Position numbers and translations under genes: made by a program
In this document: one piece after another, positions 1 through 64,000 of the stretch
Position numbering within the stretch: the stretch's first letter is position 1
Layout: each line of letters starts with the position of its first letter
Notes under the pieces: generated by a model
What the model was told of the DNA's origin: nothing
The model's input: only the letters and a program-made list of their open reading frames with translations
Database searches by the model: none
Assembly: GCA_014894455.1 (NCBI GenBank)
Contig: JADBLN010000057.1
Location: 2,003 to 66,002 of the forward strand
Length of the DNA stretch: 64,000 nucleotides
DNA from: Acidobacteriota bacterium
GTDB lineage: Bacteria; Acidobacteriota; Aminicenantia; Aminicenantales; Saccharicenantaceae
Reading direction: 5' to 3'

Positions 1-254
1 TCGACGTCCTGGCCACGACGACGTTCTCGGGCCAGCATGCGCCCTGGATCGACGGCCTGGTCATGCCCGTCGTCTGGAAGAAGCTCTACGGGAAGGGCCG
101 GGTTTTCTACACGTCGCTCGGCCACGTCGCGGCGGATTTCGACGTCCCCGAGGCCCGCGAGATCGTCCAGCGGGGGCTCCTCTGGGCGGCCCGGGTCATG
201 GGCGACGACCCGCCCAAGATGAACATCTACGCGCCGCTTCTCAAAAAGAAATAG
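1..254 (+). CDS. ThuA-like domain protein, 3' end only (5' part lies outside the window)
   Basis: The frame is open from base 3 to the stop at 252-254. The tail ...[20 protein letters not shown]... matches the conserved ThuA C-terminal block. GC3 is high. Confidence 0.7.
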
Positions 255-273
255 GCGGTGACCGGTCGGAGGA

Positions 274-1881
274 TCAACGGGAAATCGTCGGCCTGCTTTT
301 GAGGAATTCGTCCCAGAGGTCGCGGCGGACGAAGAGCGCGAGGACGACTTCGGGACGCAGGCCGTAGAAGCTCTGTTGATACCGGTCGCCGAGCGCCGTC
401 CCGACCTTTTCGACGTTGGCGGCTGAGGCGATGACTACCGCCGCGTCGCCGGGGTCGCCCGCCGTCTCCGCGCTCGTCCAGTATCCCACCCTGCCGTACT
501 GTCTCAGATACCAGGGAAGGGGCCAGGTTTCCTCGGACGGGGCGATGACCTTGATCAACAGATCCTTTTTTTCCGGTGCGGCGGCGGCGATTTTCTCCAC
601 GGTCCCGACGAGCTTCAGGAAGTCCGGGATCGTCTGAGCGTAGGCATAAGGGTTGGCAGGGTCCGAGGGAGCGGTGAAATTGGCCCTGTAGGCCTGGACG
701 GCCAGATTGGCGAAACCCGGGACGAGCGCGGCCAGGATGAGGATTTTGACCGGGCGGAATCGGCTTATTCTCAGGAGGAGGCCGACGCCGTTTCCCGCCA
801 GAAGAACCAGGCCGAGGTAGAAAGGAAGGATATTCCACGGTGTTTTATAGGGAACCAGGCTGTACACCGCCGCCGTGACGACGGTGAAGAAGAGGACGAA
901 ACGGACGAAGCGGGGACTTCCGTCCTTCCCCGCGTCGTGTCCGAACGCGGCGATGCCCCCGGCCGCGGCGAGGAAGAGGAGGAAGGCCTCGCTCCAGACC
1001 GGGCCGCCGGCGGACTTGGCATAAGCCAGCGTCTGAAAATAATAATACCAGGGGTGAGCGTGGAAGCCGGGATGGCCGGCCCGGTTGAAAGACGCCCCTA
1101 TGGCCCGGACCGAATCGGCCAGTCCCTGCGGGTTTTGGAAGAACGAGGTGAAGAAGAGGAGGGCGGTCACGGCGCCGGCGGCCAGGAAGAGAGTGGCGTG
1201 CAGGGCTGTCCGAAGCTTTGCCGGGGCATTCCGCCCGCCTCGGGCGTTTCCGGCCGCGCCGGCCTCTTCCCCCCGGCGGGCGCGAGGCCTGTCCATGAGG
1301 AACACGAGCCCGAGCGCCGCGGCCAGACCGGCGAAGAGGATGACGCTCGTTTCCTTCGTGGCGTACATCAGGCCAGCCGAGACGCCGGCCGCGAGGGCCC
1401 ACCAGCCGGAGCGCGTTCGCGCGTATTTCCATCCGGCGGCGATGAGCCCGGCCAGGAAGAAGACGAGCAGGGTCTCCTGGATGTAGAACCGGCTGTAGTA
1501 GGTCATCGCCGGCGAGACGGCGGCCAGCGAGGCCGCCGCGAGCGACGCCTCGCGGGAGAGTCCGCCGGCGAGGAGAAGAAAGAGAAGAAGCAACCCCGCT
1601 CCGAAGAGGGCCGGGACGAGGCGGAGCGTCGTTTCGCTGAGCTCGGCCAGGGTTCTTTCGCCCGCCACCCGGGCCACGGGCAGCGTCAGGTAATAGAGGC
1701 TCGGCCCGTGGTGGTCGTTCGGGTCGAACCGGTATTCCCCCCGCTCGAGGAGGTCTCCGAACTTGACCGCCTGGTTGGCCTCGTCGTGGTGCATGGGCCG
1801 GACGTCCAGGCGGACGACACGGAAAAGGAGGGCGCCGAGGACGGCGCAGACAAAGAGCCCCCGAAAGACCTTATTCGTCAT
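274..1881 (-). CDS. TIGR03663-type polytopic glycosyltransferase (GT-C, ArnT/PMT-like)
   Basis: 535 aa with about 12 hydrophobic segments. The first loop carries the acidic motif RPMHHDEANQA typical of GT-C enzymes. The start overlaps the upstream stop by 4 nt (1878-1881). Confidence 0.75.
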   Translation of the reverse strand: MTNKVFRGLFVCAVLGALLFRVVRLDVRPMHHDEANQAVKFGDLLERGEYRFDPNDHHGPSLYYLTLPVARVAGERTLAELSETTLRLVPALFGAGLLLLFLLLAGGLSREASLAAASLAAVSPAMTYYSRFYIQETLLVFFLAGLIAAGWKYARTRSGWWALAAGVSAGLMYATKETSVILFAGLAAALGLVFLMDRPRARRGEEAGAAGNARGGRNAPAKLRTALHATLFLAAGAVTALLFFTSFFQNPQGLADSVRAIGASFNRAGHPGFHAHPWYYYFQTLAYAKSAGGPVWSEAFLLFLAAAGGIAAFGHDAGKDGSPRFVRFVLFFTVVTAAVYSLVPYKTPWNILPFYLGLVLLAGNGVGLLLRISRFRPVKILILAALVPGFANLAVQAYRANFTAPSDPANPYAYAQTIPDFLKLVGTVEKIAAAAPEKKDLLIKVIAPSEETWPLPWYLRQYGRVGYWTSAETAGDPGDAAVVIASAANVEKVGTALGDRYQQSFYGLRPEVVLALFVRRDLWDEFLKSRPTISR

Positions 1882-2555
1882 TTGGCCGGGATGCCGTAAA
1901 CCTCAACCTCCACGTAGTGGTTCATGTCGTTCGAGGTGTTGCCGCCGCTGGTGAGACGGACGTAGCGGGCCTTGACCCCCTTGGGGTCGAAGAGCTTGCC
2001 GTCGAAGGTTTCGATGTACTCCTTGTCCCTGCCGGCGCCGAGACCCGACGTGTTGTCGTGGTCGTTGTTGAAAACCGTCGTCACGCCGCTGATGAAGTCC
2101 TTGTCGTCGGAAACCTGGACGACGACGTCCCGGTAGACGCGGGCCTGGCTGTGGTAGTGCCAGGCGACGATGGCGTGGAGCTCCTGGGATTTCCCGAGGT
2201 CGATCTGGGCCCACTGGAGCATGGGCCCGAACTCGACGTAGTAGCCGTCCTCGCCGGACTTCTTGCCGTCCGTGACGAAGGCGATCTCGCCGATGACGGG
2301 CTCCTTGTCGCTCGCGGCGACCGGCTTTCCCGCGGAAAGGAGGACCGTGCCGACCGGGACCATGAAAGGTCCCCGGGGTTTCCCGGTGATCGTTTCGAGG
2401 TTGGGCGTGCGGATGTTCTTGGGCGTGCCGACGAACATCGGCTTGGGGAGCTGGAGCTTCAGGACCTCTTTTCCCTGGTCCTGTGCCGGGGCCGTGGGCG
2501 CGAGGAAGGCCAGGCCGAGGACGGCGGTCGATATCCAACCGAGGATCTTCTTCAT
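1878..2555 (-). CDS. secreted F5/8 type C (discoidin) domain protein
   Basis: 225 aa with signal peptide MKKILGWISTAVLGLAFLAPTAPAQ. The C-terminal beta-sandwich ends in ARYVRLTSGGNTSNDMNHYVEVEVYG, which is typical of discoidin/CBM32-like domains. Confidence 0.7.
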   Translation of the reverse strand: MKKILGWISTAVLGLAFLAPTAPAQDQGKEVLKLQLPKPMFVGTPKNIRTPNLETITGKPRGPFMVPVGTVLLSAGKPVAASDKEPVIGEIAFVTDGKKSGEDGYYVEFGPMLQWAQIDLGKSQELHAIVAWHYHSQARVYRDVVVQVSDDKDFISGVTTVFNNDHDNTSGLGAGRDKEYIETFDGKLFDPKGVKARYVRLTSGGNTSNDMNHYVEVEVYGIPAK

Positions 2556-2557
2556 CT

Positions 2558-3505
2558 CTATCTCCTTGTTCGGACGGGCCCATTTCCGGCGATCGCGCCC
2601 GCGTTGAATATTCTACACTTTTTCCGGGCGTTTATCACGAGCGCCCAGACCTCGGGATGACGGCCGCAGAGGGCCGCCACCCCGGCCGTCGCCATGGCCA
2701 TGAAAGCGGTCGAGAGCGCGTCGGCCGCGGCCGCGGATGGATGGGACGCCCAGGCGGCACGGTGCCCCCGGGCCGGGCGGCCCGTCCGCGGATCGACGAT
2801 GTGTTCACCCTTGACCTCGGTCCCGGAACCGCTCAGGGCGCGGTCCCGGAGAAAGACGCGGTCCGGGCCGGCCGACGTTCCCGCGATGGACCCGGCGCCG
2901 ACCGGCCAGCCCCGCCCGGATCCGCTTTTTCCCGGGCCCGGACCCGCGGCTAAGGCCGTGCTCGTGCCGGCATGGAGGAGGACGTTCCCGACCTCCCAAT
3001 CGCGGAGGACGGCCAGGGCGCCGTCCAGGGCGTACCCCTTGCCGACGGCTCCGAGGTCGAGCTCGAGCGGCGGGGTTTTCGCCTTCTCCTTGCAGGGGAG
3101 GCGCGCCACCTCGAACCCCTGACCGGTTTGGGCGACGCGGATGAGCGTGGCGAGCGCCGGGGGGGATGCTTTTATACGTCTTCCCGACGGCCGGCCGGAG
3201 GCCCGATAGTTGACGTCGAAAGCACCGTCCGTCTCCGCCTGGACGGCGGCCGCGATGCCCAGGACTTCGGCCGTCTCGATCCCGACGCGCAGGGACTCGC
3301 CCGGCCGGAGGCGCCCGATCCGGCTCGTCTCGCTCGACGGGTCGAAACGGCTGAAGAGCCTTTCGAGCCGGTCGACCTCGTCGAAGGCCGCCCGAGCCGC
3401 CTGCCCGGCGTAGGTCTCGTCCTTGCCGGCGATGAAGACCTCGAACACGGTCGACATCGCCTCGTGGGCGAACCGGTGAACGCGCTCTCCGGGTCGTAAG
3501 GACAT
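2558..3505 (-). CDS. apbE: FAD:protein FMN transferase (ApbE family)
   Basis: 315 aa from the ATG at 3505. The 589-aa track ORF is an upstream extension running into the neighbouring gene. ApbE hallmarks LDLGAVGKGYALD and EHIVDPRTGRPA are present. No signal peptide or lipobox is visible. Confidence 0.85.
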   Translation of the reverse strand: MSLRPGERVHRFAHEAMSTVFEVFIAGKDETYAGQAARAAFDEVDRLERLFSRFDPSSETSRIGRLRPGESLRVGIETAEVLGIAAAVQAETDGAFDVNYRASGRPSGRRIKASPPALATLIRVAQTGQGFEVARLPCKEKAKTPPLELDLGAVGKGYALDGALAVLRDWEVGNVLLHAGTSTALAAGPGPGKSGSGRGWPVGAGSIAGTSAGPDRVFLRDRALSGSGTEVKGEHIVDPRTGRPARGHRAAWASHPSAAAADALSTAFMAMATAGVAALCGRHPEVWALVINARKKCRIFNAGAIAGNGPVRTRR

Positions 3506-3516
3506 CTTGCGTGGAC

Positions 3517-6500
3517 CTATTTTGGGGATTTCGGACCGAGGGGGAGCTCCCGGACGCTGTCCGAAGGCGCCTTGATCCGGGCGGCGACGTCCTTTTCCCC
3601 GCGGATCTTCTCGTCCGTCAGATAGTGGACGTCGAGCAGGCCCTCGGAATGGAAGCCCGTCCGGAAATAGTTCATCTCGGCCAGGGACAGGCTCCAGCCC
3701 TGGAGCCACGTCTCGAGCTCCTTGCGCTGCCGCGCGCCGCCCAGGAAATGGACGATGAGCTTGATCGGGCTGTCCGGACTGACCTCCCCGGCCTCGGTTT
3801 CGTCGAGGAGATAGACGCCCCGCACGCCCCAGGGCTGGCCGCCGCAGTGGTAGGCGATCCGCTCGGCCATGCGCTGGCGCCAGCGGAAGTGATCTTCGTC
3901 CTCGCGGACGGCGGGCAGGCCCGTCGCGCAGGCGGTCCGTACGGTCGCCTCGGGGCTGGCGAAGAAGCCGACGGCGAGCTCCCGGTCGGCGTTCATGAGC
4001 ACCCGGAGGACCTTCCCGCCGGTCGCCTCGGGGACGTCGATGACCCGCAGGGCGTCGGTCAGCAGGGCGCATTCGGGGCAGAACTCGGCCAGCTTGTTCG
4101 GGGCCCGGAGCAGGAAGCCCTCGTTGAACTTCGCGCCGGGATCGTCCGGGTAGAGCGGCAGGTAGCGGATGCCCGATTCCACCAGGTCCTGAAAAAAATG
4201 CGTCCCGAACGAGACGTCGGGGACGTAGTTGCCCTTTTTCCGGGCGACCTCGATGAGCATGGCCGAGTTGTTGATCTCCGAATAGGTCACGCGCACGCCG
4301 AGCTTGATGTCGCCGCGGCTGCCCCACCGCCCCGGGCCCATGAGGATGAACTGGCGGCGCGGCAGGATCTTGTTGAGCTTGCCCACGGCCTGGCCGACGG
4401 CGACGAGGTCCGTGTAATCGGCGAGCTCCCCGTACTTGTCGGGGTCGACGTAGACGATGTGGGTGATGTCGGCGACGCGGCCGTTCGAGATGTATTTGTT
4501 GGCCGAGAAGAGAACGGACTCATCGGACAAGTTGGCCGGGATCTCCATGGCCACGTCCTCGGCGGCCTGGCTCTGCGGCCGGCACTGGAGGAGGTAGAAG
4601 TCCGTTCCCGTGGAAGCGAATTCGATGTCGACCGGGACGCCGAGCGCCGCGGACAGCGTCTTGAGGATGGCCTCGAGCTGGAGCATGAACGGCGTCCCGG
4701 AGATGAGGCCGTCGAACGTCACGACGGCGTCCGACTTGGCGATGTCCGTGGCCAGGCCCATGGGCCTCTGGAGAAGCCCGTCCCGGTAGACCGAGAAGAC
4801 CTTGGTCAGGGCCGGGAATTCGTGGCCGACCTCGCCGAGGAGCTCCTTGATGTCCTTGGTGACGAAGGTGTTCTCCTCGAGGTCGATGACGTCGATTTTC
4901 TTGGGCGAATAGCGGACGGCCTCGTCGACCGAGACGTTGACCCGCAGGTTCGGCTGGCCGGGGGAGACGAGGACGGGGTAGTCGTCGCTGACCCGGTCCA
5001 CGGCCCGCGTCCCGAGCCCGGGGACGAGCCGGAGCAGGCCGTCCTCGCGTTTGATCCGCGGCGACCAGCGGAACTCGTTCCGGCTGAAGGCGACGCCGGC
5101 GTAGGCCGGGAAGAAGTACTTGCCGGCCCGGGTGCCGACGACCTCCTGGATCATGATGCCCATTTCCTCGTAGAAGTCGAGGAGGCCGCGCTCGGCCCGG
5201 TACTGGATGGGGTCGGGGCTGAAGATCGAGGCATAGACCTCGGCCACGGCGTCGAGGAGGGCCTCGAGGCGCTGCTTTTTGTCGCCTTGGTTGGCCAGGA
5301 AGAGGCTCTTGTATTTCCCGGCGAAGGCCGTTCCCAGCCGGTCCTCGAGGAGGCTCGAACTGCGGACGATGAGCGGCACATCGCCGAAGTCGTCGAGGGC
5401 CACCGAAAGGCCCTTGACGACCTCAGGCGGGAAGGTCGAGTTCTTGAAGACCTGGACGAGATGGGGATATTCCTGGCGGATGACCTCGATGTCCTTGTAC
5501 TTCTGCTCGATGACGTCGTCGAGGTTGTTGTGGGTGGTGAAGGCGATCAACCCGTCAGACGTGATATACCACGTCTTGGGCTTCTTGACCGAGCCGATGA
5601 TCTTCGTCCGGCGCCCCGCCTGCTTGAGGATCCGGCTGGCCAGGAAGAGGCCGGCGCTCTTGCCGCCGAGCTTGCCGTGGCTGCCGGGCGGGAAGACGAT
5701 CCGCTCCATGAGGCCGAAGAAGTCCTCGAGGTCGACGTACTTCTTGGCGACGTTGATGAACTCGAGCTGTTCCGTGAAAAAGCGCCGGATGAGGGCGACG
5801 CGGACGCTGTTGGCCGTCGACCGGGGCAGTTGGATGCCCTCCGGCGCCAGGAGCTTGATCCGGCGCATGCTGTCGAGGACCTCGGCCAGGTCGGCGTAGA
5901 CGTTCTCCAGGCTGTTGACGGCCGAGCTCGAGCGGTCCTCGTTGATCCATTTTTGGATGCGGTCCAGGATGTCGTCGTCGGTCAAGTTGGCCGAAGCGAT
6001 CTTGAACGTCTCCTCGGTCAGCTCAAAGAAGCGGTCCATCGATTCCTTGTTCTGGGGCAGGTTCGAGTCGCCGAAGAGTCCGTTGGCCACCCGGTCCCCG
6101 CTGAAGCGCTGGAGGAGGTCGCGGGCTTCGGTGACGCCGCGCCAGCCGAGGTAGTTCATCATCTTGCGGGACACCCGGATGAGGAGGCTCGGATTGGTGT
6201 TGCGGAGGAGGTCCAGGGCGATGCGCCAGCCCCGCTTCCCCTCGGCCACGTCGCGGCGGCCGTCGTTCATCTGCTCGTACATGCCCCGCAGGCGCTGGTG
6301 GAGGATGAAGTGCCCCAGGCGCTCGGCGAGCGTTTGGATGAGCTTGGCCTCGCCCTTCATGAACGGGCCGCAGTCACTCTCGGGCGTCGGCTTTCGGTAG
6401 GAGACGCAGAGCCGGCCGACCGACGTGTCCTGAACCCGGATCTCGGCGCACTGGGTGTACGGGGTCTCTGCGAACTCGGGCGACTCGAAGACCTCTGAGC

Positions 6501-6705
6501 CGTAGCTGATCTGGGCCTGGCAGCATTCCGGGAACTGCCAGCCGGGCGGGATGGCCTCGATGACCTGACGGAAGACGTCTTCGAGGGGGACGTCGTAGAT
6601 GCTAAGGATCTCCTCGATGCGGTAGAGGCAGCTGAGCTCCTTGGCCCGTTCGTGGAGCGTGGAGAAGAGCGTGCTGACGGCCGTCGGGGTGTGCTGGTTG
6701 GTCAT
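3517..6705 (-). CDS. PEP/pyruvate-binding (PPDK_N ATP-grasp) multidomain protein
   Basis: 1062 aa. The central block KLGGKSAGLFLASRIL and its flanks resemble the PpsA/PPDK nucleotide-binding domain. The N-terminal ~140 aa form a Cys-containing sensor-like module (ELSCLYRIEEIL). The C-terminal ~200 aa resemble a degenerate nucleotidyltransferase fold (GVYLLDETEAGEVSPDSPIKLIVHF). No phosphohistidine swivel motif was seen. Confidence 0.75.
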   Translation of the reverse strand: MTNQHTPTAVSTLFSTLHERAKELSCLYRIEEILSIYDVPLEDVFRQVIEAIPPGWQFPECCQAQISYGSEVFESPEFAETPYTQCAEIRVQDTSVGRLCVSYRKPTPESDCGPFMKGEAKLIQTLAERLGHFILHQRLRGMYEQMNDGRRDVAEGKRGWRIALDLLRNTNPSLLIRVSRKMMNYLGWRGVTEARDLLQRFSGDRVANGLFGDSNLPQNKESMDRFFELTEETFKIASANLTDDDILDRIQKWINEDRSSSAVNSLENVYADLAEVLDSMRRIKLLAPEGIQLPRSTANSVRVALIRRFFTEQLEFINVAKKYVDLEDFFGLMERIVFPPGSHGKLGGKSAGLFLASRILKQAGRRTKIIGSVKKPKTWYITSDGLIAFTTHNNLDDVIEQKYKDIEVIRQEYPHLVQVFKNSTFPPEVVKGLSVALDDFGDVPLIVRSSSLLEDRLGTAFAGKYKSLFLANQGDKKQRLEALLDAVAEVYASIFSPDPIQYRAERGLLDFYEEMGIMIQEVVGTRAGKYFFPAYAGVAFSRNEFRWSPRIKREDGLLRLVPGLGTRAVDRVSDDYPVLVSPGQPNLRVNVSVDEAVRYSPKKIDVIDLEENTFVTKDIKELLGEVGHEFPALTKVFSVYRDGLLQRPMGLATDIAKSDAVVTFDGLISGTPFMLQLEAILKTLSAALGVPVDIEFASTGTDFYLLQCRPQSQAAEDVAMEIPANLSDESVLFSANKYISNGRVADITHIVYVDPDKYGELADYTDLVAVGQAVGKLNKILPRRQFILMGPGRWGSRGDIKLGVRVTYSEINNSAMLIEVARKKGNYVPDVSFGTHFFQDLVESGIRYLPLYPDDPGAKFNEGFLLRAPNKLAEFCPECALLTDALRVIDVPEATGGKVLRVLMNADRELAVGFFASPEATVRTACATGLPAVREDEDHFRWRQRMAERIAYHCGGQPWGVRGVYLLDETEAGEVSPDSPIKLIVHFLGGARQRKELETWLQGWSLSLAEMNYFRTGFHSEGLLDVHYLTDEKIRGEKDVAARIKAPSDSVRELPLGPKSPK

Positions 6706-6835
6706 GTCGCCGCGTCCCTCCTCGGCCGCCCGCGCGGCCCTCTCCTCGTCGGCCCGGGGGTTCCGGGCTAAAGAACGCCCGTCCCCCCCGGCGATCCGGG
6801 GGAGACGGCGCGTGATATCGCAGCGTCAGGCCCGC

Positions 6836-8122
6836 TCAGACCCAGCCGCGGTCCTTGCAAGCGTTGGCAACGCGGCTGACGGAAATGACATACGCGGCGT
6901 CGCGCATGTAGAGCTTGCGCGTCCGGGCCAACTCGCTCACGGCCTTGAAGGCCGAGGTCATTTTGTCGTCGAGCCGGCTCAGGACCTCTTCCTTGGTCCA
7001 GAAGTAGTTCATGTTGCACTGGACCTGCTCGAAATAGCTGCAGGTGACCCCGCCGGCGTTGGCCAGGAAATCGGGGATGACGAAGATGCCGCGGCTCTTG
7101 ATGACCACGTCGGCTTCGGGGGTGGTCGGCCCGTTGGCGCCTTCGGCCATGACCTTGACCCGGGGCGCGATCTTCTTCACGGTCTCGGCGTTGACCTGGT
7201 TTTCGAGGGCGCAGGGGAGGAGGATGTCGACGTCCTGCTCGATCCAGGCGTCGCCGGGGAGCCGTTCGTACTCGAGGGCCTCGGCCTTGGCCTTGTCGAT
7301 GCCGCCGAAGCGGTCGGTGATGGCCCTGAGCTCCTCCAGTCTGACACCGCTCTTTTTCCGATAGGTGTAGGAGGCCTGGTCGGCCTGGTCCCAACAGGCG
7401 ACCGCGATGACCTTGCCGCCGAGCCGGGTGTAGAGCTCGATGGCGTACTGGGCGACGTTGCCGAAGCCCTGGACCGAGGCGACCGTCGTCTCGATCTTGA
7501 TGCCCAGCTCCTTGAGCGCCTCGCGGACCGTGTAGATGAGGCTGTAGCCGGTGGCCTCGGTCCGGCCGAGAGAGCCGCCCATGCCCACGGGCTTGCCGGT
7601 GATGAAACCGGGGTACTTGGCGCCGCGGATCGTCTCGAACTCGTCCAGCATCCAGAGCATGTGCTGGGGGCTGGTCATGACGTCGGGCGCGGGGACGTCG
7701 CGGAGGTGGCCGATGTCCTGGGCGATGGCCCGGATCCAGCCGCGGCAGAGCCGTTCCTGCTCGCGCTGGCTGAGGTCATGCGGGTCGCAGATGACGCCGC
7801 CTTTGCCGCCGCCGAGCGGGATGTCGACGACGGCGCACTTCCAGGTCATCCACATGGACAGGGCCCGGACGGTGTCGATCGTCTCCTGGGGGTGGAAGCG
7901 GATGCCGCCCTTGCAGGGGCCGCGGGCGTCGTTGTGCTGGCAGCGGAAGCCGCGGAAAACGCGGACGCTGTTGTCGTCCATGCGGACGGGGATCGAGAAA
8001 TGGTACTCCCGCAGCGGCTGCCGCAGGAGGTCCCGGGTCGGTTGATCGAGCTCGAGAAGGTCAGCGACACTGTCGAACTGTTTCTGGGCCATCTCGAACG
8101 CATTGAACCCTTTGGTGGCCAT
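6836..8122 (-). CDS. gdhA: glutamate dehydrogenase (Glu/Leu/Phe/Val dehydrogenase family)
   Basis: 428 aa. The catalytic-Lys signature VVDIPLGGGKGGVICDP and the dinucleotide fold VQGFGNVAQY are present. Confidence 0.95.
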   Translation of the reverse strand: MATKGFNAFEMAQKQFDSVADLLELDQPTRDLLRQPLREYHFSIPVRMDDNSVRVFRGFRCQHNDARGPCKGGIRFHPQETIDTVRALSMWMTWKCAVVDIPLGGGKGGVICDPHDLSQREQERLCRGWIRAIAQDIGHLRDVPAPDVMTSPQHMLWMLDEFETIRGAKYPGFITGKPVGMGGSLGRTEATGYSLIYTVREALKELGIKIETTVASVQGFGNVAQYAIELYTRLGGKVIAVACWDQADQASYTYRKKSGVRLEELRAITDRFGGIDKAKAEALEYERLPGDAWIEQDVDILLPCALENQVNAETVKKIAPRVKVMAEGANGPTTPEADVVIKSRGIFVIPDFLANAGGVTCSYFEQVQCNMNYFWTKEEVLSRLDDKMTSAFKAVSELARTRKLYMRDAAYVISVSRVANACKDRGWV

Positions 8123-8295
8123 GAAAAAACTCCTTATGATACCGAAAAGATATATTGACGTGCTTCAAGAGAAAAACGATGAAGCCGCAATCAACCCATT
8201 CAACGCCCCGGTCTAAAGCCCGGAGTCTGCTCAGGGTTAATACTGAGCACCACCCACTCCGTATTTTTAAGTGGGTGGTGTCGAACGTATAAAAA

Positions 8296-8324
8296 ATGAT
8301 AGCTGAAGACAGGCAAAATATCAA
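8296..8324 (-). promoter_or_regulatory. sigma-70-like promoter for gdhA (TTGATA-N17-TATCAT)
   Basis: On the minus strand the -35 TTGATA lies at 8324-8319, followed by a 17-nt spacer and the -10 TATCAT at 8301-8296. It sits about 170 nt upstream of the gdhA ATG in an AT-rich spacer. Confidence 0.5.
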
Positions 8325-8420
8325 GTCCCGACGAAGGGGAAGCTGGGGGCGGGGCCGCCTCCGGATTGAAAAAAGCGGGGCTTCCGGCTAGGATAAGACG
8401 CGGTTTGGAAAGGAGGTCCC

Positions 8421-10178
8421 ATGAGCGAATATGACGAGCGCGAGAAGGACGAACGGGCGGCCGTCAACCGGCGCCGGTTTCTCGGGTATTTCGCCGCGGC
8501 CGGCCTGGGGGGGACGTTCCTCCCCGGGGCCCTTCTCGCCGTGGCCCAGGACGCCTCCGAAATCAAGCCCGGCATGGTCGCCGCGGCGGCGAAGATCGCC
8601 GGCGTCCCGCTCACACCCGAGGCCGAGAAGTCGATCGCCGACGGCTTGAACCGGCGCGGCGGCCTGCTTCAGGACTTCCAGGCCCTCAGGGAGATGGACC
8701 TGGGCAACGACACGCCGTCGGCCCTTGTCTTCAATCCCATCCTTCCCGGGACGAAGCTCCCGGCCGGGGTGTCCATGCTGAAGATTTCCAAAGTCAAGAT
8801 CGTGGCGCCCCGGACCGACGAAGACCTGGCTTTTCTACCGGCGAGCCATCTCGCCGCGCTCCTCAAGAAGCGCGAGATCAAGTCCGTCGACCTGACCAGG
8901 CTCTGCCTCGAACGTCTCAAGAAATACGACCCCATCCTCCACTGCGTCGTCTCGCTTACGGAGGACCTAGCCCTGGAGCAGGCCGCCCTGGCCGACAAGG
9001 AGATCGCTTCGGGAAGATATCGAGGGCCGCTCCACGGCGTCCCCTGGGGGGCCAAGGACCTCCTGGCTGTGAAGGGATTCAAGACGACCTTCGGCGCCTC
9101 GCCCTTCAAGGACCAGACGATCGACAGGAACGCCACGGTTTATGATCGGCTGACCGAGGCCGGCGCTGTTCTCGTGGCCAAGCTGACCCTTGGGGCGCTG
9201 GCCATGGGCGACCGCTGGTTCGGCGGCCAGACGAAAAGCCCCTGGGACCCGAAGAACCCCGGCCAGGGCTCGAGCGGCTCTTCGGCCGGGCCGGCCGCGT
9301 CCGTGGCCGCCGGGCTCGTGCCTTTCGCCGTCGGCTCGGAGACGCGCGGCTCGATCATCTCGCCGGCGAGCCGTTGCGGTGTCACCGGTCTCAGGCCCTC
9401 TTTCGGCCGGGTCAGCCGCTACGGCGCCATGGCCCTGAGCTTCTCCATGGACAAGATCGGGCCGCTCTGCCGGACGGCCGAGGACTGCGCCGTCGTCCTG
9501 CATGCGATCCAGGGGCCTGACGGTCGTGACAACACCGTCCTCGACGTCCCCTTCGCCTGGGACGCCGGCCGCGACGTCCGCAAGCTCCGGGTTGGCTATC
9601 TCAAGTCCGACGTGGAAAAGGAGGTCCCCGACGATCCGAAGAATCCGGACAGGGTCCTGAGGACGAGAGAGATGCAGGCGTTCACAAAGGCCTCGCTCGA
9701 GGTCCTCCGGGGGCTTGGCGTCAGGCCGGTCCCGGTCGAGCTTCCGAAGATGGGCTCGGGGCCGATGGATTTCCTCCTGACCACGGAGGCGGCCGCCGCC
9801 TTCGACAGCCTCGTCCGTAGCGATAGGCTCGACCTGATGTCGGCCGAGCCGGAACGCAGCGCTTGGGTCGGGGCCTTCCGCCTCCACGAGGTCGTCCCTG
9901 CCGTCCAGTACATCCAGGCGAACAGGGCCCGCTACCGGCTGATGGAGGCCTACCACGAGTTCTTCAAAGATATGGACGTGCTCGTCGGGAGCGCGTTGGG
10001 ACCGACGAACCTCACCGGACATCCCGAAGTGGTTTTTCCGCACGGCTTCGACTCCAAGGGCCAGCCGGCTGTCCTGCGTCTGACGGGGCGGCTCTTCGGC
10101 GAAGCGGACATCTTGCTCCTCGCCCATGCCTTCCAACGGAAAACGGACTTTCACCTCAAGCGGCCGAAGCTCGGCTGA
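8421..10178 (+). CDS. Tat-exported amidase (amidase-signature family)
   Basis: 585 aa with twin-arginine signal NRRRFLGYFAAAGLGG. The Gly/Ser-rich AS block GQGSSGSSAGPAASVAAGL and the Lys context PWGAKDL are present. A strong SD (GGAAAGGAGG) precedes the ATG. Confidence 0.85.
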   Translation: MSEYDEREKDERAAVNRRRFLGYFAAAGLGGTFLPGALLAVAQDASEIKPGMVAAAAKIAGVPLTPEAEKSIADGLNRRGGLLQDFQALREMDLGNDTPSALVFNPILPGTKLPAGVSMLKISKVKIVAPRTDEDLAFLPASHLAALLKKREIKSVDLTRLCLERLKKYDPILHCVVSLTEDLALEQAALADKEIASGRYRGPLHGVPWGAKDLLAVKGFKTTFGASPFKDQTIDRNATVYDRLTEAGAVLVAKLTLGALAMGDRWFGGQTKSPWDPKNPGQGSSGSSAGPAASVAAGLVPFAVGSETRGSIISPASRCGVTGLRPSFGRVSRYGAMALSFSMDKIGPLCRTAEDCAVVLHAIQGPDGRDNTVLDVPFAWDAGRDVRKLRVGYLKSDVEKEVPDDPKNPDRVLRTREMQAFTKASLEVLRGLGVRPVPVELPKMGSGPMDFLLTTEAAAAFDSLVRSDRLDLMSAEPERSAWVGAFRLHEVVPAVQYIQANRARYRLMEAYHEFFKDMDVLVGSALGPTNLTGHPEVVFPHGFDSKGQPAVLRLTGRLFGEADILLLAHAFQRKTDFHLKRPKLG

Positions 10179-10343
10179 GGAGCGGACAAGGCCATGAGCG
10201 ATTTCTTGAAAAAACTCAGCCGTTCCCTGGGGCTGAGCTATGCCTGGTGGCACTGGGGGGCGGACGAACGGCGGTGTTCGGTCTGCGGAGCACGGCTGCC
10301 GTCGGCGGCCGGCTAACTTGCCATTTTCTGGGGGTCAATCATC

Positions 10344-11000
10344 ATGAAATCCTATGTTACGACGAGGACGATCAGGTCGAAAGCCGCTGGCTGGCTGGAG
10401 AAGATTGTAGACTACAACCGGCACCGGATGCGCCTGAACGCCTCCGCCAGCGCTCTTCTCGTCATCGATATGCAGATGTTCTTCCTGGACCCCGCATCCC
10501 CCACGTACGCATGCGGCGGCCCGGCCGCTCTCCCGGCCATCAAGCGTCTGGCGGCGGCTTTCCGGACGGCCGGGCGCCCCGTGATCTTCACGCAGCACGT
10601 GCATCACCCCAACGGCTCGGACCTCGGTATCATGGACTGGTGGTGGGAGGGCAAATGCCTCGAAGGGAGCGAGGCCAGCGGGATCCATCCCGAACTGAGG
10701 CCGCTTCCGGGCGAGAAGGTCGTTACCAAGCACCGCTATTCAGCATTCTACAATACAGACCTCGAAACGGTCCTTCGCTGCCTGAAAATCGAGGATTTGG
10801 TCGTTTCCGGCGTACTGACCAACTTATGTTGCGAATCGACGGCGCGGGACGCATACTTCCGGGATTACCGGGTATTCATTCCCGCTGATGGCACGGGGAC
10901 GATCACCGAGGGAATGCATCTGGCGAGCCTCCTGAACCTTGCCTTCGGGTTCGCCTTCGTGACCACGGGCGACAAGCTTATCGCGCAGGTCCGGGCCTGA
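10344..11000 (+). CDS. isochorismatase-family cysteine hydrolase
   Basis: 218 aa with LLVIDMQMFF and VVSGVLTNLCCESTARDA (catalytic Cys context). Confidence 0.85.
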   Translation: MKSYVTTRTIRSKAAGWLEKIVDYNRHRMRLNASASALLVIDMQMFFLDPASPTYACGGPAALPAIKRLAAAFRTAGRPVIFTQHVHHPNGSDLGIMDWWWEGKCLEGSEASGIHPELRPLPGEKVVTKHRYSAFYNTDLETVLRCLKIEDLVVSGVLTNLCCESTARDAYFRDYRVFIPADGTGTITEGMHLASLLNLAFGFAFVTTGDKLIAQVRA

Positions 11001-11119
11001 GCGTCGCCTGAAAGTCCGTTTTCCATCGAGAAGTAGGCTAGGGGCGTGGCCCTGGTCGCCAGATAAATTCTCCTAGTCAGAGCGAGGTAGCTTCGGCGGG
11101 CGAAAAAAACGGGACGGGG

Positions 11120-12262
11120 TCATCTCCATTCCATGGCGTAGCGCTTGACCAGCGGGACGCCGTCCGCGTCTTCGTTGATCAGGACGTAGATCTTCCCCTT
11201 CCTGACGACGAAGGGCATCTCTTCCCGCGGCAGCGAGAATCGAGTGATGCACCGTCCTTCCGTGTCGAACACGTCGTACCACAGCCGGCCCTGGGCGTCC
11301 GTTTCGTAGGTCTGGGCGTAGAGACGGCCCTCCGGGTCGCCGATGAAGAAGTAAACGGGAGGGAAGAAGTCCGGGAAGACCAGCAGGCTTCGCATCTGGG
11401 CATCCCGTCCTTCAAGAATCCTTTCCTTGTCCGCCCCGGTCACTTTTACGGGGTTGTAATCCTTGGCGATCCTCCGGATGAGCTTTCCTTCCGGGCTCAA
11501 GACGTGGAATTCGTACTTCGAGTTGGACATCCAGATAAGCCTGTCATCCGCGGTCACATGACAGAGGAGCAGGACGACGATGGGATTGATGGCGCCGGGT
11601 TTGAAAGGCTCTTCGACCTCGGCCAGCGTGGTGAGCCGGGTCAGAGCCGGGTCGTACTTGATGAGTCTCAAGATCATCTTTTCGCTGAAATCCATGTCGT
11701 CCGCATAGATCATCCCTCGGGAATCGATCTTGAACCTGGCCATCCGCGACCTGGCCGTTGGGATTTCCTTGAGGCAGGTCCCGTCGAGCGCGTAGAAGGT
11801 GAGCTTGTTGAGGTCGAGAATGACCCCCGTCCCGTCCGGCGTCACAAACATCCGGCTGGGATTCTCCCATTCCCGCGGGCCCTGGCCTTTTTTGCCGAAC
11901 GTGCTGATGAGCTTGCCCGTCTTGTCGAAAACCCGGACCTTGATGTCCTCCCAATCAAGCGTCCAGATGTTTTCCTGGTCGTCGACACCGACCGAGCGCA
12001 GCTCGGCGAAGAGATCGGGCCCGCCGGCCGGATCCTTGCCGATGACTAGGTCCTGGGTCAGGACGAGCTTCGAGGGCCCGCCGGGCTGGGGTACGGGGAC
12101 CTTCGGGTTCCGAACGACGGTGACGCCGGCCTTGGTCCTGATGTCGATCTTCTGGCCTGCTTCGACCCTGGAGGTCGGCCAAGACGACAAGCTCCCGCAG
12201 AGGATGGCCAGGATGGCAACGACATGGACTCCAGTAGGAAACGGGATCCGTTGGACGCGCAT
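11120..12262 (-). CDS. secreted 6-bladed beta-propeller (NHL-like) protein
   Basis: 380 aa with an N-terminal hydrophobic signal. The repeated blade motif includes VFDKTGKLISTFGKKGQGPREWENP. It is a distant paralogue of 34934-35995. Confidence 0.7.
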   Translation of the reverse strand: MRVQRIPFPTGVHVVAILAILCGSLSSWPTSRVEAGQKIDIRTKAGVTVVRNPKVPVPQPGGPSKLVLTQDLVIGKDPAGGPDLFAELRSVGVDDQENIWTLDWEDIKVRVFDKTGKLISTFGKKGQGPREWENPSRMFVTPDGTGVILDLNKLTFYALDGTCLKEIPTARSRMARFKIDSRGMIYADDMDFSEKMILRLIKYDPALTRLTTLAEVEEPFKPGAINPIVVLLLCHVTADDRLIWMSNSKYEFHVLSPEGKLIRRIAKDYNPVKVTGADKERILEGRDAQMRSLLVFPDFFPPVYFFIGDPEGRLYAQTYETDAQGRLWYDVFDTEGRCITRFSLPREEMPFVVRKGKIYVLINEDADGVPLVKRYAMEWR

Positions 12263-12452
12263 GCTTTCCTCCTCAGTCGCGGTCGCAGAGACGGCCGCTC
12301 TTCTGGGCGAGAGAATCGTTCGGCCGGTCAGGGATCCGGGATGCCGATGTTGAACCCATTCTGTGCCGTCCCGGCGCGCCTGTCAATCACCGACCGCCGC
12401 CGGGCAGCTGTGGAAATGATCGACGGTCCCGCCTCCGCCTCAGAGGAGGTGC

Positions 12453-12481
12453 TTGACAATACAAAAAGACTAGAATATAAT
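12453..12481 (+). promoter_or_regulatory. perfect-consensus sigma-70 promoter (TTGACA-N17-TATAAT) for the TetR gene
   Basis: TTGACA lies at 12453-12458, followed by a 17-nt spacer and TATAAT at 12476-12481. The ATG is at 12499, so the leader is only about 10 nt and has no SD. Confidence 0.6.
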
Positions 12482-12498
12482 AAGGGTCATAAGTCACA

Positions 12499-13128
12499 AT
12501 GAGACAAATAGCCAGGCGTGAAGACATTCGAGAGCTGATTCTCGACGCCGTGGACGTCCTCCTGGCCAAATTCGGTTATAAGAAGATGACCATGGAGGAC
12601 GTGGCCCGCCAGGTCGGGATCGGCAAGGGCACGATCTATCTTCATTTCCCGGGAAAAGAGGAGCTGATCCTGTCCCATATCGACCGCATAGCGGAAAGGA
12701 TCGTCGCCAAGCTCCGCGAGATCGCCGCCTCGTCCGACTCTCCCGACAGGCGCATCCGCAAGATGCTCGTCCATCGGGTCCTATTCCGCTTCGACAGCGT
12801 TGCCCACTACTCCCAGAACCTCAGCGACCTTCTATCGTCGGTGAGGACGGCGCTCCTGACCCGCCGGGAAGGCCACTTCGAAAAAGAGGCGGCTGTGATC
12901 GAGGATATCCTCCGGGAGGGCGCCCGTCTTGGGTCCCTGGAATGCCCCGACCCCCGGACGACCTCCTTCGTGCTCATCCAGAGCACCAATTCTCTCCTGC
13001 CGTTCAGCCTTTCGGCCCGCGAACTGGGCCGGAGGGAAGAAGTGGAGGACCAGGTCGCGCGCATCGCCGACCTGCTCATCAAAGGTCTTCTCCCGTGTCC
13101 TTCGCGTCCGGCCAGCTGGACGCGATGA
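12499..13128 (+). CDS. TetR/AcrR-family transcriptional regulator
   Basis: 209 aa. The N-terminal HTH is ILDAVDVLLAKFGYKKMTMEDVARQVGIGKGTIYLHFPGKEEL. Confidence 0.9.
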   Translation: MRQIARREDIRELILDAVDVLLAKFGYKKMTMEDVARQVGIGKGTIYLHFPGKEELILSHIDRIAERIVAKLREIAASSDSPDRRIRKMLVHRVLFRFDSVAHYSQNLSDLLSSVRTALLTRREGHFEKEAAVIEDILREGARLGSLECPDPRTTSFVLIQSTNSLLPFSLSARELGRREEVEDQVARIADLLIKGLLPCPSRPASWTR

Positions 13129-13138
13129 TGCTAACTAG

Positions 13139-13357
13139 TTTTTTTTTGATCTCGAGAAGGCCACTCTCGAAAACGGCGCCCTTTACTACCAGCGGACCGG
13201 GCCGAAGTATCGGCTTGTTCCCCTGACCGGGACCTTCTTCGCCGTGGAAGGACTCGATTACTTCCGGGTGGAGTTCGTCGTCAAGGGCGGCAAGGTTGTC
13301 GAGCTCATCGGGCTCTACGATAACGGGGACCGGCAGCCCTCGCCGCGGACGAAATAG
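13139..13357 (+). pseudogene. start-less remnant of the C-terminal domain of a beta-lactamase-family serine hydrolase (DUF3471-like)
   Basis: A 72-codon open frame is bounded by TAG (13136-13138) and TAG (13355-13357) and has no ATG. It translates as ...ENGALYYQRTGPKYRLVPLTGTFFAVEGLDYFRVEFVVKGGKVVELIGLYDNGDRQPSPR, the pattern of that terminal domain. Confidence 0.45.
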
Positions 13358-13361
13358 ATCA

Positions 13362-14048
13362 TTACCGCCGGTGGGCGCCCATCGCCTCGAGGGCCACATA
13401 GACCGCGGCGGCGAGGGCCGAGGCTAATGCGCTGTAACGGTGAAATTCGAACATGAGCTTCTGCCCGGCGGTGCGGAGGAGAGGGAGCATGGGCAGGAGG
13501 GCGGATAGGGCCAGCAGGAAACCGGCCAGGACGAATAGCCAGAAGGCGGCGAGTTTGACCCGGGCCGCCGTGATGCCCATCTTCCTGGGGTCGAGAAGGG
13601 CAAGGCTCAGGTTGACCGGCTCGGGGACGGAGATGAAATCCCGGCCCTTGAAGATGACGATGACGGCGAGGCAGGCCGCGAAGAGGCCGCCGGCCATGAC
13701 GTGGCCGACTAGGGGGAAGCCGTAGAGTCCGCGCGGGACGAATATCGCGAAGAAAAAACCGCTCGCCGCGAGATAAGCGAAACTTCCGTAAAAGCCGATA
13801 TAAAGCCACTTCTCAAGGACGGGGAGGCGCCATAGAGACAGGGCCTTGACATATTCCCACGAGGCTTTGGGCGAAGCCTTGCGGGCCGATTGGATCGTCC
13901 GGAGGGCCAGCCAGGCCAGGTACTTCTTGAAGATCTCGACGTAGATGATGGTCGACCGGGCCTCCTCTCTGGTCGTCCAGAAACGGTGGAAGGCGAGGCC
14001 GGCGAAAAGCCCCAGCGCCGAGAGGATGGTGATGATCGTGAACAGCAT
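13362..14048 (-). CDS. polytopic membrane protein (about 5 TM, His in three TM segments); possible cytochrome b-like partner
   Basis: 228 aa from the ATG at 14048, which lies 5 nt after the cytochrome stop. The track ORF to 14378 is an overlap extension. Hydrophobic segments carry HRFW, GHVMAGG and FHRY. Confidence 0.65.
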   Translation of the reverse strand: MLFTIITILSALGLFAGLAFHRFWTTREEARSTIIYVEIFKKYLAWLALRTIQSARKASPKASWEYVKALSLWRLPVLEKWLYIGFYGSFAYLAASGFFFAIFVPRGLYGFPLVGHVMAGGLFAACLAVIVIFKGRDFISVPEPVNLSLALLDPRKMGITAARVKLAAFWLFVLAGFLLALSALLPMLPLLRTAGQKLMFEFHRYSALASALAAAVYVALEAMGAHRR

Positions 14049-14053
14049 GGCTC

Positions 14054-16399
14054 TCACCTTTTCTCGAGGAAGCCGGCCAGGCGCCCGAGGAGGAGCAGGC
14101 CGGCCAGGAAGACGAGCGACCCGATGACGAAAGCGCAGACGGCCAGGACGACCTTGAACAGCGGCCGGGTGATGAAGGACAGCCCGAAGAACTTCTGGAA
14201 GAGCCCGCCCAGGCCCATGAAGGAGGCGGCCGAACGCTTCTCCACCTTCGCCGTCAGCAGGGGACCCGTCCCACGGAGCTTGGTGAAGAAGAAGTCCGAC
14301 CCGCCGCTGTGGCAGTCCGCACAGCCGTTCCATCCGAGCGACTGCTGGGCCGGCCGCACGTTGTGGGCCAGGGGCCAAGTCACGGGCTCGGCCGCGGGAT
14401 GGGCGCCGGCTGCGAGCTTTCCGTTCTTGTCGAGCCGGAACATCCGGCCTCCGGAGATGTAGACGAAATCGGATTTTTCCCCTGATTTGGCGAGCGCCGC
14501 GAGAACGAGCGCGACCTGCTCCTCGGTCAGCGTTTGCTCAGTCCCGGCTTTGGCCGTCACGGTCCTCAGGTCGAAGTCCGAGGCGAGGGGCAGGAATTTT
14601 CCCTCCGCCCGCCAGCCGGGGCCCGAGGCCTCGGCGAGCTCGGCCGGAGCGTCCGACATGTCGAGGATGCCGTCGACGAGCCGGTAGAGCGTCTTCTTGA
14701 CGACGATGACAGGCTGGCCCGGCGCGCTGACGACCGTCCCCAGCGCCTGCAGGAACTCCTGGAATCTCGTTTCGACGGCCGGGTCCTTATCGGCCGCGGC
14801 CGGATCGAAATCCGGGACGAGCGGCAGGACCTCGGCTCCCTTGCGGATGCCCCAGAACGGGACGGTGTCCGCCTTGGCTCCCGGGCGCTCTGCCGAGTCG
14901 ATGCCGCCGTCGACGTTCGGGGCGAAGACGAACTTGCTCGAGACGAGGACCGGCACTTCGTCTTCGGCCATGACCTGGCTGAGAGCGACGAGCGCCTGGG
15001 CGACCCGCTCTTCGGGCTTGAGGATGTCGCCGGCGGCGGCCTCGACGACCCCCGGCTGGAGAGGCGCGACTTCCCTGCCGCTCATCTTCGCCCAGAAGGC
15101 CGGCCAGACGAGCCTGTTCGGGGCGATCTTGTGTCCGGCGCTCTTGGCGTAGACAGGTTCGATGACCGCGGGCAGGTCCGTCGCCCACGTCGCGACGCCG
15201 TAAATGCCGAGCCGGTTGGCCCGCGAGGTCCGCACCCGGGTGAAGCCCTCTTTCGGCTTAGGACCCGAATGGCAGACCGTGCACGCGAGCCGCTTGAAGT
15301 GGACGAGCGGGATGCCGGTGTGCTTGGGGAATGGCGCGCCGAGCCGGCCCGGGACGACCGACTTCTCGCCCGCCTCGTTCTCGCCGAGATGACAGCCCCG
15401 GCAGGTGAACGATTCCGCCGTCCGGTTCCCGGTCTCGGCGGTCTCGCCCTCGTAGCCGCGGACGATGGCGTGGCCGAGATCGTTCCGGTGGCAATCGGCG
15501 CACTTCAGGCCGGCCGTCGAGTGGACGTCGGGGTCGGTGTTCATGCGCTGCTCGTCCTTGGGCGAGACCGAGTGGCAGGCCAGGCAGCGCTCGTCCGACG
15601 GCTGGTAGTTGAGGTCGAAGAAGTAGCGGTGCTTGGAGTCGAAGTCGGCCGTCCTGTACTTGACGGACGGGACGACGGCCCACTCGTGGTCGTCGAGGTT
15701 GGGCCCGTCATAAACGTCCCACGTTTCCTTGAGCCGGGAGGCCATGCCGCCGACCTCGCCGACGCCGCCGGCCGCCGTGGCAGCCCAGCGCAGGTTCTCG
15801 CGGAGGACCTGTTTGGCCCACTCGCTTTGGTCCTGGCGTCCCGACTTGTTGTGGCAGGCGAGGCAGTTCACTTCGGCTTTCCCGGAGACGCTCCAGCGTG
15901 CTTCGGGGTCGGCCAGGACCTCTTCGTCGGAAGGCTCGGCGGGACCGCCGCCCGGGAGGTGCCGGCCGAAGAGAAGCGCGAAATCCCAGGCCGTCAGGCC
16001 GAGGGCCTTGGGGTCGAAGGTTCCCGCCCACTTCCTGTACGAGAGGGGCATGACGGTCCCTGTTTTCGGGTCGAGCCGGATCCAGGGTTCGCCGGGCCGG
16101 CCGTTCTTGGCCGCCGTCATGGCGCCGAAGTGCCAGCCGCCCTGGATCGTCTTGTAGTCGTGGCAGGGGCCGCAGGTGAAGCGGGCGGAATAGGGCAGGG
16201 GGTTCGTCTCCGTCGGGATGATGGGCTGGTCGTTCTCGTCGCGGAGCGGGATGAGGTGGGCTGGCGTCGTCCGGTTGCCGTCCCAAACGGCCTTCTTCGC
16301 GTCCTGGCCGGCGGACGCGGCGGAACCGGCCGGGGCGAGGGCGAAGACGGCGAGCGCAAGGCCCAGGGCTCCGAGGGTGTATCGTCCAGGGCGGCTCAT
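14054..16399 (-). CDS. membrane-anchored heptahaem c-type cytochrome
   Basis: 781 aa with a signal peptide. It has seven CXXCH motifs (CGPCH, CLACH, CLACH, CADCH, CRGCH, CTVCH, CADCH) and a C-terminal hydrophobic anchor. The start overlaps the upstream stop (ATGA at 16396-16399). Confidence 0.88.
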   Translation of the reverse strand: MSRPGRYTLGALGLALAVFALAPAGSAASAGQDAKKAVWDGNRTTPAHLIPLRDENDQPIIPTETNPLPYSARFTCGPCHDYKTIQGGWHFGAMTAAKNGRPGEPWIRLDPKTGTVMPLSYRKWAGTFDPKALGLTAWDFALLFGRHLPGGGPAEPSDEEVLADPEARWSVSGKAEVNCLACHNKSGRQDQSEWAKQVLRENLRWAATAAGGVGEVGGMASRLKETWDVYDGPNLDDHEWAVVPSVKYRTADFDSKHRYFFDLNYQPSDERCLACHSVSPKDEQRMNTDPDVHSTAGLKCADCHRNDLGHAIVRGYEGETAETGNRTAESFTCRGCHLGENEAGEKSVVPGRLGAPFPKHTGIPLVHFKRLACTVCHSGPKPKEGFTRVRTSRANRLGIYGVATWATDLPAVIEPVYAKSAGHKIAPNRLVWPAFWAKMSGREVAPLQPGVVEAAAGDILKPEERVAQALVALSQVMAEDEVPVLVSSKFVFAPNVDGGIDSAERPGAKADTVPFWGIRKGAEVLPLVPDFDPAAADKDPAVETRFQEFLQALGTVVSAPGQPVIVVKKTLYRLVDGILDMSDAPAELAEASGPGWRAEGKFLPLASDFDLRTVTAKAGTEQTLTEEQVALVLAALAKSGEKSDFVYISGGRMFRLDKNGKLAAGAHPAAEPVTWPLAHNVRPAQQSLGWNGCADCHSGGSDFFFTKLRGTGPLLTAKVEKRSAASFMGLGGLFQKFFGLSFITRPLFKVVLAVCAFVIGSLVFLAGLLLLGRLAGFLEKR

Positions 16400-17769
16400 G
16401 CTTTGAACTGCTCCGGCCGGAAGTCCATGACCCGGCGGGCCCTGACGGCTTCGTTGGTCTTTAGCACGGCGACGCAGGACTCGTAGGCGAGCTCCGCCGG
16501 GCAGTTAAGAGACGTCCCGCGCCGGACGGCGTCGAAGAAGTTCTCGAGATGCGGCTGGTGGGCCGGCTTGGCCAGCTCGACTGGCAGGGGCCAGCGCCCG
16601 GCCTCGGCCGTCACCCGGACGTCGACGTAGACGTTCTTCGTCGTCGACTTCTGGATGGGCACGCTCTCGGACTGGAGGAGGCCGGCCTTCGCCAGGGAAT
16701 CCCATTCCGGGGCGTGAGGTTCGCGCATGGCCCAGTTGCCGCGCTGGGGGATCTCGGAGAGGACGAGCGAGCCGTTATCTCCCATGAAGGTCTCGTAGAA
16801 ACCGCCGTGCTGGGTCGTCGTCTGGACCTGGTAGAAGGCCCGCGACGTCCCCTCCTTCGTCTCGAACTCGTAGATGGCCATGACGTTGTCGTACCATTCC
16901 CAGTTCTTGTAGTAGTCGAGGCCGCCGCTGGCCACGACCGACTTGGGGTGCGTGCCGTAGACCCAGCTGAAGAGGTCGATCTGGTGGGAGCCCAGATCGA
17001 CCATCGGTCCGCCGCCGAACTTCTTGAAAAGGCGCCAGTTACGGAACTCGGTCATGGAGTTGTAGCCGTACTTGTCGAGGGTGGCTTGGTCGATGACATA
17101 CTTTTCCGGCCAGCCGAGAAGGTCCGCCTTGGCCCGGTTCCACTGGGCGTAAGCGACGGTCACCCGGCCGAGGAGGCTGCGGTCGCGGATGAGGCGGTCG
17201 ATGGCGTGGATGTAGCGCGGGTTGGAGCGGCGCTGGTGCCCGATCTGGAGGAGCTTGCCGGTCTCGCGGGCGGCCAGGACCATGGACCGGGCCTTGTCGA
17301 GCGAGTTGGACATCTCTTTTTCGCAGTAGACGTGGAGCCCGGCCCGGAGGCAGGCGTCGGCCTGTTCGGCGTGGACCCAGTCGGGGGTGGCGACGACGGC
17401 CGCCTGGAGGCCCTTCTCCGCGGCCAGGAGCTCGCGGTAATCCTCGTAGACGTTGGCGACGTGGCCGTACTTCTTGAGGTAGTTGCCCGCGTACTGGCGG
17501 CTGTAGGACCAGATGTCGCAGATGGCCGCGATGCGGACCGACGGGATGCGCAGCATGGACTCGATGAGGACGCGGCCCTGGGCGCCGCAGCCGATGACGG
17601 CGACGCGGAGCTCGTCGGCGCTTTTCGCGGCCGCGGGCGCGGCCTGGGATGGCGACTGGCCGAGGGCGGTCCCGGCCAGGGCGACGCCGAGGCCTGCCGT
17701 AGCCGAGGATTTGAGGAAATCGCGACGGGTGATCCGGTCTATCGCCGGCCTTTTTTCGGATATGCCCAT
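16396..17769 (-). CDS. Tat-exported Gfo/Idh/MocA-family oxidoreductase
   Basis: 457 aa with Tat motif TRRDFLKSSATAGLGVALAG. The Rossmann start is LRVAVIGCGAQGR and a conserved EKE-type segment (VYCEKEM) is present. An SD AGGAG lies 8 nt upstream. Confidence 0.88.
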   Translation of the reverse strand: MGISEKRPAIDRITRRDFLKSSATAGLGVALAGTALGQSPSQAAPAAAKSADELRVAVIGCGAQGRVLIESMLRIPSVRIAAICDIWSYSRQYAGNYLKKYGHVANVYEDYRELLAAEKGLQAAVVATPDWVHAEQADACLRAGLHVYCEKEMSNSLDKARSMVLAARETGKLLQIGHQRRSNPRYIHAIDRLIRDRSLLGRVTVAYAQWNRAKADLLGWPEKYVIDQATLDKYGYNSMTEFRNWRLFKKFGGGPMVDLGSHQIDLFSWVYGTHPKSVVASGGLDYYKNWEWYDNVMAIYEFETKEGTSRAFYQVQTTTQHGGFYETFMGDNGSLVLSEIPQRGNWAMREPHAPEWDSLAKAGLLQSESVPIQKSTTKNVYVDVRVTAEAGRWPLPVELAKPAHQPHLENFFDAVRRGTSLNCPAELAYESCVAVLKTNEAVRARRVMDFRPEQFKA

Positions 17770-17849
17770 GGAATCACTCCTGCCTCGGTTGAGGCCGCCT
17801 CATCATACTATAAAACGGGGGACGAGATGAAGGCGGAAAACCGGCCCGG

Positions 17850-18869
17850 TCAGCCGCGGCCGGCCAGGCCCTCGAGCTCCTTGCGGCTCTCCGGAGTAGT
17901 GATGAAAACGAGGATATCCTTTTCCCGGAGGACGGTGTCGGCCGGCGGATTGAAGATGTAGCCCGGGCCGCCCTCGCGCTTGACGGCGACGAGGAGGGAT
18001 TCCCGCTTCTCGTGGATCGTCGTCTCGGCCAGGGTTTTCCCGGCCAGGGGGGAGCCGGGCTCGACCTCGACCTCGTCGACGCGGAAGGCCTTGTCTCTCT
18101 CCCGGAGCATCATGTCGAGGAAGGTCACGGCGGCCGGCCGGACCATCTGGGAGACCATGCGCATGCCCCCGATGAAGGTCGGAGACACGGCGTAGTCGGC
18201 GCCGGCCCGGACCATTTTTTCGTGGGACTTGACGTCGATCCCCTTGGTCACGATCCGGATCTGCGGGTTGAGCTGGCGGGCCGTGACCGTGACGAAGAGG
18301 TTGGCCTCGTCGGTGGGCAGGGAGAGGAGGATGCCGCGGGCCCGTTCGATCCCGGCCTTCTTCAGCACCTCGTCGTCGGCCGGGTCGCCTTCGACGAAAA
18401 GAAAGGTCGCCGCGGCCGCGGCCTTGTCGATCTTGGCCCGGTCCGGCTCGACGACGACGAAATCCCGTTTCGTCGTGATGAGCTCCCGGATGATGGTCTG
18501 GGCCGTCTCGTCGGCGCCGCAGACGATGTCGTGGCCCTTGAGCCGGCCGATGTCCTTTTCCATCTTTCGCCTCCCCAGGATGCGTTTGAGCTCCCCCTCG
18601 ACGACGAACGCGGTGATCGAGGTCACGGCGAAGGCGATCGTCCCCAGGGAGAGGATGATGTAGGCGGCGGCGAAGACGCGGGCGGCCGGGTTTCCGCCGA
18701 GGTCGTGGGTTTCGCCGTAGCCGACGGTGCCGACGGTGATGACGGTCATGTAGACCGCGTCGAGGAGGGACCATTCGGCGCCGCCGATCGTCTTGAAGCC
18801 GGCGACGCCGATGAGGAAGACGGTGACAAACAGCCCGAGGGAGATGAAGATGCGTTTGCGGCTGTCCAT
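17850..18869 (-). CDS. 2-TM K+ channel with RCK (TrkA-N/TrkA-C) domains (MthK-like)
   Basis: 339 aa with selectivity filter TVGTVGYGE. The RCK Rossmann segment is GHDIVCGADETAQ and a C-terminal TrkA-C-like domain follows. Confidence 0.88.
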   Translation of the reverse strand: MDSRKRIFISLGLFVTVFLIGVAGFKTIGGAEWSLLDAVYMTVITVGTVGYGETHDLGGNPAARVFAAAYIILSLGTIAFAVTSITAFVVEGELKRILGRRKMEKDIGRLKGHDIVCGADETAQTIIRELITTKRDFVVVEPDRAKIDKAAAAATFLFVEGDPADDEVLKKAGIERARGILLSLPTDEANLFVTVTARQLNPQIRIVTKGIDVKSHEKMVRAGADYAVSPTFIGGMRMVSQMVRPAAVTFLDMMLRERDKAFRVDEVEVEPGSPLAGKTLAETTIHEKRESLLVAVKREGGPGYIFNPPADTVLREKDILVFITTPESRKELEGLAGRG

Positions 18870-18930
18870 CGTGTTCCGGCGTCCTTAGCCCCGATTATAC
18901 GAAAGCGGCGGCGCTTCCGCAAGGCGGCGC

Positions 18931-20550
18931 TCAGCGCTTGAAGAGATGGACGAGCTTCTTCAGGTATTCGAGAACGGACTTCTTGTCGGCGCCCGCTTCG
19001 ATATCCCGGGCGGCGAGGTCCTTGACCTTCCGCAGCGTCTCCAGGTTCGCCCGGTTCCGGCCGCTGACGACCTCGGCGACCGCGTCGGTGAGCTGGGGAT
19101 TGCGGGCGAGCAGCGCGGCGAAGGCCCCGGCCCGGATCTCGAGGAGCTCGGCCTCTTCGGCGACGACCACGGTGGCCGTCCGCGGCATGCCCGTGAAGAG
19201 CGACATCTCGCCGACGAGCCCGCCCGGGCCGACCGTGAAATCCGTCGTGTAGGCCTTCCCGTTCTCCTCGTAGGCGATCTCGCCCTTGACCCGGCCGCCG
19301 GCGACGAGATAGCAGACCTCCCCCGGATCGCCCTGCCGGAAGATGACCTCGCCGGCGCCGAAGCGGCGGCGATCGGCCCTCGAGGCGAGCTCCCGGATCT
19401 CGGGATCCGAGAGCAGCGGCTGGCCGGCCTTTTCCCCCTCCCCGAACTGCAGGAACGCCGACCGGGCGAAGTCCTGGAAGTTCTTTTCCTTTTCCGTGGA
19501 GATCTCGGCGATCCGGTCCTCCGACGGCCGGAGGACACGGAGGATGTCCTTCAGCTTGCTCTCGACGGGGACGGGGATCTCGATCCCCAGCCGGCGAAGC
19601 TTGTGCCAGACGAGCCGGCCGACCTCTCCGGCGATGGCGGGCCTGCGCCCGTAGTCGGAGATCCAAAATTTCGCGAGGTAGGACAATCCGAACTCGTCGT
19701 AGCTCTGCAGGTAGGCGGTCGGGGCGGGCTCGGCGAGAACCCCCGCCGTCTCCCTGGCCGCCTCGACCAGAAGCCCCAGGACGACGGCCGGCGGGGCCAG
19801 GAAGTCGACCTTGATCGGAAGGACGACGGCCGAGGCCCGGTCCGGAAGGGAGAAATTGACGATCGTCTGTGAGGCGACGACGGTGTTGGGGATGACGACG
19901 ATGTTCGAGGCCCGGTCCCGCAGCCGCGTCTCCCGCCAGTTCGTGTCAACGACCTGGCCTTCCATCTCCCCGACCTTGACCCAGTCGCCGCGGCTGAAGG
20001 ATTTCGTGTAGTGGAGCGACATCCCGGAAAAGACGTTGCCGAGCACGCCCTGGAGGGCCAGGCCGAGGACGGCCGTCAGGATGGCCGAGCCGGCCAGCAG
20101 GGGTGTGATGTTGAAGCCGAGAAACTCGCGGAGGATGGCCAGAGCGGCCGCGATATAGACGACGATCAGGAAAAAGCCGTGGAGGACGCGAGGCAGGGGA
20201 AACGGCCGCTCCTTTTTCTCGTACCGCACGCGGACGAGGCCGTCGAAGAGCCGGACGAGGAAGAAGATGACGGAAAAGACGAAGGCGGCGTCGACGAACC
20301 TGAAAAACTTCGCCCCGAGCGGCAGGGCGGTCCTGAGAACCGGCAGCTTGGCCAGTCCGGCGGCGGCCAGGAGAGAAACCGGAAGGAGGAGCCTGAACCG
20401 CAGGCCGGTCACGCTTCTCGCGCCGGCGGCCTCTGGACGGACGAAAACCCGGCGGAGCAGGGCCATGACCAGGCCCGCCAGCGCGATGAAGAGGATAGCG
20501 AAGAGGATCTGCCCGTATAGCGTCAACTCCGGAGAGAAGTTCTTCTCCAT
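18931..20550 (-). CDS. MscS-family mechanosensitive channel fused to a C-terminal cyclic-nucleotide-binding domain (bCNG-type)
   Basis: 539 aa with N-terminal TM helices and an MscS beta-domain. The CNB motif reads FRQGDPGEVCYLVAGG...VGEMSLFTGMPRTATVVA. Confidence 0.85.
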   Translation of the reverse strand: MEKNFSPELTLYGQILFAILFIALAGLVMALLRRVFVRPEAAGARSVTGLRFRLLLPVSLLAAAGLAKLPVLRTALPLGAKFFRFVDAAFVFSVIFFLVRLFDGLVRVRYEKKERPFPLPRVLHGFFLIVVYIAAALAILREFLGFNITPLLAGSAILTAVLGLALQGVLGNVFSGMSLHYTKSFSRGDWVKVGEMEGQVVDTNWRETRLRDRASNIVVIPNTVVASQTIVNFSLPDRASAVVLPIKVDFLAPPAVVLGLLVEAARETAGVLAEPAPTAYLQSYDEFGLSYLAKFWISDYGRRPAIAGEVGRLVWHKLRRLGIEIPVPVESKLKDILRVLRPSEDRIAEISTEKEKNFQDFARSAFLQFGEGEKAGQPLLSDPEIRELASRADRRRFGAGEVIFRQGDPGEVCYLVAGGRVKGEIAYEENGKAYTTDFTVGPGGLVGEMSLFTGMPRTATVVVAEEAELLEIRAGAFAALLARNPQLTDAVAEVVSGRNRANLETLRKVKDLAARDIEAGADKKSVLEYLKKLVHLFKR

Positions 20551-20553
20551 GGC

Positions 20554-21372
20554 TCATTCCTTTCCGAGTTTGAGACCCTGGGCCGCCGCGAGCGTCGCCG
20601 GAAAGCGCCCGCGTGCTTCCCCGAGGATAATGTCCACCGCGTCGTCGGTGTGGGCGGGGTTAAAATGGGCGAGGACGAGATGCCCAACCCCCGACCCGGC
20701 GGCGAGCGACGTCCCGGCCAGCCAGGTCGAATGACCCCAGCCCTTTCTGCCGGCTTCGTATTCCGCGGGTGTGAACATGGCGTCAGAGACGAGGTACTCC
20801 GCGCCGCGGGCGAAAGCGGCCAGGCGTTCGTCGATGCCCGTCTCCGGATGCTCCGTGTCCGTGGCCAGGACGACGCTCCTCGCGCCGGCATCGAGCCGGT
20901 AGGCGACGCTGCCCTGGGGGTGGCGGAGGCGGCAGGCGGAAACCCCGATGCCTCCGGCGAGCGGCCCCGGCGCGAATTCCCGGAATTCTTTCCGGGCTGC
21001 CGTCCGGCCGAGCCCGAGGGGAAAATAGGGGTAGGCCATCAGCCCGGCGAGGGCGCTTTCCGTCTCCCGGGCTCCGGCCGGGGCATGGACGACGAGCATC
21101 GTCCGGGGCGAGAAGAGGGGCGCGAACACCGGGAATCCCATGATATGGTCGAGGTGGAAATGGGTCAGCAGGAGGTCGATGCGGATGTCCCCGTCTCCCT
21201 CCTCGGCCATGATCCGGTCGCCCAGCTCGCGGAGGCCCGTTCCGGCGTCGATGACGATGTACTGCCCGGGCCCGACCCGGACCGACGAGCAGGTCGTGTG
21301 CCCGCCGTAGCGGGCCCAGGCGGCCCCCGGCGCCGGCGCCGTTCCGCGGACTCCCCAGAATTCGAGTTCCAT
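20554..21372 (-). CDS. MBL-fold metallo-hydrolase, possibly a class II-type cyclic-nucleotide phosphodiesterase
   Basis: 272 aa. The metal motif LLLTHFHLDHIMG matches the start of the class II PDE signature HxHLDH[LIVM]x[GS] (recalled from memory). It lies 9 nt after the cyclase gene and 3 nt before the CNB-channel gene. Confidence 0.8.
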   Translation of the reverse strand: MELEFWGVRGTAPAPGAAWARYGGHTTCSSVRVGPGQYIVIDAGTGLRELGDRIMAEEGDGDIRIDLLLTHFHLDHIMGFPVFAPLFSPRTMLVVHAPAGARETESALAGLMAYPYFPLGLGRTAARKEFREFAPGPLAGGIGVSACRLRHPQGSVAYRLDAGARSVVLATDTEHPETGIDERLAAFARGAEYLVSDAMFTPAEYEAGRKGWGHSTWLAGTSLAAGSGVGHLVLAHFNPAHTDDAVDIILGEARGRFPATLAAAQGLKLGKE

Positions 21373-21381
21373 GGTCTTATC

Positions 21382-23505
21382 CTATTTTTTATCGAGCTCG
21401 TAGATGCCGTCCCAGTCGCTGGGTGGGGGCGAGGCTGCCGACTGCCGCGCCCGGCCGGCGTAGACCGCTGCCACGGGGTCGCCGGCGAGGGCTTCGAACA
21501 TGGCCGCGGCCTCGGAGAAGCGTTGCGCCCGGTAGGTTTCGAGGGCCCGGCCGAAACGGGCCGCCTTTTCCATTTCCTCGGCGGGGACCGCGCCCTTTTC
21601 CCCGAGGAGCTCGAAGACGCGGATGGGCTGTTTCTTCCCGACGACACGGATGACGTCCACTTCCCGGGCCAGGATCTCGTCCCGCACCCGCCGCTCCGTC
21701 TCTTCGCCGACGAGAGTTGAAACCCCGTAGACCTTGCCGGCGCCCTCGAGCCGCGAGGCCAGGTTCATCGTATCGCCCATGGCCGTGTAGTCGAAGCGCC
21801 GCTCCGAACCCATGTTGCCGACGACGGCCGGGCCCGAGTTGATCCCGACCCGCATGCGGACCTCGTGCCCGTAGCTGCGGCGGAAGTCCTCGCGGCGTTC
21901 GGCGAGCCGCCGCTGGCAGCGGAGGGCGGCCCGGCAGGCCCGCAGAGCGTGGTCGGGAAGGTCGAGCGGCGCGTTCCAGAAGGCGATGATGGCGTCGCCT
22001 TCATACTTGTCAAGGGTGCCGCCGAGGTCGAGGATGATGTCCGTCATCTCCGAAAGGTAGGCGTTGAGCAGGCCGACGAGGTCTTCGGGCGAGAGGCCCT
22101 CGGAGATCGAGGTAAAGCCCGCGACGTCGGAGAAAAAGGCGGTGATCTCCCGCCTCTCGCCGCCGAGCCGGAGGAGGGACGGGTTGTCCAGGACGCGTTC
22201 GATGACCTGTGGGCTCAAGTAAAAGCGAAAGGCGTTCTTGATGAAGCGGCGCTGGCGTCCTTCGACGCCATAGCTGAGGAGCGCGGCCGCGATGAAGGCG
22301 GAGAGCGCCGCGAAGGCCGGGGCGACGAACTCGATCCAGACGCCGGCCCGGGCGGCCAGGAGGGAGCCCGCAGACGCCAAGGCCGGCAGGGACAGTCCGA
22401 GGGCGGCGAGATGTCCGGTTTTCTTCAGCATCGACGTTCCAATCCCGGCGAGGAGGGCGAAAACGAGGACCGAAACCCAGGTGACGACGGCGGGGGCCTC
22501 GCGGATAAACGTCTTGCCGACGAGGTTGTCGAGGGCCGTGGCCAGGATTTCCATCCCCGGATAGACGCCGCCGAAAGGCGTCGGGCGGAAGTCAAGCAGT
22601 CCGGCCGCCGTCGTCCCGACGATGACGGTCTTGCCGGCGAATTCCCGGGGCTGAACCTGGGGCTCGAGGCCTTCTTCGATGCGGGCCTGGGAATTGATGA
22701 TCGCGCCGATCGAGTAGGTTTTATACGTCCCGCGCGGGCCGAAAAAGTGGAGGATCATGTTTCCCGAACGGTCCAAGGGGACTTTGTGGAGGTCCACCCC
22801 GTCGGAGATGAATTCGGCCATGGCCAGGGGCAGGGCCGGAAGGAGCCAATCTCCGTAGCCAAAGACGAGCGGCAGCCGCCTGTAGACGGAATCGCCGTCC
22901 GGGACGAACTGGACGTTGCCCATCTTCACGGCGGTCGCGGCCAGGATGTCGACCGGCAGGGACACGGACCTTGCCAGAGGGACTGCCCACTCCTCTGGAG
23001 ATGAGGGGACGGTCCCTCTGGGACTGGCGGAACGGGCGAGGACTTCTTCCGCGACCGGGGCGGCCTCCTTCTCCTCGCGGCTGAGGAAGAAGGGCAGGAA
23101 GACGTTTCCCGCGCGGGTCATGGCCTCGGCCAGGAGCCGGTCGTCGTCGACGCCGTAGGTCGAATCCTCCGTTAGCATGAGGTCGAGAAAGACCGCCTTG
23201 GCGCCGCCTGCCTTCAGGAAGTCGAGGACGCCGGCGTAGATCTGCCGCGGCCAGGGCCAGCCGAGGCCCTGCTCTTTTTCGTAGACATCCAGACTGGACT
23301 GGTCGATGGCCAGGAGGACGATGTCGGCGTCGGCGCGGGAGGGATCGGCGAGAAGTTGGAGGCGCGCGTCCCATGACTTCCACTCTAGGGGCGGGAAGAC
23401 CTTCAGGAGGCCCAGGAGTAAGGTGAGGGCGAAAACGGCCAAGCCGACCGCGAGGCCTCGAAGAGCTTTCTTGCGGGCCGGAGATTTCGTCTTTTCGTTC
23501 GGCAT
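21382..23505 (-). CDS. CHASE2-domain membrane adenylate/guanylate cyclase (class III)
   Basis: 707 aa. An N-terminal TM is followed by a ~300-aa extracytoplasmic region, three TM helices, and a catalytic domain (EITAFFSDVAGFTSISE, GDAIIAFWNAP, RVGINSGPAVVGNMG). Confidence 0.88.
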   Translation of the reverse strand: MPNEKTKSPARKKALRGLAVGLAVFALTLLLGLLKVFPPLEWKSWDARLQLLADPSRADADIVLLAIDQSSLDVYEKEQGLGWPWPRQIYAGVLDFLKAGGAKAVFLDLMLTEDSTYGVDDDRLLAEAMTRAGNVFLPFFLSREEKEAAPVAEEVLARSASPRGTVPSSPEEWAVPLARSVSLPVDILAATAVKMGNVQFVPDGDSVYRRLPLVFGYGDWLLPALPLAMAEFISDGVDLHKVPLDRSGNMILHFFGPRGTYKTYSIGAIINSQARIEEGLEPQVQPREFAGKTVIVGTTAAGLLDFRPTPFGGVYPGMEILATALDNLVGKTFIREAPAVVTWVSVLVFALLAGIGTSMLKKTGHLAALGLSLPALASAGSLLAARAGVWIEFVAPAFAALSAFIAAALLSYGVEGRQRRFIKNAFRFYLSPQVIERVLDNPSLLRLGGERREITAFFSDVAGFTSISEGLSPEDLVGLLNAYLSEMTDIILDLGGTLDKYEGDAIIAFWNAPLDLPDHALRACRAALRCQRRLAERREDFRRSYGHEVRMRVGINSGPAVVGNMGSERRFDYTAMGDTMNLASRLEGAGKVYGVSTLVGEETERRVRDEILAREVDVIRVVGKKQPIRVFELLGEKGAVPAEEMEKAARFGRALETYRAQRFSEAAAMFEALAGDPVAAVYAGRARQSAASPPPSDWDGIYELDKK

Positions 23506-23565
23506 GATCCGTTCACATCAGCATCGGGCGCGAAAGCGCCGGAGCCCGGCAAGCCAGGGGCCCGG

Positions 23566-24483
23566 TCAACGCAGGTTCTTGGCGGCTTCGGCGAACCGGG
23601 CCGTCCGGACGTCGAGCTTCGCGGGCGCGGCGCCCAGGACTGCGGTCTCGGTCTTCACCCGGACCAGCCGGTCGGCCGGGCTCGGGTGCGTCTTAAACCA
23701 GCCCGCCGCCGTGCCGGAAGGCTTATGTTCCTCCATGCCCACGAGAAATTCGGCCAGCCCGCCGGGCGAATAGCCCGTCCGAACGGCGAAGGACAGGGCC
23801 AACTTGTCGGCCTCGTACTCGAACTTGCGGTCATAGCCCCGCTCGACCAGGGTCTCGACGACGTCGCCGAGAACGCCCTCGAAGATGCCGGTGACCTTGG
23901 CCAGCTCCTCGGAGTTGAACTGCCGGGAGGCTTCGCTGCCGATGACCTTGAAAGCGTCCAGGAGGCGCGATTTCTTGATGGACTGGAGCCCGTGCCGCTC
24001 GGCGACGTGGCCGATCTCGTGGGCCAGGATGGCGGCCAGCGTTTCCTCGTCGCCGCAGCGTCTGACCAGGCCCTTGGTGACGAAGATGAACCCACCAGGG
24101 GCGGCCATGGCGTTGACCTCGTCGGTGTCGAGGACGAGGAAATGATAGCCCCCGTATGTTTCGGGCCGGTCGGAGTTGTAGGCGAGGATCGTTCCCATGA
24201 CATTGACGTAGGAATTCAGGGCCTCGTTCCGGTAGGGCATGTACTTCGAGAGGATGAGGGCGGCCGTGGCCCGGCCGATGTAGTATTCCTCTTCTTCGGT
24301 GATCTCGGCGAAGGTCGAGCGCACGACCTCGGCGGTTCGGACCAGGGACTGGGCGTCCTCCCGGCTGACCTTGCCCGTCGAGGCGATGATGTCCGCGGCG
24401 CCCTGCTTGACGGCCTGGCAGCCCGAAAAGGAGAGGGAGGCGGCGATGGCGATCGACACGAGGGCCTTAGCGCGGGCGGTCAT
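23566..24483 (-). CDS. M48-family zinc metalloprotease lipoprotein
   Basis: 305 aa from the ATG at 24483 (SD GGAGG). It has lipobox LSFSGC and zinc motif AILAHEIGHVAERH. The track ORF to 24741 is an extension into the upstream gene. Confidence 0.85.
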   Translation of the reverse strand: MTARAKALVSIAIAASLSFSGCQAVKQGAADIIASTGKVSREDAQSLVRTAEVVRSTFAEITEEEEYYIGRATAALILSKYMPYRNEALNSYVNVMGTILAYNSDRPETYGGYHFLVLDTDEVNAMAAPGGFIFVTKGLVRRCGDEETLAAILAHEIGHVAERHGLQSIKKSRLLDAFKVIGSEASRQFNSEELAKVTGIFEGVLGDVVETLVERGYDRKFEYEADKLALSFAVRTGYSPGGLAEFLVGMEEHKPSGTAAGWFKTHPSPADRLVRVKTETAVLGAAPAKLDVRTARFAEAAKNLR

Positions 24484-24965
24484 CGGGAGCCTCCGAATTC
24501 GCCGAGTTTCCCTTCTTTCATGAAGGCCTCGACCTCGGCCGGCGTGGGCCTGACTTTTTCCATGGCGTCGACGGCCGCGAAATCGGCGGCCGCGTTCCCG
24601 GCCCGGTATTTGTCCTCGACCTGCTTGTTGAAGCCCTTGGCGGCCAGAGCGACCTCGCCCGCGGAGGCCTGGGTTTTCATGGTCTTGTCCATGGCCAGGA
24701 GGCCGAGCTTCTTCGACTCCACCGCCGTCGAGTGGAGCCACCCGACGACCCCGGCCTTGGTCTTGACCTTGACCCAGCCGTCGCGGGCCTCGAGCTTCTC
24801 CAGCGAGTCGCCGGCCTTGATGGCGGCGACGATGGGAGCGGTGAATTTCGGGTCGCGCCTGAGGCTCGTCGTCTTGATCTTGACGACGACGGTCTCGGCC
24901 AGGAGAAAGACGAAGACGGCGAGAACCGCCGCAATTAGGAACGTCAGACGAGCGGGCTTTTTCAT
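24480..24965 (-). CDS. membrane-anchored bacterial SH3 (SH3b) domain protein
   Basis: 161 aa from the ATG at 24965 (SD AAGGAGG). It has an N-terminal TM and an SH3b pattern DGWVKVKTKAGVVGWL. Its stop overlaps the M48 start by 4 nt. Confidence 0.7.
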   Translation of the reverse strand: MKKPARLTFLIAAVLAVFVFLLAETVVVKIKTTSLRRDPKFTAPIVAAIKAGDSLEKLEARDGWVKVKTKAGVVGWLHSTAVESKKLGLLAMDKTMKTQASAGEVALAAKGFNKQVEDKYRAGNAAADFAAVDAMEKVRPTPAEVEAFMKEGKLGEFGGSR

Positions 24966-25063
24966 CCGGACCTCCTTACTTGAACGCGCTTTCATCATAG
25001 GCAAAAGGAGAACGGCAAGTCAACCCCTAGACTCCCCGGCATGAATGCCGAGGCTAGGGCTTC

Positions 25064-25157
25064 CCACCGGCTTGGCAGTGCCGGTGCTGGGGACCGGCAG
25101 TCCCGGTCCTGCCGGCTTCGCCACCGGCTTGGCAGTGCCGGTGCTGGAGACCGGCAG
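25064..25157. repeat. two 37-bp direct repeats (25064-25100 and 25121-25157), each holding a CACCGGC-N8-GCCGGTG palindrome and a sigma-54-like TGGCAG-N5-GTGCT
   Basis: The copies are 36/37 identical with a 57-bp period. They lie in the divergent spacer between the SH3/M48 operon and the alpha-2-macroglobulin gene. GG and GC are spaced as in -24/-12 promoters (25073-25088 and 25130-25145, + strand). Confidence 0.8.
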
Positions 25158-25244
25158 GGGCGGTGGCAAGACCGGGGCCGACGGCCTTGACTTTTTCGGA
25201 CCCGCGGGCTACGCTTGCCGCGAAGGATTTGGGGAGAATTATCC

Positions 25245-28200
25245 ATGACCAAAAAACTCGCTGCCTGTATTTTAGCCGCCGTGTGCCTTCTCGGCCTCAC
25301 CGCCTGCAAGCCGAAGGGGGCGGCGGCCCCGGCCGAGGCGGAAAAAGAGTGGTACCGCACCATCAGCGCCTTCACATCGGGGACGATCTTCCGCAAGTCG
25401 CCCGTCCGCGTCCTTTTCGTCGACAACGCGGGAACTCCGGGTGCGCTCGCCGCAGGTTTGCTCGAATTCTCGCCCGCGATCGACGGGACGGCGGAATGGA
25501 AGAGTCCGCGCGAGCTCGTCTTCACCCCCAAGGGGGAACTTAAGCCGGGCCAGGAATACAAGGCCGTCCTCCGCGTCGATAAGATCCTGGACCTGCCCAA
25601 GGCCTTCGCCCGGTTCGAATTCGGGTTCAGCGTCGTCCGGCCGAACATGGAGGTCTTCCTGGAGGGGCTCTTCGCCGAGGACGCGAGTCGGCCGCAAGCC
25701 CAAGTCCTCAGGGGCCAGATCGTCACGGCCGACATGGAAGAGAAGGCCCTGGTCGAGAAGGTTCTCGAGGCCGAGCAGGACGGCAAGTCGCTCCCCGTGG
25801 AATGGAGCCACGCCATGGAAGGGCTGACCCATTATTTCATGATCAAGGACATCGAGCGTCGGGAGGAAGCCTCCGCGGTCAACCTTTCCTGGGACGGCGC
25901 CCCCATACGTCTCGAGAACCGCGGCCGGCGTGACGTCGAGGTCCCGGCCCTAGGCGAATTCGCGCTCGTCTCCGTGGAACCCGTCCTCGGAGAGACCCGG
26001 CATGTCCTCGTGCGTTTCTCCGACGCCCTGGCCAGAGACCAGGATCTCAAGGGGCTCATCCGCATCGAGAACCGCCCCCTGACCTTCGAGATCGAGGGCA
26101 ACGTTGTCCGGGTGTATTCGACCCAGGAGTACCTCGGCCGCGTATCCGTCCAGGTCCTGCCGGGCATCCGCAATTACCTCAACCGCCGCTTGAAGGACCG
26201 GGACGACCATCAGGTCGTCTTCGAATCGATCCGGCCCCTGGCGCGCTTCATCGGCCGGGGCCTCATCCTGCCGCGCAAGGACCGCCTGACCGTGCCCATC
26301 GAGGCGGTCAACCTGAAGTCCATCCAGGTCGGGGCCTTCCAGATCTATCCCGGCAACATCGCCCAGTTCTTCCAGGTCAACAGCCTCGAGGGCTCGGAAG
26401 AGCTGGCCCGCGTCGGGCGCTTTCTCTGGAGGAAGACCGTCCTGCTGTCCGAAGACCCCGCGGTGACCAGCCGCTTGTCGCGCTTCGACCTCGACGTGAC
26501 GTCCCTCTTCAAGGAGAGCCCGGGCAGTCTCTTCCGCATCGTTCTGTCCTTCAACCGCGGCAATTCGACCTATCCCTGCCCCGCGGGCAACAAGCCGGCC
26601 GTCGCCGAGCCGCCGCTCAAGAACGTGGACGATCCCTCGGCCTATTCGCGCTACTCGAACTGGGATTATGCCGAAGAGGTTTACGGATACAGCTCCGGCG
26701 ATTGGACCAACCGGGAGAACCCCTGCTCCGACGCCTACTACAGCCCCCGCTACAATGGCCAGGCCGTCGTCGGCCGCAATTTCCTCTCGTCCGACATCGG
26801 CCTCGTCGCCAAGCTCGAGGCGAACGGCGCGCTCCATGTCGTGACGACCGACATCGGGACGGCCAGGCCGCTCTCCGGGCTGCGGGTGCGGGCCTACAAT
26901 TTTCAGAACCAGCCCCTCGGCGAAACGACGAGCGACACGAACGGCTTCGCCCTCCTCGAACTCAAGGACCGTCCGTTCTATATCTCCGCGGAGGGGGGAG
27001 GCGACATCGGCTATCTCCGGGTCAGCAGTGAAGGCGTTCTGCCCATGAGCCATTTCGACGTCGGTGGTGAGACCACCGAGAAGGGCGTCAAGGGCATCAT
27101 CTACGGCGAGCGCGGCGTCTGGCGGCCCGGAGATACGCTCCACCTGACCTTCGCCCTTTTCGACAGGGAGAAGGTCCTGCCGGCCGGGCATCCCGTGCTC
27201 CTGGAAATCACCAACCCGCAAGGCCAGCTCGTCATGACGGCCAAACCGGACAAGGTCGTGGAGCCGTTCTACGCGTTCCGGGTCACGACGGACGAGATGG
27301 CGCCCACGGGCAACTGGCAGGCCCGTGTCCTCGTCGGCGGAATGACCTTCCACAAGACCCTGAAGATCGAGACCGTCGTGCCCAACCGGCTCAAGATCGT
27401 TCTCGACGCGGGCCGCGAGGTCCTGGCCCGCAAGGACATGCCCATCGACGCGGCCCTCACCGGGCAGTGGCTCCACGGCGCCCCGGCGGCGAACCTGAAG
27501 TTCGACGTGGCCGTCCGCCTCGCCCGGCGGCCGACCCGGTTCGATCGCTTCCAGGATTACGTCTTCGACGACCCGGCCAGGGAATTCGAGGGCGGAACAC
27601 TCGACGTGGCCAAGGGGGTGCTCGACGCCCAGGGCCGCGGGAGCGCCCGGCTCGACATCGCTTCGCCCCAGCCCAGCCCGGGCATGCTCGACGCCGCCTT
27701 CACCAGCCGGGTCTTCGAGGAGAGCGGCGACTTCAGCATCGACACGTTTTCCCTGCCCTTCCATCCTTACGACGTCTACGTCGGCGTCAAGCCGCCCAAG
27801 GGCGACCCGGCCCGGGGCATGCTCCTGACCGATGAGGACCACGAGGTCGGCATCGTCACCGTCGATTCCGCCGGCCGGCCCGTTTCCCGGGACAAGGTCG
27901 TCGTCTCGCTCTACAAGATCGAGTGGAAGTGGTGGTGGGACAGGAGCGGCGAATCGCTCGCCCAGTACGTCTCGAACGTCCAGACCCGGCCCCTGCTCAA
28001 GGGCGAGGTCTCGACCCGGGACGGCGTCGGCAAGTGGACGTTCCAGATCAAGTATCCCGACTGGGGCCGCTACCTCATCCGGGCCGAGGACCCGGCCGGC
28101 GGCCACGCTTCGGGCCAGATCGTCTTCATCGACTGGCCGGGCTGGGCCGGACGAGCCCGCGAGGAAGGGGGGGCCGGAGCGACGACGCTCAGCTTCACCT

Positions 28201-30773
28201 CCGACAAGCCCGGCTACAAGGTCGGCGAGAAGGCCGTCATCTACCTGCCCGAGGCCGTCCAGGGCCGGGCGCTCGTCTCCATCGAGAACGGGACTTCGGT
28301 CCTCGATAAAATGTGGGTGTCCACGGTCAAGGGCGAGAACCGTTTCGAGATCCCCCTGACCGCGGCGATGACGCCCAACATCTATGTCCACGTCAGCCTC
28401 CTCCAGCCGCACCGGGACAAGACGAGCGACGCGCCCATCCGTCTCTACGGCGTCATCCCCATCCTCGTCGAGGACCCGGGGACGCGCCTCGAGCCCGTGC
28501 TCAAAGTGGCCGACGAGATCCGGCCGAAGGAAAAATTCCGGGTCGAGGTCCGCGAGAGCGGCGGCCGCCCCATGACCTATACGCTGGCCGTCGTCGACGA
28601 AGGGCTCCTCGGCCTGACGCGGTTCGCGACTCCGGACCTGCGCAAGGGCTTCTACAGCCGCGAGGCGCTCGGCGTTTCGACCTGGGACCTCTTCGACATC
28701 GTCGCCGAGGCCTACGGGGCCGAGCTGGCCCGCATCCTGGCCCTCGGCGGCGACGAGGGCGCCGAGTCGAAGGACAAGGCCCGCCAGCCGCGGCGCTTCC
28801 CGCCGGTCGTCCTGTTCGAGGGACCCTTCGAGCTCAAGGCGGGTGGAACGGGCGTCCACGAGCTGGTCATGCCGCAGTATTTCGGCGCCGTCCGGATCAT
28901 GGTCGTGGCCGGTCGCGACGGGGCGTTCGGCTCAGCCGAGAGATCCGTCCCCGTCCGGCGCGACCTGATGACCCTGGCTACCCTGCCGCGGGTCGTCCGT
29001 CCCGGCGAGGACGTCGTCATGCCCATCGCCGTGTTCGTCACCAAGCCCGCCCTCAAGGAGGTCGCGGTCAGCGTGGAGACGAACGAATTCTTCGAGGTCG
29101 TCGGCGAGCGCTCCAAGACGGTGGCCTTCGCCCGGCCCGGCGACGACATCGTCTCCTTCGCCCTCAAGACGACCGGGAGAATCGGCCAGGGCGAGGTCCG
29201 CTTCCGGGCGACGAGCGGTTCCGAGCGCGTCGAGGACACGATCTTCATACCCGTCCTGGCGTCGAACGCCCTCATCACCCAAACGACCCGCCTCGAGGTC
29301 AAGCCCGGGCAGACGCTCAGTCAGGACGTCGTTCCGTTCGGGCTGGAGAACACGAACCAGGTCGCCCTCGAAGCGTCGTCCCTGCCTCCGCTCAACCTCG
29401 AAAAGAGGCTCGATTTTCTCATCCAATATCCCCACGGCTGTTTGGAGCAGACACTCTCCACGGCCCTGCCCCAGCTCTACCTCAAAAACCTGGTCAAACT
29501 CGAAGAAGGGCAGTCGCGGGAAGTCGAGGAATACGTCAAAACGGCCATTCAGAAAATGACCGGCTTCCAGATGACCAACGGCGCCTTCTCCTACTGGCCC
29601 GGAAGCCGCGAGGGGCACGAGTGGACGACCGCCTATGCCGGCTATTTCCTGCTCGAAGCGGCGCGCCTCGGCTTTCATGTCCCGCAGGCCATGCTCGACA
29701 GCTGGCGGGCCAACCAGAAGATGCTGTCCAATAATTTCGTCACGGGCAGCGCTGCGGCTCAGCTCACCCAGGCCTTCCGTCTGTTCACGCTGGCCCTGGC
29801 CCGTGATCCGGACCTCGGGGCCATGAACCGGCTCCGGGAAACCCCCGACCTCCCCGGCCTCGCCGGGCTCATGCTGGCCGCGGCCTTCCACATGACCGGT
29901 CAGGCCGACGCGGCGGTCGACCTGGCCGAGCGCTCCCGCCTCGAGTTCAAGCCTTACCGCGACGACAGCGAGACCTTCGGCTCCGACTTCCGCGACAAGG
30001 CCCTGGCGGTGAGGGCCTTCGTCCAGATGGGCCGGTCCGAAAAGGCACGGAGCCTGCTCGAGGATATATCCAAGACGCTCGCCTCGGACCTTTGGCTCTC
30101 CACGCACGAGACCTCGTTCGGCCTGATGGCCCTCGCCGCTTATTACGGCAGCGCCGAGGTCAAGCTCTTCCGCTATCGTCTCGCCTGGGACGGGGAGAGG
30201 CCTCTGGACGTCGAGTCGTCCACCCCGTTCGACCGGCGTGAATTCCCCGGCTTCCCGATGAAGGGCCGGACCCTCGCCGTGACGAACGTCGAATCGTCGC
30301 CCCTCTACGTCAACGTCTACCGGCGGGGCGTGCCCCCGGCCGGTGTGGAGACGGAGTCGTCGGAGGGCCTGTCGATCGACGTCCGCTACCGCGACATGAA
30401 GATGAACGCTTTCGGTATCGACAAGATCACCCAGGGGCTCGACCTCGTGGCCGAAGTCCGGGTCAAGAACCTGACCTCGAAGCGGCTCAAGAACCTCGTC
30501 CTGACCCATCTCACGGCCGCCGGCTTCCAGATCAAGAACCCGAGGTTCAGCGGCGAGGCGGGGGCCGCTGCGGACGTCGACTACCAGGACATCCGCGACG
30601 ACCGCGTCTTCACCTATATCCGGCTCGAGGCCGGCCAGGAGAAAGTCTTCCTCGTGGTCTTCAACGCCTCCTATCGCGGCCGCTATTACCAGCCGGGCGT
30701 CGCCGTCGAGGCGATGTACGACGCGGCCGTCCACGCCAATACGAAAGGTCAATGGATCGAGATCGTCAAGTAA
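25245..30773 (+). CDS. bacterial alpha-2-macroglobulin family lipoprotein (thioester-containing)
   Basis: 1842 aa from the ATG at 25245 (SD GGGGAG). It has lipobox LLGLTAC and the thioester motif YPHGCLEQTL (CLEQ at about 29439-29450). It is followed by pbpC, as in the known yfhM-pbpC arrangement. Confidence 0.93.
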   Translation: MTKKLAACILAAVCLLGLTACKPKGAAAPAEAEKEWYRTISAFTSGTIFRKSPVRVLFVDNAGTPGALAAGLLEFSPAIDGTAEWKSPRELVFTPKGELKPGQEYKAVLRVDKILDLPKAFARFEFGFSVVRPNMEVFLEGLFAEDASRPQAQVLRGQIVTADMEEKALVEKVLEAEQDGKSLPVEWSHAMEGLTHYFMIKDIERREEASAVNLSWDGAPIRLENRGRRDVEVPALGEFALVSVEPVLGETRHVLVRFSDALARDQDLKGLIRIENRPLTFEIEGNVVRVYSTQEYLGRVSVQVLPGIRNYLNRRLKDRDDHQVVFESIRPLARFIGRGLILPRKDRLTVPIEAVNLKSIQVGAFQIYPGNIAQFFQVNSLEGSEELARVGRFLWRKTVLLSEDPAVTSRLSRFDLDVTSLFKESPGSLFRIVLSFNRGNSTYPCPAGNKPAVAEPPLKNVDDPSAYSRYSNWDYAEEVYGYSSGDWTNRENPCSDAYYSPRYNGQAVVGRNFLSSDIGLVAKLEANGALHVVTTDIGTARPLSGLRVRAYNFQNQPLGETTSDTNGFALLELKDRPFYISAEGGGDIGYLRVSSEGVLPMSHFDVGGETTEKGVKGIIYGERGVWRPGDTLHLTFALFDREKVLPAGHPVLLEITNPQGQLVMTAKPDKVVEPFYAFRVTTDEMAPTGNWQARVLVGGMTFHKTLKIETVVPNRLKIVLDAGREVLARKDMPIDAALTGQWLHGAPAANLKFDVAVRLARRPTRFDRFQDYVFDDPAREFEGGTLDVAKGVLDAQGRGSARLDIASPQPSPGMLDAAFTSRVFEESGDFSIDTFSLPFHPYDVYVGVKPPKGDPARGMLLTDEDHEVGIVTVDSAGRPVSRDKVVVSLYKIEWKWWWDRSGESLAQYVSNVQTRPLLKGEVSTRDGVGKWTFQIKYPDWGRYLIRAEDPAGGHASGQIVFIDWPGWAGRAREEGGAGATTLSFTSDKPGYKVGEKAVIYLPEAVQGRALVSIENGTSVLDKMWVSTVKGENRFEIPLTAAMTPNIYVHVSLLQPHRDKTSDAPIRLYGVIPILVEDPGTRLEPVLKVADEIRPKEKFRVEVRESGGRPMTYTLAVVDEGLLGLTRFATPDLRKGFYSREALGVSTWDLFDIVAEAYGAELARILALGGDEGAESKDKARQPRRFPPVVLFEGPFELKAGGTGVHELVMPQYFGAVRIMVVAGRDGAFGSAERSVPVRRDLMTLATLPRVVRPGEDVVMPIAVFVTKPALKEVAVSVETNEFFEVVGERSKTVAFARPGDDIVSFALKTTGRIGQGEVRFRATSGSERVEDTIFIPVLASNALITQTTRLEVKPGQTLSQDVVPFGLENTNQVALEASSLPPLNLEKRLDFLIQYPHGCLEQTLSTALPQLYLKNLVKLEEGQSREVEEYVKTAIQKMTGFQMTNGAFSYWPGSREGHEWTTAYAGYFLLEAARLGFHVPQAMLDSWRANQKMLSNNFVTGSAAAQLTQAFRLFTLALARDPDLGAMNRLRETPDLPGLAGLMLAAAFHMTGQADAAVDLAERSRLEFKPYRDDSETFGSDFRDKALAVRAFVQMGRSEKARSLLEDISKTLASDLWLSTHETSFGLMALAAYYGSAEVKLFRYRLAWDGERPLDVESSTPFDRREFPGFPMKGRTLAVTNVESSPLYVNVYRRGVPPAGVETESSEGLSIDVRYRDMKMNAFGIDKITQGLDLVAEVRVKNLTSKRLKNLVLTHLTAAGFQIKNPRFSGEAGAAADVDYQDIRDDRVFTYIRLEAGQEKVFLVVFNASYRGRYYQPGVAVEAMYDAAVHANTKGQWIEIVK

Positions 30774-30952
30774 AGAGGATGAAGGGGACTGTCCCTCTTA
30801 GTTTGAAGGCTCCGGAGCGGTGGCATGAATCTTCTTGATTCAGATATTTATCAGAATCGTGGCTTCGAGTGCTCAGCCACAATTCTGCAGGTCGCTCCTC
30901 AGAATCCGCTCCCTGCCGTACCTCGGGTACGTGTCCCCCTTTTTAAAGGAGC

Positions 30953-33304
30953 TTGGTGATAGCTTCTAAGCGGGCTCGCAAGTTCGTGGCGGCCTCCGCT
31001 CTCCTACTCGTCGTTTCGATCTGGTTACTGTTGCCGCTGCGGCTCTTCGACGACCCTGTTTCACCGGTGCTCTTCAGCGCGGAGGGGGAGCTCCTTGGGG
31101 CCCGGCCGGCCGCTGACGGCCAATGGCGCTTCCCTCCGGGCGACCGCGTCCCCGAACGCTTTTTCCGTGTCCTCGTCCGTTTCGAGGACCGCCGTTTTTA
31201 CCTCCATCCGGGAGTCGACCCCTTGGCAGTAGCTAGGGCCGTGCGTCGGAACCTCCGCTCCGGGAGAGTCGAGAGCGGAGCGAGTACGATCACCATGCAG
31301 GTCGTCCGCCTGGCCCGGAAGAACAGGAAACGCACCTATCTCGAAAAGCTGAAGGAAGCGGCGCTGGCCCTGAAGCTCGAAGCCCGGCGCTCGAAAAAAG
31401 AGATCCTGGCCCTCTTCGCCGCTCACGCGCCCTTCGGCGGCAACGTCGTCGGCATCGACGCCGCCTCGTGGCTCTACTTCGGCCGGAGCCCGGAGCGCCT
31501 GAGCTGGGCCGAGGCTGCTTTCCTAGCCGTCCTGCCCAACGACCCGGGGCTCGTCGGGTCGGAAGCCGGGCGCGCGCGGCTGCTTCTCAAAAGAAACGGG
31601 CTGCTGGAGCGGCTCCGGGTCAAGGGGACGCTGCCCGACCTCGAGTGCCGGCTGGCCCTGGCCGAGCCCATGCCCGAGCGCCTGCGGCCCGTGCCCCGTG
31701 ATGCCCCGCATCTGCTCGACACCCTGGCCGCCCGTCCCGGCGCCGGGCCGCCTTTCCGGTCCTTCGTCGCCGCCGACTTGCAGAGGACGGTCCGGCGGGT
31801 CGTCGAGCAACACGGCCAGCGGCTCTTCGGCCGGGACATCCGGAATCTCGCCGCCGTCGTCATCGACAACCGCGAGGCGGCCGTCGTCGCCTATATCGGC
31901 AACGTCGGTCTGGAGCGGCGCGGGGAGCAAGGCCAGAGCGTCGACATCCTCCAGAGCCGGAGGAGCACGGGGAGTATTCTCAAGCCGTTCCTCTACGCGG
32001 CCATGATCAAGGAAGGCGGCATCACTCCGGTGACCCTCGTCCCCGACACGCCCGTCCGCTTCGAAGGGTTCAAGCCCGAGAATTTCGACCGGCGTTTCCG
32101 GGGCGCCGTCCCGGCCCGGACGGCTCTGGCCTGGTCGCTCAACGTCCCGGCCGTCCGAGAGCTCCGGGAGTACGGCATCCCCCGCTTCGAGAACCGGCTG
32201 AGGCAGTGGGGGATGACCACCCTGGACCGGTCGCCCGATGACTACGGCCTGACCCTCGTCCTCGGCGGTGCGGAGGGACGGCTCGTCGAGATCGCGGCGC
32301 TCTACGCCAAGCTGGCGGAGCTTGCTTCGAACGCGGCCGGCGGCGGCCGAGAAGTGAGGCTGTTGCGGGACGAACGGGAAACGCCGTCGAAAATGAAGGA
32401 CCTCGGGGCGGCCGCCGCTTACCTCACGCTCCAGGCCCTGACCGCGGTCAACCGGCCGGACGAGGAAGGCTTCTGGCGGAATTTCAGCTCGTCGAAGTGG
32501 GTGGCCTGGAAGACAGGCACGAGCTTTGGGTTGAGGGACGCCTGGGCGGTCGGGGTGACGCCCAACTACACGGTCGGCGTCTGGGCCGGAAACGCCGACG
32601 GCGAAGGCAAGCCCGGTCTGACCGGGCTCGCGGCCGCGGCCCCGGTCCTATTCGACCTCCTCGGCGTTGTCGACGGCGGCGGACGGATCGAACGGCCGTG
32701 GTCGGGCCTCAAGGAGGTCAGGGTCTGCCGGGACTCAGGTTTTCTGGCGACCGAGCTCTGCCCCGCGGAGACGGTCTGGGTGCCGGAGGAGAGCCGCTTC
32801 GACCGGATGTGCGCCTTTCACCAGACGGTGCACCTGGACGCCGCGAGCCGCTTTCGGGTGGACAGCCGCTGCGAATCGGTGGAGCGCATGCGGCACGAAT
32901 CCTGGTTCGTCCTGCCGCCCGTCCAGGAATATTACTATCGGGCCGACCACCCCGAGTACCGGCAGCTGCCTCCATTCCGGGCCGACTGCGGCGGCGGCCC
33001 GGCGGCCGAGCGGGGTTCGAGGACCATGAACCTGATCTACCCGGAGCCTGACATGTCGGTCTACGTCCCCATCGGCCTCGACGGCCGCTCCGGGGAGGTC
33101 GTCTTCGAGGCCGTCCACCGGGAGGACGGCGCGACCATCCACTGGCATCTCGATGAGAATTATTTAGCCTCGACGAGGGTTTTTCATCAGATCTCGCTGA
33201 ATCCCGAGCCGGGAGAGCATCGGCTGGTCCTGACGGACGGCGAGGGCCGGCGCTTGGAGCGGAAATTCCAGGTGGTCAGCCCGGTGCGTCGCGACGACCG
33301 CTAA
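30953..33304 (+). CDS. pbpC: penicillin-binding protein 1C (bifunctional glycosyltransferase/transpeptidase)
   Basis: 783 aa with GT51 motifs RFEDRRFYLHPGVDP and GASTITMQ. The transpeptidase SxxK is STGSILKP, and a C-terminal PBP1C domain is present. The start could be TTG 30953 or GTG 30956. Confidence 0.92.
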   Translation: MVIASKRARKFVAASALLLVVSIWLLLPLRLFDDPVSPVLFSAEGELLGARPAADGQWRFPPGDRVPERFFRVLVRFEDRRFYLHPGVDPLAVARAVRRNLRSGRVESGASTITMQVVRLARKNRKRTYLEKLKEAALALKLEARRSKKEILALFAAHAPFGGNVVGIDAASWLYFGRSPERLSWAEAAFLAVLPNDPGLVGSEAGRARLLLKRNGLLERLRVKGTLPDLECRLALAEPMPERLRPVPRDAPHLLDTLAARPGAGPPFRSFVAADLQRTVRRVVEQHGQRLFGRDIRNLAAVVIDNREAAVVAYIGNVGLERRGEQGQSVDILQSRRSTGSILKPFLYAAMIKEGGITPVTLVPDTPVRFEGFKPENFDRRFRGAVPARTALAWSLNVPAVRELREYGIPRFENRLRQWGMTTLDRSPDDYGLTLVLGGAEGRLVEIAALYAKLAELASNAAGGGREVRLLRDERETPSKMKDLGAAAAYLTLQALTAVNRPDEEGFWRNFSSSKWVAWKTGTSFGLRDAWAVGVTPNYTVGVWAGNADGEGKPGLTGLAAAAPVLFDLLGVVDGGGRIERPWSGLKEVRVCRDSGFLATELCPAETVWVPEESRFDRMCAFHQTVHLDAASRFRVDSRCESVERMRHESWFVLPPVQEYYYRADHPEYRQLPPFRADCGGGPAAERGSRTMNLIYPEPDMSVYVPIGLDGRSGEVVFEAVHREDGATIHWHLDENYLASTRVFHQISLNPEPGEHRLVLTDGEGRRLERKFQVVSPVRRDDR

Positions 33305-33322
33305 CGCTGGGCCAGCGCGTCC

Positions 33323-34312
33323 CTATTTCTTCATGTCCTTGTCGAAAGCCACCTTGGACGGCGAGAAGTTCGTCGCGCGGACGAAGTCGAGGGCTTCCTC
33401 GGCGCCGAAATCGCGGTCCATGGCGTTGTCCTCCCACTCGACCGAGAGGGGGCCGTCGTAATTGACCGCGTTGAGCTCGCGGATGATGGCCTCGAAATCG
33501 ACGTCGCCGTGACCGAGCGAGCGGAAATTCCAGCCCCGGCGGACGTCGCCGAAGGGCAGGAACGAGCCGAGAATGCCGGCCTTGCCGTCGAGGGTCACGG
33601 CCACGTCCTTCATGTGGACGTGGTAGACGCGGTCGGCGAACTCGCGGATGAAGAGATGCGGCTCCATGCCCTGCCAGACGAGGTGGCTGGGGTCGAAGTT
33701 GAGGCCGAGGGTCAGCCGGCAGTTGAAGACGTCGAGGAGGCGCCTCGTCGTGTAGACGTCGAAGGCGATCTCGGTCGGGTGGACCTCGAGGGCGAACTTG
33801 ACGCCCTGCTCGTCGAACTCGTCGAAGATGGGCGTCCACAGGCCGAGGATCTTCTGGAACCCCGCCTCGACCATCGCCTCGGTCGTCGACGGGAAGGAAT
33901 ACCAGGCCTTCCAAATGGGCGAGCCCATGAACCCGTTGACGACGTAACAGCCCATGTTGCGGGCGGCCCGGGCCGCGGCCTTCATCTCTTCGATAGCCCA
34001 CTTGCGGAGGGCCTCGGGCTTGCCTTTGACGGCGTCGGGTGCGAAGCCGTCGAGGCGGGGGTCGTACTCGTCGCCGACGCACTGGCCGGCCAGGTGGGCG
34101 CCGAGGGCCCAGCACTTGAGGCCGTGCTTCTCGAGGACGCGTTTTTTCTCGCGGACGTAGGCCGGGTCGGCGGCGGCCTTACGGACGTCCATGTGGTCGC
34201 CCCAGCAGGCGATCTCCAAGCCGTCGTAGCCCCAGGCTCCGGCCTTCTTGCAGACCTCTTCGAAGGGCAGGTCGGCCCACTGGCCGGTGAATAGGGTTAC
34301 GGGTCGCGCCAT
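33323..34312 (-). CDS. sugar phosphate isomerase/epimerase (xylose-isomerase-like TIM barrel), cytoplasmic
   Basis: 329 aa with N-terminus MARPVTLFTGQWADLPFEEVCKKAGAWGYDGLEIACWGDH and conserved HVHMKD. Confidence 0.85.
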   Translation of the reverse strand: MARPVTLFTGQWADLPFEEVCKKAGAWGYDGLEIACWGDHMDVRKAAADPAYVREKKRVLEKHGLKCWALGAHLAGQCVGDEYDPRLDGFAPDAVKGKPEALRKWAIEEMKAAARAARNMGCYVVNGFMGSPIWKAWYSFPSTTEAMVEAGFQKILGLWTPIFDEFDEQGVKFALEVHPTEIAFDVYTTRRLLDVFNCRLTLGLNFDPSHLVWQGMEPHLFIREFADRVYHVHMKDVAVTLDGKAGILGSFLPFGDVRRGWNFRSLGHGDVDFEAIIRELNAVNYDGPLSVEWEDNAMDRDFGAEEALDFVRATNFSPSKVAFDKDMKK

Positions 34313-34372
34313 TGATTTTCTCCTTACCTCGGGTTGCCTGGGTTGATATTCCGCTCGGCGTACGTAAGAGCT

Positions 34373-34600
34373 CTACAGTTTCGAGAGCTCCTCCAAAGTC
34401 AATCCCGCCGCTTTGAGAATGGCCTTCAGTGTCCCTTTAGGAATCGATGTCCCGGGGTGATTGGGGATGGTTGTCCTTCGACGGGTAAGGGGATTCAGCC
34501 AGATTTCATGGCTGCCTTTGGCCTGCCTATCGAAGATAAAGCCCGCCTTGCGGAGCCTGCGGATGACCTCGTTGGCCGTCAAGGAGGGGAGTTTGGTCAT
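34373..34600 (-). CDS. hicA: HicA-family toxin (mRNA interferase)
   Basis: 75 aa. The sequence NEVIRRLRKAGFIFDRQAKGSHEIW...TIPNHPGTSIPKGTLKAILKAAGL is the classic HicA/YcfA pattern. It overlaps the hicB stop by 4 nt. Confidence 0.88.
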   Translation of the reverse strand: MTKLPSLTANEVIRRLRKAGFIFDRQAKGSHEIWLNPLTRRRTTIPNHPGTSIPKGTLKAILKAAGLTLEELSKL

Positions 34601-34848
34601 ATCGAAACGGCGATGGGGATTTTAACCTCTTGTTTGACCTGTTTCCTTGTCCGCTTTGCTTGAAATGGGAGGGGGTCACCGTGTTCGATGCACGATTCGA
34701 CGATCTTCTTGGCGACGTCCTGAGCGATTTCCATGGTTTCCGCGATGGTCCTTCCTTGGGCGATCAAACCCTGGATGTCATCGCTTGTCGCCAAATATCC
34801 ACCTTCTTCCAGGGCTTCGATTTTAATGGAAATCAAGAACTCAGACAT
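34597..34848 (-). CDS. hicB: HicB-family antitoxin (UPF0150-like)
   Basis: 83 aa from the ATG at 34848 (SD AGGAG). The sequence reads ISIKIEALEEGGYLATSDDIQGLIAQGRTIAETMEIAQD. The track ORF to 35166 is an extension. Confidence 0.8.
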   Translation of the reverse strand: MSEFLISIKIEALEEGGYLATSDDIQGLIAQGRTIAETMEIAQDVAKKIVESCIEHGDPLPFQAKRTRKQVKQEVKIPIAVSI

Positions 34849-34933
34849 CCTATTCTCCTGGACGTATTCTAACACAAGCAGTTTATCGGAACAATCCAAC
34901 GGCGGACACCTCCGTCGTATCCAAGATCGTCCC

Positions 34934-35995
34934 TCAGTTCTGTTGCTTGCCTTTGATCGGGACGAATTCGATGCTGTACTTCCTGATGTGGGGAAAGGGC
35001 TCCCAGAATTCCATGTAAACGTTACCCTGACCGTCGATACGGGCCATCCTGCCGTTCTTATCTTTGATGTATTCGCGGGTGTCAAAGCTGATAAGCCACG
35101 TGCCGTGTTCGTCGAAGACATCGAAACAGTAGGTGTACGGCTTGGCCCTTCTATCGAGCATGACATGGAAGATCTTTCCGTCCGGAAACGTATCGATATC
35201 CAGTGTCATCACCGGCGAATCCGGCAGGCCTTCATAGCTGATCCGAGGCGGTTTCCAACCGGGCAGGTTCCTGCCGAATCGATGGATCAACTCACCCTTT
35301 GGTGTGAATTCGCGGATGTCATAAGGAATGCAGAATGAATAGAGAATGTTCCCACGCGGATTTAGACACATCTCGCCGTTTCCCCCGACCCGCCCTATCC
35401 ATTCTGCCAGCTCGTTGGTCGGACAAAAGGACGCCAGGAGCTTCCCGTCGGGGAAATGATATTTTTGAACCTCATATTCGCTTGTGTCGACCAGTCCTCC
35501 CGTCATATAGAGGCTTCCCCCTCGGTCCACGGCAATTGATCCGGGGTACGTCTTGATCGTCATCGTATCGACGCAGTTGCCCGCCTGATCGATCTTCACG
35601 ATTCTCCGGGAAGTCATGTCGGCGATGATTAGATCTCCGTTCGGACCTATAGCAAATCCGAGCGGACGTTCGAACTCTCCCGGGCCTTGTCCCTTCTTGA
35701 GCTGATAAGCCTTGAGGTATTGACCCGTCGGGGAAAAGACCTTTATCACCATTTCCCTGCGGTCGAGGGCATAGACGTTGTCGGCGGCATCGATCCGAAG
35801 GTCGTTGATGCCGGTGAACATGCAGGGATCGTTCGCAAGATCCTCAGAACCTATCCGCAGGAGTTCTTTGACCTCGACTCTATAAAGGCCCTTCCAGGCC
35901 TCCGTGTCACTCGATTTGATTCCCGAGCGGCAAGATGAAGCCGTCAGCACGACGAATATTATTGCCAGAAAAACCCGCAATATTCGCTTTTGCAT
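34934..35995 (-). CDS. 6-bladed beta-propeller lipoprotein (NHL-like)
   Basis: 353 aa from the ATG at 35995 (SD GAGGAGG). It has lipobox LTASSC and blade motif VFSPTGQYLKAYQLKKGQGPGEFERP. The GC content is visibly lower than in the flanks. Confidence 0.75.
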   Translation of the reverse strand: MQKRILRVFLAIIFVVLTASSCRSGIKSSDTEAWKGLYRVEVKELLRIGSEDLANDPCMFTGINDLRIDAADNVYALDRREMVIKVFSPTGQYLKAYQLKKGQGPGEFERPLGFAIGPNGDLIIADMTSRRIVKIDQAGNCVDTMTIKTYPGSIAVDRGGSLYMTGGLVDTSEYEVQKYHFPDGKLLASFCPTNELAEWIGRVGGNGEMCLNPRGNILYSFCIPYDIREFTPKGELIHRFGRNLPGWKPPRISYEGLPDSPVMTLDIDTFPDGKIFHVMLDRRAKPYTYCFDVFDEHGTWLISFDTREYIKDKNGRMARIDGQGNVYMEFWEPFPHIRKYSIEFVPIKGKQQN

Positions 35996-36104
35996 GGGCC
36001 CTCCTCTTGCTAACTTCTCTCCCTGCCCATTTGGACTGAGTTCATGAGCAGTTTCTTCCATCCATTATTCTCCCCTGGAGAAGGCCAGGTTCCGGGCCAG
36101 ATTC

Positions 36105-37280
36105 TCACTCCATTCCGACCCAAATCGCGCCCTTGGCCGAGCTCTCGACGCATTTCTCGATGTACTTGACGCCCTGGACGCCTTCCTCGACGCCGGGGAA
36201 GTCGAGGTCGTCGGCCGTGAGCGCTTCTCCCCGGAGCTTCTTGGCCAGGGCCGTGATGAAGGTCGAGTAGATGTTGGCGAATCCTTCGAAATAACCTTCG
36301 GGGTGGCCCGATGGGAGGCGCGACAGGCTTTGGGCCCGCGGCGACATCGGGTCGCGGCCGCGCGAAAGGAACCCGATCGGCCGGTCGAGGAACGAGACGC
36401 GGGCTGTGTTCGGCGTTTCTTGGAACCACTCAACGGCGCCCTTGGTGCCGTAGATACGGAGGCGGAGGGCGTTGTCGTGGCCGGGGGCGACCTGGGAGCT
36501 CCAGTAGACGCCCGTGGCACCGCCCTTGAAGTTGACCATGACCGTGGCGTTGTCGTCGAGGGGGCGGCCGGGGCCGAACCTGTCCAGGCGGGCGCAGAGC
36601 GACTCGATGACGAGTCCGGTCATGTGGCCGACCATGAACTCGATGTGACTGCCGATGTCGCCGACGCAGTTGGAGGCGCCGGCGAGCTTGGGGTCGGTCC
36701 GCCAAGCGGCCTGCTTTTGCCCGGTTTCCTCGAGCTTCGTCGCCAGCCATTCCTGGGGATACTCGCCGTTGACGAAGCGGATTTCGCCGAGCTCGCCCCG
36801 GGCGATGATGTCCCTGATGTGTTTGACCATGGGGTAGCCCGAGTAAGCGTAGGTGACGCAGAAGAGGATGTCTTTTTCGCGGACGAGTCGGGCCAGGTCC
36901 GCGGCGTCGCTGGAGCTCGTGGCCAGCGGTTTTTCGCAGACGACGGCGAAACCGTGGTCGAGGGCCAGCTTCGCCGCGGCGTAGTGAGTGCTGTTGGGGG
37001 TGACGACGCTGATGAAGTCCGGCCGGTCGGGGCGTCCGGCCTCGGTTTGGATCATGTCTTCGAAAGTCCGGTAGAGGCGCTCCCGGGGAAGCCCGACGGT
37101 GTCGCCGGTAGCCAGGGTATTATCGTAGCTCTGGGAGAAGGCGCCGCAGACGATCTCCGCCTTGCCGTCCATGGCGACGGCCTTGCGGTGGACGCCGCCG
37201 ATGAAGGCGCCTTGGCCGCCGCCGACCATGCCGTAGCGGAGCTTCGGCGTTTTTGTTCCCGATGTTTGTCCTTCGATCAT
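36105..37280 (-). CDS. Gfo/Idh/MocA-family oxidoreductase (cytoplasmic)
   Basis: 391 aa with Rossmann start LRYGMVGGGQGAFIG and conserved VVCEKPL. No signal peptide is present. Confidence 0.88.
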   Translation of the reverse strand: MIEGQTSGTKTPKLRYGMVGGGQGAFIGGVHRKAVAMDGKAEIVCGAFSQSYDNTLATGDTVGLPRERLYRTFEDMIQTEAGRPDRPDFISVVTPNSTHYAAAKLALDHGFAVVCEKPLATSSSDAADLARLVREKDILFCVTYAYSGYPMVKHIRDIIARGELGEIRFVNGEYPQEWLATKLEETGQKQAAWRTDPKLAGASNCVGDIGSHIEFMVGHMTGLVIESLCARLDRFGPGRPLDDNATVMVNFKGGATGVYWSSQVAPGHDNALRLRIYGTKGAVEWFQETPNTARVSFLDRPIGFLSRGRDPMSPRAQSLSRLPSGHPEGYFEGFANIYSTFITALAKKLRGEALTADDLDFPGVEEGVQGVKYIEKCVESSAKGAIWVGME

Positions 37281-37301
37281 GCCGTTCCTCCCTCCCGATT
37301 C

Positions 37302-37354
37302 AAGAGGGGGTCAAACCTACCTTTTGCAGCAAAAGGTAGGTTTGACCCCCTCTT
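37302..37354. repeat. 53-bp perfect palindrome (two 26-nt arms around A37328)
   Basis: AAGAGGGGGTCAAACCTACCTTTTGC-A-GCAAAAGGTAGGTTTGACCCCCTCTT. It lies 9 nt after the HEAT-gene stop and 21 nt before the Gfo start at 37280. All 26 arm positions were checked pair by pair. Confidence 0.9.
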
Positions 37355-37363
37355 TGGCTCACC

Positions 37364-39346
37364 CTAGGGCGTGCGGCGGCCGAGCGCCTGGCGGATGCGG
37401 TCGGCGGCCAGCTTGGCTTCTTCAGCGACGGCTGAGTCGGCCAGGAGCGACTGGGCCGTCTTCAGCGCCGTGACGCAGGGGAAGCGGACGAGCATCGCCA
37501 GGACGAGCTTTTTTTCCTCCGAACGCGGAGATAAGGATAGGAGCTTGAGAAGATCGCTGGCGGCCCCCTCGGGCCCTCGATACGGCTCGAGGCCGACCAT
37601 GCGGATGAAGGCGCGGATGGCCAGGACACGGTGGCTGAGGACGAGCGAGGTCCGGGCGACCTCGTAGACGTCGTCCCGAGCAGCCGGGGTCGGCCAATCG
37701 ACGAGGGCGCGGACAGCCGCGTCGACCACGGTCTCGTCCGGGTCCGCGAGGGCGGCCCGGATCTGGGTCAGGCCGGTGTCGTCGCCGATCTTGCCCAGGA
37801 CGCGGAGGAGGTCCGCCTTTTTCTTAGGGTCTTTTTCCGAGGCCAGGAGGGCCTTGACGGCCCCGGCGCGGCTGAGTTCCCTCGGGTTGGTGCGAGCGAC
37901 CGCGGCGACGGTGTCCCGCATCGACTCACGGGCGGTTTCGTCTTCGAGGCCGAGAAGCAGTCCGAGGAGGTCGGGAATGTCTGCTGTCCCGGCGATATCG
38001 CGGAGCGCGGCCGCCGCCTTGGCCTTGAGCACGGGCGGAGAGGACTTGACCATGTCCATGAGCGCGGGCTTGGCGCCGGCGATGCGGCGCTCGCCCGCCG
38101 TCCGGACGAGCTCGGCCCTGACCGCGTCGTCGGACGTCTTGGGGATATAGGCCAGGATTGCGGCATCGACCTCGGCGCCCTTGAGCCGGGCCAGCGTCTC
38201 CCGCGCGGCGTTCTGCTCGGCGCCGGACGCCCTGGCGGCCTTGGTCGCCAGGAACGCGACCGACTTCGCGTCGCCGGCCTTGCCGATGGACCGGAGCGCG
38301 GCCAGTCTCATGTCGAGGGACGCATTTTCCGCGGCCGAGAGGAGGTAGGGGCCGACGACGTCGGCGGGATAGCCGGCGAAGACAGCAATGAGCTGGACCC
38401 GGGCCTCGACGGGAAGCCGGTCGAAAGATTCGGCCACCTTCCCGATCTCCCCTGGCCCGAAATTCGCCGGGACCATGGCGATCGCCGGGGCGAAGAGGAC
38501 GGCGTCCTTGCCGGCGAGAGCTTTCAAGATGAGGTCTTTCCCGCCGCCTCCGCCCGCCGCTTCGATCTTCCCCTTGAACGCGGCCTGCCGCATGACCGGG
38601 GGAAGATCCGCGGCGAAGAGCTTGTCGTAGATGGCCGCGGCCCCCGGGTCATTTTCGGCCGCGAGGAGAAGGGCTGATGCCGCTTCGAGCTTGAGCGGTG
38701 GGCCGGCCTTGCCGAGCGTCGCAACGAGCGTGCGGACGGCTTCGGGGCCGCCGACCTTGCCCAGGGCCTTGACGGCGTCCGCGGCCGACGAGAGGTCCTT
38801 GCCGCCGGCTAGACGCTCGAGCGTCGGGACCGCCGCGGCCGACTTTCGCTCCCCGAGCGAGAAGACGATACCCCGCCGGACGTCGCCCTGGGATTTGTCC
38901 AACGCGGCGACGAGCGCCCGGTCGGCCTCGTTGCCCGGGATCCTTTCGAGAGCGAAACGGGCCGCGTCCGTCGTCTCCGGCTTGAGGACGAGCGCCGCGA
39001 GAGCGGGCGCCGAATCCGGGCCGCCGATGAGCCGCAGCGCCCGGCAAGCCGCCATCAGCCCGCCCGGCGCGGGCGAGCCCTGGATGAAGCGGAGCAACCC
39101 GGCCTCGGTTTCCCGGCGGGCCTGAGGGTCGCCCTTATGCGAGAAGACATAGGCCCGGAGCCGCGTCAGCGCCCCGACGCCTTGGGCGAAGTCGTAAGTC
39201 TGGAGGTCTTTGAGGATGGCCTCGAGCGATTCGGAAGGCGCCCCGGCCGTCGCCGCCTGCGGGCCGGCCGCGGCGGCGGCCGCGATCCCCAGAAACGCGA
39301 AAAGGAGGAGGGCCGAGAACGCGATCTGTTTCTTCCTCTTTATCAT
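37364..39346 (-). CDS. secreted HEAT-repeat protein
   Basis: 660 aa from the ATG at 39346, with signal peptide MIKRKKQIAFSALLLFAFLGIAAAAAA. An Ala/Leu-rich helical-repeat pattern (..A..ALG.IG.P.A...L) recurs throughout. No CXXCH motif is present. Confidence 0.7.
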   Translation of the reverse strand: MIKRKKQIAFSALLLFAFLGIAAAAAAGPQAATAGAPSESLEAILKDLQTYDFAQGVGALTRLRAYVFSHKGDPQARRETEAGLLRFIQGSPAPGGLMAACRALRLIGGPDSAPALAALVLKPETTDAARFALERIPGNEADRALVAALDKSQGDVRRGIVFSLGERKSAAAVPTLERLAGGKDLSSAADAVKALGKVGGPEAVRTLVATLGKAGPPLKLEAASALLLAAENDPGAAAIYDKLFAADLPPVMRQAAFKGKIEAAGGGGGKDLILKALAGKDAVLFAPAIAMVPANFGPGEIGKVAESFDRLPVEARVQLIAVFAGYPADVVGPYLLSAAENASLDMRLAALRSIGKAGDAKSVAFLATKAARASGAEQNAARETLARLKGAEVDAAILAYIPKTSDDAVRAELVRTAGERRIAGAKPALMDMVKSSPPVLKAKAAAALRDIAGTADIPDLLGLLLGLEDETARESMRDTVAAVARTNPRELSRAGAVKALLASEKDPKKKADLLRVLGKIGDDTGLTQIRAALADPDETVVDAAVRALVDWPTPAARDDVYEVARTSLVLSHRVLAIRAFIRMVGLEPYRGPEGAASDLLKLLSLSPRSEEKKLVLAMLVRFPCVTALKTAQSLLADSAVAEEAKLAADRIRQALGRRTP

Positions 39347-39357
39347 TTTCGGCCTTC

Positions 39358-40701
39358 TTATTCCAGCAGCTGCCAGGGTTTGCGGTACGAGTGGCCGAGG
39401 AGCCGCTCCGCCTCGGGGTCGCCGATAATGGTCTCGGTGGCCGGGTCCCATTTTATCTTCCGGCCGACCTCCATGGCAATGACGCCGAGATGACCGACGC
39501 TTGCTGAGCGGTGGGCCGTCTCGGCCGGCGCGATCGTCTTGGACCGGCTGCGGACGCAGTCGAGGAAGTTCTGGTAATGGTCACGGCTCTTGGTGAGGCG
39601 CACCTCTCCGGGCCCGATGACCTCACGCTTCAGGCTCGCGGGCTCGGCCTCGAATTGACCGCGGTCGACCCAGATCCAGCCGTGCTCGCCGATCCATTTC
39701 GTGCCGCTCCAGATCTCGTCGTGGCCGCCGGCCAGGACCATGGGTGTCCCGTCGGCGTACTTGGCCTTGACGTAGTAACGGGTCGGGCTGTTGTAGATGC
39801 CCGACGTCGGGAACTCGCCGGTCGCTTCGATCTCGACGGGGCCGGTCTCGTCCCAGCCCATGCCCCAGTGGGCGATGTCGAGATGATGGCCGATCCAATC
39901 CATGTACTGGCCGCCGCCGAAGTCCATGTTCCAGCGCCAGTTCATGTGGACGCGGGCCTTGCAGTAGGGCCACCAGAGCGCCGGGCCGAGCCAGAATTCG
40001 TAGTCGAGGTTCGCCGGCGGAGCGACGAGCGCCTCCTGGCCGAAGGTCCCGGCGAAGTCGTAGTGCCCCGAGGGGAGCCCGACCTCGATCCGCTTGACCT
40101 TGCCGATGCGGCCGTTGCGAACGAGCTCCGAGGCCTGGTGGAAGTTCTCGACGGAGCGCTGCCAGGAACCCGTCTGCCAGACGCGGCCGTAGCGCTCGAC
40201 GGCGTCGCAGAGGGCCCGGCCCTCGCGCAGGTTGTGGGTCAGCGGTTTCTCGCCGTAGACGTCGAGGCCGGACCGGAGCGCGGAGATGGCCAGGATGGCG
40301 TGCCAGTGGTCGGGGACGGCGATGGAGACGGCGTCGAGGTCCTTGCGGAGGAAGAGCTCGCGGAAGTCGTGATAGGTCGCGCAGGATTTATTGCCGTACT
40401 TCTTGTTAACCATGTCCCGGGCCATGGCCAGCGGCTCGGTATCGAGGTCGCAGACGGCGGCCCACTGGACCTCGGACTTCTCGAGGAAGCTCGACATGTT
40501 GCCCGGCCCCATCATGCCGAAGCCGATACCGGCCATGACGATCCGGTTCGATGGAGCGACGGTCCCGTCCTTGCCCAGGGCGGAGGCCTTGACGATCGTC
40601 GGGAACCCGGCGATCCCGGCCGCGGCGGCCCCGCCGGCGACGGCGACTGTCTTGAGGAAATGCCTCCGGTTCATTTTCTTATTCACGTTTTTTCCCCTCA
40701 T
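39358..40701 (-). CDS. Tat-exported Gfo/Idh/MocA-family oxidoreductase
   Basis: 447 aa with Tat motif NRRHFLKTVAVAGGAAAAG and conserved VYGEKPL. An SD GGAGGAAG lies 5 nt upstream of the ATG at 40701. Confidence 0.88.
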   Translation of the reverse strand: MRGKNVNKKMNRRHFLKTVAVAGGAAAAGIAGFPTIVKASALGKDGTVAPSNRIVMAGIGFGMMGPGNMSSFLEKSEVQWAAVCDLDTEPLAMARDMVNKKYGNKSCATYHDFRELFLRKDLDAVSIAVPDHWHAILAISALRSGLDVYGEKPLTHNLREGRALCDAVERYGRVWQTGSWQRSVENFHQASELVRNGRIGKVKRIEVGLPSGHYDFAGTFGQEALVAPPANLDYEFWLGPALWWPYCKARVHMNWRWNMDFGGGQYMDWIGHHLDIAHWGMGWDETGPVEIEATGEFPTSGIYNSPTRYYVKAKYADGTPMVLAGGHDEIWSGTKWIGEHGWIWVDRGQFEAEPASLKREVIGPGEVRLTKSRDHYQNFLDCVRSRSKTIAPAETAHRSASVGHLGVIAMEVGRKIKWDPATETIIGDPEAERLLGHSYRKPWQLLE

Positions 40702-40729
40702 GGGACTTCCTCCGTTTTGCCGTGGCGCC

Positions 40730-42022
40730 TCAGACGAGCGGCGTTTTCCCCGGGACGGCGACGGGCTCGACCGGAAGCGGCCCGAACTCGAATTTCGCCG
40801 GCGTCAGGTCGAGCTTGGAGGCGTTCATGGCCCAATCCCAGGAGATCGCCCGGCCGGTGTAAGCGCTCATCCGGCCCATGATGGCGCAGAGGGTGCTTTC
40901 GGCGACGCGTTTGCCTTCGTTGAGCGGCTTCCCGGCGCGGATGCCGGCGATGAGATCGGTGTGCTCTTGGACGTAGGGATTGATTTCGTCGCCTTCGAAC
41001 TTCCAGGCGTTCGGCCCGGAGATCTCGCCGTAGCCCATGCCCGAACCCTTCGTGCCGACGATCTTTTCCTCGACGCGGTCGCTGCATCCCGGCGTCTGGC
41101 GGCACATGCTCATGACGCGGGCGCCGCTCGGGTACTCGAACTCGACGGCGAAGTGGTCGAAGATGTTGCCGTATTCAGGCGCGGTCCGGACCTGGCGGCC
41201 GCCCATGCCCATGACCTTGACAGGAGTCGCGCCGAAAGCCCAGTTCATAACGTCGATGTTGTGGACGTGCTGTTCGACGATGTGGTCGCCCGAAAGCCAG
41301 GTGAAGTAGAGCCAGTTCCGGCACTGCCATTCCATGTCGGTCATCTGCGGCGTCTGCTTGACGACCCAAAGCTCGCCCTGGTTCCAGTAGCACTGGCCGC
41401 CGACGACCTCGCCGATGGCCCCGCCGTGGATCCGTTTCATGAGCTCGATGTAGCGGGCCTGGTGGCGGCGCTGGGTGCCGGCGACGATGGCCAGGCCTTT
41501 CTCGCGGGCCAGTTCCGAGCTGGCGATGACGGACCGGACACCGAGCGGATCGACGGCCACCGGCTTCTCCATGAAGACGTGCTTACCCGCTTCGACGGCC
41601 GCCTTGAGGTGCAGGGGCCGGAAGCCGGGCGGCGCGGCGGTAACGATGAGGTCGACCTCGGGCAGAGCGCAGACTTTCTTGTAGGCGTCGAAGCCCGTGA
41701 AGCACTTATCGGGAGTGACCTTGACCTTGTTCGCGTGTTTTTCCTTGAGCCGGGCGAGCGAGCTCTGGACGCGGTCGGGGAAGAGGTCGGCCAGGGCCAC
41801 GACCTCGACGCCGGGCGCGGCGTCCATGCAGTCGATGGCCGCGCCCGTGCCCCGGCCGCCGCAGGCGACGACGCCGACGCGGACGGTGTCTGCGCCGGCG
41901 GCGAAGAGGCCTCCGGAGCCTGAAACGGCCGCGGCGAGCGAAGCCATGGAGGCGACCGAGGTCGTCTTGATGAAGTCCCGTCTGGTCATGCCGAAGATGG
42001 TGTCTTTCTTTTCGTTGGTCAT
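40730..42022 (-). CDS. Tat-exported Gfo/Idh/MocA-family oxidoreductase
   Basis: 430 aa from the ATG at 42022. The SD AAGGAGAG sits inside the track's TTG-42040 extension. It has Tat motif MTRRDFIKTTSVASMASLAAA, Rossmann VRVGVVACGGRG and conserved VFMEKPV. Confidence 0.88.
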   Translation of the reverse strand: MTNEKKDTIFGMTRRDFIKTTSVASMASLAAAVSGSGGLFAAGADTVRVGVVACGGRGTGAAIDCMDAAPGVEVVALADLFPDRVQSSLARLKEKHANKVKVTPDKCFTGFDAYKKVCALPEVDLIVTAAPPGFRPLHLKAAVEAGKHVFMEKPVAVDPLGVRSVIASSELAREKGLAIVAGTQRRHQARYIELMKRIHGGAIGEVVGGQCYWNQGELWVVKQTPQMTDMEWQCRNWLYFTWLSGDHIVEQHVHNIDVMNWAFGATPVKVMGMGGRQVRTAPEYGNIFDHFAVEFEYPSGARVMSMCRQTPGCSDRVEEKIVGTKGSGMGYGEISGPNAWKFEGDEINPYVQEHTDLIAGIRAGKPLNEGKRVAESTLCAIMGRMSAYTGRAISWDWAMNASKLDLTPAKFEFGPLPVEPVAVPGKTPLV

Positions 42023-42041
42023 GTTCTCTCCTTTTTTCAAT

Positions 42042-43082
42042 TTAGAAGGCGTCGGCGGCGCGGTAGGCTTCGAGGAGGGCCTTTTCGCCCTCGAGGCCGG
42101 CCTTGCTCTTGCCGTGCTCGAGGCAGAGGACCCCCTGGTAGCCCTTGCCGTGGATGTGCTTGAAGATATTCCGGTAGTTCATCTCGCCCGTGCCCGGCTC
42201 ATTCCGTCCCGGCGAGTCGCCGACGTGGAAGGCCGCGAGCTCGTCCCAACAGGCGTCGATGTTGGGGATGATGTTGCCCTCGGTGATTTGCTGATGGTAC
42301 ATGTCGTCGAGGATCTTGACGGACGGGCTCCCGACGGCGCGGCAGATCTGGAAGGCCTGGGCCACCTTGGTCAGAAAGAGGCCGGGGTGGTCCTTGGGGT
42401 TGAGCGGTTCGAGGACGATGACGAGGCCCGACGGCTCGCACAGCCCGGCGAACCGCTTGAGGTTCTCGACGACGTTGGCCGTCTGGTAGTCCCAGTCGAG
42501 GCTCTCGTCGTAGCGGCCGGGGACGGCCAGGGCCCACGTGCAGCCGGTCCGCCGGCCCGTTTCGACGGCTGTCTTGAACCGTCCGGCGAGCATGTCGAGG
42601 ACGGCCGCATCCCGGGTGACGAAGGATTTGACCTTGAAGTCGGCGTAGACGACGAACGGGCCGATCGTCAGGCCGAAGCGGGCGGATTCCTTGGCCAGAG
42701 CCTCCTGCTCGGCGGGAGGCCGGCCCATCAATCCGTTGTCGAACCAGGCCTTGAAGCCCTGGTCGGCGATGAACTTGAGCTGGTCGGCGGGAGCCTTCCC
42801 GGCGTGGGCCTCGAACATCCCCAGCCCCGGCGCGTACTTGAGCTTGAAGCCGGCGCCGCCGGCCGCCGTGGGCTTGGCCTGGCCGGACCCGCGAAACGGC
42901 GACATGGATACGGCCGCCGCCCCGAGAGCTGCGGTCTTGAGGAAACCCCTCCTCGTCAAGGGCTGAGCCTTCGGCTCACCACTCGCCCGTGGCTCATATC
43001 TACGGGCGAGTACGGCGGAAGTGGATCCCCCGGGCAAGCCCGGGGCCCCGGCCGCCGTCGAGCGGTTGTCTCGATTTCCCAT
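42042..43082 (-). CDS. Tat-exported xylose-isomerase-like TIM-barrel protein (sugar isomerase/epimerase family)
   Basis: 346 aa from the ATG at 43082 (SD GAGGAGG). The Tat motif LTRRGFLKTAALGAAAV follows a long n-region. Family-typical segments VIVLEPLNPKD and CLEHG are present. Confidence 0.8.
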   Translation of the reverse strand: MGNRDNRSTAAGAPGLPGGSTSAVLARRYEPRASGEPKAQPLTRRGFLKTAALGAAAVSMSPFRGSGQAKPTAAGGAGFKLKYAPGLGMFEAHAGKAPADQLKFIADQGFKAWFDNGLMGRPPAEQEALAKESARFGLTIGPFVVYADFKVKSFVTRDAAVLDMLAGRFKTAVETGRRTGCTWALAVPGRYDESLDWDYQTANVVENLKRFAGLCEPSGLVIVLEPLNPKDHPGLFLTKVAQAFQICRAVGSPSVKILDDMYHQQITEGNIIPNIDACWDELAAFHVGDSPGRNEPGTGEMNYRNIFKHIHGKGYQGVLCLEHGKSKAGLEGEKALLEAYRAADAF

Positions 43083-43268
43083 GGATACCCTCCTCACCCG
43101 AATTCCGGGGCGGCGAAAGGACAGACTCCGAAAACGGGATCTAATTTTTTTACGCCCACGACACCGAGATTCTATTAAAAGGAGGGGGCTAATTCAACCG
43201 TGATGAAAAAAAGGGGGGATTTGACCCGGGCCGGGGCATGGCCTACACTGGGGAAGAGAGTGTCGCGC

Positions 43269-43832
43269 ATGAAACCATGGATAGCGATTCTTTTTATGAC
43301 CATCGCCGCCGGCGTGGCCGCGAAGGCCCGGCGGACGAGGTCCGCATCGTCCACGGGGAGTTTGCCCGGGACCAAGCTCCTCGAGGTCGTCCTCTCCGTC
43401 GACATCCAGAGATACCTCGGCACGTGGTACGAGATCGCGACCATCCCCCAGCGTTTCCAGAAGGGCTGCGTTGGCGTCACGGCCCATTACTCGCTCCGCG
43501 ACGACGGGGATATCGATGTTATCAACACCTGCCGCAAGGAGACGCTCGACGGTCCGGAGCGCTCGGTCCGCGGCAAGGCCTGGATCGTGGATAAGACAAC
43601 CAACGCCAAACTCAAGGTCCGTTTCTTCTGGCCTTTCGCCGGCGCCTACTGGATCATCGAGCTCGACAAGGACTATCAGTGGGCCGTCGTCGGCCATCCC
43701 AACCGGAGCTACCTCTGGATCCTCAGCCGGACGCCGCAGATGGACGGGGCGGTCTACGAGGAGCTCCTCCGCCGGATCGCGGCCAAAGGCTACGACCTGA
43801 GCAAGATCAAAAAGACCCTCCAGCCCTCATAA
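43269..43832 (+). CDS. blc: bacterial lipocalin (Blc-like)
   Basis: 187 aa from the ATG at 43269, with a signal peptide. The lipocalin signature reads DIQRYLGTWYEIATIPQRFQKGC. Confidence 0.85.
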   Translation: MKPWIAILFMTIAAGVAAKARRTRSASSTGSLPGTKLLEVVLSVDIQRYLGTWYEIATIPQRFQKGCVGVTAHYSLRDDGDIDVINTCRKETLDGPERSVRGKAWIVDKTTNAKLKVRFFWPFAGAYWIIELDKDYQWAVVGHPNRSYLWILSRTPQMDGAVYEELLRRIAAKGYDLSKIKKTLQPS

Positions 43833-43937
43833 AACCCTACTAAAATAGTAGGAAATAGGACAGGGGCCGTACCCCTTTTCGGACATCCTCTGGTTCCCGT
43901 TCCAGGTCACTAACCCGCTCCCTCCCGCCGGGCATCT

Positions 43938-43953
43938 TGGCATGAAACTTGCA
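43938..43953 (+). promoter_or_regulatory. near-consensus sigma-54 promoter (TGGCAT-N5-TTGCA)
   Basis: TGGCATGAAACTTGCA matches TGGCAC-N5-TTGCW with one mismatch and correct GG/GC spacing. It lies about 90 nt upstream of the ATG at 44045. A 17-bp palindrome CCTACTAAAATAGTAGG lies about 100 nt further upstream (43836-43852). Confidence 0.6.
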
Positions 43954-44044
43954 GTATTTTTCGAGTGGCAAGCATAAAGCAAGCCAATGAGATTCAGCGG
44001 CACTTCAGGGAAAATGAAGGCTGCAAGGCAGAAAGGAGACCTCG

Positions 44045-44623
44045 ATGAAACTCATCAGACTGGCGTTGATCGCTCTCGTCATCTCGGCGACGGCCTATCC
44101 GCAGACGGCGGACCTGGGCATGGGCGCATTTTCCAACGAAAAAGGCGCCATCCTCATAGCCGTTGACGCCGCCCTCGTCAACCAGGAGATCCATAGCCCT
44201 TACGTCATGTTCGTCGTTTTTCTGGCCGCCAAGGACAAGGGCCAGTCCATCAGCGTCGCGGCGAAGGACGTGGTCATGGTCTACAAGGGGCAGGAATATC
44301 GCATGCCCTCGCTGAAGGACCTCCGGGACAGCTACCGGGGCGAGATCCGGGACGTCGATTTTTACCGGCACCTGGGCAAGGAGGGCATCATCGCCTCTTG
44401 GGCCAGGCTCTATGAGTTCCCGGAGAAGGCGAATTTCTTCCCTCCGCTCACGCTCACGTCGACGCTCGCGGTGGATGAGGGGCACATGGCCGCGTTCAAT
44501 GGGTTCCTGACGCCCATGTACTTCAAGAATCCCGGCTTCGCCAAGGGGGACAGGCTGACGATCAAGGTCCGGGACACGAAAAACCCGCAGCTCACCGGAG
44601 AGTGCGAGGTCGTCCTCAACTGA
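44045..44623 (+). CDS. secreted protein of unknown function
   Basis: 192 aa with a strong SD AAAGGAG and signal peptide MKLIRLALIALVISATAYPQ. I recognise no motif in it. Confidence 0.7.
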   Translation: MKLIRLALIALVISATAYPQTADLGMGAFSNEKGAILIAVDAALVNQEIHSPYVMFVVFLAAKDKGQSISVAAKDVVMVYKGQEYRMPSLKDLRDSYRGEIRDVDFYRHLGKEGIIASWARLYEFPEKANFFPPLTLTSTLAVDEGHMAAFNGFLTPMYFKNPGFAKGDRLTIKVRDTKNPQLTGECEVVLN

Positions 44624-44638
44624 CGGCTGGAGGCTATT

Positions 44639-46360
44639 TCACTTCGCCGGGACGAGGACGACTTTTTCCAGGTTCATGGCGTGGTTGTTGACGATGGACG
44701 TGATCCTGACCCGGAGCTTGTGCTCGCCCGCTCCGAGAGTGACCTTGCCCACTGGGAACGTCTTGGGAAAATAGACGCTCGGCGACGATTCCGTTTTGGC
44801 GGCTATTTTCTGTCCGTCAACCTCGACCTCGTATCCGGCCTGGCCGCCCGACATGCTGGCGTAGGAGGCCAGGATATCGAAGGCCTCGGCTTTGTCCGTC
44901 GTGAAAACCCACTCCGGGTAGTCGTTGACGTTCTGCCAATTGGCCAGCATCGTCGTCCTGTAGAAATGGTCGAGGTAGGCGCGCTGGCCCATCTCCGACT
45001 GGATGTCGGCGAGATAAACGGGGAGCTCGACCCGCCCGTTTCTCTCCGGACCTATCTTGTAGGGTTCGACCTCGGGCGGGCCCTGGAGTTCGACGACGAC
45101 GACCGTCGCGTCGGGGTCGCGCTCCCGTTCTGGCAGAGTGATGATGACGTCCTTCCCTGTTTGCTTGAATGTCAAAGGCCTCCCCGGGCCCGTCAAAAGA
45201 TAAGTTTTTTTCACGTCCGTTTTGAGCCCGGGAAGGCGAATTCTGCCGTCCGCGGGCCAGCCCATGACGTGGACGTAGAGCTTGTTGCCCTTGACCGTGC
45301 ATCGGCCGAAGAAGGGCAGGCGCTCGAAGACGCTGGCCGTCGTCCCGTAGATCGCTTCGCCGTTCGTCTTCAGCCATTCGCCCATCCGTCTCAGCCGGGC
45401 GACGAAGTCGGCCTGGATGCGGCCGTCGGGCTGGGGCCCGACGTTGAGAAGGAGGTTGCCGCCCTTGCTGACGATCTCGATGAGCTGGCGGAGGAGCTGG
45501 CTGGCGCTGTGGAACTCGGTCTCGGTGCGGTTGTAGCCCCAACCGTTCCAGTTCATCGTGCAACAGGCTTCCCACAGGCGGGGTGAACCGTCGGGGTTGC
45601 GGACGCCCGTGGCCGGGACGTAGTTTTCGGGCGTGCCGAAGTCGCCGTAGCCGGGCTCGCGCTTGAACAGCCGGTCGTTGATGAGGAGCGTCGGCTTCAT
45701 GCCGAGGAGCATCTTTCCGATGGCGAAGGCCCGCTGTTCTTCGTTCGAGTGTTCCCACTCGCCGTCGAACCAGAGGACGGCCGGGTCGTACTTCGTCACG
45801 AGCTCCTTGAGCTGGTTCGTGGCGAAGTCCATGTAGCGTCCGAAGTCGGCGCCCCTGGAACTTCGATTGGTCTCCCACGCCCGCCGAGGCAGGTAGTCGG
45901 GGTGGCGCCAGTCCATGATCGAGTAGTAGAAGCCGAGTGGCACCCCGGCCTTCTTCATCGAGGATGAGAGCGGCCCCAGGATGTCCTTGCCGTACTTGGC
46001 CTTCATGATGTCGTAGTCGGTGTACTGACTGTCGAAGATCGAGAAGCCATCGTGGTGCTTCGAAGTAATGATGACGTATTTCGCGCCGGCGTCTTTCGCC
46101 AGCGCGGCCCACGCGTCCGGGTCGAAGTCGACCGGATTGAAGTTGTCGGCGTAGTACTGGTACTCCTTGAGCGGGATCTGGAGGAGCTGGCGGGCCCACT
46201 CCTCGCGGCCGATCATGGAATAGACGCCCCAGTGGATGAACAGGCCGAATTTGGCTTCCCGGAACCACTGGAGGCGGTCGGGCGTCTGGGACTGGGCCCC
46301 GAGGGGCGGGATTGAAAAGACGAGAAAAGCGACGAAAAAGGCGATCGTCCGGGTTTTCAT
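44639..46360 (-). CDS. alpha-L-fucosidase (GH29) with C-terminal beta-sandwich domain
   Basis: 573 aa from the ATG at 46360, with a signal peptide. The GH29 N-terminal signature is FGLFIHWGVYSMIGREEW. Confidence 0.85.
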   Translation of the reverse strand: MKTRTIAFFVAFLVFSIPPLGAQSQTPDRLQWFREAKFGLFIHWGVYSMIGREEWARQLLQIPLKEYQYYADNFNPVDFDPDAWAALAKDAGAKYVIITSKHHDGFSIFDSQYTDYDIMKAKYGKDILGPLSSSMKKAGVPLGFYYSIMDWRHPDYLPRRAWETNRSSRGADFGRYMDFATNQLKELVTKYDPAVLWFDGEWEHSNEEQRAFAIGKMLLGMKPTLLINDRLFKREPGYGDFGTPENYVPATGVRNPDGSPRLWEACCTMNWNGWGYNRTETEFHSASQLLRQLIEIVSKGGNLLLNVGPQPDGRIQADFVARLRRMGEWLKTNGEAIYGTTASVFERLPFFGRCTVKGNKLYVHVMGWPADGRIRLPGLKTDVKKTYLLTGPGRPLTFKQTGKDVIITLPERERDPDATVVVVELQGPPEVEPYKIGPERNGRVELPVYLADIQSEMGQRAYLDHFYRTTMLANWQNVNDYPEWVFTTDKAEAFDILASYASMSGGQAGYEVEVDGQKIAAKTESSPSVYFPKTFPVGKVTLGAGEHKLRVRITSIVNNHAMNLEKVVLVPAK

Positions 46361-46392
46361 GTTTCGACCTCTCCTCCTCGACGGATATCCCA

Positions 46393-46421
46393 AGATTATC
46401 CGCGGGCGGGATGGCTGTCAA
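46393..46421 (-). promoter_or_regulatory. sigma-70-like promoter for the fucosidase gene (TTGACA-N17-TAATCT)
   Basis: On the minus strand the -35 lies at 46421-46416 and the -10 at 46398-46393. Its position supports the ATG at 46360 rather than the track's start at 46393. Confidence 0.45.
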
Positions 46422-46464
46422 CGCCGGAGCGCGCGTATATGCACGCCGTCGGCCGGCCTGTTGT

Positions 46465-48795
46465 TCAGTACTTGATATATGCTTTCGGGTCGAGCCCGGA
46501 GTCCGGCGGCAGGCGCCACATGAAATCCGGGTCGATGCGGGGCTCGTCGTTCCGGTGTTTTTCCATGAGGGCGACTTTTCTCCGTATGAGCTCGGGCAGG
46601 TTCGTCCCGTACATGTTGAAGGTCTCGCCCGTCGGGTCGACGGGCATGAACCGGGTTTTCGAGGACTCGAAGAGCGCGGCCAGAGCGCGGGCGTTCCCGA
46701 TCTCGTCGTCGACCATGGCCCGGACCAAGGCCAGTCGCCTATCTTTTTCCGCCGGGTCTTTCGTCTCGATGTAGCCGTGGACTCCGGCCACCCAAGCGGC
46801 GGTGTTGCGCAGCGTCCGGAAGTAGCAACGCAGGGCCCGGAGCCGGTCGAACTGGTCGACGAAAACTGCCCGCGCGTTGCCCTTCATCCCCTGGACCGCG
46901 TCACCCAGGACCCCGATCGCCTCGTCCAGGGGCTTCCACGTCGCCCGGTCGGCCTGGGCCACGACCGCGTCCGCCTGGTCGCGGGTCATGAGGGTCCAGA
47001 GGATGTCCGTGCCCAGGTCGACGAGGTTGGGGTTATTGAAGGTCACGGTCATATACTTCTCGTAATAGGCGCGCTCCGCCTCCGGGATCCGCTCGATATC
47101 CGGGGCGAAGGGCCGGACGAGGAGCCGGTACCAGGGGAAGCCCCAGTTGTTGTCGCCGTAGAGCATGATCGATGGGAAGCCGCGGACGGCCGTGTCGCAG
47201 AGTCGCCAAGCCTTGACTAGGGCCGGGACGCCGCTTTTTCCAACGAGGCGTGAGGCCGCCGCCGCAACGACGGCGTCGACGTCCGCGCCCGCGTCGAAGT
47301 TGAGGGCCCTCAGCACGTCCCGGTTGACGTCGTAAGGGGCGAGCGGCTCGGGGTCGACGGTGACCTGGGCCTCGTCGAAGCCGGCTGCCTGGAGGCCGCG
47401 GACCTCTTCGGCCGCGAGCCAGGGCGAGGGGATGCCCAGGAGATAGTTGTTCTGGAGCCGCGTCGTCGTGAAGATCTCGCTGCCCTTCTCCGGCAGGGAC
47501 TTGAGCCGCCGGCCGCGGGGCGAGTCGTCGAGCTCTTTCGGGGCGACCCAGAGGTCGAGCTTCTCGGTCAGGCCGTCGAGGATGAATTCCTCCTCGTTCG
47601 AGAAGGAGAAGAGGTTGAAGAGGAGGCGGAAGTCGGGACGGGTCTCGGCTGCCGCGTCGCGCAGGGTCCGAAAGTAGCGGAGGACATTGTCGGCCGCGGC
47701 CTTGGCGATGGCCTCGTGGGACTTCCACTCGCGGACAAGATAGGCCCCGCCGTTGCGGCCGGCGTAGAGGCTGGCCGTGTACTCGAAACCCGAGCCGCTA
47801 TCGTTCGTCCAGAGGTAGATGTAGCCGAGCTCGGGGACCTCGCGCATCAGCCGCCGCATGAGCTCGGCGTAATGCCAGCGGACGGCGGGATGCGAGAGCG
47901 TCAGAGTGAAGCGCGGGCGGTAGCTCCTGAAGGGGTGGTCGACGCGCGCCCCGCGGAGATAGGGGTACTTTTCGAGTACGGCATCAGGGACGGAGCGGGG
48001 CGAGCTGATGTTGAGGCCGGGCGTCAGGCCGTACTTGACGGCCAGGCGGGCGTTCTCCTTGAGGAGCGCCAGGTTGGCCTCGAGATATTCCGGCGAGTAG
48101 GCCCCGGCGTTGAGGGGCGTCTCGACGAACTGGTCGAGGTCGGGGCTGAAATAATAAAAACGGTAGTAGATCTCTCCGGGCGGCCCCTGCTCGGCCGGCG
48201 TGTCCTTGGCCAGGGCGTTCACCGGCACGTGGCTGAAACCGAGGCGGGCCAGCTCGCGGACGGAGCGCTCGGCGTCGTAGCCGGCCGCGACCCGCTTCGG
48301 GTTGGCCAGGTAATTGTCGCCGCCCTCGAGGCGCGAAAAACGGGGGACGACGACTTTCCCGTTCTCGAACCCGGCGGCGTCGAGCCCGAGCCAGTCCTCT
48401 TTGAGCAGGGAATAGAGCGCGTAAAGGAGGTGGGGCGCGGACGTCGTGAGCTCGCCGCTTCCGTCAGGGGCGAGCTTGAGGAACATCCAGCCTTTCCCGC
48501 CGGACTCGCGGAGGGCGTCGGGCGACGGGCCGGCGAGGAATTCTTCGTCGGCGATGGCGATGCGCATGACGCCCTTTTCGTTCCGCCCGGCCTGGCCGGG
48601 AGTCTCGATCTCGGCCTGGGGCGCCAGGTCGCGGCGGAATTCATCGGCCACGGTCCGGTCGACGGGACGTCCGTTCGTGGGGACGGCCAGGACGCGGACG
48701 TTTTTCAGGGCGTCGGCGACCGTCGGCTTGCGTTCCGCGGCGAAGCCGAACCCGAACAGGGACAGGGCTCCCAGGAGTGCAACGAATTTAGCCAT
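46465..48795 (-). CDS. large secreted protein of unknown function (possibly glycoside-hydrolase-like)
   Basis: 776 aa with signal peptide MAKFVALLGALSLFGFGFAA and consistent GC3 coding bias. I could not assign a family by eye. Confidence 0.7.
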   Translation of the reverse strand: MAKFVALLGALSLFGFGFAAERKPTVADALKNVRVLAVPTNGRPVDRTVADEFRRDLAPQAEIETPGQAGRNEKGVMRIAIADEEFLAGPSPDALRESGGKGWMFLKLAPDGSGELTTSAPHLLYALYSLLKEDWLGLDAAGFENGKVVVPRFSRLEGGDNYLANPKRVAAGYDAERSVRELARLGFSHVPVNALAKDTPAEQGPPGEIYYRFYYFSPDLDQFVETPLNAGAYSPEYLEANLALLKENARLAVKYGLTPGLNISSPRSVPDAVLEKYPYLRGARVDHPFRSYRPRFTLTLSHPAVRWHYAELMRRLMREVPELGYIYLWTNDSGSGFEYTASLYAGRNGGAYLVREWKSHEAIAKAAADNVLRYFRTLRDAAAETRPDFRLLFNLFSFSNEEEFILDGLTEKLDLWVAPKELDDSPRGRRLKSLPEKGSEIFTTTRLQNNYLLGIPSPWLAAEEVRGLQAAGFDEAQVTVDPEPLAPYDVNRDVLRALNFDAGADVDAVVAAAASRLVGKSGVPALVKAWRLCDTAVRGFPSIMLYGDNNWGFPWYRLLVRPFAPDIERIPEAERAYYEKYMTVTFNNPNLVDLGTDILWTLMTRDQADAVVAQADRATWKPLDEAIGVLGDAVQGMKGNARAVFVDQFDRLRALRCYFRTLRNTAAWVAGVHGYIETKDPAEKDRRLALVRAMVDDEIGNARALAALFESSKTRFMPVDPTGETFNMYGTNLPELIRRKVALMEKHRNDEPRIDPDFMWRLPPDSGLDPKAYIKY

Positions 48796-48953
48796 GGACG
48801 CCTCCTCTTTTTATCCCTTCATTCTATGAGATTCCCTGAAGCGGACGCAAGCGGCCGGGTTGCCGGGCGTCTCTCGTTTCCGGGCCTGAGAAAAACCGGC
48901 CGCGGCGAGCGTTGCTTTAATGAAGGCATTAAGAGGCGTTTCCCCGAGGTCCC

Positions 48954-50402
48954 ATGGTGCATCGATTCCTTTCCCGGCTGGCCGAGGTTATTTTCGACCA
49001 GATCCCCTCGGACCAGGCCCTTTTCCGGACGCTCGACGGAAAAGGGAACAAGGTCTTCGAAACATCCAAGGGGATGGATGAGACGAACGGCGGAGGGGGA
49101 CCCGTCCGGGACACGGACGAAACGATCGTCCGCCGTGTCCTCGAGATGGGCCGGCCGGTCCTCGTCACGGACCTTGCCTCGGAGCCGCTCTTCGCCGACC
49201 TGGAGCTCGACGGGAACGGTCATCCCCGGAGCCTTCTGGCCTATCCCTGGACGCTCCAAGGCCTCCCTGCCGGCGTCGCCTACCTGGCCCGAAACGGCGC
49301 CGGCCGTCCCTTCACCCGGGAAAACATGGAGTTCCTGACCCTGGCCATGTCGCCCGTCCTCTACCTTTTGCGGGGAAACGGAAGCCGCGGCCCGGAGGGC
49401 GGGGCGTCCTCGCCGGATGCCGACAAAGCCGGAAGCCCGTTCATGGGGACGGCGCTCCCCGTCCGGCGTGTCCGGGCCATGATCGAAAAAGTCCGGGACA
49501 CCGACGCGCCCGTCTTCATCTCGGGGGAGAGCGGAACGGGAAAGGAGCTCGTCGCCAGGATCATCCACGAAACGGGGCGGCGCCGGGCCGGCCCGTTCGT
49601 CGCCGTCAACTGCGCCGCCATCCCGGAGGCCCTCATCGAGAGCGAGCTTTTCGGCCACGCCCGGGGGGCCTTCACCGGCGCCGTGAGGGACAAGCTGGGC
49701 CTCATCGAAGAGGCTTCGGGCGGGACGTTCTTCCTCGACGAGATCGGCGACCTGCCGCTCGTCCTCCAGTCCAAGCTTCTCCGCGTTCTCGAAGAGAAAA
49801 AAGTCCGCCGGGTCGGCGAGACGCGCCACCGCACCATCGACGCCCGATTCGTCAGCGCCACGAACAAGGATCTCGACCACGAGGTCGAGCGGGGCCGTTT
49901 CCGCCAGGACCTCTACTACCGGCTGAAGATCATCGCCATCGACCTGCCGCCCCTCCGGGAAAGGCCGGAGGACGCCCTGCTCCTCCTCAATCACTTCCTC
50001 GACGAATTCTCCCGATCCATGGGCAAACCCCGGCCGTTCCTTTCGCCCGTCGCGTTGGAGATGCTCCTGCGCTACCCCTGGCCGGGGAACGTCCGCGAGC
50101 TCCAGAACGAAGTGCAGAGATGCCTGGTCATGGCCGATGGGGCGCCGCTCATCCTCGAGGAGTACCTCTCGCTCAAGATCAACCCGGCCGGGGAGACCTA
50201 TTCGCGCACCTCCCACCGCTTCTCCGAAGCCAAGTCCGATTTCGAGAAGCGCTTCCTTAGGGAGGCCTTGGTCCGCTGCCGGTATCACCGGACCCGGACG
50301 GCGGCCGAAGTGGGCCTGACCCGCCAGGGGCTGTTCAAGCTGCTCAAGAAATACGGGATAGATCCGAAAGCCGCTCAGGCCGGACCGCAGCCGGATCAGT
50401 AA
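48954..50402 (+). CDS. sigma-54-dependent transcriptional activator (GAF - AAA+ - Fis-type HTH)
   Basis: 482 aa with Walker A GESGTGKE, the sigma-54 contact loop GAFTGA (HARGAFTGAV), and the C-terminal HTH RTRTAAEVGLTRQGLFKLLKKYGI. Confidence 0.92.
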   Translation: MVHRFLSRLAEVIFDQIPSDQALFRTLDGKGNKVFETSKGMDETNGGGGPVRDTDETIVRRVLEMGRPVLVTDLASEPLFADLELDGNGHPRSLLAYPWTLQGLPAGVAYLARNGAGRPFTRENMEFLTLAMSPVLYLLRGNGSRGPEGGASSPDADKAGSPFMGTALPVRRVRAMIEKVRDTDAPVFISGESGTGKELVARIIHETGRRRAGPFVAVNCAAIPEALIESELFGHARGAFTGAVRDKLGLIEEASGGTFFLDEIGDLPLVLQSKLLRVLEEKKVRRVGETRHRTIDARFVSATNKDLDHEVERGRFRQDLYYRLKIIAIDLPPLRERPEDALLLLNHFLDEFSRSMGKPRPFLSPVALEMLLRYPWPGNVRELQNEVQRCLVMADGAPLILEEYLSLKINPAGETYSRTSHRFSEAKSDFEKRFLREALVRCRYHRTRTAAEVGLTRQGLFKLLKKYGIDPKAAQAGPQPDQ

Positions 50403-50429
50403 AAGAGGGACAGTCCGACGGTCCCTCTT
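50403..50429 (+). terminator. candidate intrinsic terminator hairpin after the activator gene
   Basis: AAGAGGGAC-agtccgacg-GTCCCTCTT forms a 9-bp stem immediately after the stop. It is followed only by TGTTG, a weak T-tract. Confidence 0.35.
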
Positions 50430-50466
50430 TGTTGAAGAGGGGGGCGGGTTATGTTACATTCGCCCC

Positions 50467-50760
50467 ATGGCCGAGACAAAAGATGAGGCCCGCGTCTTTT
50501 CGCTGACATGTCCCTGCTGCGAGGCGACCCTCTGGGTCGACGGCGAAACACGGGCCGTCCTGCGGGCCGAGAAAGTCAAGCGGAAAAAAGGCTCGCTCGA
50601 CGACCTCCTCGTCAAAGAGCACAAGCGGCGGAGCGAATTCGACAGCAAGTTCGACGCCACGTTCGAGCTCCAGAAGGAGAAACACGACAAGGCCGACGAG
50701 CTGTTCAAGAAGGCGCTCGAGAAGGCCGAGAAGGGCGAGGACGAAGAACCCGCGGCCTAA
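50467..50760 (+). CDS. small zinc-ribbon-like, Lys/Glu-rich protein
   Basis: 97 aa. It begins with a CPCC cluster (LTCPCCEATLWVDG) followed by a charged helical tail. The codon bias is coding-like. Confidence 0.5.
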   Translation: MAETKDEARVFSLTCPCCEATLWVDGETRAVLRAEKVKRKKGSLDDLLVKEHKRRSEFDSKFDATFELQKEKHDKADELFKKALEKAEKGEDEEPAA

Positions 50761-50783
50761 GGTCGCGCGGCCTTCTCGTTAGG

Positions 50784-50931
50784 TGACGCCACCCGTTTTG
50801 GCTGCGAGGGGAACCACCCGTTTCCCCCGGCCCCCGGGAACCAGTCCCGGCGGTTCCCCCATCGGTACCCGATGGTGCCCCCTCCGCTACGGGGGCTCCG
50901 GATGGTTCCCCTCACAGCCCGGGTGGCGTCA
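50784..50931. other. GC-rich multi-hairpin element closed by a 12-bp helix (candidate structured RNA or bidirectional terminator)
   Basis: TGACGCCACCCG (50784-50795) pairs with CGGGTGGCGTCA (50920-50931). Internal hairpins include GGGAACC-N9-GGTTCCC, ATCGG-tac-CCGAT and GCCCCC-N8-GGGGGC. It lies between convergent genes. Confidence 0.5.
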
Positions 50932-50971
50932 AAGAGGTCCCTTACGTACATCGGAGCTAAAACGTGCGGTG

Positions 50972-52432
50972 TCAGCTGCCGGGCTGCGTCTCGTCCTCGC
51001 GGACCCGCGGGGCCATCGTCCATTTAGTAAATCCGAAGACGGCCAGCATGACGACCGAGAGATAGTTCATGAAGGCCCAGGGCAGGTAGGCGAAGGTCGA
51101 GACCCCCAGGGTCCCGGTGATGTAGACGCCGGCCATGCTCCAAGGGATAAGCGGGACGATGATGCCGCCGCTCTCCTGGATGATCCGCGACAGGTTCTTG
51201 GCGGCCAGGCCATTCTTCTTATAGATGGGCGCGAGAAGGTCGGCCGGCAGGATCATCGAAAGATAGGAGCTTCCGGTGATCATGGCCGAGAGGACGGCCG
51301 CGCCGATCGTCGTCAGGACGAGGCTCCAAACCTCCCGGGTGAACTTCATCACCCGCTCCAGGATGACGGCCAAACATCCCGTCCTTTGCATGATGCCGCC
51401 GAACGCGAAAGCGGTGAAGGCGATGAGCTGGGTCTCCATCATGCTCATCATGCCGCCCTTGGCCAGGAGCCGGTCGACGACCTCGACGCCCGTCCGCGCC
51501 GGGAGGCCCGAGTTCATGGCCGTGGCCACGACGGTGAGGGGGATCTTCTGGACGAGGACGGCCAGGGCCGCAGCGACGAGGGAGGACAGGATCATAGCCG
51601 GGATGGTCGGCTTCTTGGCCACGGCGAAATAGAAGATGACGACCATGGGCAGGAGCAGGAGGACGCTGAACCGGAAGTTCGACTTGAGCGTGCGGAGGAT
51701 GAGGTCAAGCGTGTCCGACTGGACGGCCACCGCGCCGTACTTCAGGCCGACGAAGAAATAGATGGCCAGGCCGGCCAGCCAGGCCGGCACGGCCGACCAC
51801 ATCATATGCTTGATGTGATCGAAGAGGTTCGACCCGGAGATGACCGTGGCCAGGTTGGGGATGTCGGAGAGAGGCGACATCTTGTCCCCGAAATAGGCGC
51901 CGGCCACGACCGCCCCGGCCGCCGGGCCGAGAGGGATGCCGAGGCCCATGGCGATGCCGATGAAGGCCACGCCCACTGTGCCGATCGTGCCCCACGAGGT
52001 CCCCGAGGCGATGGCGACGACCGACGAGACGAGGCAGGCCGTGGCCAGGAAGAACTTGGGAGAGATGAGCTTCAGGCCGTAATAAATGACCATGGGGATG
52101 GTGCCGCCGGCCATCCAGGACCCGACGAGGATGCCGACCGAGAGCATGATCAGGATGGCCGGCATGGCTTTATGGATGCTGTCGACGATGCCCCGCTCCA
52201 TGTCCTTCCACTTGAACCCGAGGGCGAGGCCCATCGTCGCGGTGATCGCGGCCGCGGCGACGAGGAGGACCTGGGCCTTGATCTTGTAGACGCCGTAGCC
52301 GACGCCGAGGAGGAGGGCCATGGCGATGAGCGGAATGAGGGCGACCCCGAACTTCGGCGGTCGTCCCGGGATGGGGGCTTGAGGAGGCGACTGGGGCGGC
52401 GTCGCCGCCGGCTGAACGGTCTTTTCGTCCAT
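50972..52432 (-). CDS. nhaC: NhaC-family Na+/H+ antiporter
   Basis: 486 aa with about 12 TM segments, resembling the NhaC family overall. It lies 10 nt downstream of iadA. Confidence 0.75.
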   Translation of the reverse strand: MDEKTVQPAATPPQSPPQAPIPGRPPKFGVALIPLIAMALLLGVGYGVYKIKAQVLLVAAAAITATMGLALGFKWKDMERGIVDSIHKAMPAILIMLSVGILVGSWMAGGTIPMVIYYGLKLISPKFFLATACLVSSVVAIASGTSWGTIGTVGVAFIGIAMGLGIPLGPAAGAVVAGAYFGDKMSPLSDIPNLATVISGSNLFDHIKHMMWSAVPAWLAGLAIYFFVGLKYGAVAVQSDTLDLILRTLKSNFRFSVLLLLPMVVIFYFAVAKKPTIPAMILSSLVAAALAVLVQKIPLTVVATAMNSGLPARTGVEVVDRLLAKGGMMSMMETQLIAFTAFAFGGIMQRTGCLAVILERVMKFTREVWSLVLTTIGAAVLSAMITGSSYLSMILPADLLAPIYKKNGLAAKNLSRIIQESGGIIVPLIPWSMAGVYITGTLGVSTFAYLPWAFMNYLSVVMLAVFGFTKWTMAPRVREDETQPGS

Positions 52433-52442
52433 GGGAACCCCC

Positions 52443-53612
52443 TCAGGCGCTGAACGTGCCGTGGACGAGGAGCCGCCCGCCGGCCATCATCCTTTTTCCC
52501 CGGGCGAAGACGTCGCTCAGGGCGAGATTGCCGTCGATGACGACGAGGTCGGCGTCCCGTCCCGGCCCGATACGCCCTTTTTTCCCAAGCTTGTAGAACT
52601 CTGCCGCGTTGGTCGAAAAAAGCCGGGCGGCCGTTTCGGGAGGCAGGAGGCCCTTGCGGAGAACGTCTCCGAACTTGCGGAAGAGGTCCTTCTCCGTGGC
52701 GATCGTCAGCCGGACGAGCCGGCCGCTCTCGTCGAAAACGGGGATACTGCCGTTGCTGTCCGAGCTGAGCATCATCCGGCCGAATGGGAGGCCTCTTTCC
52801 CGGAAGCGGGCGATGCAGTCTTCGAGACTCACCTCCGGGTCGGGCGGGACGGGCTCAGGCCCGACAGTGATATCGACGGAACCGCCGCCGGCGACCCATT
52901 CGAGGCCCTCTTCGAAAAGCTCCGGGTTGCGGCTGATGTGGGTCGGGACAAACTGGTTCGCAGGGATCTCCGTTTCGCGGACGAGCCGGAAGAGAAACTC
53001 GAGCCGGCGCTTGCCGTCGCCGAGATGGAGGTGGAGGACGCCGGCCTTCCCGCCGAGCATCCCCCCGACGCGGCATTCGGCCGCGAGCCTCGCGACCTCG
53101 TCGAACGTCGGCTGCGAGGAGCGGTGGTCGCTCGCGGCGATCTCGCCCGCGCCGACGACCTTGTCGACGACGATGAGGTCGGAACGGACGCTTCCGGTCA
53201 GGGTCCGGACGGGGATCTCGTAGGACCCCGAATAAATGAACGTCGAGATGCCCTCGAGCTCGAGCGCCCGGGCCTTGGCCAGGAGGGACGTCATGTGGCG
53301 GGTGACGCCGTCGGTCCCCAGACAGCCGATGACGGTCGTGACGCCGCTCGAGATGATATCTTCGATCCTGATCTCGGGAGCGCGCGTCGCCGGGCCGCCT
53401 TCCCCTCCGCCCCCGAGGATGTGGACGTGGGGGTCGATGAGCCCGGGGAAGACGCGCTTCCCGGCCGCGTCCACGGTTTCGGCCTCGAGGCCGTCGACCC
53501 GGATGCGGCCCGGTTCGGCCACGGCCTCGATCGCGCCTCCGGCGAGCAGGATGTCCTTCCGGCCGAGCGGCTCAGGCGCAAAGACGTCTCCGCCGCGAAT
53601 CAGAGTGACCAT
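52443..53612 (-). CDS. iadA: isoaspartyl dipeptidase (beta-aspartyl peptidase, amidohydrolase superfamily)
   Basis: 389 aa. The N-terminus reads LIRGGDVFAPEPLGRKDILLAGGAIEAV...FPGLIDPHVHILGGGGEGG, the characteristic IadA pattern. Confidence 0.85.
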   Translation of the reverse strand: MVTLIRGGDVFAPEPLGRKDILLAGGAIEAVAEPGRIRVDGLEAETVDAAGKRVFPGLIDPHVHILGGGGEGGPATRAPEIRIEDIISSGVTTVIGCLGTDGVTRHMTSLLAKARALELEGISTFIYSGSYEIPVRTLTGSVRSDLIVVDKVVGAGEIAASDHRSSQPTFDEVARLAAECRVGGMLGGKAGVLHLHLGDGKRRLEFLFRLVRETEIPANQFVPTHISRNPELFEEGLEWVAGGGSVDITVGPEPVPPDPEVSLEDCIARFRERGLPFGRMMLSSDSNGSIPVFDESGRLVRLTIATEKDLFRKFGDVLRKGLLPPETAARLFSTNAAEFYKLGKKGRIGPGRDADLVVIDGNLALSDVFARGKRMMAGGRLLVHGTFSA

Positions 53613-53734
53613 GGGCGCCTCCTTACCCGGACGGCACCTAAATTATCACGTCTGACGGGCGTTCGCAAGCGGCCGCTCCGCCCCGGGCGCTCTTTGAATT
53701 TCCCGGGCGGATTTTGTAGAATAGCCCTACGCCC

Positions 53735-54493
53735 ATGGCCACGTTCGAGGAAGAATTCAAGCGCATCGAAAAGTCCATCGACCGCGTGACGCGGTCGTTT
53801 ATTTTCCCCAAGAAGATCGATCTCCGCGGCGGCGAGAACTTCGTCCAAGAGGGTCCGAACATTATCATCGGGAACCACATCGGGAGCTACAAGGACGTGG
53901 CCATCATGCTCCGGACCGTGCCGCGGATGATCTTCTTCACCGCCAACAAGATGATCTTCGATAAGAAAGAGGCGAGCGAGCTCGTCCTTCGTCACCTCCA
54001 TCGGCACATGGGCAAGTTCGGCGGGTTCGTCCATCTCATCCTTATCCCGCTCTACTCCTACATGGTCCACTTCGTGTCCGGGCATGTGGCCAAGATCGGC
54101 TCCATTCCCGTCGACATCTACGGCAGCAAGCGCGAGTCGATCCTCAAGTGCCAGGACTATCTGAGGAAGGGAAGGGCCATCATCGCCCTGCAGGGCCGGG
54201 GCCGCGTCCACCCCAAGGACCCGAATCCCTACGTCAAGAGCTTCCGGCGGGGCGTCTCCATCATGGCCTACAATCTTTTCAAGCAGGAAGGCTTTGCCGT
54301 CCCCGTCACGCCCATGTCGATTTTCGGAACCCACATCATGTGGGGAGTGCCGGCGACGATCAAGGTTAACGTCGGGAAACCGCTTTATATCAGAGACTAC
54401 TGGGGAGGCGGCGAAGTGGAGACCGTCGAGAAGTTCCGGGCCGCCCTCGAACGGCGGGTTTCCGGACTTCTGTACGAAAGCTTGTCGTGGTGA
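53735..54493 (+). CDS. PlsC/LPLAT-like acyltransferase, divergent motifs
   Basis: 252 aa. The block I-like sequence IIIGNHIGSYKD has five rather than four residues between His and Asp. A block IV-like sequence VPVTPMSIFG is present. Confidence 0.5.
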   Translation: MATFEEEFKRIEKSIDRVTRSFIFPKKIDLRGGENFVQEGPNIIIGNHIGSYKDVAIMLRTVPRMIFFTANKMIFDKKEASELVLRHLHRHMGKFGGFVHLILIPLYSYMVHFVSGHVAKIGSIPVDIYGSKRESILKCQDYLRKGRAIIALQGRGRVHPKDPNPYVKSFRRGVSIMAYNLFKQEGFAVPVTPMSIFGTHIMWGVPATIKVNVGKPLYIRDYWGGGEVETVEKFRAALERRVSGLLYESLSW

Positions 54494-54514
54494 GGACAGT
54501 GTAGGATTTAAGGT

Positions 54515-54542
54515 TTGACCCCTTCTTTATTTTTGTTATAAT
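54515..54542 (+). promoter_or_regulatory. sigma-70-like promoter for the POT transporter (TTGACC-N16-TATAAT)
   Basis: TTGACC lies at 54515-54520 and TATAAT at 54537-54542, 58 nt upstream of the ATG at 54600. Confidence 0.5.
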
Positions 54543-54599
54543 CCCCGCGCCTTGAACGCGACCGGTCATTCGCGAAATCCCTTCCGAGGACGGTGAACC

Positions 54600-56282
54600 A
54601 TGTTTAAAGGACATCCCAAGGGCTTGTTCGTCGCCTTCTTCGCCAACATGGGCGAGCGCTTCGGCTTCTACACGATGATCAGCATCTTCGTCCTGTTCAT
54701 GCAGGCGAAGTACGGCATGTCAGCCGCCGCCGCGGGCTCCATGTACGCGACCTTCCTGGTCGGCGTCTACATCTTCCCCCTGCTCGGCGGCTTCCTGGCC
54801 GATCGCTACCTCGGCTACGGCCGGACGATCAGCCTGGGCATCATCATCATGTTCATCGGCTATGTCATGCTGGTTCTGCCGACGGCGATGAACACCGGCT
54901 TCCCCCTCATCGTCGCCGCCTTGGCCGTCGTCGCGCTGGGCACGGGCCTTTTCAAGGGCAACCTGCAGGCCCTCGTCGGCAACCTCTACGACGACCCCAA
55001 GTATGCGGGCATGCGCGACCGGGCCTTCAACATCTTCTACATGGGCATCAACATCGGGGCCATGTTCGCCCCCTCGGCCTCCATGGCGGTGTGCAACTGG
55101 ATCATGGGCAAGTCCCACTTCGTCTACGACGCCCGCATCCCGGCCCTGGCCAACGATTTCCTGAAAGGCAAGCTGGCCGACATCGCCTCCTATCTGACGA
55201 TCGCCCAGGGCCAGGACCCCTCCGTGACCGCCGACACCCTGCGCGGCTTCTCGGAAACCTATATCAACGCCCTGAGCAAGTCCTACCATTACGCGTTCGG
55301 CGTCGCCTGTATCAGCTTGATCATATCCATGGCCATTTTCTGGGCCTTCCGCAAGCACTACAAGACGGCCGCCATGTCCGTGCGCCAGAAGGCCAAGTCC
55401 GAGGCCCTCAAGTCCCAGGTCGTCGAGTTGACCCGGGAACAGACGCGCGAGCGGCTCGTCGCCCTCGGCCTCGTCTTCTTCGTGGTCATCTTCTTCTGGA
55501 TGGCCTTCCACCAGAGCGCCGTGACCCTGACCTACTTCGCCAGGGACTACACCGTCCCGAGCGTCAGCAAGGCGACCAACCTCTGGTTCGACCTGACCGG
55601 CCTCCTGCCCGTCTTCCTATCCGCCCTGGGGCTCGTCTTCCTCGTGAGGAAAGCCTCGGGAAGCCTGGCCCGCATCTTGGGGGGGGGCGCGTTCGTCGGA
55701 TTCGGCGTCCTGGCCTACCTCCGCTACAGCGGGTACGACGCCGTCAACCCGTTCCAGCCCCAGATGTTCCAGCACTTCAACCCGTTCTTCATCGTCGTCC
55801 TGACGCCCATCGTCATCGGCATCTTCGGCTGGCTCAACCGCAAGGGCAAGGAGCCGACGGCGCCGCGCAAGATCGGCATCGGCATGCTCATGACGGCCGT
55901 GGCCTATGCCATCCTGATCGTGGCCTCGATCGGCCTGTTGAGCCCGAAGGCCCTCGGCGGCCTCGTCGCCCCGGCCGGCTCCCAGGTCTCCGTCTACTGG
56001 CTCATCTCGACCTATTTCATGTTGACGATCGCCGAGCTCCTCCTCAGCCCGATCGGGATCTCGTTCGTCTCGCGCGTCGCCCCGCCCAAGTACAAGGGCC
56101 TGATGCAGGGCGGCTGGTTCGCGGCGACGGCCGTCGGTAACTCCCTGGTCGGGGTCACCGCCTGGTTCTGGGAGCGCCTGCCGCTCTGGGCGGTGTGGGC
56201 TATCCTCGCCGGCGCCTGCATCCTGTCCGCCGCCTTCATCTTCTCCATCATGAAGCGGCTGGAGAGGGTCGCCCGGGCCTAG
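54600..56282 (+). CDS. proton-dependent oligopeptide transporter (POT/PTR2 family, MFS)
   Basis: 560 aa. The N-terminus HPKGLFVAFFANMGERFGFYTMISIFVLFM carries the POT signature. Confidence 0.9.
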   Translation: MFKGHPKGLFVAFFANMGERFGFYTMISIFVLFMQAKYGMSAAAAGSMYATFLVGVYIFPLLGGFLADRYLGYGRTISLGIIIMFIGYVMLVLPTAMNTGFPLIVAALAVVALGTGLFKGNLQALVGNLYDDPKYAGMRDRAFNIFYMGINIGAMFAPSASMAVCNWIMGKSHFVYDARIPALANDFLKGKLADIASYLTIAQGQDPSVTADTLRGFSETYINALSKSYHYAFGVACISLIISMAIFWAFRKHYKTAAMSVRQKAKSEALKSQVVELTREQTRERLVALGLVFFVVIFFWMAFHQSAVTLTYFARDYTVPSVSKATNLWFDLTGLLPVFLSALGLVFLVRKASGSLARILGGGAFVGFGVLAYLRYSGYDAVNPFQPQMFQHFNPFFIVVLTPIVIGIFGWLNRKGKEPTAPRKIGIGMLMTAVAYAILIVASIGLLSPKALGGLVAPAGSQVSVYWLISTYFMLTIAELLLSPIGISFVSRVAPPKYKGLMQGGWFAATAVGNSLVGVTAWFWERLPLWAVWAILAGACILSAAFIFSIMKRLERVARA

Positions 56283-56289
56283 TCCCGGG

Positions 56290-57366
56290 TCACAGGATGG
56301 CTTTTTTCTTTTCCAGGTAATAGAGGTAGTTCTCGTAGGTGACGTCGGGCGGGACGCGGTGGTCGACGCACGGCAGGTAACCGCCGCGTTCGACGAGGGG
56401 GTGGAGCTTCTCGAGCTCGCGGTCGATGGCGTCCTTGCCGGCGATCAGGGCCATCTTGTCGACGCCGCCGAACAAAAGGACTTTATCCCCGTACTCTTCC
56501 CTCAGCCGCAAGGGATCCGTGTGCAGGGCCTCGATGGGGAACATGCAGTTGATGCCGCCCCTGAGCCAGCCCGGGACGAGCTCGTAGATCCGGCCGTCGC
56601 AGTCGAGGACGTTCACGGCGATGCCGCGTGTCTTGAGGGCGTCCGTGATCCGCTTGTAGCGCGGCACCATGAGCTCCTCGAAGAGCCGGGGCGACATGAG
56701 CGGGCCGTGATTGTAGCACATGTCCTCCCACCACCAGGCGACGTCGACCCCGTCCGCCGGGATGTGCTTCTCGATGAACTCGAGGTCCATCAAGGCGATG
56801 TGCTCCATCATCTCATCGACCCAAGTGCGGTCGGTCATGAGGGCGATGGACAGGTTCTCGAGGCCCATCCAATCGCGCAGCCAGCCGTAGAGCGAGCCGC
56901 AGTGGAAGAGGATGGGCATGCCGGCGGCGTGGGCCGCGGCAATCGCCGCCTGGACGTCGCCGACCCGGCCGGGACGCCCGGAGTCGAGTCGTTCGTCTCG
57001 GAGTCGCTCCCAATCGGCCCGGGTTTCGACGGCGAACTTGAGGAACTTGGGCATGGAAGAGTCGTAGTCGAGCATTTCGGTCAGGGCGCCGTCTCTCGTC
57101 TGGACGATGCGCCGCTCGCCCCTCAGCTCGATGGTTTTTTCTTCAAAGGCCGGAAACAGACCTTTCTGGATAGGGACTTCGGGGATGATGGAGATCCCTT
57201 CGAGTCCCAGGCGCCTCTCGACGTCCTCGTTCGTCCGGCAGTCGCGGGGCAGGCCCTGCTCGTGCCAGACGGCGATCGTCTTGTCCCAATACCCGAACTC
57301 CATGTCCGGGACGCGGTCCGGTTTCTCCCAGCGGAAAACCCTGTTGAATCGCTCGCGGATGGTCAT
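56290..57366 (-). CDS. uroporphyrinogen decarboxylase (URO-D) family protein
   Basis: 358 aa with N-terminus RVFRWEKPDRVPDMEFGYW and an overall URO-D/MtaA-like TIM pattern. Confidence 0.65.
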   Translation of the reverse strand: MTIRERFNRVFRWEKPDRVPDMEFGYWDKTIAVWHEQGLPRDCRTNEDVERRLGLEGISIIPEVPIQKGLFPAFEEKTIELRGERRIVQTRDGALTEMLDYDSSMPKFLKFAVETRADWERLRDERLDSGRPGRVGDVQAAIAAAHAAGMPILFHCGSLYGWLRDWMGLENLSIALMTDRTWVDEMMEHIALMDLEFIEKHIPADGVDVAWWWEDMCYNHGPLMSPRLFEELMVPRYKRITDALKTRGIAVNVLDCDGRIYELVPGWLRGGINCMFPIEALHTDPLRLREEYGDKVLLFGGVDKMALIAGKDAIDRELEKLHPLVERGGYLPCVDHRVPPDVTYENYLYYLEKKKAIL

Positions 57367-57380
57367 CAGCCTTAAGGGGC

Positions 57381-57593
57381 TTAGCCGACCTGGACGTACT
57401 CGGCGATCGACCGAGGTTCCGGAAGCGGCTGATTGTCACGCCGAAGGCCCCTTATATGCATTTCGATGGCCTTCTTCATATTGCTCTCGGCGTTCGCCCG
57501 CGTTTTTCCGGCAGCGACACATCCCGGAAGGTCTGGAGAATAGGCCGAATAGTTCTTTTCGGCTTTTTCGATGATGATGAGATATCTGGCCAT
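57381..57593 (-). CDS. hicB: HicB-family antitoxin (UPF0150)
   Basis: 70 aa. MARYLIIIEKAEKNYSAYSPDLPGCVAAGKTRANAESNMKKAIEMHI is the typical HicB N-domain. Confidence 0.85.
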   Translation of the reverse strand: MARYLIIIEKAEKNYSAYSPDLPGCVAAGKTRANAESNMKKAIEMHIRGLRRDNQPLPEPRSIAEYVQVG

Positions 57594-57596
57594 GGC

Positions 57597-57791
57597 TTAC
57601 TCGTTCTCCTTCAGGCCTGCCTGTTTGAGGACGCTGCTCAGAGTCCCGGGGGCCAAGTCATCGTTCCTGTGACCCGCGACCGTCACCCGACCCCTCTTGA
57701 CGGGATGCTTATACTGCCGATGACTCCCTCTCCGGGCGATCTCATACCAGCCGTCTTCCCTGAGCAACTTTATAATATCACGGATCTTCAT
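57597..57791 (-). CDS. hicA: HicA-family toxin
   Basis: 64 aa from the ATG at 57791. The sequence reads MKIRDIIKLLREDGWYEIARRGSHRQYKHP...VAGHRNDDLAPGTLSSVLKQAGL. Its stop lies 3 nt before the hicB start. Confidence 0.85.
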   Translation of the reverse strand: MKIRDIIKLLREDGWYEIARRGSHRQYKHPVKRGRVTVAGHRNDDLAPGTLSSVLKQAGLKENE

Positions 57792-57900
57792 TCCTTGACA
57801 TAGACGAACAGGATCGGCGGGAATTCTCGGCCCTAGGCACGCGTTGAAATGCGGCCGCGCCTGTATTAGAATGAGAGGCACAAGGACCGAGGTGCTTGAG

Positions 57901-60900
57901 ATGAAACACCGATCGAACGGCAGAGCCTTCTTCGTTCTTTCCGCCATCGCCCTCGCCGCTTTCCAGGGCTGCGCCCGGAAGGGCCCGAGCCCGGACATCG
58001 TCATCGCCAAGGATGCTTCCTGGCACGAGCGCGCAGCGGCGGCCGAGATCAGCCGCTATTACTACCTGAGGACCGGCGATCTCCCGGCTCTCCGGGAAGT
58101 GGAGTCGTTCTCCCGGGTCGCGTTCCCGGCCGTGGCCGTGTTGGAAAAAGGCGGGACATTCGCCCGGGGCCTGGAGGACGCCGGCGCCGCATCGAAAATC
58201 GCCGCCCTCGGGCCCGAGGATTACTGGCTGAAGACGGTCCTGCGCCGGTCCGGGCAGATCGTCCTCGTCGCCGGCGGCAGCGGTCCGGCCGTCCTCTACG
58301 GCGCCTACCAGCTCGCCGAGAAGCTGGGCGTCCGTTTCTTCCTCGAGGGCGATGTCGTCCCTGACGGGACCGTCAAAAACCTCAGCCTCGACCTCGACGA
58401 GACGGGCCACCCGCTCTTCGCCGTCCGAGGCATCCAGCCCTTCCACGATTTCCCCGAGGGCCCGGACTGGTGGACGCTCGAGGACTACAAGGCCATCCTG
58501 AGCCAGCTCCCGAAACTACGGATGAACTTCTTCGGCCTCCACACTTACCCTGAGAATCCCAGCAAGGAAAAAGGGGCCACTCCGAACGCCGAGCCCACGG
58601 TCTGGATCGGCCGGGAGGGCGATTTCGGCGCGGACGGAAAAGTTCTCGCTAGCTATTCCACGAGCTACCAGAACACCGCCCGCGGCAACTGGGGCTACGA
58701 GGCCAAGAAGACCGGCGATTTTCACTTCGGCTCGGGCCTTCTCTTCGAGCGCGACGATTTCGGCAACGACGTGATGGCCGGCTTCAGCCCCGACCCGGCC
58801 ACCCCCGAAGCCTCGAACGAGGTCTTCGACCGGGCCGCGGCCGTTTTCCGGAACGCGTTCACCTTGGCCCGGCGCTTCGGCGTCAAGACCTGCGTCGGGG
58901 CGGAAACGGCGCTGACCATCCCCGACCTGGTCAAAAAGCGACTGGCCGACTCCGGCCGGGAGCCCAAGGACCCGGCCGTCGTCAAGGACCTCTACAAGGG
59001 GATGTTCAAGCGGATCGCCGCGGCCTATCCTATCGATTATTATTGGTTTTGGACGAATGAAGGATGGACTTGGGACGACGCTTCGCCGGAGGCCATCAAG
59101 GCCGTGACCACGGACCTCGATATGGCCATTCAGGCTTGGAAGGAAGCTGCCCCGCCTTTCGGCCTGGCGACGTGCGGCTGGGTCCTCGGCCCGCCGTCGA
59201 ACCGGACGCTCTTCGACCAGGTCTTGCCGAAGAACGTGGCCATGAGCTGCATCAATCGCGAGGTCGGCAAGGCGCCCGTGGACCCCGGGTTCTCGAGGAT
59301 CTCGGGTCGGTCGCTCTGGGCTATCCCCTGGATGGAGGACGACCCCGCGCTCACCTCGCCCCAGCTCTGGGCCGGCCGGATGCGCCGGGACGCGGCCGAC
59401 GCCCTGCGCTACGGCTGCGACGGACTGCTCGGCATCCACTGGCGGACGCGGGTCCTCTCGGCGAACGTCCTGGCCCTGGCCCGGGCCGCCTGGGACCAGA
59501 GCTGGAACACCCTGCCCGGACGCGTCGCCGACGACATCGGACCGATCACCGGCCAGTTCGTGGCCTTCAAGGACCGGAAGATCGCCGGCGCCGGCCCGGA
59601 CAGCGAGGCCGTTTACCGGGACGTCCGCGACCGCGTCTTCGGCTATCATCTGCCCGTCCCGAACGGCACCTACTCCGTGACGCTTCAATTCGTCGAAGGC
59701 GAGATCAAGGAAAAGGGCCGCCGCGTTTTCGACGTCCTGATCCAGGGGCGCAAGGCCGCGGAGAAGGTGGACATCTTCGCCGCCGCCGGCCTGTTCAGGG
59801 CCTACGATCTGATGTTCGAGAATATCGAGGTCGCCGACGGCCGGCTGGCCATCGATTTCGCCGACCGCATCCACTACCCCTCGGTCGCCGCTATCGTCAT
59901 CAAGGGGAAGGGCTTCGTCAGGAAGATCAATTGCGGCGGCCCGGCCGTCCTCGATTATGAAGCGGATGGACCGGAGACGGAGCGGCACCTGCCCACGCTC
60001 GATTTTTACCTGGATTGGTGCCGCGCTCAATTCGGCGCTGAGGCGGCGGAGGAGATCGCCGCGGTTTTCGCCCGCATCGACGGCCGGCACCCCGTCCCCG
60101 TCACCTGGATCGGCGGACCCGGAAACATCCAGCCCGACCCCCGGCCGTGGGACGAGGTCAGGACGGCCTACAGATTCGTCGACGACCTGGCCGTGCCCGC
60201 GCCCAAGGTTTCCGGGATGGGGAACCGGGAGCGTTTCGACTACTGGCTTCGGAACTTTCGCTACATGCGCGAGGTCGCCCGCTTCAACTGCCTCTGGGCC
60301 GTCTACAACAAAGCCGTAGAGAAGGCCAAGGCGGCAGCGGACGAGCCGGCGAAAAAGGCCATCCTCGAGGCTGAGGCCCTTCCGGTCCGGGCCGAAATGG
60401 CCGCGGCCCTGCGCGGAATTTTCGCCGCGCTTCTCGCCACCGTAAGCAACACGGGCGAGCTCGGGACGATCGCCAACTGGGAACAGCACCTCCTCCCCGG
60501 CGCCTGGGAGCGGCCGGAGGCCGAGCTCGTGAAGATGCTGGGCGGGAAATTGCCGCCGGAAGTCCTTCTGGCCCGAGAGTATGCCGGGCCCCTGCGGGTC
60601 ATCGTCCCGGCCGTGCGGACGTCTCTCGAGGCCGGCGAAGCGCTTTCGCTCAAGGTCCTCGTCCTGGCCAAGGGCCGGCCGGAGTCCGTCGCGTTCTGCT
60701 GGCGCGAGATGGGCAAGGGGGCGTTTCGGACCGTCCCCCTGGAGAACGTCGCTCGGGGCGTCTATCGCCTGATTCTCCCCGTGCCAGAAACCGGTATCGA
60801 GTACTATATCGAGGCCCGAGCCGACGCCCAAGCCGTTTTTTTTCCGGCTACGGCTCCGGCTCTGAACCAGACCGTCATCGTTTTTCCGGCGGCGAAATGA
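57901..60900 (+). CDS. malectin-domain lipoprotein, putative glycoside hydrolase
   Basis: 999 aa from the ATG at 57901, with lipobox LAAFQGC. The N-terminus resembles alpha-glucuronidase/GH20b N-domains (VLVAGGSGPAVLYGAYQLAEKLGVRFF). The malectin block reads YSVTLQFVEGEIKEKGRRVFDVLIQG. Confidence 0.7.
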   Translation: MKHRSNGRAFFVLSAIALAAFQGCARKGPSPDIVIAKDASWHERAAAAEISRYYYLRTGDLPALREVESFSRVAFPAVAVLEKGGTFARGLEDAGAASKIAALGPEDYWLKTVLRRSGQIVLVAGGSGPAVLYGAYQLAEKLGVRFFLEGDVVPDGTVKNLSLDLDETGHPLFAVRGIQPFHDFPEGPDWWTLEDYKAILSQLPKLRMNFFGLHTYPENPSKEKGATPNAEPTVWIGREGDFGADGKVLASYSTSYQNTARGNWGYEAKKTGDFHFGSGLLFERDDFGNDVMAGFSPDPATPEASNEVFDRAAAVFRNAFTLARRFGVKTCVGAETALTIPDLVKKRLADSGREPKDPAVVKDLYKGMFKRIAAAYPIDYYWFWTNEGWTWDDASPEAIKAVTTDLDMAIQAWKEAAPPFGLATCGWVLGPPSNRTLFDQVLPKNVAMSCINREVGKAPVDPGFSRISGRSLWAIPWMEDDPALTSPQLWAGRMRRDAADALRYGCDGLLGIHWRTRVLSANVLALARAAWDQSWNTLPGRVADDIGPITGQFVAFKDRKIAGAGPDSEAVYRDVRDRVFGYHLPVPNGTYSVTLQFVEGEIKEKGRRVFDVLIQGRKAAEKVDIFAAAGLFRAYDLMFENIEVADGRLAIDFADRIHYPSVAAIVIKGKGFVRKINCGGPAVLDYEADGPETERHLPTLDFYLDWCRAQFGAEAAEEIAAVFARIDGRHPVPVTWIGGPGNIQPDPRPWDEVRTAYRFVDDLAVPAPKVSGMGNRERFDYWLRNFRYMREVARFNCLWAVYNKAVEKAKAAADEPAKKAILEAEALPVRAEMAAALRGIFAALLATVSNTGELGTIANWEQHLLPGAWERPEAELVKMLGGKLPPEVLLAREYAGPLRVIVPAVRTSLEAGEALSLKVLVLAKGRPESVAFCWREMGKGAFRTVPLENVARGVYRLILPVPETGIEYYIEARADAQAVFFPATAPALNQTVIVFPAAK

Positions 60901-61961
60901 GCGATACCGTCCTCCTGCCGAAGCGCCTCCGGGCCCCCGAGGTCGTCGCCCTCCTCGACGGCATCTGCCGCTCGGCCGAGGCCGGGCCGCTGACCCTCGA
61001 TTTCCGGGACGTCGAGGAATTCGACAGCTCGACCCTGGCCCTCTTGAACTACGTCCGGGGCCGACTGGCGAACGTCGTCACGGTCAACATCGGGGGCGCC
61101 TTGGCCCGAGCCGAGGAGAGCTTCGTCAGGAGGCCGCCGACCGAGGAGACCAAAGGGCCGCCCTCCGGGAGCCTGCCCAGCCGGGTGCTGACCGCCATCG
61201 CCGACCGCTTCATCTTCCAGGCGAAGAGCCTGGGGCGGTTCCTGGCCATGCTCGGCGACGAAGTCTACCACGTCGGTGTTTACCTCAAGGAGCGCAAGGG
61301 CGTCTATCCGGGAGAGACGTGGAACCAGATGTTCTTCATGGGCTACCGCTCTTTTCCCATCGTCTGCCTGCTTATCTTCCTCGTCGGGGTCACGATCTCG
61401 ATCACCTCGGCCGAGCAGCTGCGGCACTTCGGCGCCGACATCTACCTCGCCGACCTCGTCGGCCTCGCCATGCTCAAGGAGCTCGTGCCCCTCATGACCG
61501 GCGTCATCCTGGCCGGCAAGGTCGGCGCGGCCATCACCGCCGAGCTGGCCAGCATGACCGTCCTCGAGGAGGTCGACGCCCTGAGGACCATGGGCGTCGT
61601 CCCGGAGAAGTTCCTCATGGTCCCCCGCCTCCTGGCCATCACCCTGGTCGTCCCGCTCCTCGTGGCCATGGCCGACGTCGTCGGCATCTTCGGCGGCATC
61701 GTCGTCGCTCGCGTCACCTTCGGCACGCCCCCGGCGGCGTTCATCCGCGAGATGATGACGAGCGTCAAATGGACCGACTTCGGCTGGGGCCTCCTCAAAG
61801 CCGTCGTCTTCGGCTGGGCGGTCGTCGTCGGGAGCGGCTTCAAGGGGCTGACGGTCGGCCGGAGCGCCGAAGAGGTCGGCCGGGCCACGACGGAATCCGT
61901 GGTCTTGTCGATCACCCTCATCATCCTCATTGATTGCATTTTCGCGTTCCTCCTGTATTGA
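60897..61961 (+). CDS. mlaE: MlaE-type ABC permease with N-terminal STAS-like domain
   Basis: 354 aa. The STAS-like N-terminus reads PLTLDFRDVEEFDSSTLALLNYV. The MlaE core reads LVGLAMLKELVPLMTGVILAGKVGAAITAELASMTVLEEVDALRTMG. Its ATG overlaps the upstream TGA (ATGA at 60897-60900). Confidence 0.85.
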   Translation: MSDTVLLPKRLRAPEVVALLDGICRSAEAGPLTLDFRDVEEFDSSTLALLNYVRGRLANVVTVNIGGALARAEESFVRRPPTEETKGPPSGSLPSRVLTAIADRFIFQAKSLGRFLAMLGDEVYHVGVYLKERKGVYPGETWNQMFFMGYRSFPIVCLLIFLVGVTISITSAEQLRHFGADIYLADLVGLAMLKELVPLMTGVILAGKVGAAITAELASMTVLEEVDALRTMGVVPEKFLMVPRLLAITLVVPLLVAMADVVGIFGGIVVARVTFGTPPAAFIREMMTSVKWTDFGWGLLKAVVFGWAVVVGSGFKGLTVGRSAEEVGRATTESVVLSITLIILIDCIFAFLLY

Positions 61962-61965
61962 GACC

Positions 61966-62715
61966 ATGGATATCATAAGAGCTCGCGATCTGACCGTCGG
62001 CTACGGCCGGACCGAGGTCCTCCGCGACCTGGCCTTCACCGTCCCCGAAGGGCGGATCACCGTGGTCCTGGGCGTCAGCGGCTCGGGGAAATCGACGCTG
62101 CTCAAGACGCTCGCCGGCCTCCTCCCGCCGCTCGGGGGAGAGTACGACTTCGCCGGCTCCCGCGTGGATTACCGCTCCGAAGCCTCCCTCCGCTTTCTCT
62201 ACGGGAAGATCGGCGTCCTTTACCAGGGCGGGGCGCTTCTCAACGGCCTGAGCCTTTTCGAGAACGTCGCCCTGCCCATCCGCATGCAGCACCCCAAGAT
62301 GCCCGAGGACATGGTCCGGGACATGGTCTACGCCAGCCTGGCCCAGGTCGAGCTCGCCGGGAGCGCCGAAAAGTATCCGGCCGAACTCTCCGGCGGCATG
62401 ACCAAGCGGGGGGGCCTGGCCCGGGCCCTCGTCCTCGACCCGGACGTCGTCTTCTGCGACGAGCCCTCGTCGGGCCTCGACCCGATCACGTCGGCCCTCC
62501 TGGACGATCTCCTGCTCCGGCTGAAAGAGACGTTCAAGATGACCCTCGTCGTCGTCACGCACGAGCTCCGCTCGATCGAGCGGGTGGCGGACAGTGTCCT
62601 CGTCGTCAACGACGGGGGCCTCCGTTTTTCGGGGGACTACGCCGACCTGGCCGCCGCGGACGACAAATTCATCCGGACATTCTTTCTCAGGAAGGACAGC
62701 CATGATAACGCATGA
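61966..62715 (+). CDS. mlaF: MlaF-type ABC transporter ATP-binding protein
   Basis: 249 aa from the ATG at 61966, with Walker A GVSGSGKST, signature LSGGMTKR and Walker B VVFCDEP. Confidence 0.9.
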   Translation: MDIIRARDLTVGYGRTEVLRDLAFTVPEGRITVVLGVSGSGKSTLLKTLAGLLPPLGGEYDFAGSRVDYRSEASLRFLYGKIGVLYQGGALLNGLSLFENVALPIRMQHPKMPEDMVRDMVYASLAQVELAGSAEKYPAELSGGMTKRGGLARALVLDPDVVFCDEPSSGLDPITSALLDDLLLRLKETFKMTLVVVTHELRSIERVADSVLVVNDGGLRFSGDYADLAAADDKFIRTFFLRKDSHDNA

Positions 62716-63649
62716 ACAAAAGATCCGCCTGGGCGTTTTCCTGTCCCTGGCCACGGTCATCTTCATCGCCGTCGCCGGTTTCTTCATCGTCCCCAAGCTC
62801 CGCGACCCCGGAGACGTCTACTTTGTCAACTTCCGGGACACATCGGTCCAGGGCCTCCTGGTCAGTTCCCCCGTCAAGTATCGGGGCGTCGAAGTCGGCC
62901 GGGTCATCCGGATCGACGTCAATCCCAGGGACCTCGACTCCGTCCTCGTCGACGTCAAGATCCGGCAAGGGCTGATCATGAAGAAGGACATGAGCGCCGT
63001 CCTGGTCTACATCGGCCTGACCGGGCAGAAATATATCGAGATCAGCGGGGGGACCCTCGCTTCGGAGAAGCTAAAACCCGGCGGGGAGATCCCCATGGGC
63101 CGGGGCCTCGGGGAAAAAGCTCAGGACATCGTCACCGATATCGCGACGACGACCTCGCGGATCACTGAGCTTCTCACCCCGGAGAACCTGAAGCGCTTCT
63201 CCGCCTTCCTCGAGAACGCGGAGAAGGGCTCGGCGGCCCTCTCCGGGATCCTCGTATCCCGCCGGACGTCCCTCGAGAACACACTGGCCAATTTCGAAAA
63301 GGCGTCCCTCGAATTCGCCCGGGCGACGGAGAAGTTCGTGCCCATGACCGAGGACATGAACCGCCTCATCCGGACGCTCGAGACGAATTCCCAGGAAACC
63401 CTCGGCAACATCTCCCGCCGCTTCTCGAGCGAGGAAATGGGCCAGGCCATCAAGGACGTCCGGGCCTTCCTCGACACGGCCTCGGTCAGCCTGAAAAAGG
63501 TCGAGAGCGTCCTCCTCGAGCAGCAGTCGGAGTTGACGCGGACGTTCTCGAGCCTCGGCGTCGCCGTCGAAAACCTGGCCCGTTTCTCCCGAGAGATCGC
63601 CGACGAGCCGTCGGCCCTCTTCCGGACACGAAAGGACAAGAAAAAATGA
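62702..63649 (+). CDS. mlaD: MlaD/MCE-domain substrate-binding protein
   Basis: 315 aa from the ATG at 62702. It has an N-terminal TM, an MCE domain (SPVKYRGVEVGRV) and a long helical C-terminus. It overlaps mlaF by 14 nt. Confidence 0.85.
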   Translation: MITHEQKIRLGVFLSLATVIFIAVAGFFIVPKLRDPGDVYFVNFRDTSVQGLLVSSPVKYRGVEVGRVIRIDVNPRDLDSVLVDVKIRQGLIMKKDMSAVLVYIGLTGQKYIEISGGTLASEKLKPGGEIPMGRGLGEKAQDIVTDIATTTSRITELLTPENLKRFSAFLENAEKGSAALSGILVSRRTSLENTLANFEKASLEFARATEKFVPMTEDMNRLIRTLETNSQETLGNISRRFSSEEMGQAIKDVRAFLDTASVSLKKVESVLLEQQSELTRTFSSLGVAVENLARFSREIADEPSALFRTRKDKKK

Positions 63650-64000
63650 GGAAAGCCGCACGTTGTGGTCTTCTCGTCCTCCTTCTCGCCGGCTGTTTTT
63701 CCGCCCCGGCCAAGCGGTACTTCCAGATCGTCGTCACGGACACGAACGCCCAGCCCCATCCCAAGATCGGCAAGATCCTCTACATCGAGCCGGTCCGCGT
63801 CGACCCCCTCTACGACGACTTCCGGGTCATCTACCGCGTCTCTCTGTTCGAGCTCAAATATTACTCCTACGTGTTCTGGGCGAAGAAGCCGGACGCCCTC
63901 TTCCGCGAGGCGATGGGCGATTACCTCATCGAGAAGGAGGGCTTCCCCCGGGTGACACTCGACGTCCTCCAAGGTGACCCGGAGATCGTCCTGCGCTCGA
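63646..64000 (+). CDS. ABC-transport auxiliary lipoprotein (PqiC/DUF330-like), 5' part only
   Basis: The ATG at 63646 overlaps the mlaD stop (ATGA). It has lipobox LLLAGC. The frame is open to the window edge, which is why it is absent from the track. The sequence reads YFQIVVTD...LYIEPVRVDPLYDDFRVIYR. Confidence 0.7.
   Translation, partial: MRKAARCGLLVLLLAGCFSAPAKRYFQIVVTDTNAQPHPKIGKILYIEPVRVDPLYDDFRVIYRVSLFELKYYSYVFWAKKPDALFREAMGDYLIEKEGFPRVTLDVLQGDPEIVLRS

Follow-up and report, generated by a model that had tools for sequence, protein, structure and literature searches.

Three co-directional genes on the minus strand of the window (the whole stretch of 64,000 nucleotides analysed here) raise the question of whether a Tat-exported dehydrogenase of the Gfo/Idh/MocA family (hereafter GFO) could pass its electrons to a multihaem cytochrome c and then, through a membrane partner, to the quinone pool, as the first-pass annotation of this DNA proposed. 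Judged from sequence and gene order, the three linked genes are one module that is conserved across several bacterial phyla, and this trio probably oxidises sugars outside the cytoplasm and passes the electrons on to the respiratory chain. The points of the earlier proposal that could be tested all held, and none of the three outcomes named there as grounds for refutation was observed. The preferred reading, to which we assign a probability of roughly 55%, is that the three proteins would make up one membrane-bound, periplasm-facing dehydrogenase complex with an electron path from a sugar or glycoside to quinone. The features on which this reading draws are collected in Table 1.

Table 1. Positions in the window of the three linked genes, their landmarks and the accessory block
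Feature	Position	Strand	Description
GFO dehydrogenase gene	16396-17769	-	457 aa; predicted catalytic subunit, Tat-exported Gfo/Idh/MocA oxidoreductase
Tat motif TRRDFLK	17710-17730	-	GFO residues 14-20; TIGR01409 23.4 vs cut-off 16.7
ATGA, GFO stop/cytochrome start overlap	16396-16399	-	sequence reading; translational coupling
Heptahaem c-type cytochrome gene	14054-16399	-	781 aa; predicted Sec-type signal, body in the periplasm, TM anchor at the C-terminus
Haem sites 1-6	15269-16174	-	residues 76-377; CXXCH at 76, 179, 272, 300, 333, 373
Haem-free region between sites 6 and 7	14324-15268	-	residues 378-692; 316 residues between the sites
Haem site 7, CADCH	14309-14323	-	residues 693-697; ~55 residues ahead of the membrane anchor
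C-terminal TM anchor of the cytochrome	14096-14152	-	residues 750-768; hydropathy 2.77
Five-helix membrane protein gene	13362-14048	-	228 aa; probable divergent PF01292 cytochrome-b-type, presumed quinone-side partner
His116 codon	13701-13703	-	helix 3, predicted periplasmic end; candidate haem b ligand; 100% in 76 orthologues
His203 codon	13440-13442	-	helix 5, predicted periplasmic end, HRY/W motif; candidate haem b ligand; 99% in 76 orthologues
ApbE-family FMN transferase gene	2558-3505	-	315 aa; Pfam ApbE 120 bits, domain from residue 17; no signal peptide
Secreted F5/8-type-C (discoidin-like) protein gene	1878-2555	-	225 aa; Pfam F5_F8_type_C 33.6 bits
PMT_2 / GT-C-type glycosyltransferase gene	274-1881	-	535 aa; Pfam PMT_2 42 bits, PMT 40 bits

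The three genes and both of their coupling junctions were correctly placed in the first-pass annotation. In addition to the overlap of the GFO and cytochrome genes, which recurs as a 4-nt overlap in at least 25 related loci, the sequence between the cytochrome stop and the membrane-protein start reads TGA-GAGCC-ATG, with a gap of 5 nt. A promoter and terminator scan gives no signal above chance.

The trio is not confined to this genome, and its order is kept across phyla. The succession GFO-cytochrome-membrane protein is found in all 80 Aminicenantes species genomes where the contig allows it to be followed, with variable flanking genes, and the membrane protein directly follows the cytochrome in 72 of 72. 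Next to distant homologues of the cytochrome (35-45% identity), a GFO gene lies immediately upstream in eight of eight loci and the membrane protein is encoded downstream or fused in seven; named members of the short cytochrome type come from Planctomycetota, Sedimentisphaerales, Omnitrophota and Calditrichae (Calditrichota). In a reverse search with a profile of the GFO subfamily, the next gene downstream encodes the cytochrome in 65 of 70 metagenome loci (4 of the 70 lack it), and the linkage examined from the cytochrome side holds in 88 of 88 loci. Identities of the GFO and cytochrome proteins to their counterparts in the window are correlated over 86 loci (r = 0.96). Some 40 of 150 family representatives have the C-terminus of the cytochrome fused to the membrane domain (checked on the contig for P0284), and in these homologues the C-terminal helix of the cytochrome replaces helix 1 of the membrane protein. 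This arrangement is far beyond chance.

The dehydrogenase carries the Tat motif reported for it, which scores above the TIGR01409 cut-off and is conserved in orthologues, with R15, R16 and F18 nearly invariant in those from other phyla; the Pfam TAT_signal score (22.6) falls just under its cut-off of 22.7. The N-terminal Rossmann and the C-terminal alpha/beta domains all exceed the Pfam cut-offs (GFO_IDH_MocA, PF01408, 67 bits against 24; C3, PF22725, 46 against 27; C, PF02894, 45.3 against 22.9), so that the window protein belongs to the Gfo/Idh/MocA family. Subfamily members are 44-54% identical across phyla. Among 11 sequences from several phyla, the glycines of GxGxxG (G60, G62 and G65) are invariant, and Lys151 (CEKEM) and Asp258/His262 (DLGSHQID), which we take to be catalytic as in GFOR and inositol dehydrogenase, are invariant or nearly so; Asp85, at the end of beta-2, is invariant in the cross-phylum subfamily. 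The top NCBIfam match is the BT_2158_fam glycoside 3-dehydrogenase (NF058561), with 87.9 bits against the equivalog cut-off of 750 and an alignment that spans only positions 1-266 of the 487 in the profile; all 11 subfamily members likewise stay below the cut-off, and myo_inos_iolG follows close behind (80 vs 88 bits). The PDB matches 1h6a, 1ofg and 5a02, of the GFOR and aldose-aldose oxidoreductase group, cover the Rossmann half only, and 1,5-anhydrofructose reductase is among the PDB matches. Because homology to characterised GFO enzymes is limited to the Rossmann half, the substrate is not assignable from homology. A GH109-type redox-neutral glycosidase as the sole role was considered and rejected, given that the match to 2ixa (E 4.6e-6) is confined to the Rossmann domain and that such a role would also leave the obligate cytochrome unaccounted for.

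The cytochrome has the seven CXXCH sites and the C-terminal anchor initially ascribed to it, preceded by an N-terminal signal-like segment (residues 9-27). All seven sites are of the plain CXXCH type, with no CXXCK or CX3-4CH variants in the 781-aa protein, and Pfam Cytochrome_C7 and Cytochrom_c3_2 match residues 291-382. In 76 orthologues, the seven sites are at least 99% conserved, and seven further histidines (48, 90, 293, 310, 360, 367 and 679) are conserved as well. As the number of conserved non-motif histidines matches that of the CXXCH sites, this pattern suggests that all seven haems are bis-His, of the electron-transfer type. The insert, first described as haem-free over some 330 residues, is indeed devoid of haem sites over 316 residues, but only about 160 of these are lineage-specific: the part restricted to the Aminicenantes type corresponds to residues ~466-623, whereas the flanks (386-465 and 624-690) belong to the core of the wider cytochrome family. 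This family comprises 887 clusters at 50% identity (E<=1e-3); in its typical member the insert is shorter (about 170 aa), and haem site 7 is kept in both the long and the short types. AlphaFold2 predicts an alpha/beta fold for residues 431-671 with pLDDT of 75-93, and a Foldseek comparison of the insert model with the PDB returns nothing at E<0.1, the matches being only vague PCNA-like alpha/beta ones; the predicted haem domain (pLDDT ~30) is unusable. With respect to the characterised haem-enzyme families, membership of which the first-pass annotation named as a ground for refutation, all scores are sub-threshold. The matches to NrfA, OTR and DmsE-type models or structures involve only short haem pairs, the NCBIfam haem-enzyme models give 17-24 bits against cut-offs of 166-375, and a PDB profile search yields only haem-pair stretches of NrfA of about 50 residues. 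A multihaem enzyme (NrfA, HAO/octahaem, OTR or MccA) was accordingly set aside, in the absence of a family-level match and with a candidate distal histidine available for each CXXCH.

The membrane protein contains five hydrophobic helices, in agreement with the original count, and histidines at positions 21, 116, 203 and 226. The first-pass annotation noted histidines in three of the helices, but two are conserved, not three: His116 and His203 are (nearly) universal among the 76 orthologues (Table 1), whereas His21 is conserved at 57% and His226 at 3%. His203 is also invariant across phyla, as is His116 in the cross-phylum alignment, with one exception in a 27-sequence set. A homologue search with the 228-aa query retrieves only relatives with at least 74% identity, and the family link was therefore drawn from the distant loci. 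The window protein itself has no Pfam match, PF01292 included, even at E<=1; however, 12 of 13 aligned family members match PF01292 (best E 2.2e-8), which is also listed in the precomputed tables for loci L081, L085 and L088. Through these homologues, the 228-aa protein appears to be a divergent member of PF01292 (the cytochrome b561 / Ni-hydrogenase cytochrome b superfamily), as the tentative "cytochrome b-like" label had anticipated. The four conserved histidines expected for two cross-membrane b-haems are not found in this family, which retains His116 and His203 alone; some relatives, but not others, have a further histidine in helix 5, 14 residues on. The family profile also produces a weak local match in the PDB to the 'HRWSA' haem-ligand helix of cytochrome b6 (E 0.035), a hint only. 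The AlphaFold2 model, built on a shallow alignment, has a pLDDT of 58 and was left out of the fold search.

Some clues to the substrate come from the gene neighborhoods. Genes for AP_endonuc_2 and 3keto-disac_hyd proteins, or for ThuA and 3keto-disac_hyd proteins, lie directly upstream of the GFO gene in L083, L085, L086 and many metagenome loci. The substrates of the AP_endonuc_2, 3keto-disac_hyd and ThuA-type families are 3-keto-glycosides (PMC8121099; PMC10628242). The presence of these processing genes in the operons of other phyla points to glycoside oxidation as the role of the trio there and supports the sugar-type dehydrogenase of the first-pass annotation, with the substrate class deduced from neighbors. 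Within Aminicenantes, 3-keto-glycoside genes adjoin the trio in only 5 of 62 loci. Further Tat-type GFO paralogues and AP_endonuc_2 proteins are encoded near the trio both in the window and in the distant loci.

A separate observation, absent from the earlier annotation, is that a block of ApbE, F5/8-type-C and PMT genes is a conserved companion of the trio across phyla. In the window, a stretch of about 10 kb that contains unrelated genes separates this block (274-3505) from the trio, and the start of the PMT_2 gene overlaps the stop of the F5/8-type-C gene by 4 nt. The F5/8-type-C protein is 47-63% identical to the products of genes beside PMT/ApbE in L081-L088, and the PMT protein is 30-39% identical to those encoded in the same loci. 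Of the distant loci, 7 of 8 have an ApbE homologue no more than a few kb from the trio, as do 29 of 58 assessable Aminicenantes genomes, and all these trio-associated homologues are devoid of a signal peptide.

From these genes and their contexts we infer that the proteins form a complex, what class of substrate it uses, which way the electrons flow and that quinone accepts them, as follows. The GFO head would fold around NAD(P) in the cytoplasm and then be exported by the Tat system; the cytochrome would be exported by Sec, bind seven bis-His c-haems and be tethered by its C-terminal helix; and the membrane protein would be a PF01292-type cytochrome b whose single haem, close to the periplasmic face, would have His116 and His203 as ligands. 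The group oxidised may be a secondary hydroxyl on a sugar or glycoside, the C3-OH being the likeliest, and the product a 3-keto-glycoside. Electrons would then pass from the bound NAD(P) through a two-electron/one-electron converter to the seven c-haems, haem b and (mena)quinone. Because only the ligands of the periplasmic-side haem b are conserved, the quinone-reduction step itself is probably electroneutral, and energy would be conserved at quinol re-oxidation. Such a complex could serve net respiratory oxidation of glycosides or, alternatively, could supply a 3-keto-sugar and oxidised cofactor that prime an otherwise redox-neutral periplasmic 3-keto-glycoside pathway.

The converter is the difficult step in this scheme. 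A haem takes up one electron at a time, and the removal of a single electron from NAD(P)H is very unfavourable; the three trio proteins show no evident flavin, quinone or Fe-S site. A possible solution, though less likely than not, is an FMN that is put in by ApbE at a non-canonical site, so that the locked NAD(P) would be recycled in the periplasm via the haem wire. Having no signal peptide, ApbE would act in the cytoplasm, ahead of Tat export. The substrates of ApbE carry a [S/T]GA[S/T]-like motif (10.1101/2021.01.07.425746). The canonical motif is not found in the GFO, cytochrome, membrane, F5/8-type-C or PMT proteins of the window and L081-L088, and a relaxed search identifies no conserved small-small-Ser/Thr column. 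As the motif is missing from the six conserved proteins, the link to ApbE leaves the converter gap unclosed.

Several known systems resemble the proposed complex in part. Glucose-fructose oxidoreductase (GFOR) of Zymomonas mobilis and the aldose-aldose oxidoreductase of Caulobacter combine the Gfo/Idh/MocA fold, Tat export in a form folded around non-dissociable NAD(P) and periplasmic sugar oxidation, a cofactor and an activity that are predicted for the trio as well. In GFOR, however, the cofactor is re-oxidised by reducing a second sugar in a ping-pong reaction with no redox partner protein, whereas the trio GFO is firmly tied to a heptahaem cytochrome and a predicted cytochrome b, and its substrate-binding C-terminal half is not alignable with that of GFOR. 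The Tat-exported BT2158-type enzymes of Bacteroides thetaiotaomicron (NF058561) provide the best NCBIfam match and the longest coverage, signal region included, although at 88 bits against the cut-off of 750 the trio GFO is not a member of that family. The accompanying BT2156/BT2157 genes encode AP_endonuc_2 and 3keto-disac_hyd (DUF1080) proteins, as do the trio operons of other phyla, but the BT2156-BT2159 cluster includes no cytochrome, so that the trio adds a dedicated haem wire (PMC8121099). The oxidant of the Gfo-type BT2158 was not identified in that work, where 'another as yet unidentified sugar' was proposed (PMC8121099). The flavoprotein-cytochrome c sugar dehydrogenases (glucoside 3-dehydrogenase/LacABC, fructose dehydrogenase and gluconate 2-dehydrogenase) resemble the proposed trio complex in having a Tat-dependent periplasmic head, a multihaem cytochrome c and access to the quinone pool; LacABC is termed 'cytochrome c-dependent' (PMC8121099), and fructose dehydrogenase is described as consisting of three subunits with FAD and three c-haems (PMC8601194). 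In contrast to the trio, these dehydrogenases have a FAD catalytic subunit, which solves the two-/one-electron conversion, and a trihaem class-I cytochrome, and lack a cytochrome b; Pfam and NCBIfam detect no FAD/GMC or class-I cytochrome c domain in the three trio proteins. In formate dehydrogenase-N (FdnGHI) and [NiFe]-hydrogenase-1 (HyaABC), with PF01292 anchors, a Tat-exported periplasmic unit feeds a quinone-reducing cytochrome b, as is proposed for the trio. Presumably, His116 and His203 occupy the positions on the second and fourth helices of the four-helix core that bear the periplasmic-side haem ligands in FdnI. The FdnI/HyaC-type anchors have four histidines, two haems and cross-membrane transfer, whereas in the trio protein the periplasmic pair alone is conserved, an extra N-terminal helix is present, and electrons would enter from c-haems rather than from Fe-S clusters.

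Literature searches that combined Gfo/Idh/MocA with cytochrome c, multihaem, ApbE, ThuAB or DUF1080, and that covered few subscription journals, yielded no account of this arrangement; within that scope the module appears undescribed, as originally suggested. Periplasmic members of the Gfo/Idh/MocA family that leave the cytoplasm by the Tat route abound in Bacteroidota, Planctomycetota, Acidobacteriota and related phyla, and are now tied to glycan breakdown via 3-keto-glycosides. If the preferred reading is true, a haem chain to quinone would be one answer to the re-oxidation of a non-exchangeable cofactor; polysaccharide degradation would be linked directly to anaerobic respiration in abundant uncultured lineages of sediments and wastewater; and three large protein families now annotated as 'hypothetical', of which the cytochrome alone accounts for the 887 clusters, would become defined. 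If the FMN proposal is also true, no earlier NAD(P)-enzyme of the periplasm would have had a link to the quinone pool, ApbE would gain a substrate of a new type, and the source of oxidant for Tat-exported Gfo-type glycoside 3-dehydrogenases would be answered. NAD(P)H-to-haem transfer together with a cytoplasmic ApbE makes a concrete, testable biochemical problem.

Several other explanations fit part of these data. The same wiring could function as a valve for rescue or priming of cofactors rather than as a respiratory dehydrogenase: periplasmic enzymes with non-exchangeable NAD(P), such as the GFOR, GH109 and BT2158 types, work redox-neutrally and are left locked in the NAD(P)H form whenever they lose an oxidised intermediate, so that from time to time these electrons would be drained to quinone through the haem chain, and the valve may also form the first 3-keto-sugar and so start the cycle for nearby Tat-exported GFO enzymes. 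The additional Tat-type GFO paralogues and AP_endonuc_2 proteins around the trio, the need of a redox-neutral scheme for an initial oxidant, and the conservation of the periplasmic-side haem b alone, so that the step by itself conserves no energy, are all compatible with this role. A seven-haem cytochrome plus a cytochrome b, with the cytochrome kept beside the enzyme at 65 of 70 loci, is nevertheless heavy equipment for occasional repair, and the NAD(P)H-to-haem step is as problematic as in the complex that we favour; we consider the valve rather unlikely. Flow in the opposite direction, from quinol through cytochrome b and the haems to a GFO acting as a periplasmic reductase of 3-keto-sugars or another carbonyl in a terminal-reductase module, seems improbable. 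PF01292 anchors and multihaem chains do serve reductases (Nrf, Tor/Dms-type), bis-His c-haems are often low-potential, and GFO enzymes are reversible, with the match to 1,5-anhydrofructose reductase mentioned above. Against this, menaquinol (about -75 mV) cannot reduce NAD(P)+ (-320 mV) without energy input, one-electron reduction of NAD(P)+ is equally problematic, and the neighbors in other phyla consume 3-keto-glycosides that are formed by oxidation.

The accessory block suggests that the trio may modify the cell's own envelope glycans instead of nutrients: a glycan in the periplasm or linked to a lipid would be built or bound by the PMT-like GT-C protein (with a GT2 in other phyla) together with the discoidin-like protein, and the GFO would oxidise it and pass the electrons to the haems. 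The block accompanies the trio in this window as well as in four phyla; L159 and L163 have F5/8-type-C, PMT and ApbE genes directly after the GFO gene, with no cytochrome; and a divergent Glycos_transf_2 gene adjoins in L082, L085, L086 and L088. Given that the other recurrent neighbors are 3-keto-glycoside catabolic genes and that unrelated genes separate the block from the trio here, this explanation appears unlikely, and we know of no envelope pathway with such a dehydrogenase. The notion that the cytochrome is a route for extracellular electron transfer and the GFO a mere neighbor, which draws on a weak match to the Pfam MtrC/MtrF domain (E 0.009 here, and recorded for many family members), is highly improbable: the cytochrome has a C-terminal inner-membrane anchor and in many lineages forms a fusion with a cytochrome b of that membrane, the loci compared show no recurrent porin or outer-membrane partner, and the linkage of GFO and cytochrome is bidirectional, in 65 of 70 loci from one side and 88 of 88 from the other.

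The window encodes, in this order and on the same strand, a Gfo/Idh/MocA dehydrogenase (GFO), a heptahaem cytochrome and a small membrane protein. The ORF listing and direct reading bear out the three co-directional genes proposed in the first-pass annotation along with their coupling junctions, which direct reading resolves as an ATGA overlap between the GFO and cytochrome genes and a 5-nt gap (TGA-GAGCC-ATG) between the cytochrome and membrane-protein genes. Directly upstream of this operon (17850-23505, minus strand) are genes for a TrkA-N/TrkA-C K+ channel, an MscS-like channel with a cyclic-nucleotide-binding domain, an MBL-fold protein and a CHASE2 adenylate/guanylate cyclase; this ion-channel and signalling neighbourhood, and the flanking genes of the trio (MscS-like channel, TrkA-type channel, TetR), are common only to the closest relatives.

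Genes of the trio and of the companion block in the window, with the identity of Aminicenantes homologues to the window proteins
Feature	Coordinates	Strand	Basis	Identity, Aminicenantes loci (tblastn)
GFO, Gfo/Idh/MocA protein, 457 aa	16396-17769	-	ORF listing, direct reading	68-97%
Cytochrome, 781 aa	14054-16399	-	ORF listing, direct reading	49-92%
Membrane protein, 228 aa	13362-14048	-	ORF listing, direct reading	29-92%
ApbE	2558-3505	-	Pfam	
F5/8-type-C protein, secreted	1878-2555	-	Pfam	
PMT_2, GT-C transferase	274-1881	-	Pfam	

A genome scan with the cytochrome profile identifies 80 loci, every one in a separate species-level genome of Aminicenantes. Candidatus Aminicenantes is the name attached to all 80 and to close homologues, and the window is assigned to this lineage. 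A tblastn search with the window proteins finds the order GFO, cytochrome, membrane protein in every contig that is long enough, with the membrane protein directly after the cytochrome in all 72 assessable loci. At the loci of eight distant cytochrome homologues (L081-L088), a GFO_IDH_MocA gene is always directly upstream of the cytochrome, and a membrane protein of 200-265 aa is directly downstream in six; PF01292 is recorded on this protein in L081, L085 and L088, and faintly in L084. In L082 the cytochrome itself carries the membrane domain as a fusion, and L083 lacks this domain. Thus, the trio is not peculiar to this genome: the neighbourhoods keep its gene order in Aminicenantes, and the GFO-cytochrome pair is found in the distant loci too. 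The reverse test, a metagenome scan with the GFO-subfamily profile, produced 80 loci, 70 of which extend 600 nt or more beyond GFO and were counted; the cytochrome directly follows GFO in 65 of these, comes after an intervening gene in one, and is lacking in four. Furthermore, the identities of GFO and of the cytochrome to the window proteins are correlated (r = 0.96 across 86 loci). Therefore, the GFO-cytochrome linkage is bidirectional and ancient.

The GFO N-terminus (MGISEKRPAIDRITRRDFLK) carries the Tat motif ascribed to it, with a TIGR01409 match above the cut-off (Pfam TAT_signal falls 0.1 bit short of its own), and both the N- and C-terminal Pfam GFO domains are found. The GFO proteins that adjoin cytochromes form one subfamily, with 44-54% identity between Aminicenantes and other phyla, in which the GxGxxG motif, Asp85, Lys151 and Asp258/His262 are invariant; the long motifs VYCEKEM, LLQIGHQRRSNPRY, GGGPxVDLGSHQID and HQPHLENFF are also invariant across phyla. 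Solved structures (DgpA, inositol dehydrogenases, GFOR and the 8tdf/8tdh/8tdi dehydrogenases) match GFO over the Rossmann half only, and the NCBIfam matches are likewise confined to it; the top model, BT_2158_fam glycoside 3-dehydrogenase, scores 88 bits versus a cut-off of 750. By sequence comparison, GFO belongs to an uncharacterised subfamily, and homology does not tell its substrate.

Outside Aminicenantes, a protein combining AP_endonuc_2 and 3keto-disac_hyd domains is often encoded directly upstream of GFO (e.g., L085, L086 and many metagenome loci), and in L083 this position is occupied by a fusion of ThuA and 3keto-disac_hyd. The beta-eliminase of C3-oxidised glucosides presumably has a xylose-isomerase-like TIM-barrel fold. 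BT2157 (DUF1080/3keto-disac_hyd) hydrolyses 3-keto-trehalose, and BT2158 is a proposed Tat-exported Gfo-type oxidase (PMC8121099); another report describes an O-glycoside beta-eliminase that acts on C3-oxidised glucosides (PMC10628242). These surroundings support oxidation of glycosides at C3 as the predicted reaction class of the trio.

The cytochrome contains, as claimed, exactly seven CXXCH sites (residues 76, 179, 272, 300, 333, 373 and 693); its N-terminus is signal-like, and the proposed C-terminal anchor is accounted for by a helix of strong hydrophobicity (residues 750-768). All seven CXXCH and seven further histidines (48, 90, 293, 310, 360, 367 and 679) are conserved, and in the alignment of the short-type proteins the counterparts of the latter are invariant or nearly so; these residues would offer every haem a candidate distal ligand, an arrangement seen in electron-transfer cytochromes. 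The first-pass annotation had named membership in a characterised enzyme family as grounds for rejecting its reading, and no such family is matched at threshold by the NCBIfam models or the PDB profile search. The AlphaFold model is confident for residues 431-671 only, an alpha/beta domain for which a structure search against the PDB finds no significant neighbour. An exhaustive profile search over 1.84 billion cluster representatives delineates a family of 887 clusters at E<=1e-3 (397 at E<=1e-30). A typical member has 600-660 aa, the same seven CXXCH, a C-terminal anchor and a haem-free region that is shorter, at about 170 aa; other representatives extend to about 1000-1080 aa and have far longer inserts free of haem sites. 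Members with a source name belong to Planctomycetota, Sedimentisphaerales, Candidatus Omnitrophota and Calditrichae, and all are annotated as "hypothetical" or "multiheme c-type cytochrome".

The membrane protein has five hydrophobic helices, in agreement with the initial estimate, and histidines at 21, 116, 203 and 226; of the three histidine-bearing segments proposed, conservation upholds only those with His116 and His203. Among 76 Aminicenantes orthologues, these two residues are conserved in 100% and 99%, respectively, and Met187 in 99%, against 57% for His21 and 3% for His226, so that the protein does possess conserved histidines; Gly97, Gly110, Leu113, His116, Trp170, Met187 and His203 are invariant across phyla. 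The suspected relationship to cytochrome b561 is detected in the family, where 12 of 13 members match PF01292, but not in the window's own copy. A second histidine in helix 5, 14 residues on from the first, is present in some relatives only. Among the 150 best cytochrome representatives, about 40, of 720-1000 aa, carry this domain at their C-terminus according to the membrane-protein HMM, and in these the anchor helix of the cytochrome stands where the separate membrane protein has its helix 1. Examples include L082 (5448-7817) and the family-cluster representatives P0256, P0284, P0250 and P0263, among others. As judged from these profile matches, the heptahaem cytochrome and the PF01292-like domain form a natural gene fusion in these representatives. 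The positive-inside rule, together with the topology of the fusions, leads us to infer that the N-terminus lies outside and that His116 and His203 are in helices 3 and 5, close to the ends that face the periplasm; this would imply a single haem b in the vicinity of cytochrome haem 7.

The trio has a further companion, the block of ApbE, F5/8-type-C and PMT_2 genes. An ApbE gene is located within about 6 kb of the trio in 7 of the 8 distant loci, usually in the arrangement [186-276-aa unnamed protein]-[PMT/PMT_2]-[ApbE]. A same-strand copy of this block was found in the window by tblastn, and all three genes were confirmed by Pfam; they are tightly packed (a 2-nt gap and a 4-nt overlap) and separated from the trio by about 10 kb of unrelated genes. 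Of the 58 Aminicenantes genomes that could be assessed, 29 encode ApbE a short way downstream of the trio. The block occurs alongside the GFO-cytochrome module in Planctomycetota, Calditrichae and many Aminicenantes, and in Omnitrophota as ApbE alone. In two metagenome loci, L159 (764-2887) and L163 (511-5108), F5/8-C, PMT and ApbE come straight after GFO and the cytochrome is missing, a hint that the block may serve the GFO enzyme and that its link is with the dehydrogenase, not the cytochrome. All trio-linked ApbE proteins lack a signal peptide, and none of the conserved proteins of the trio and block contains the [S/T]GA[S/T] flavinylation motif, strict or relaxed.

Taken as a whole, the trio is best modelled as a three-subunit periplasmic dehydrogenase, in which a sugar alcohol would give electrons to NAD(P) bound in GFO, and these would pass through eight haems to quinone. 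The weak point of this model is the step from NAD(P)H to haem: NAD(P)H is an obligate hydride donor, and no flavin site can be seen in the trio. Conservation of the cytoplasmic ApbE suggests a putative covalent FMN at a non-canonical site. Alternatively, the module could be a valve that primes or rescues periplasmic GFO enzymes working redox-neutrally, electrons could flow through the trio in reverse, the module could modify envelope glycans, or the cytochrome could function in extracellular electron transfer. The architecture of the three-subunit dehydrogenase works like that of the membrane-bound flavoprotein-cytochrome c sugar dehydrogenases and of FdnGHI/HyaABC with their PF01292 anchors, although the trio belongs to neither family. 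A literature search, thin on subscription journals, found no published system in which a Gfo/Idh/MocA enzyme and a multihaem cytochrome are coupled; the GFO-cytochrome module is widespread and uncharacterised, and poses a real mechanistic puzzle.

Several other genes in the window deserve mention. A second sugar-oxidoreductase cluster (33323-43097, minus strand) encodes two AP_endonuc_2 (xylose-isomerase-like) proteins, three GFO paralogues (two at 27-30% identity and one at 22%), a HEAT-repeat protein of 695 aa and a beta-propeller. One paralogue (39358-40701) has a Tat signal by Pfam, and the tblastn alignment of another (40730-42040) starts at residue 4 of the GFO N-terminus, which bears the Tat motif; GC falls to 0.55 at 34-36 kb. 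Three consecutive large predicted ORFs of 534, 776 and 489 aa (44817-50288, minus strand) have no Pfam match at E<=0.001. The C-terminal end of a ThuA-like protein (3-254, plus strand), cut by the window edge, is convergent with the PMT gene. Between the block and the trio, a 585-aa amidase (8421-10178, plus strand) has a twin-arginine-like N-terminus (NRRRFLGYFAAAG) and is predicted to be another Tat-exported enzyme.
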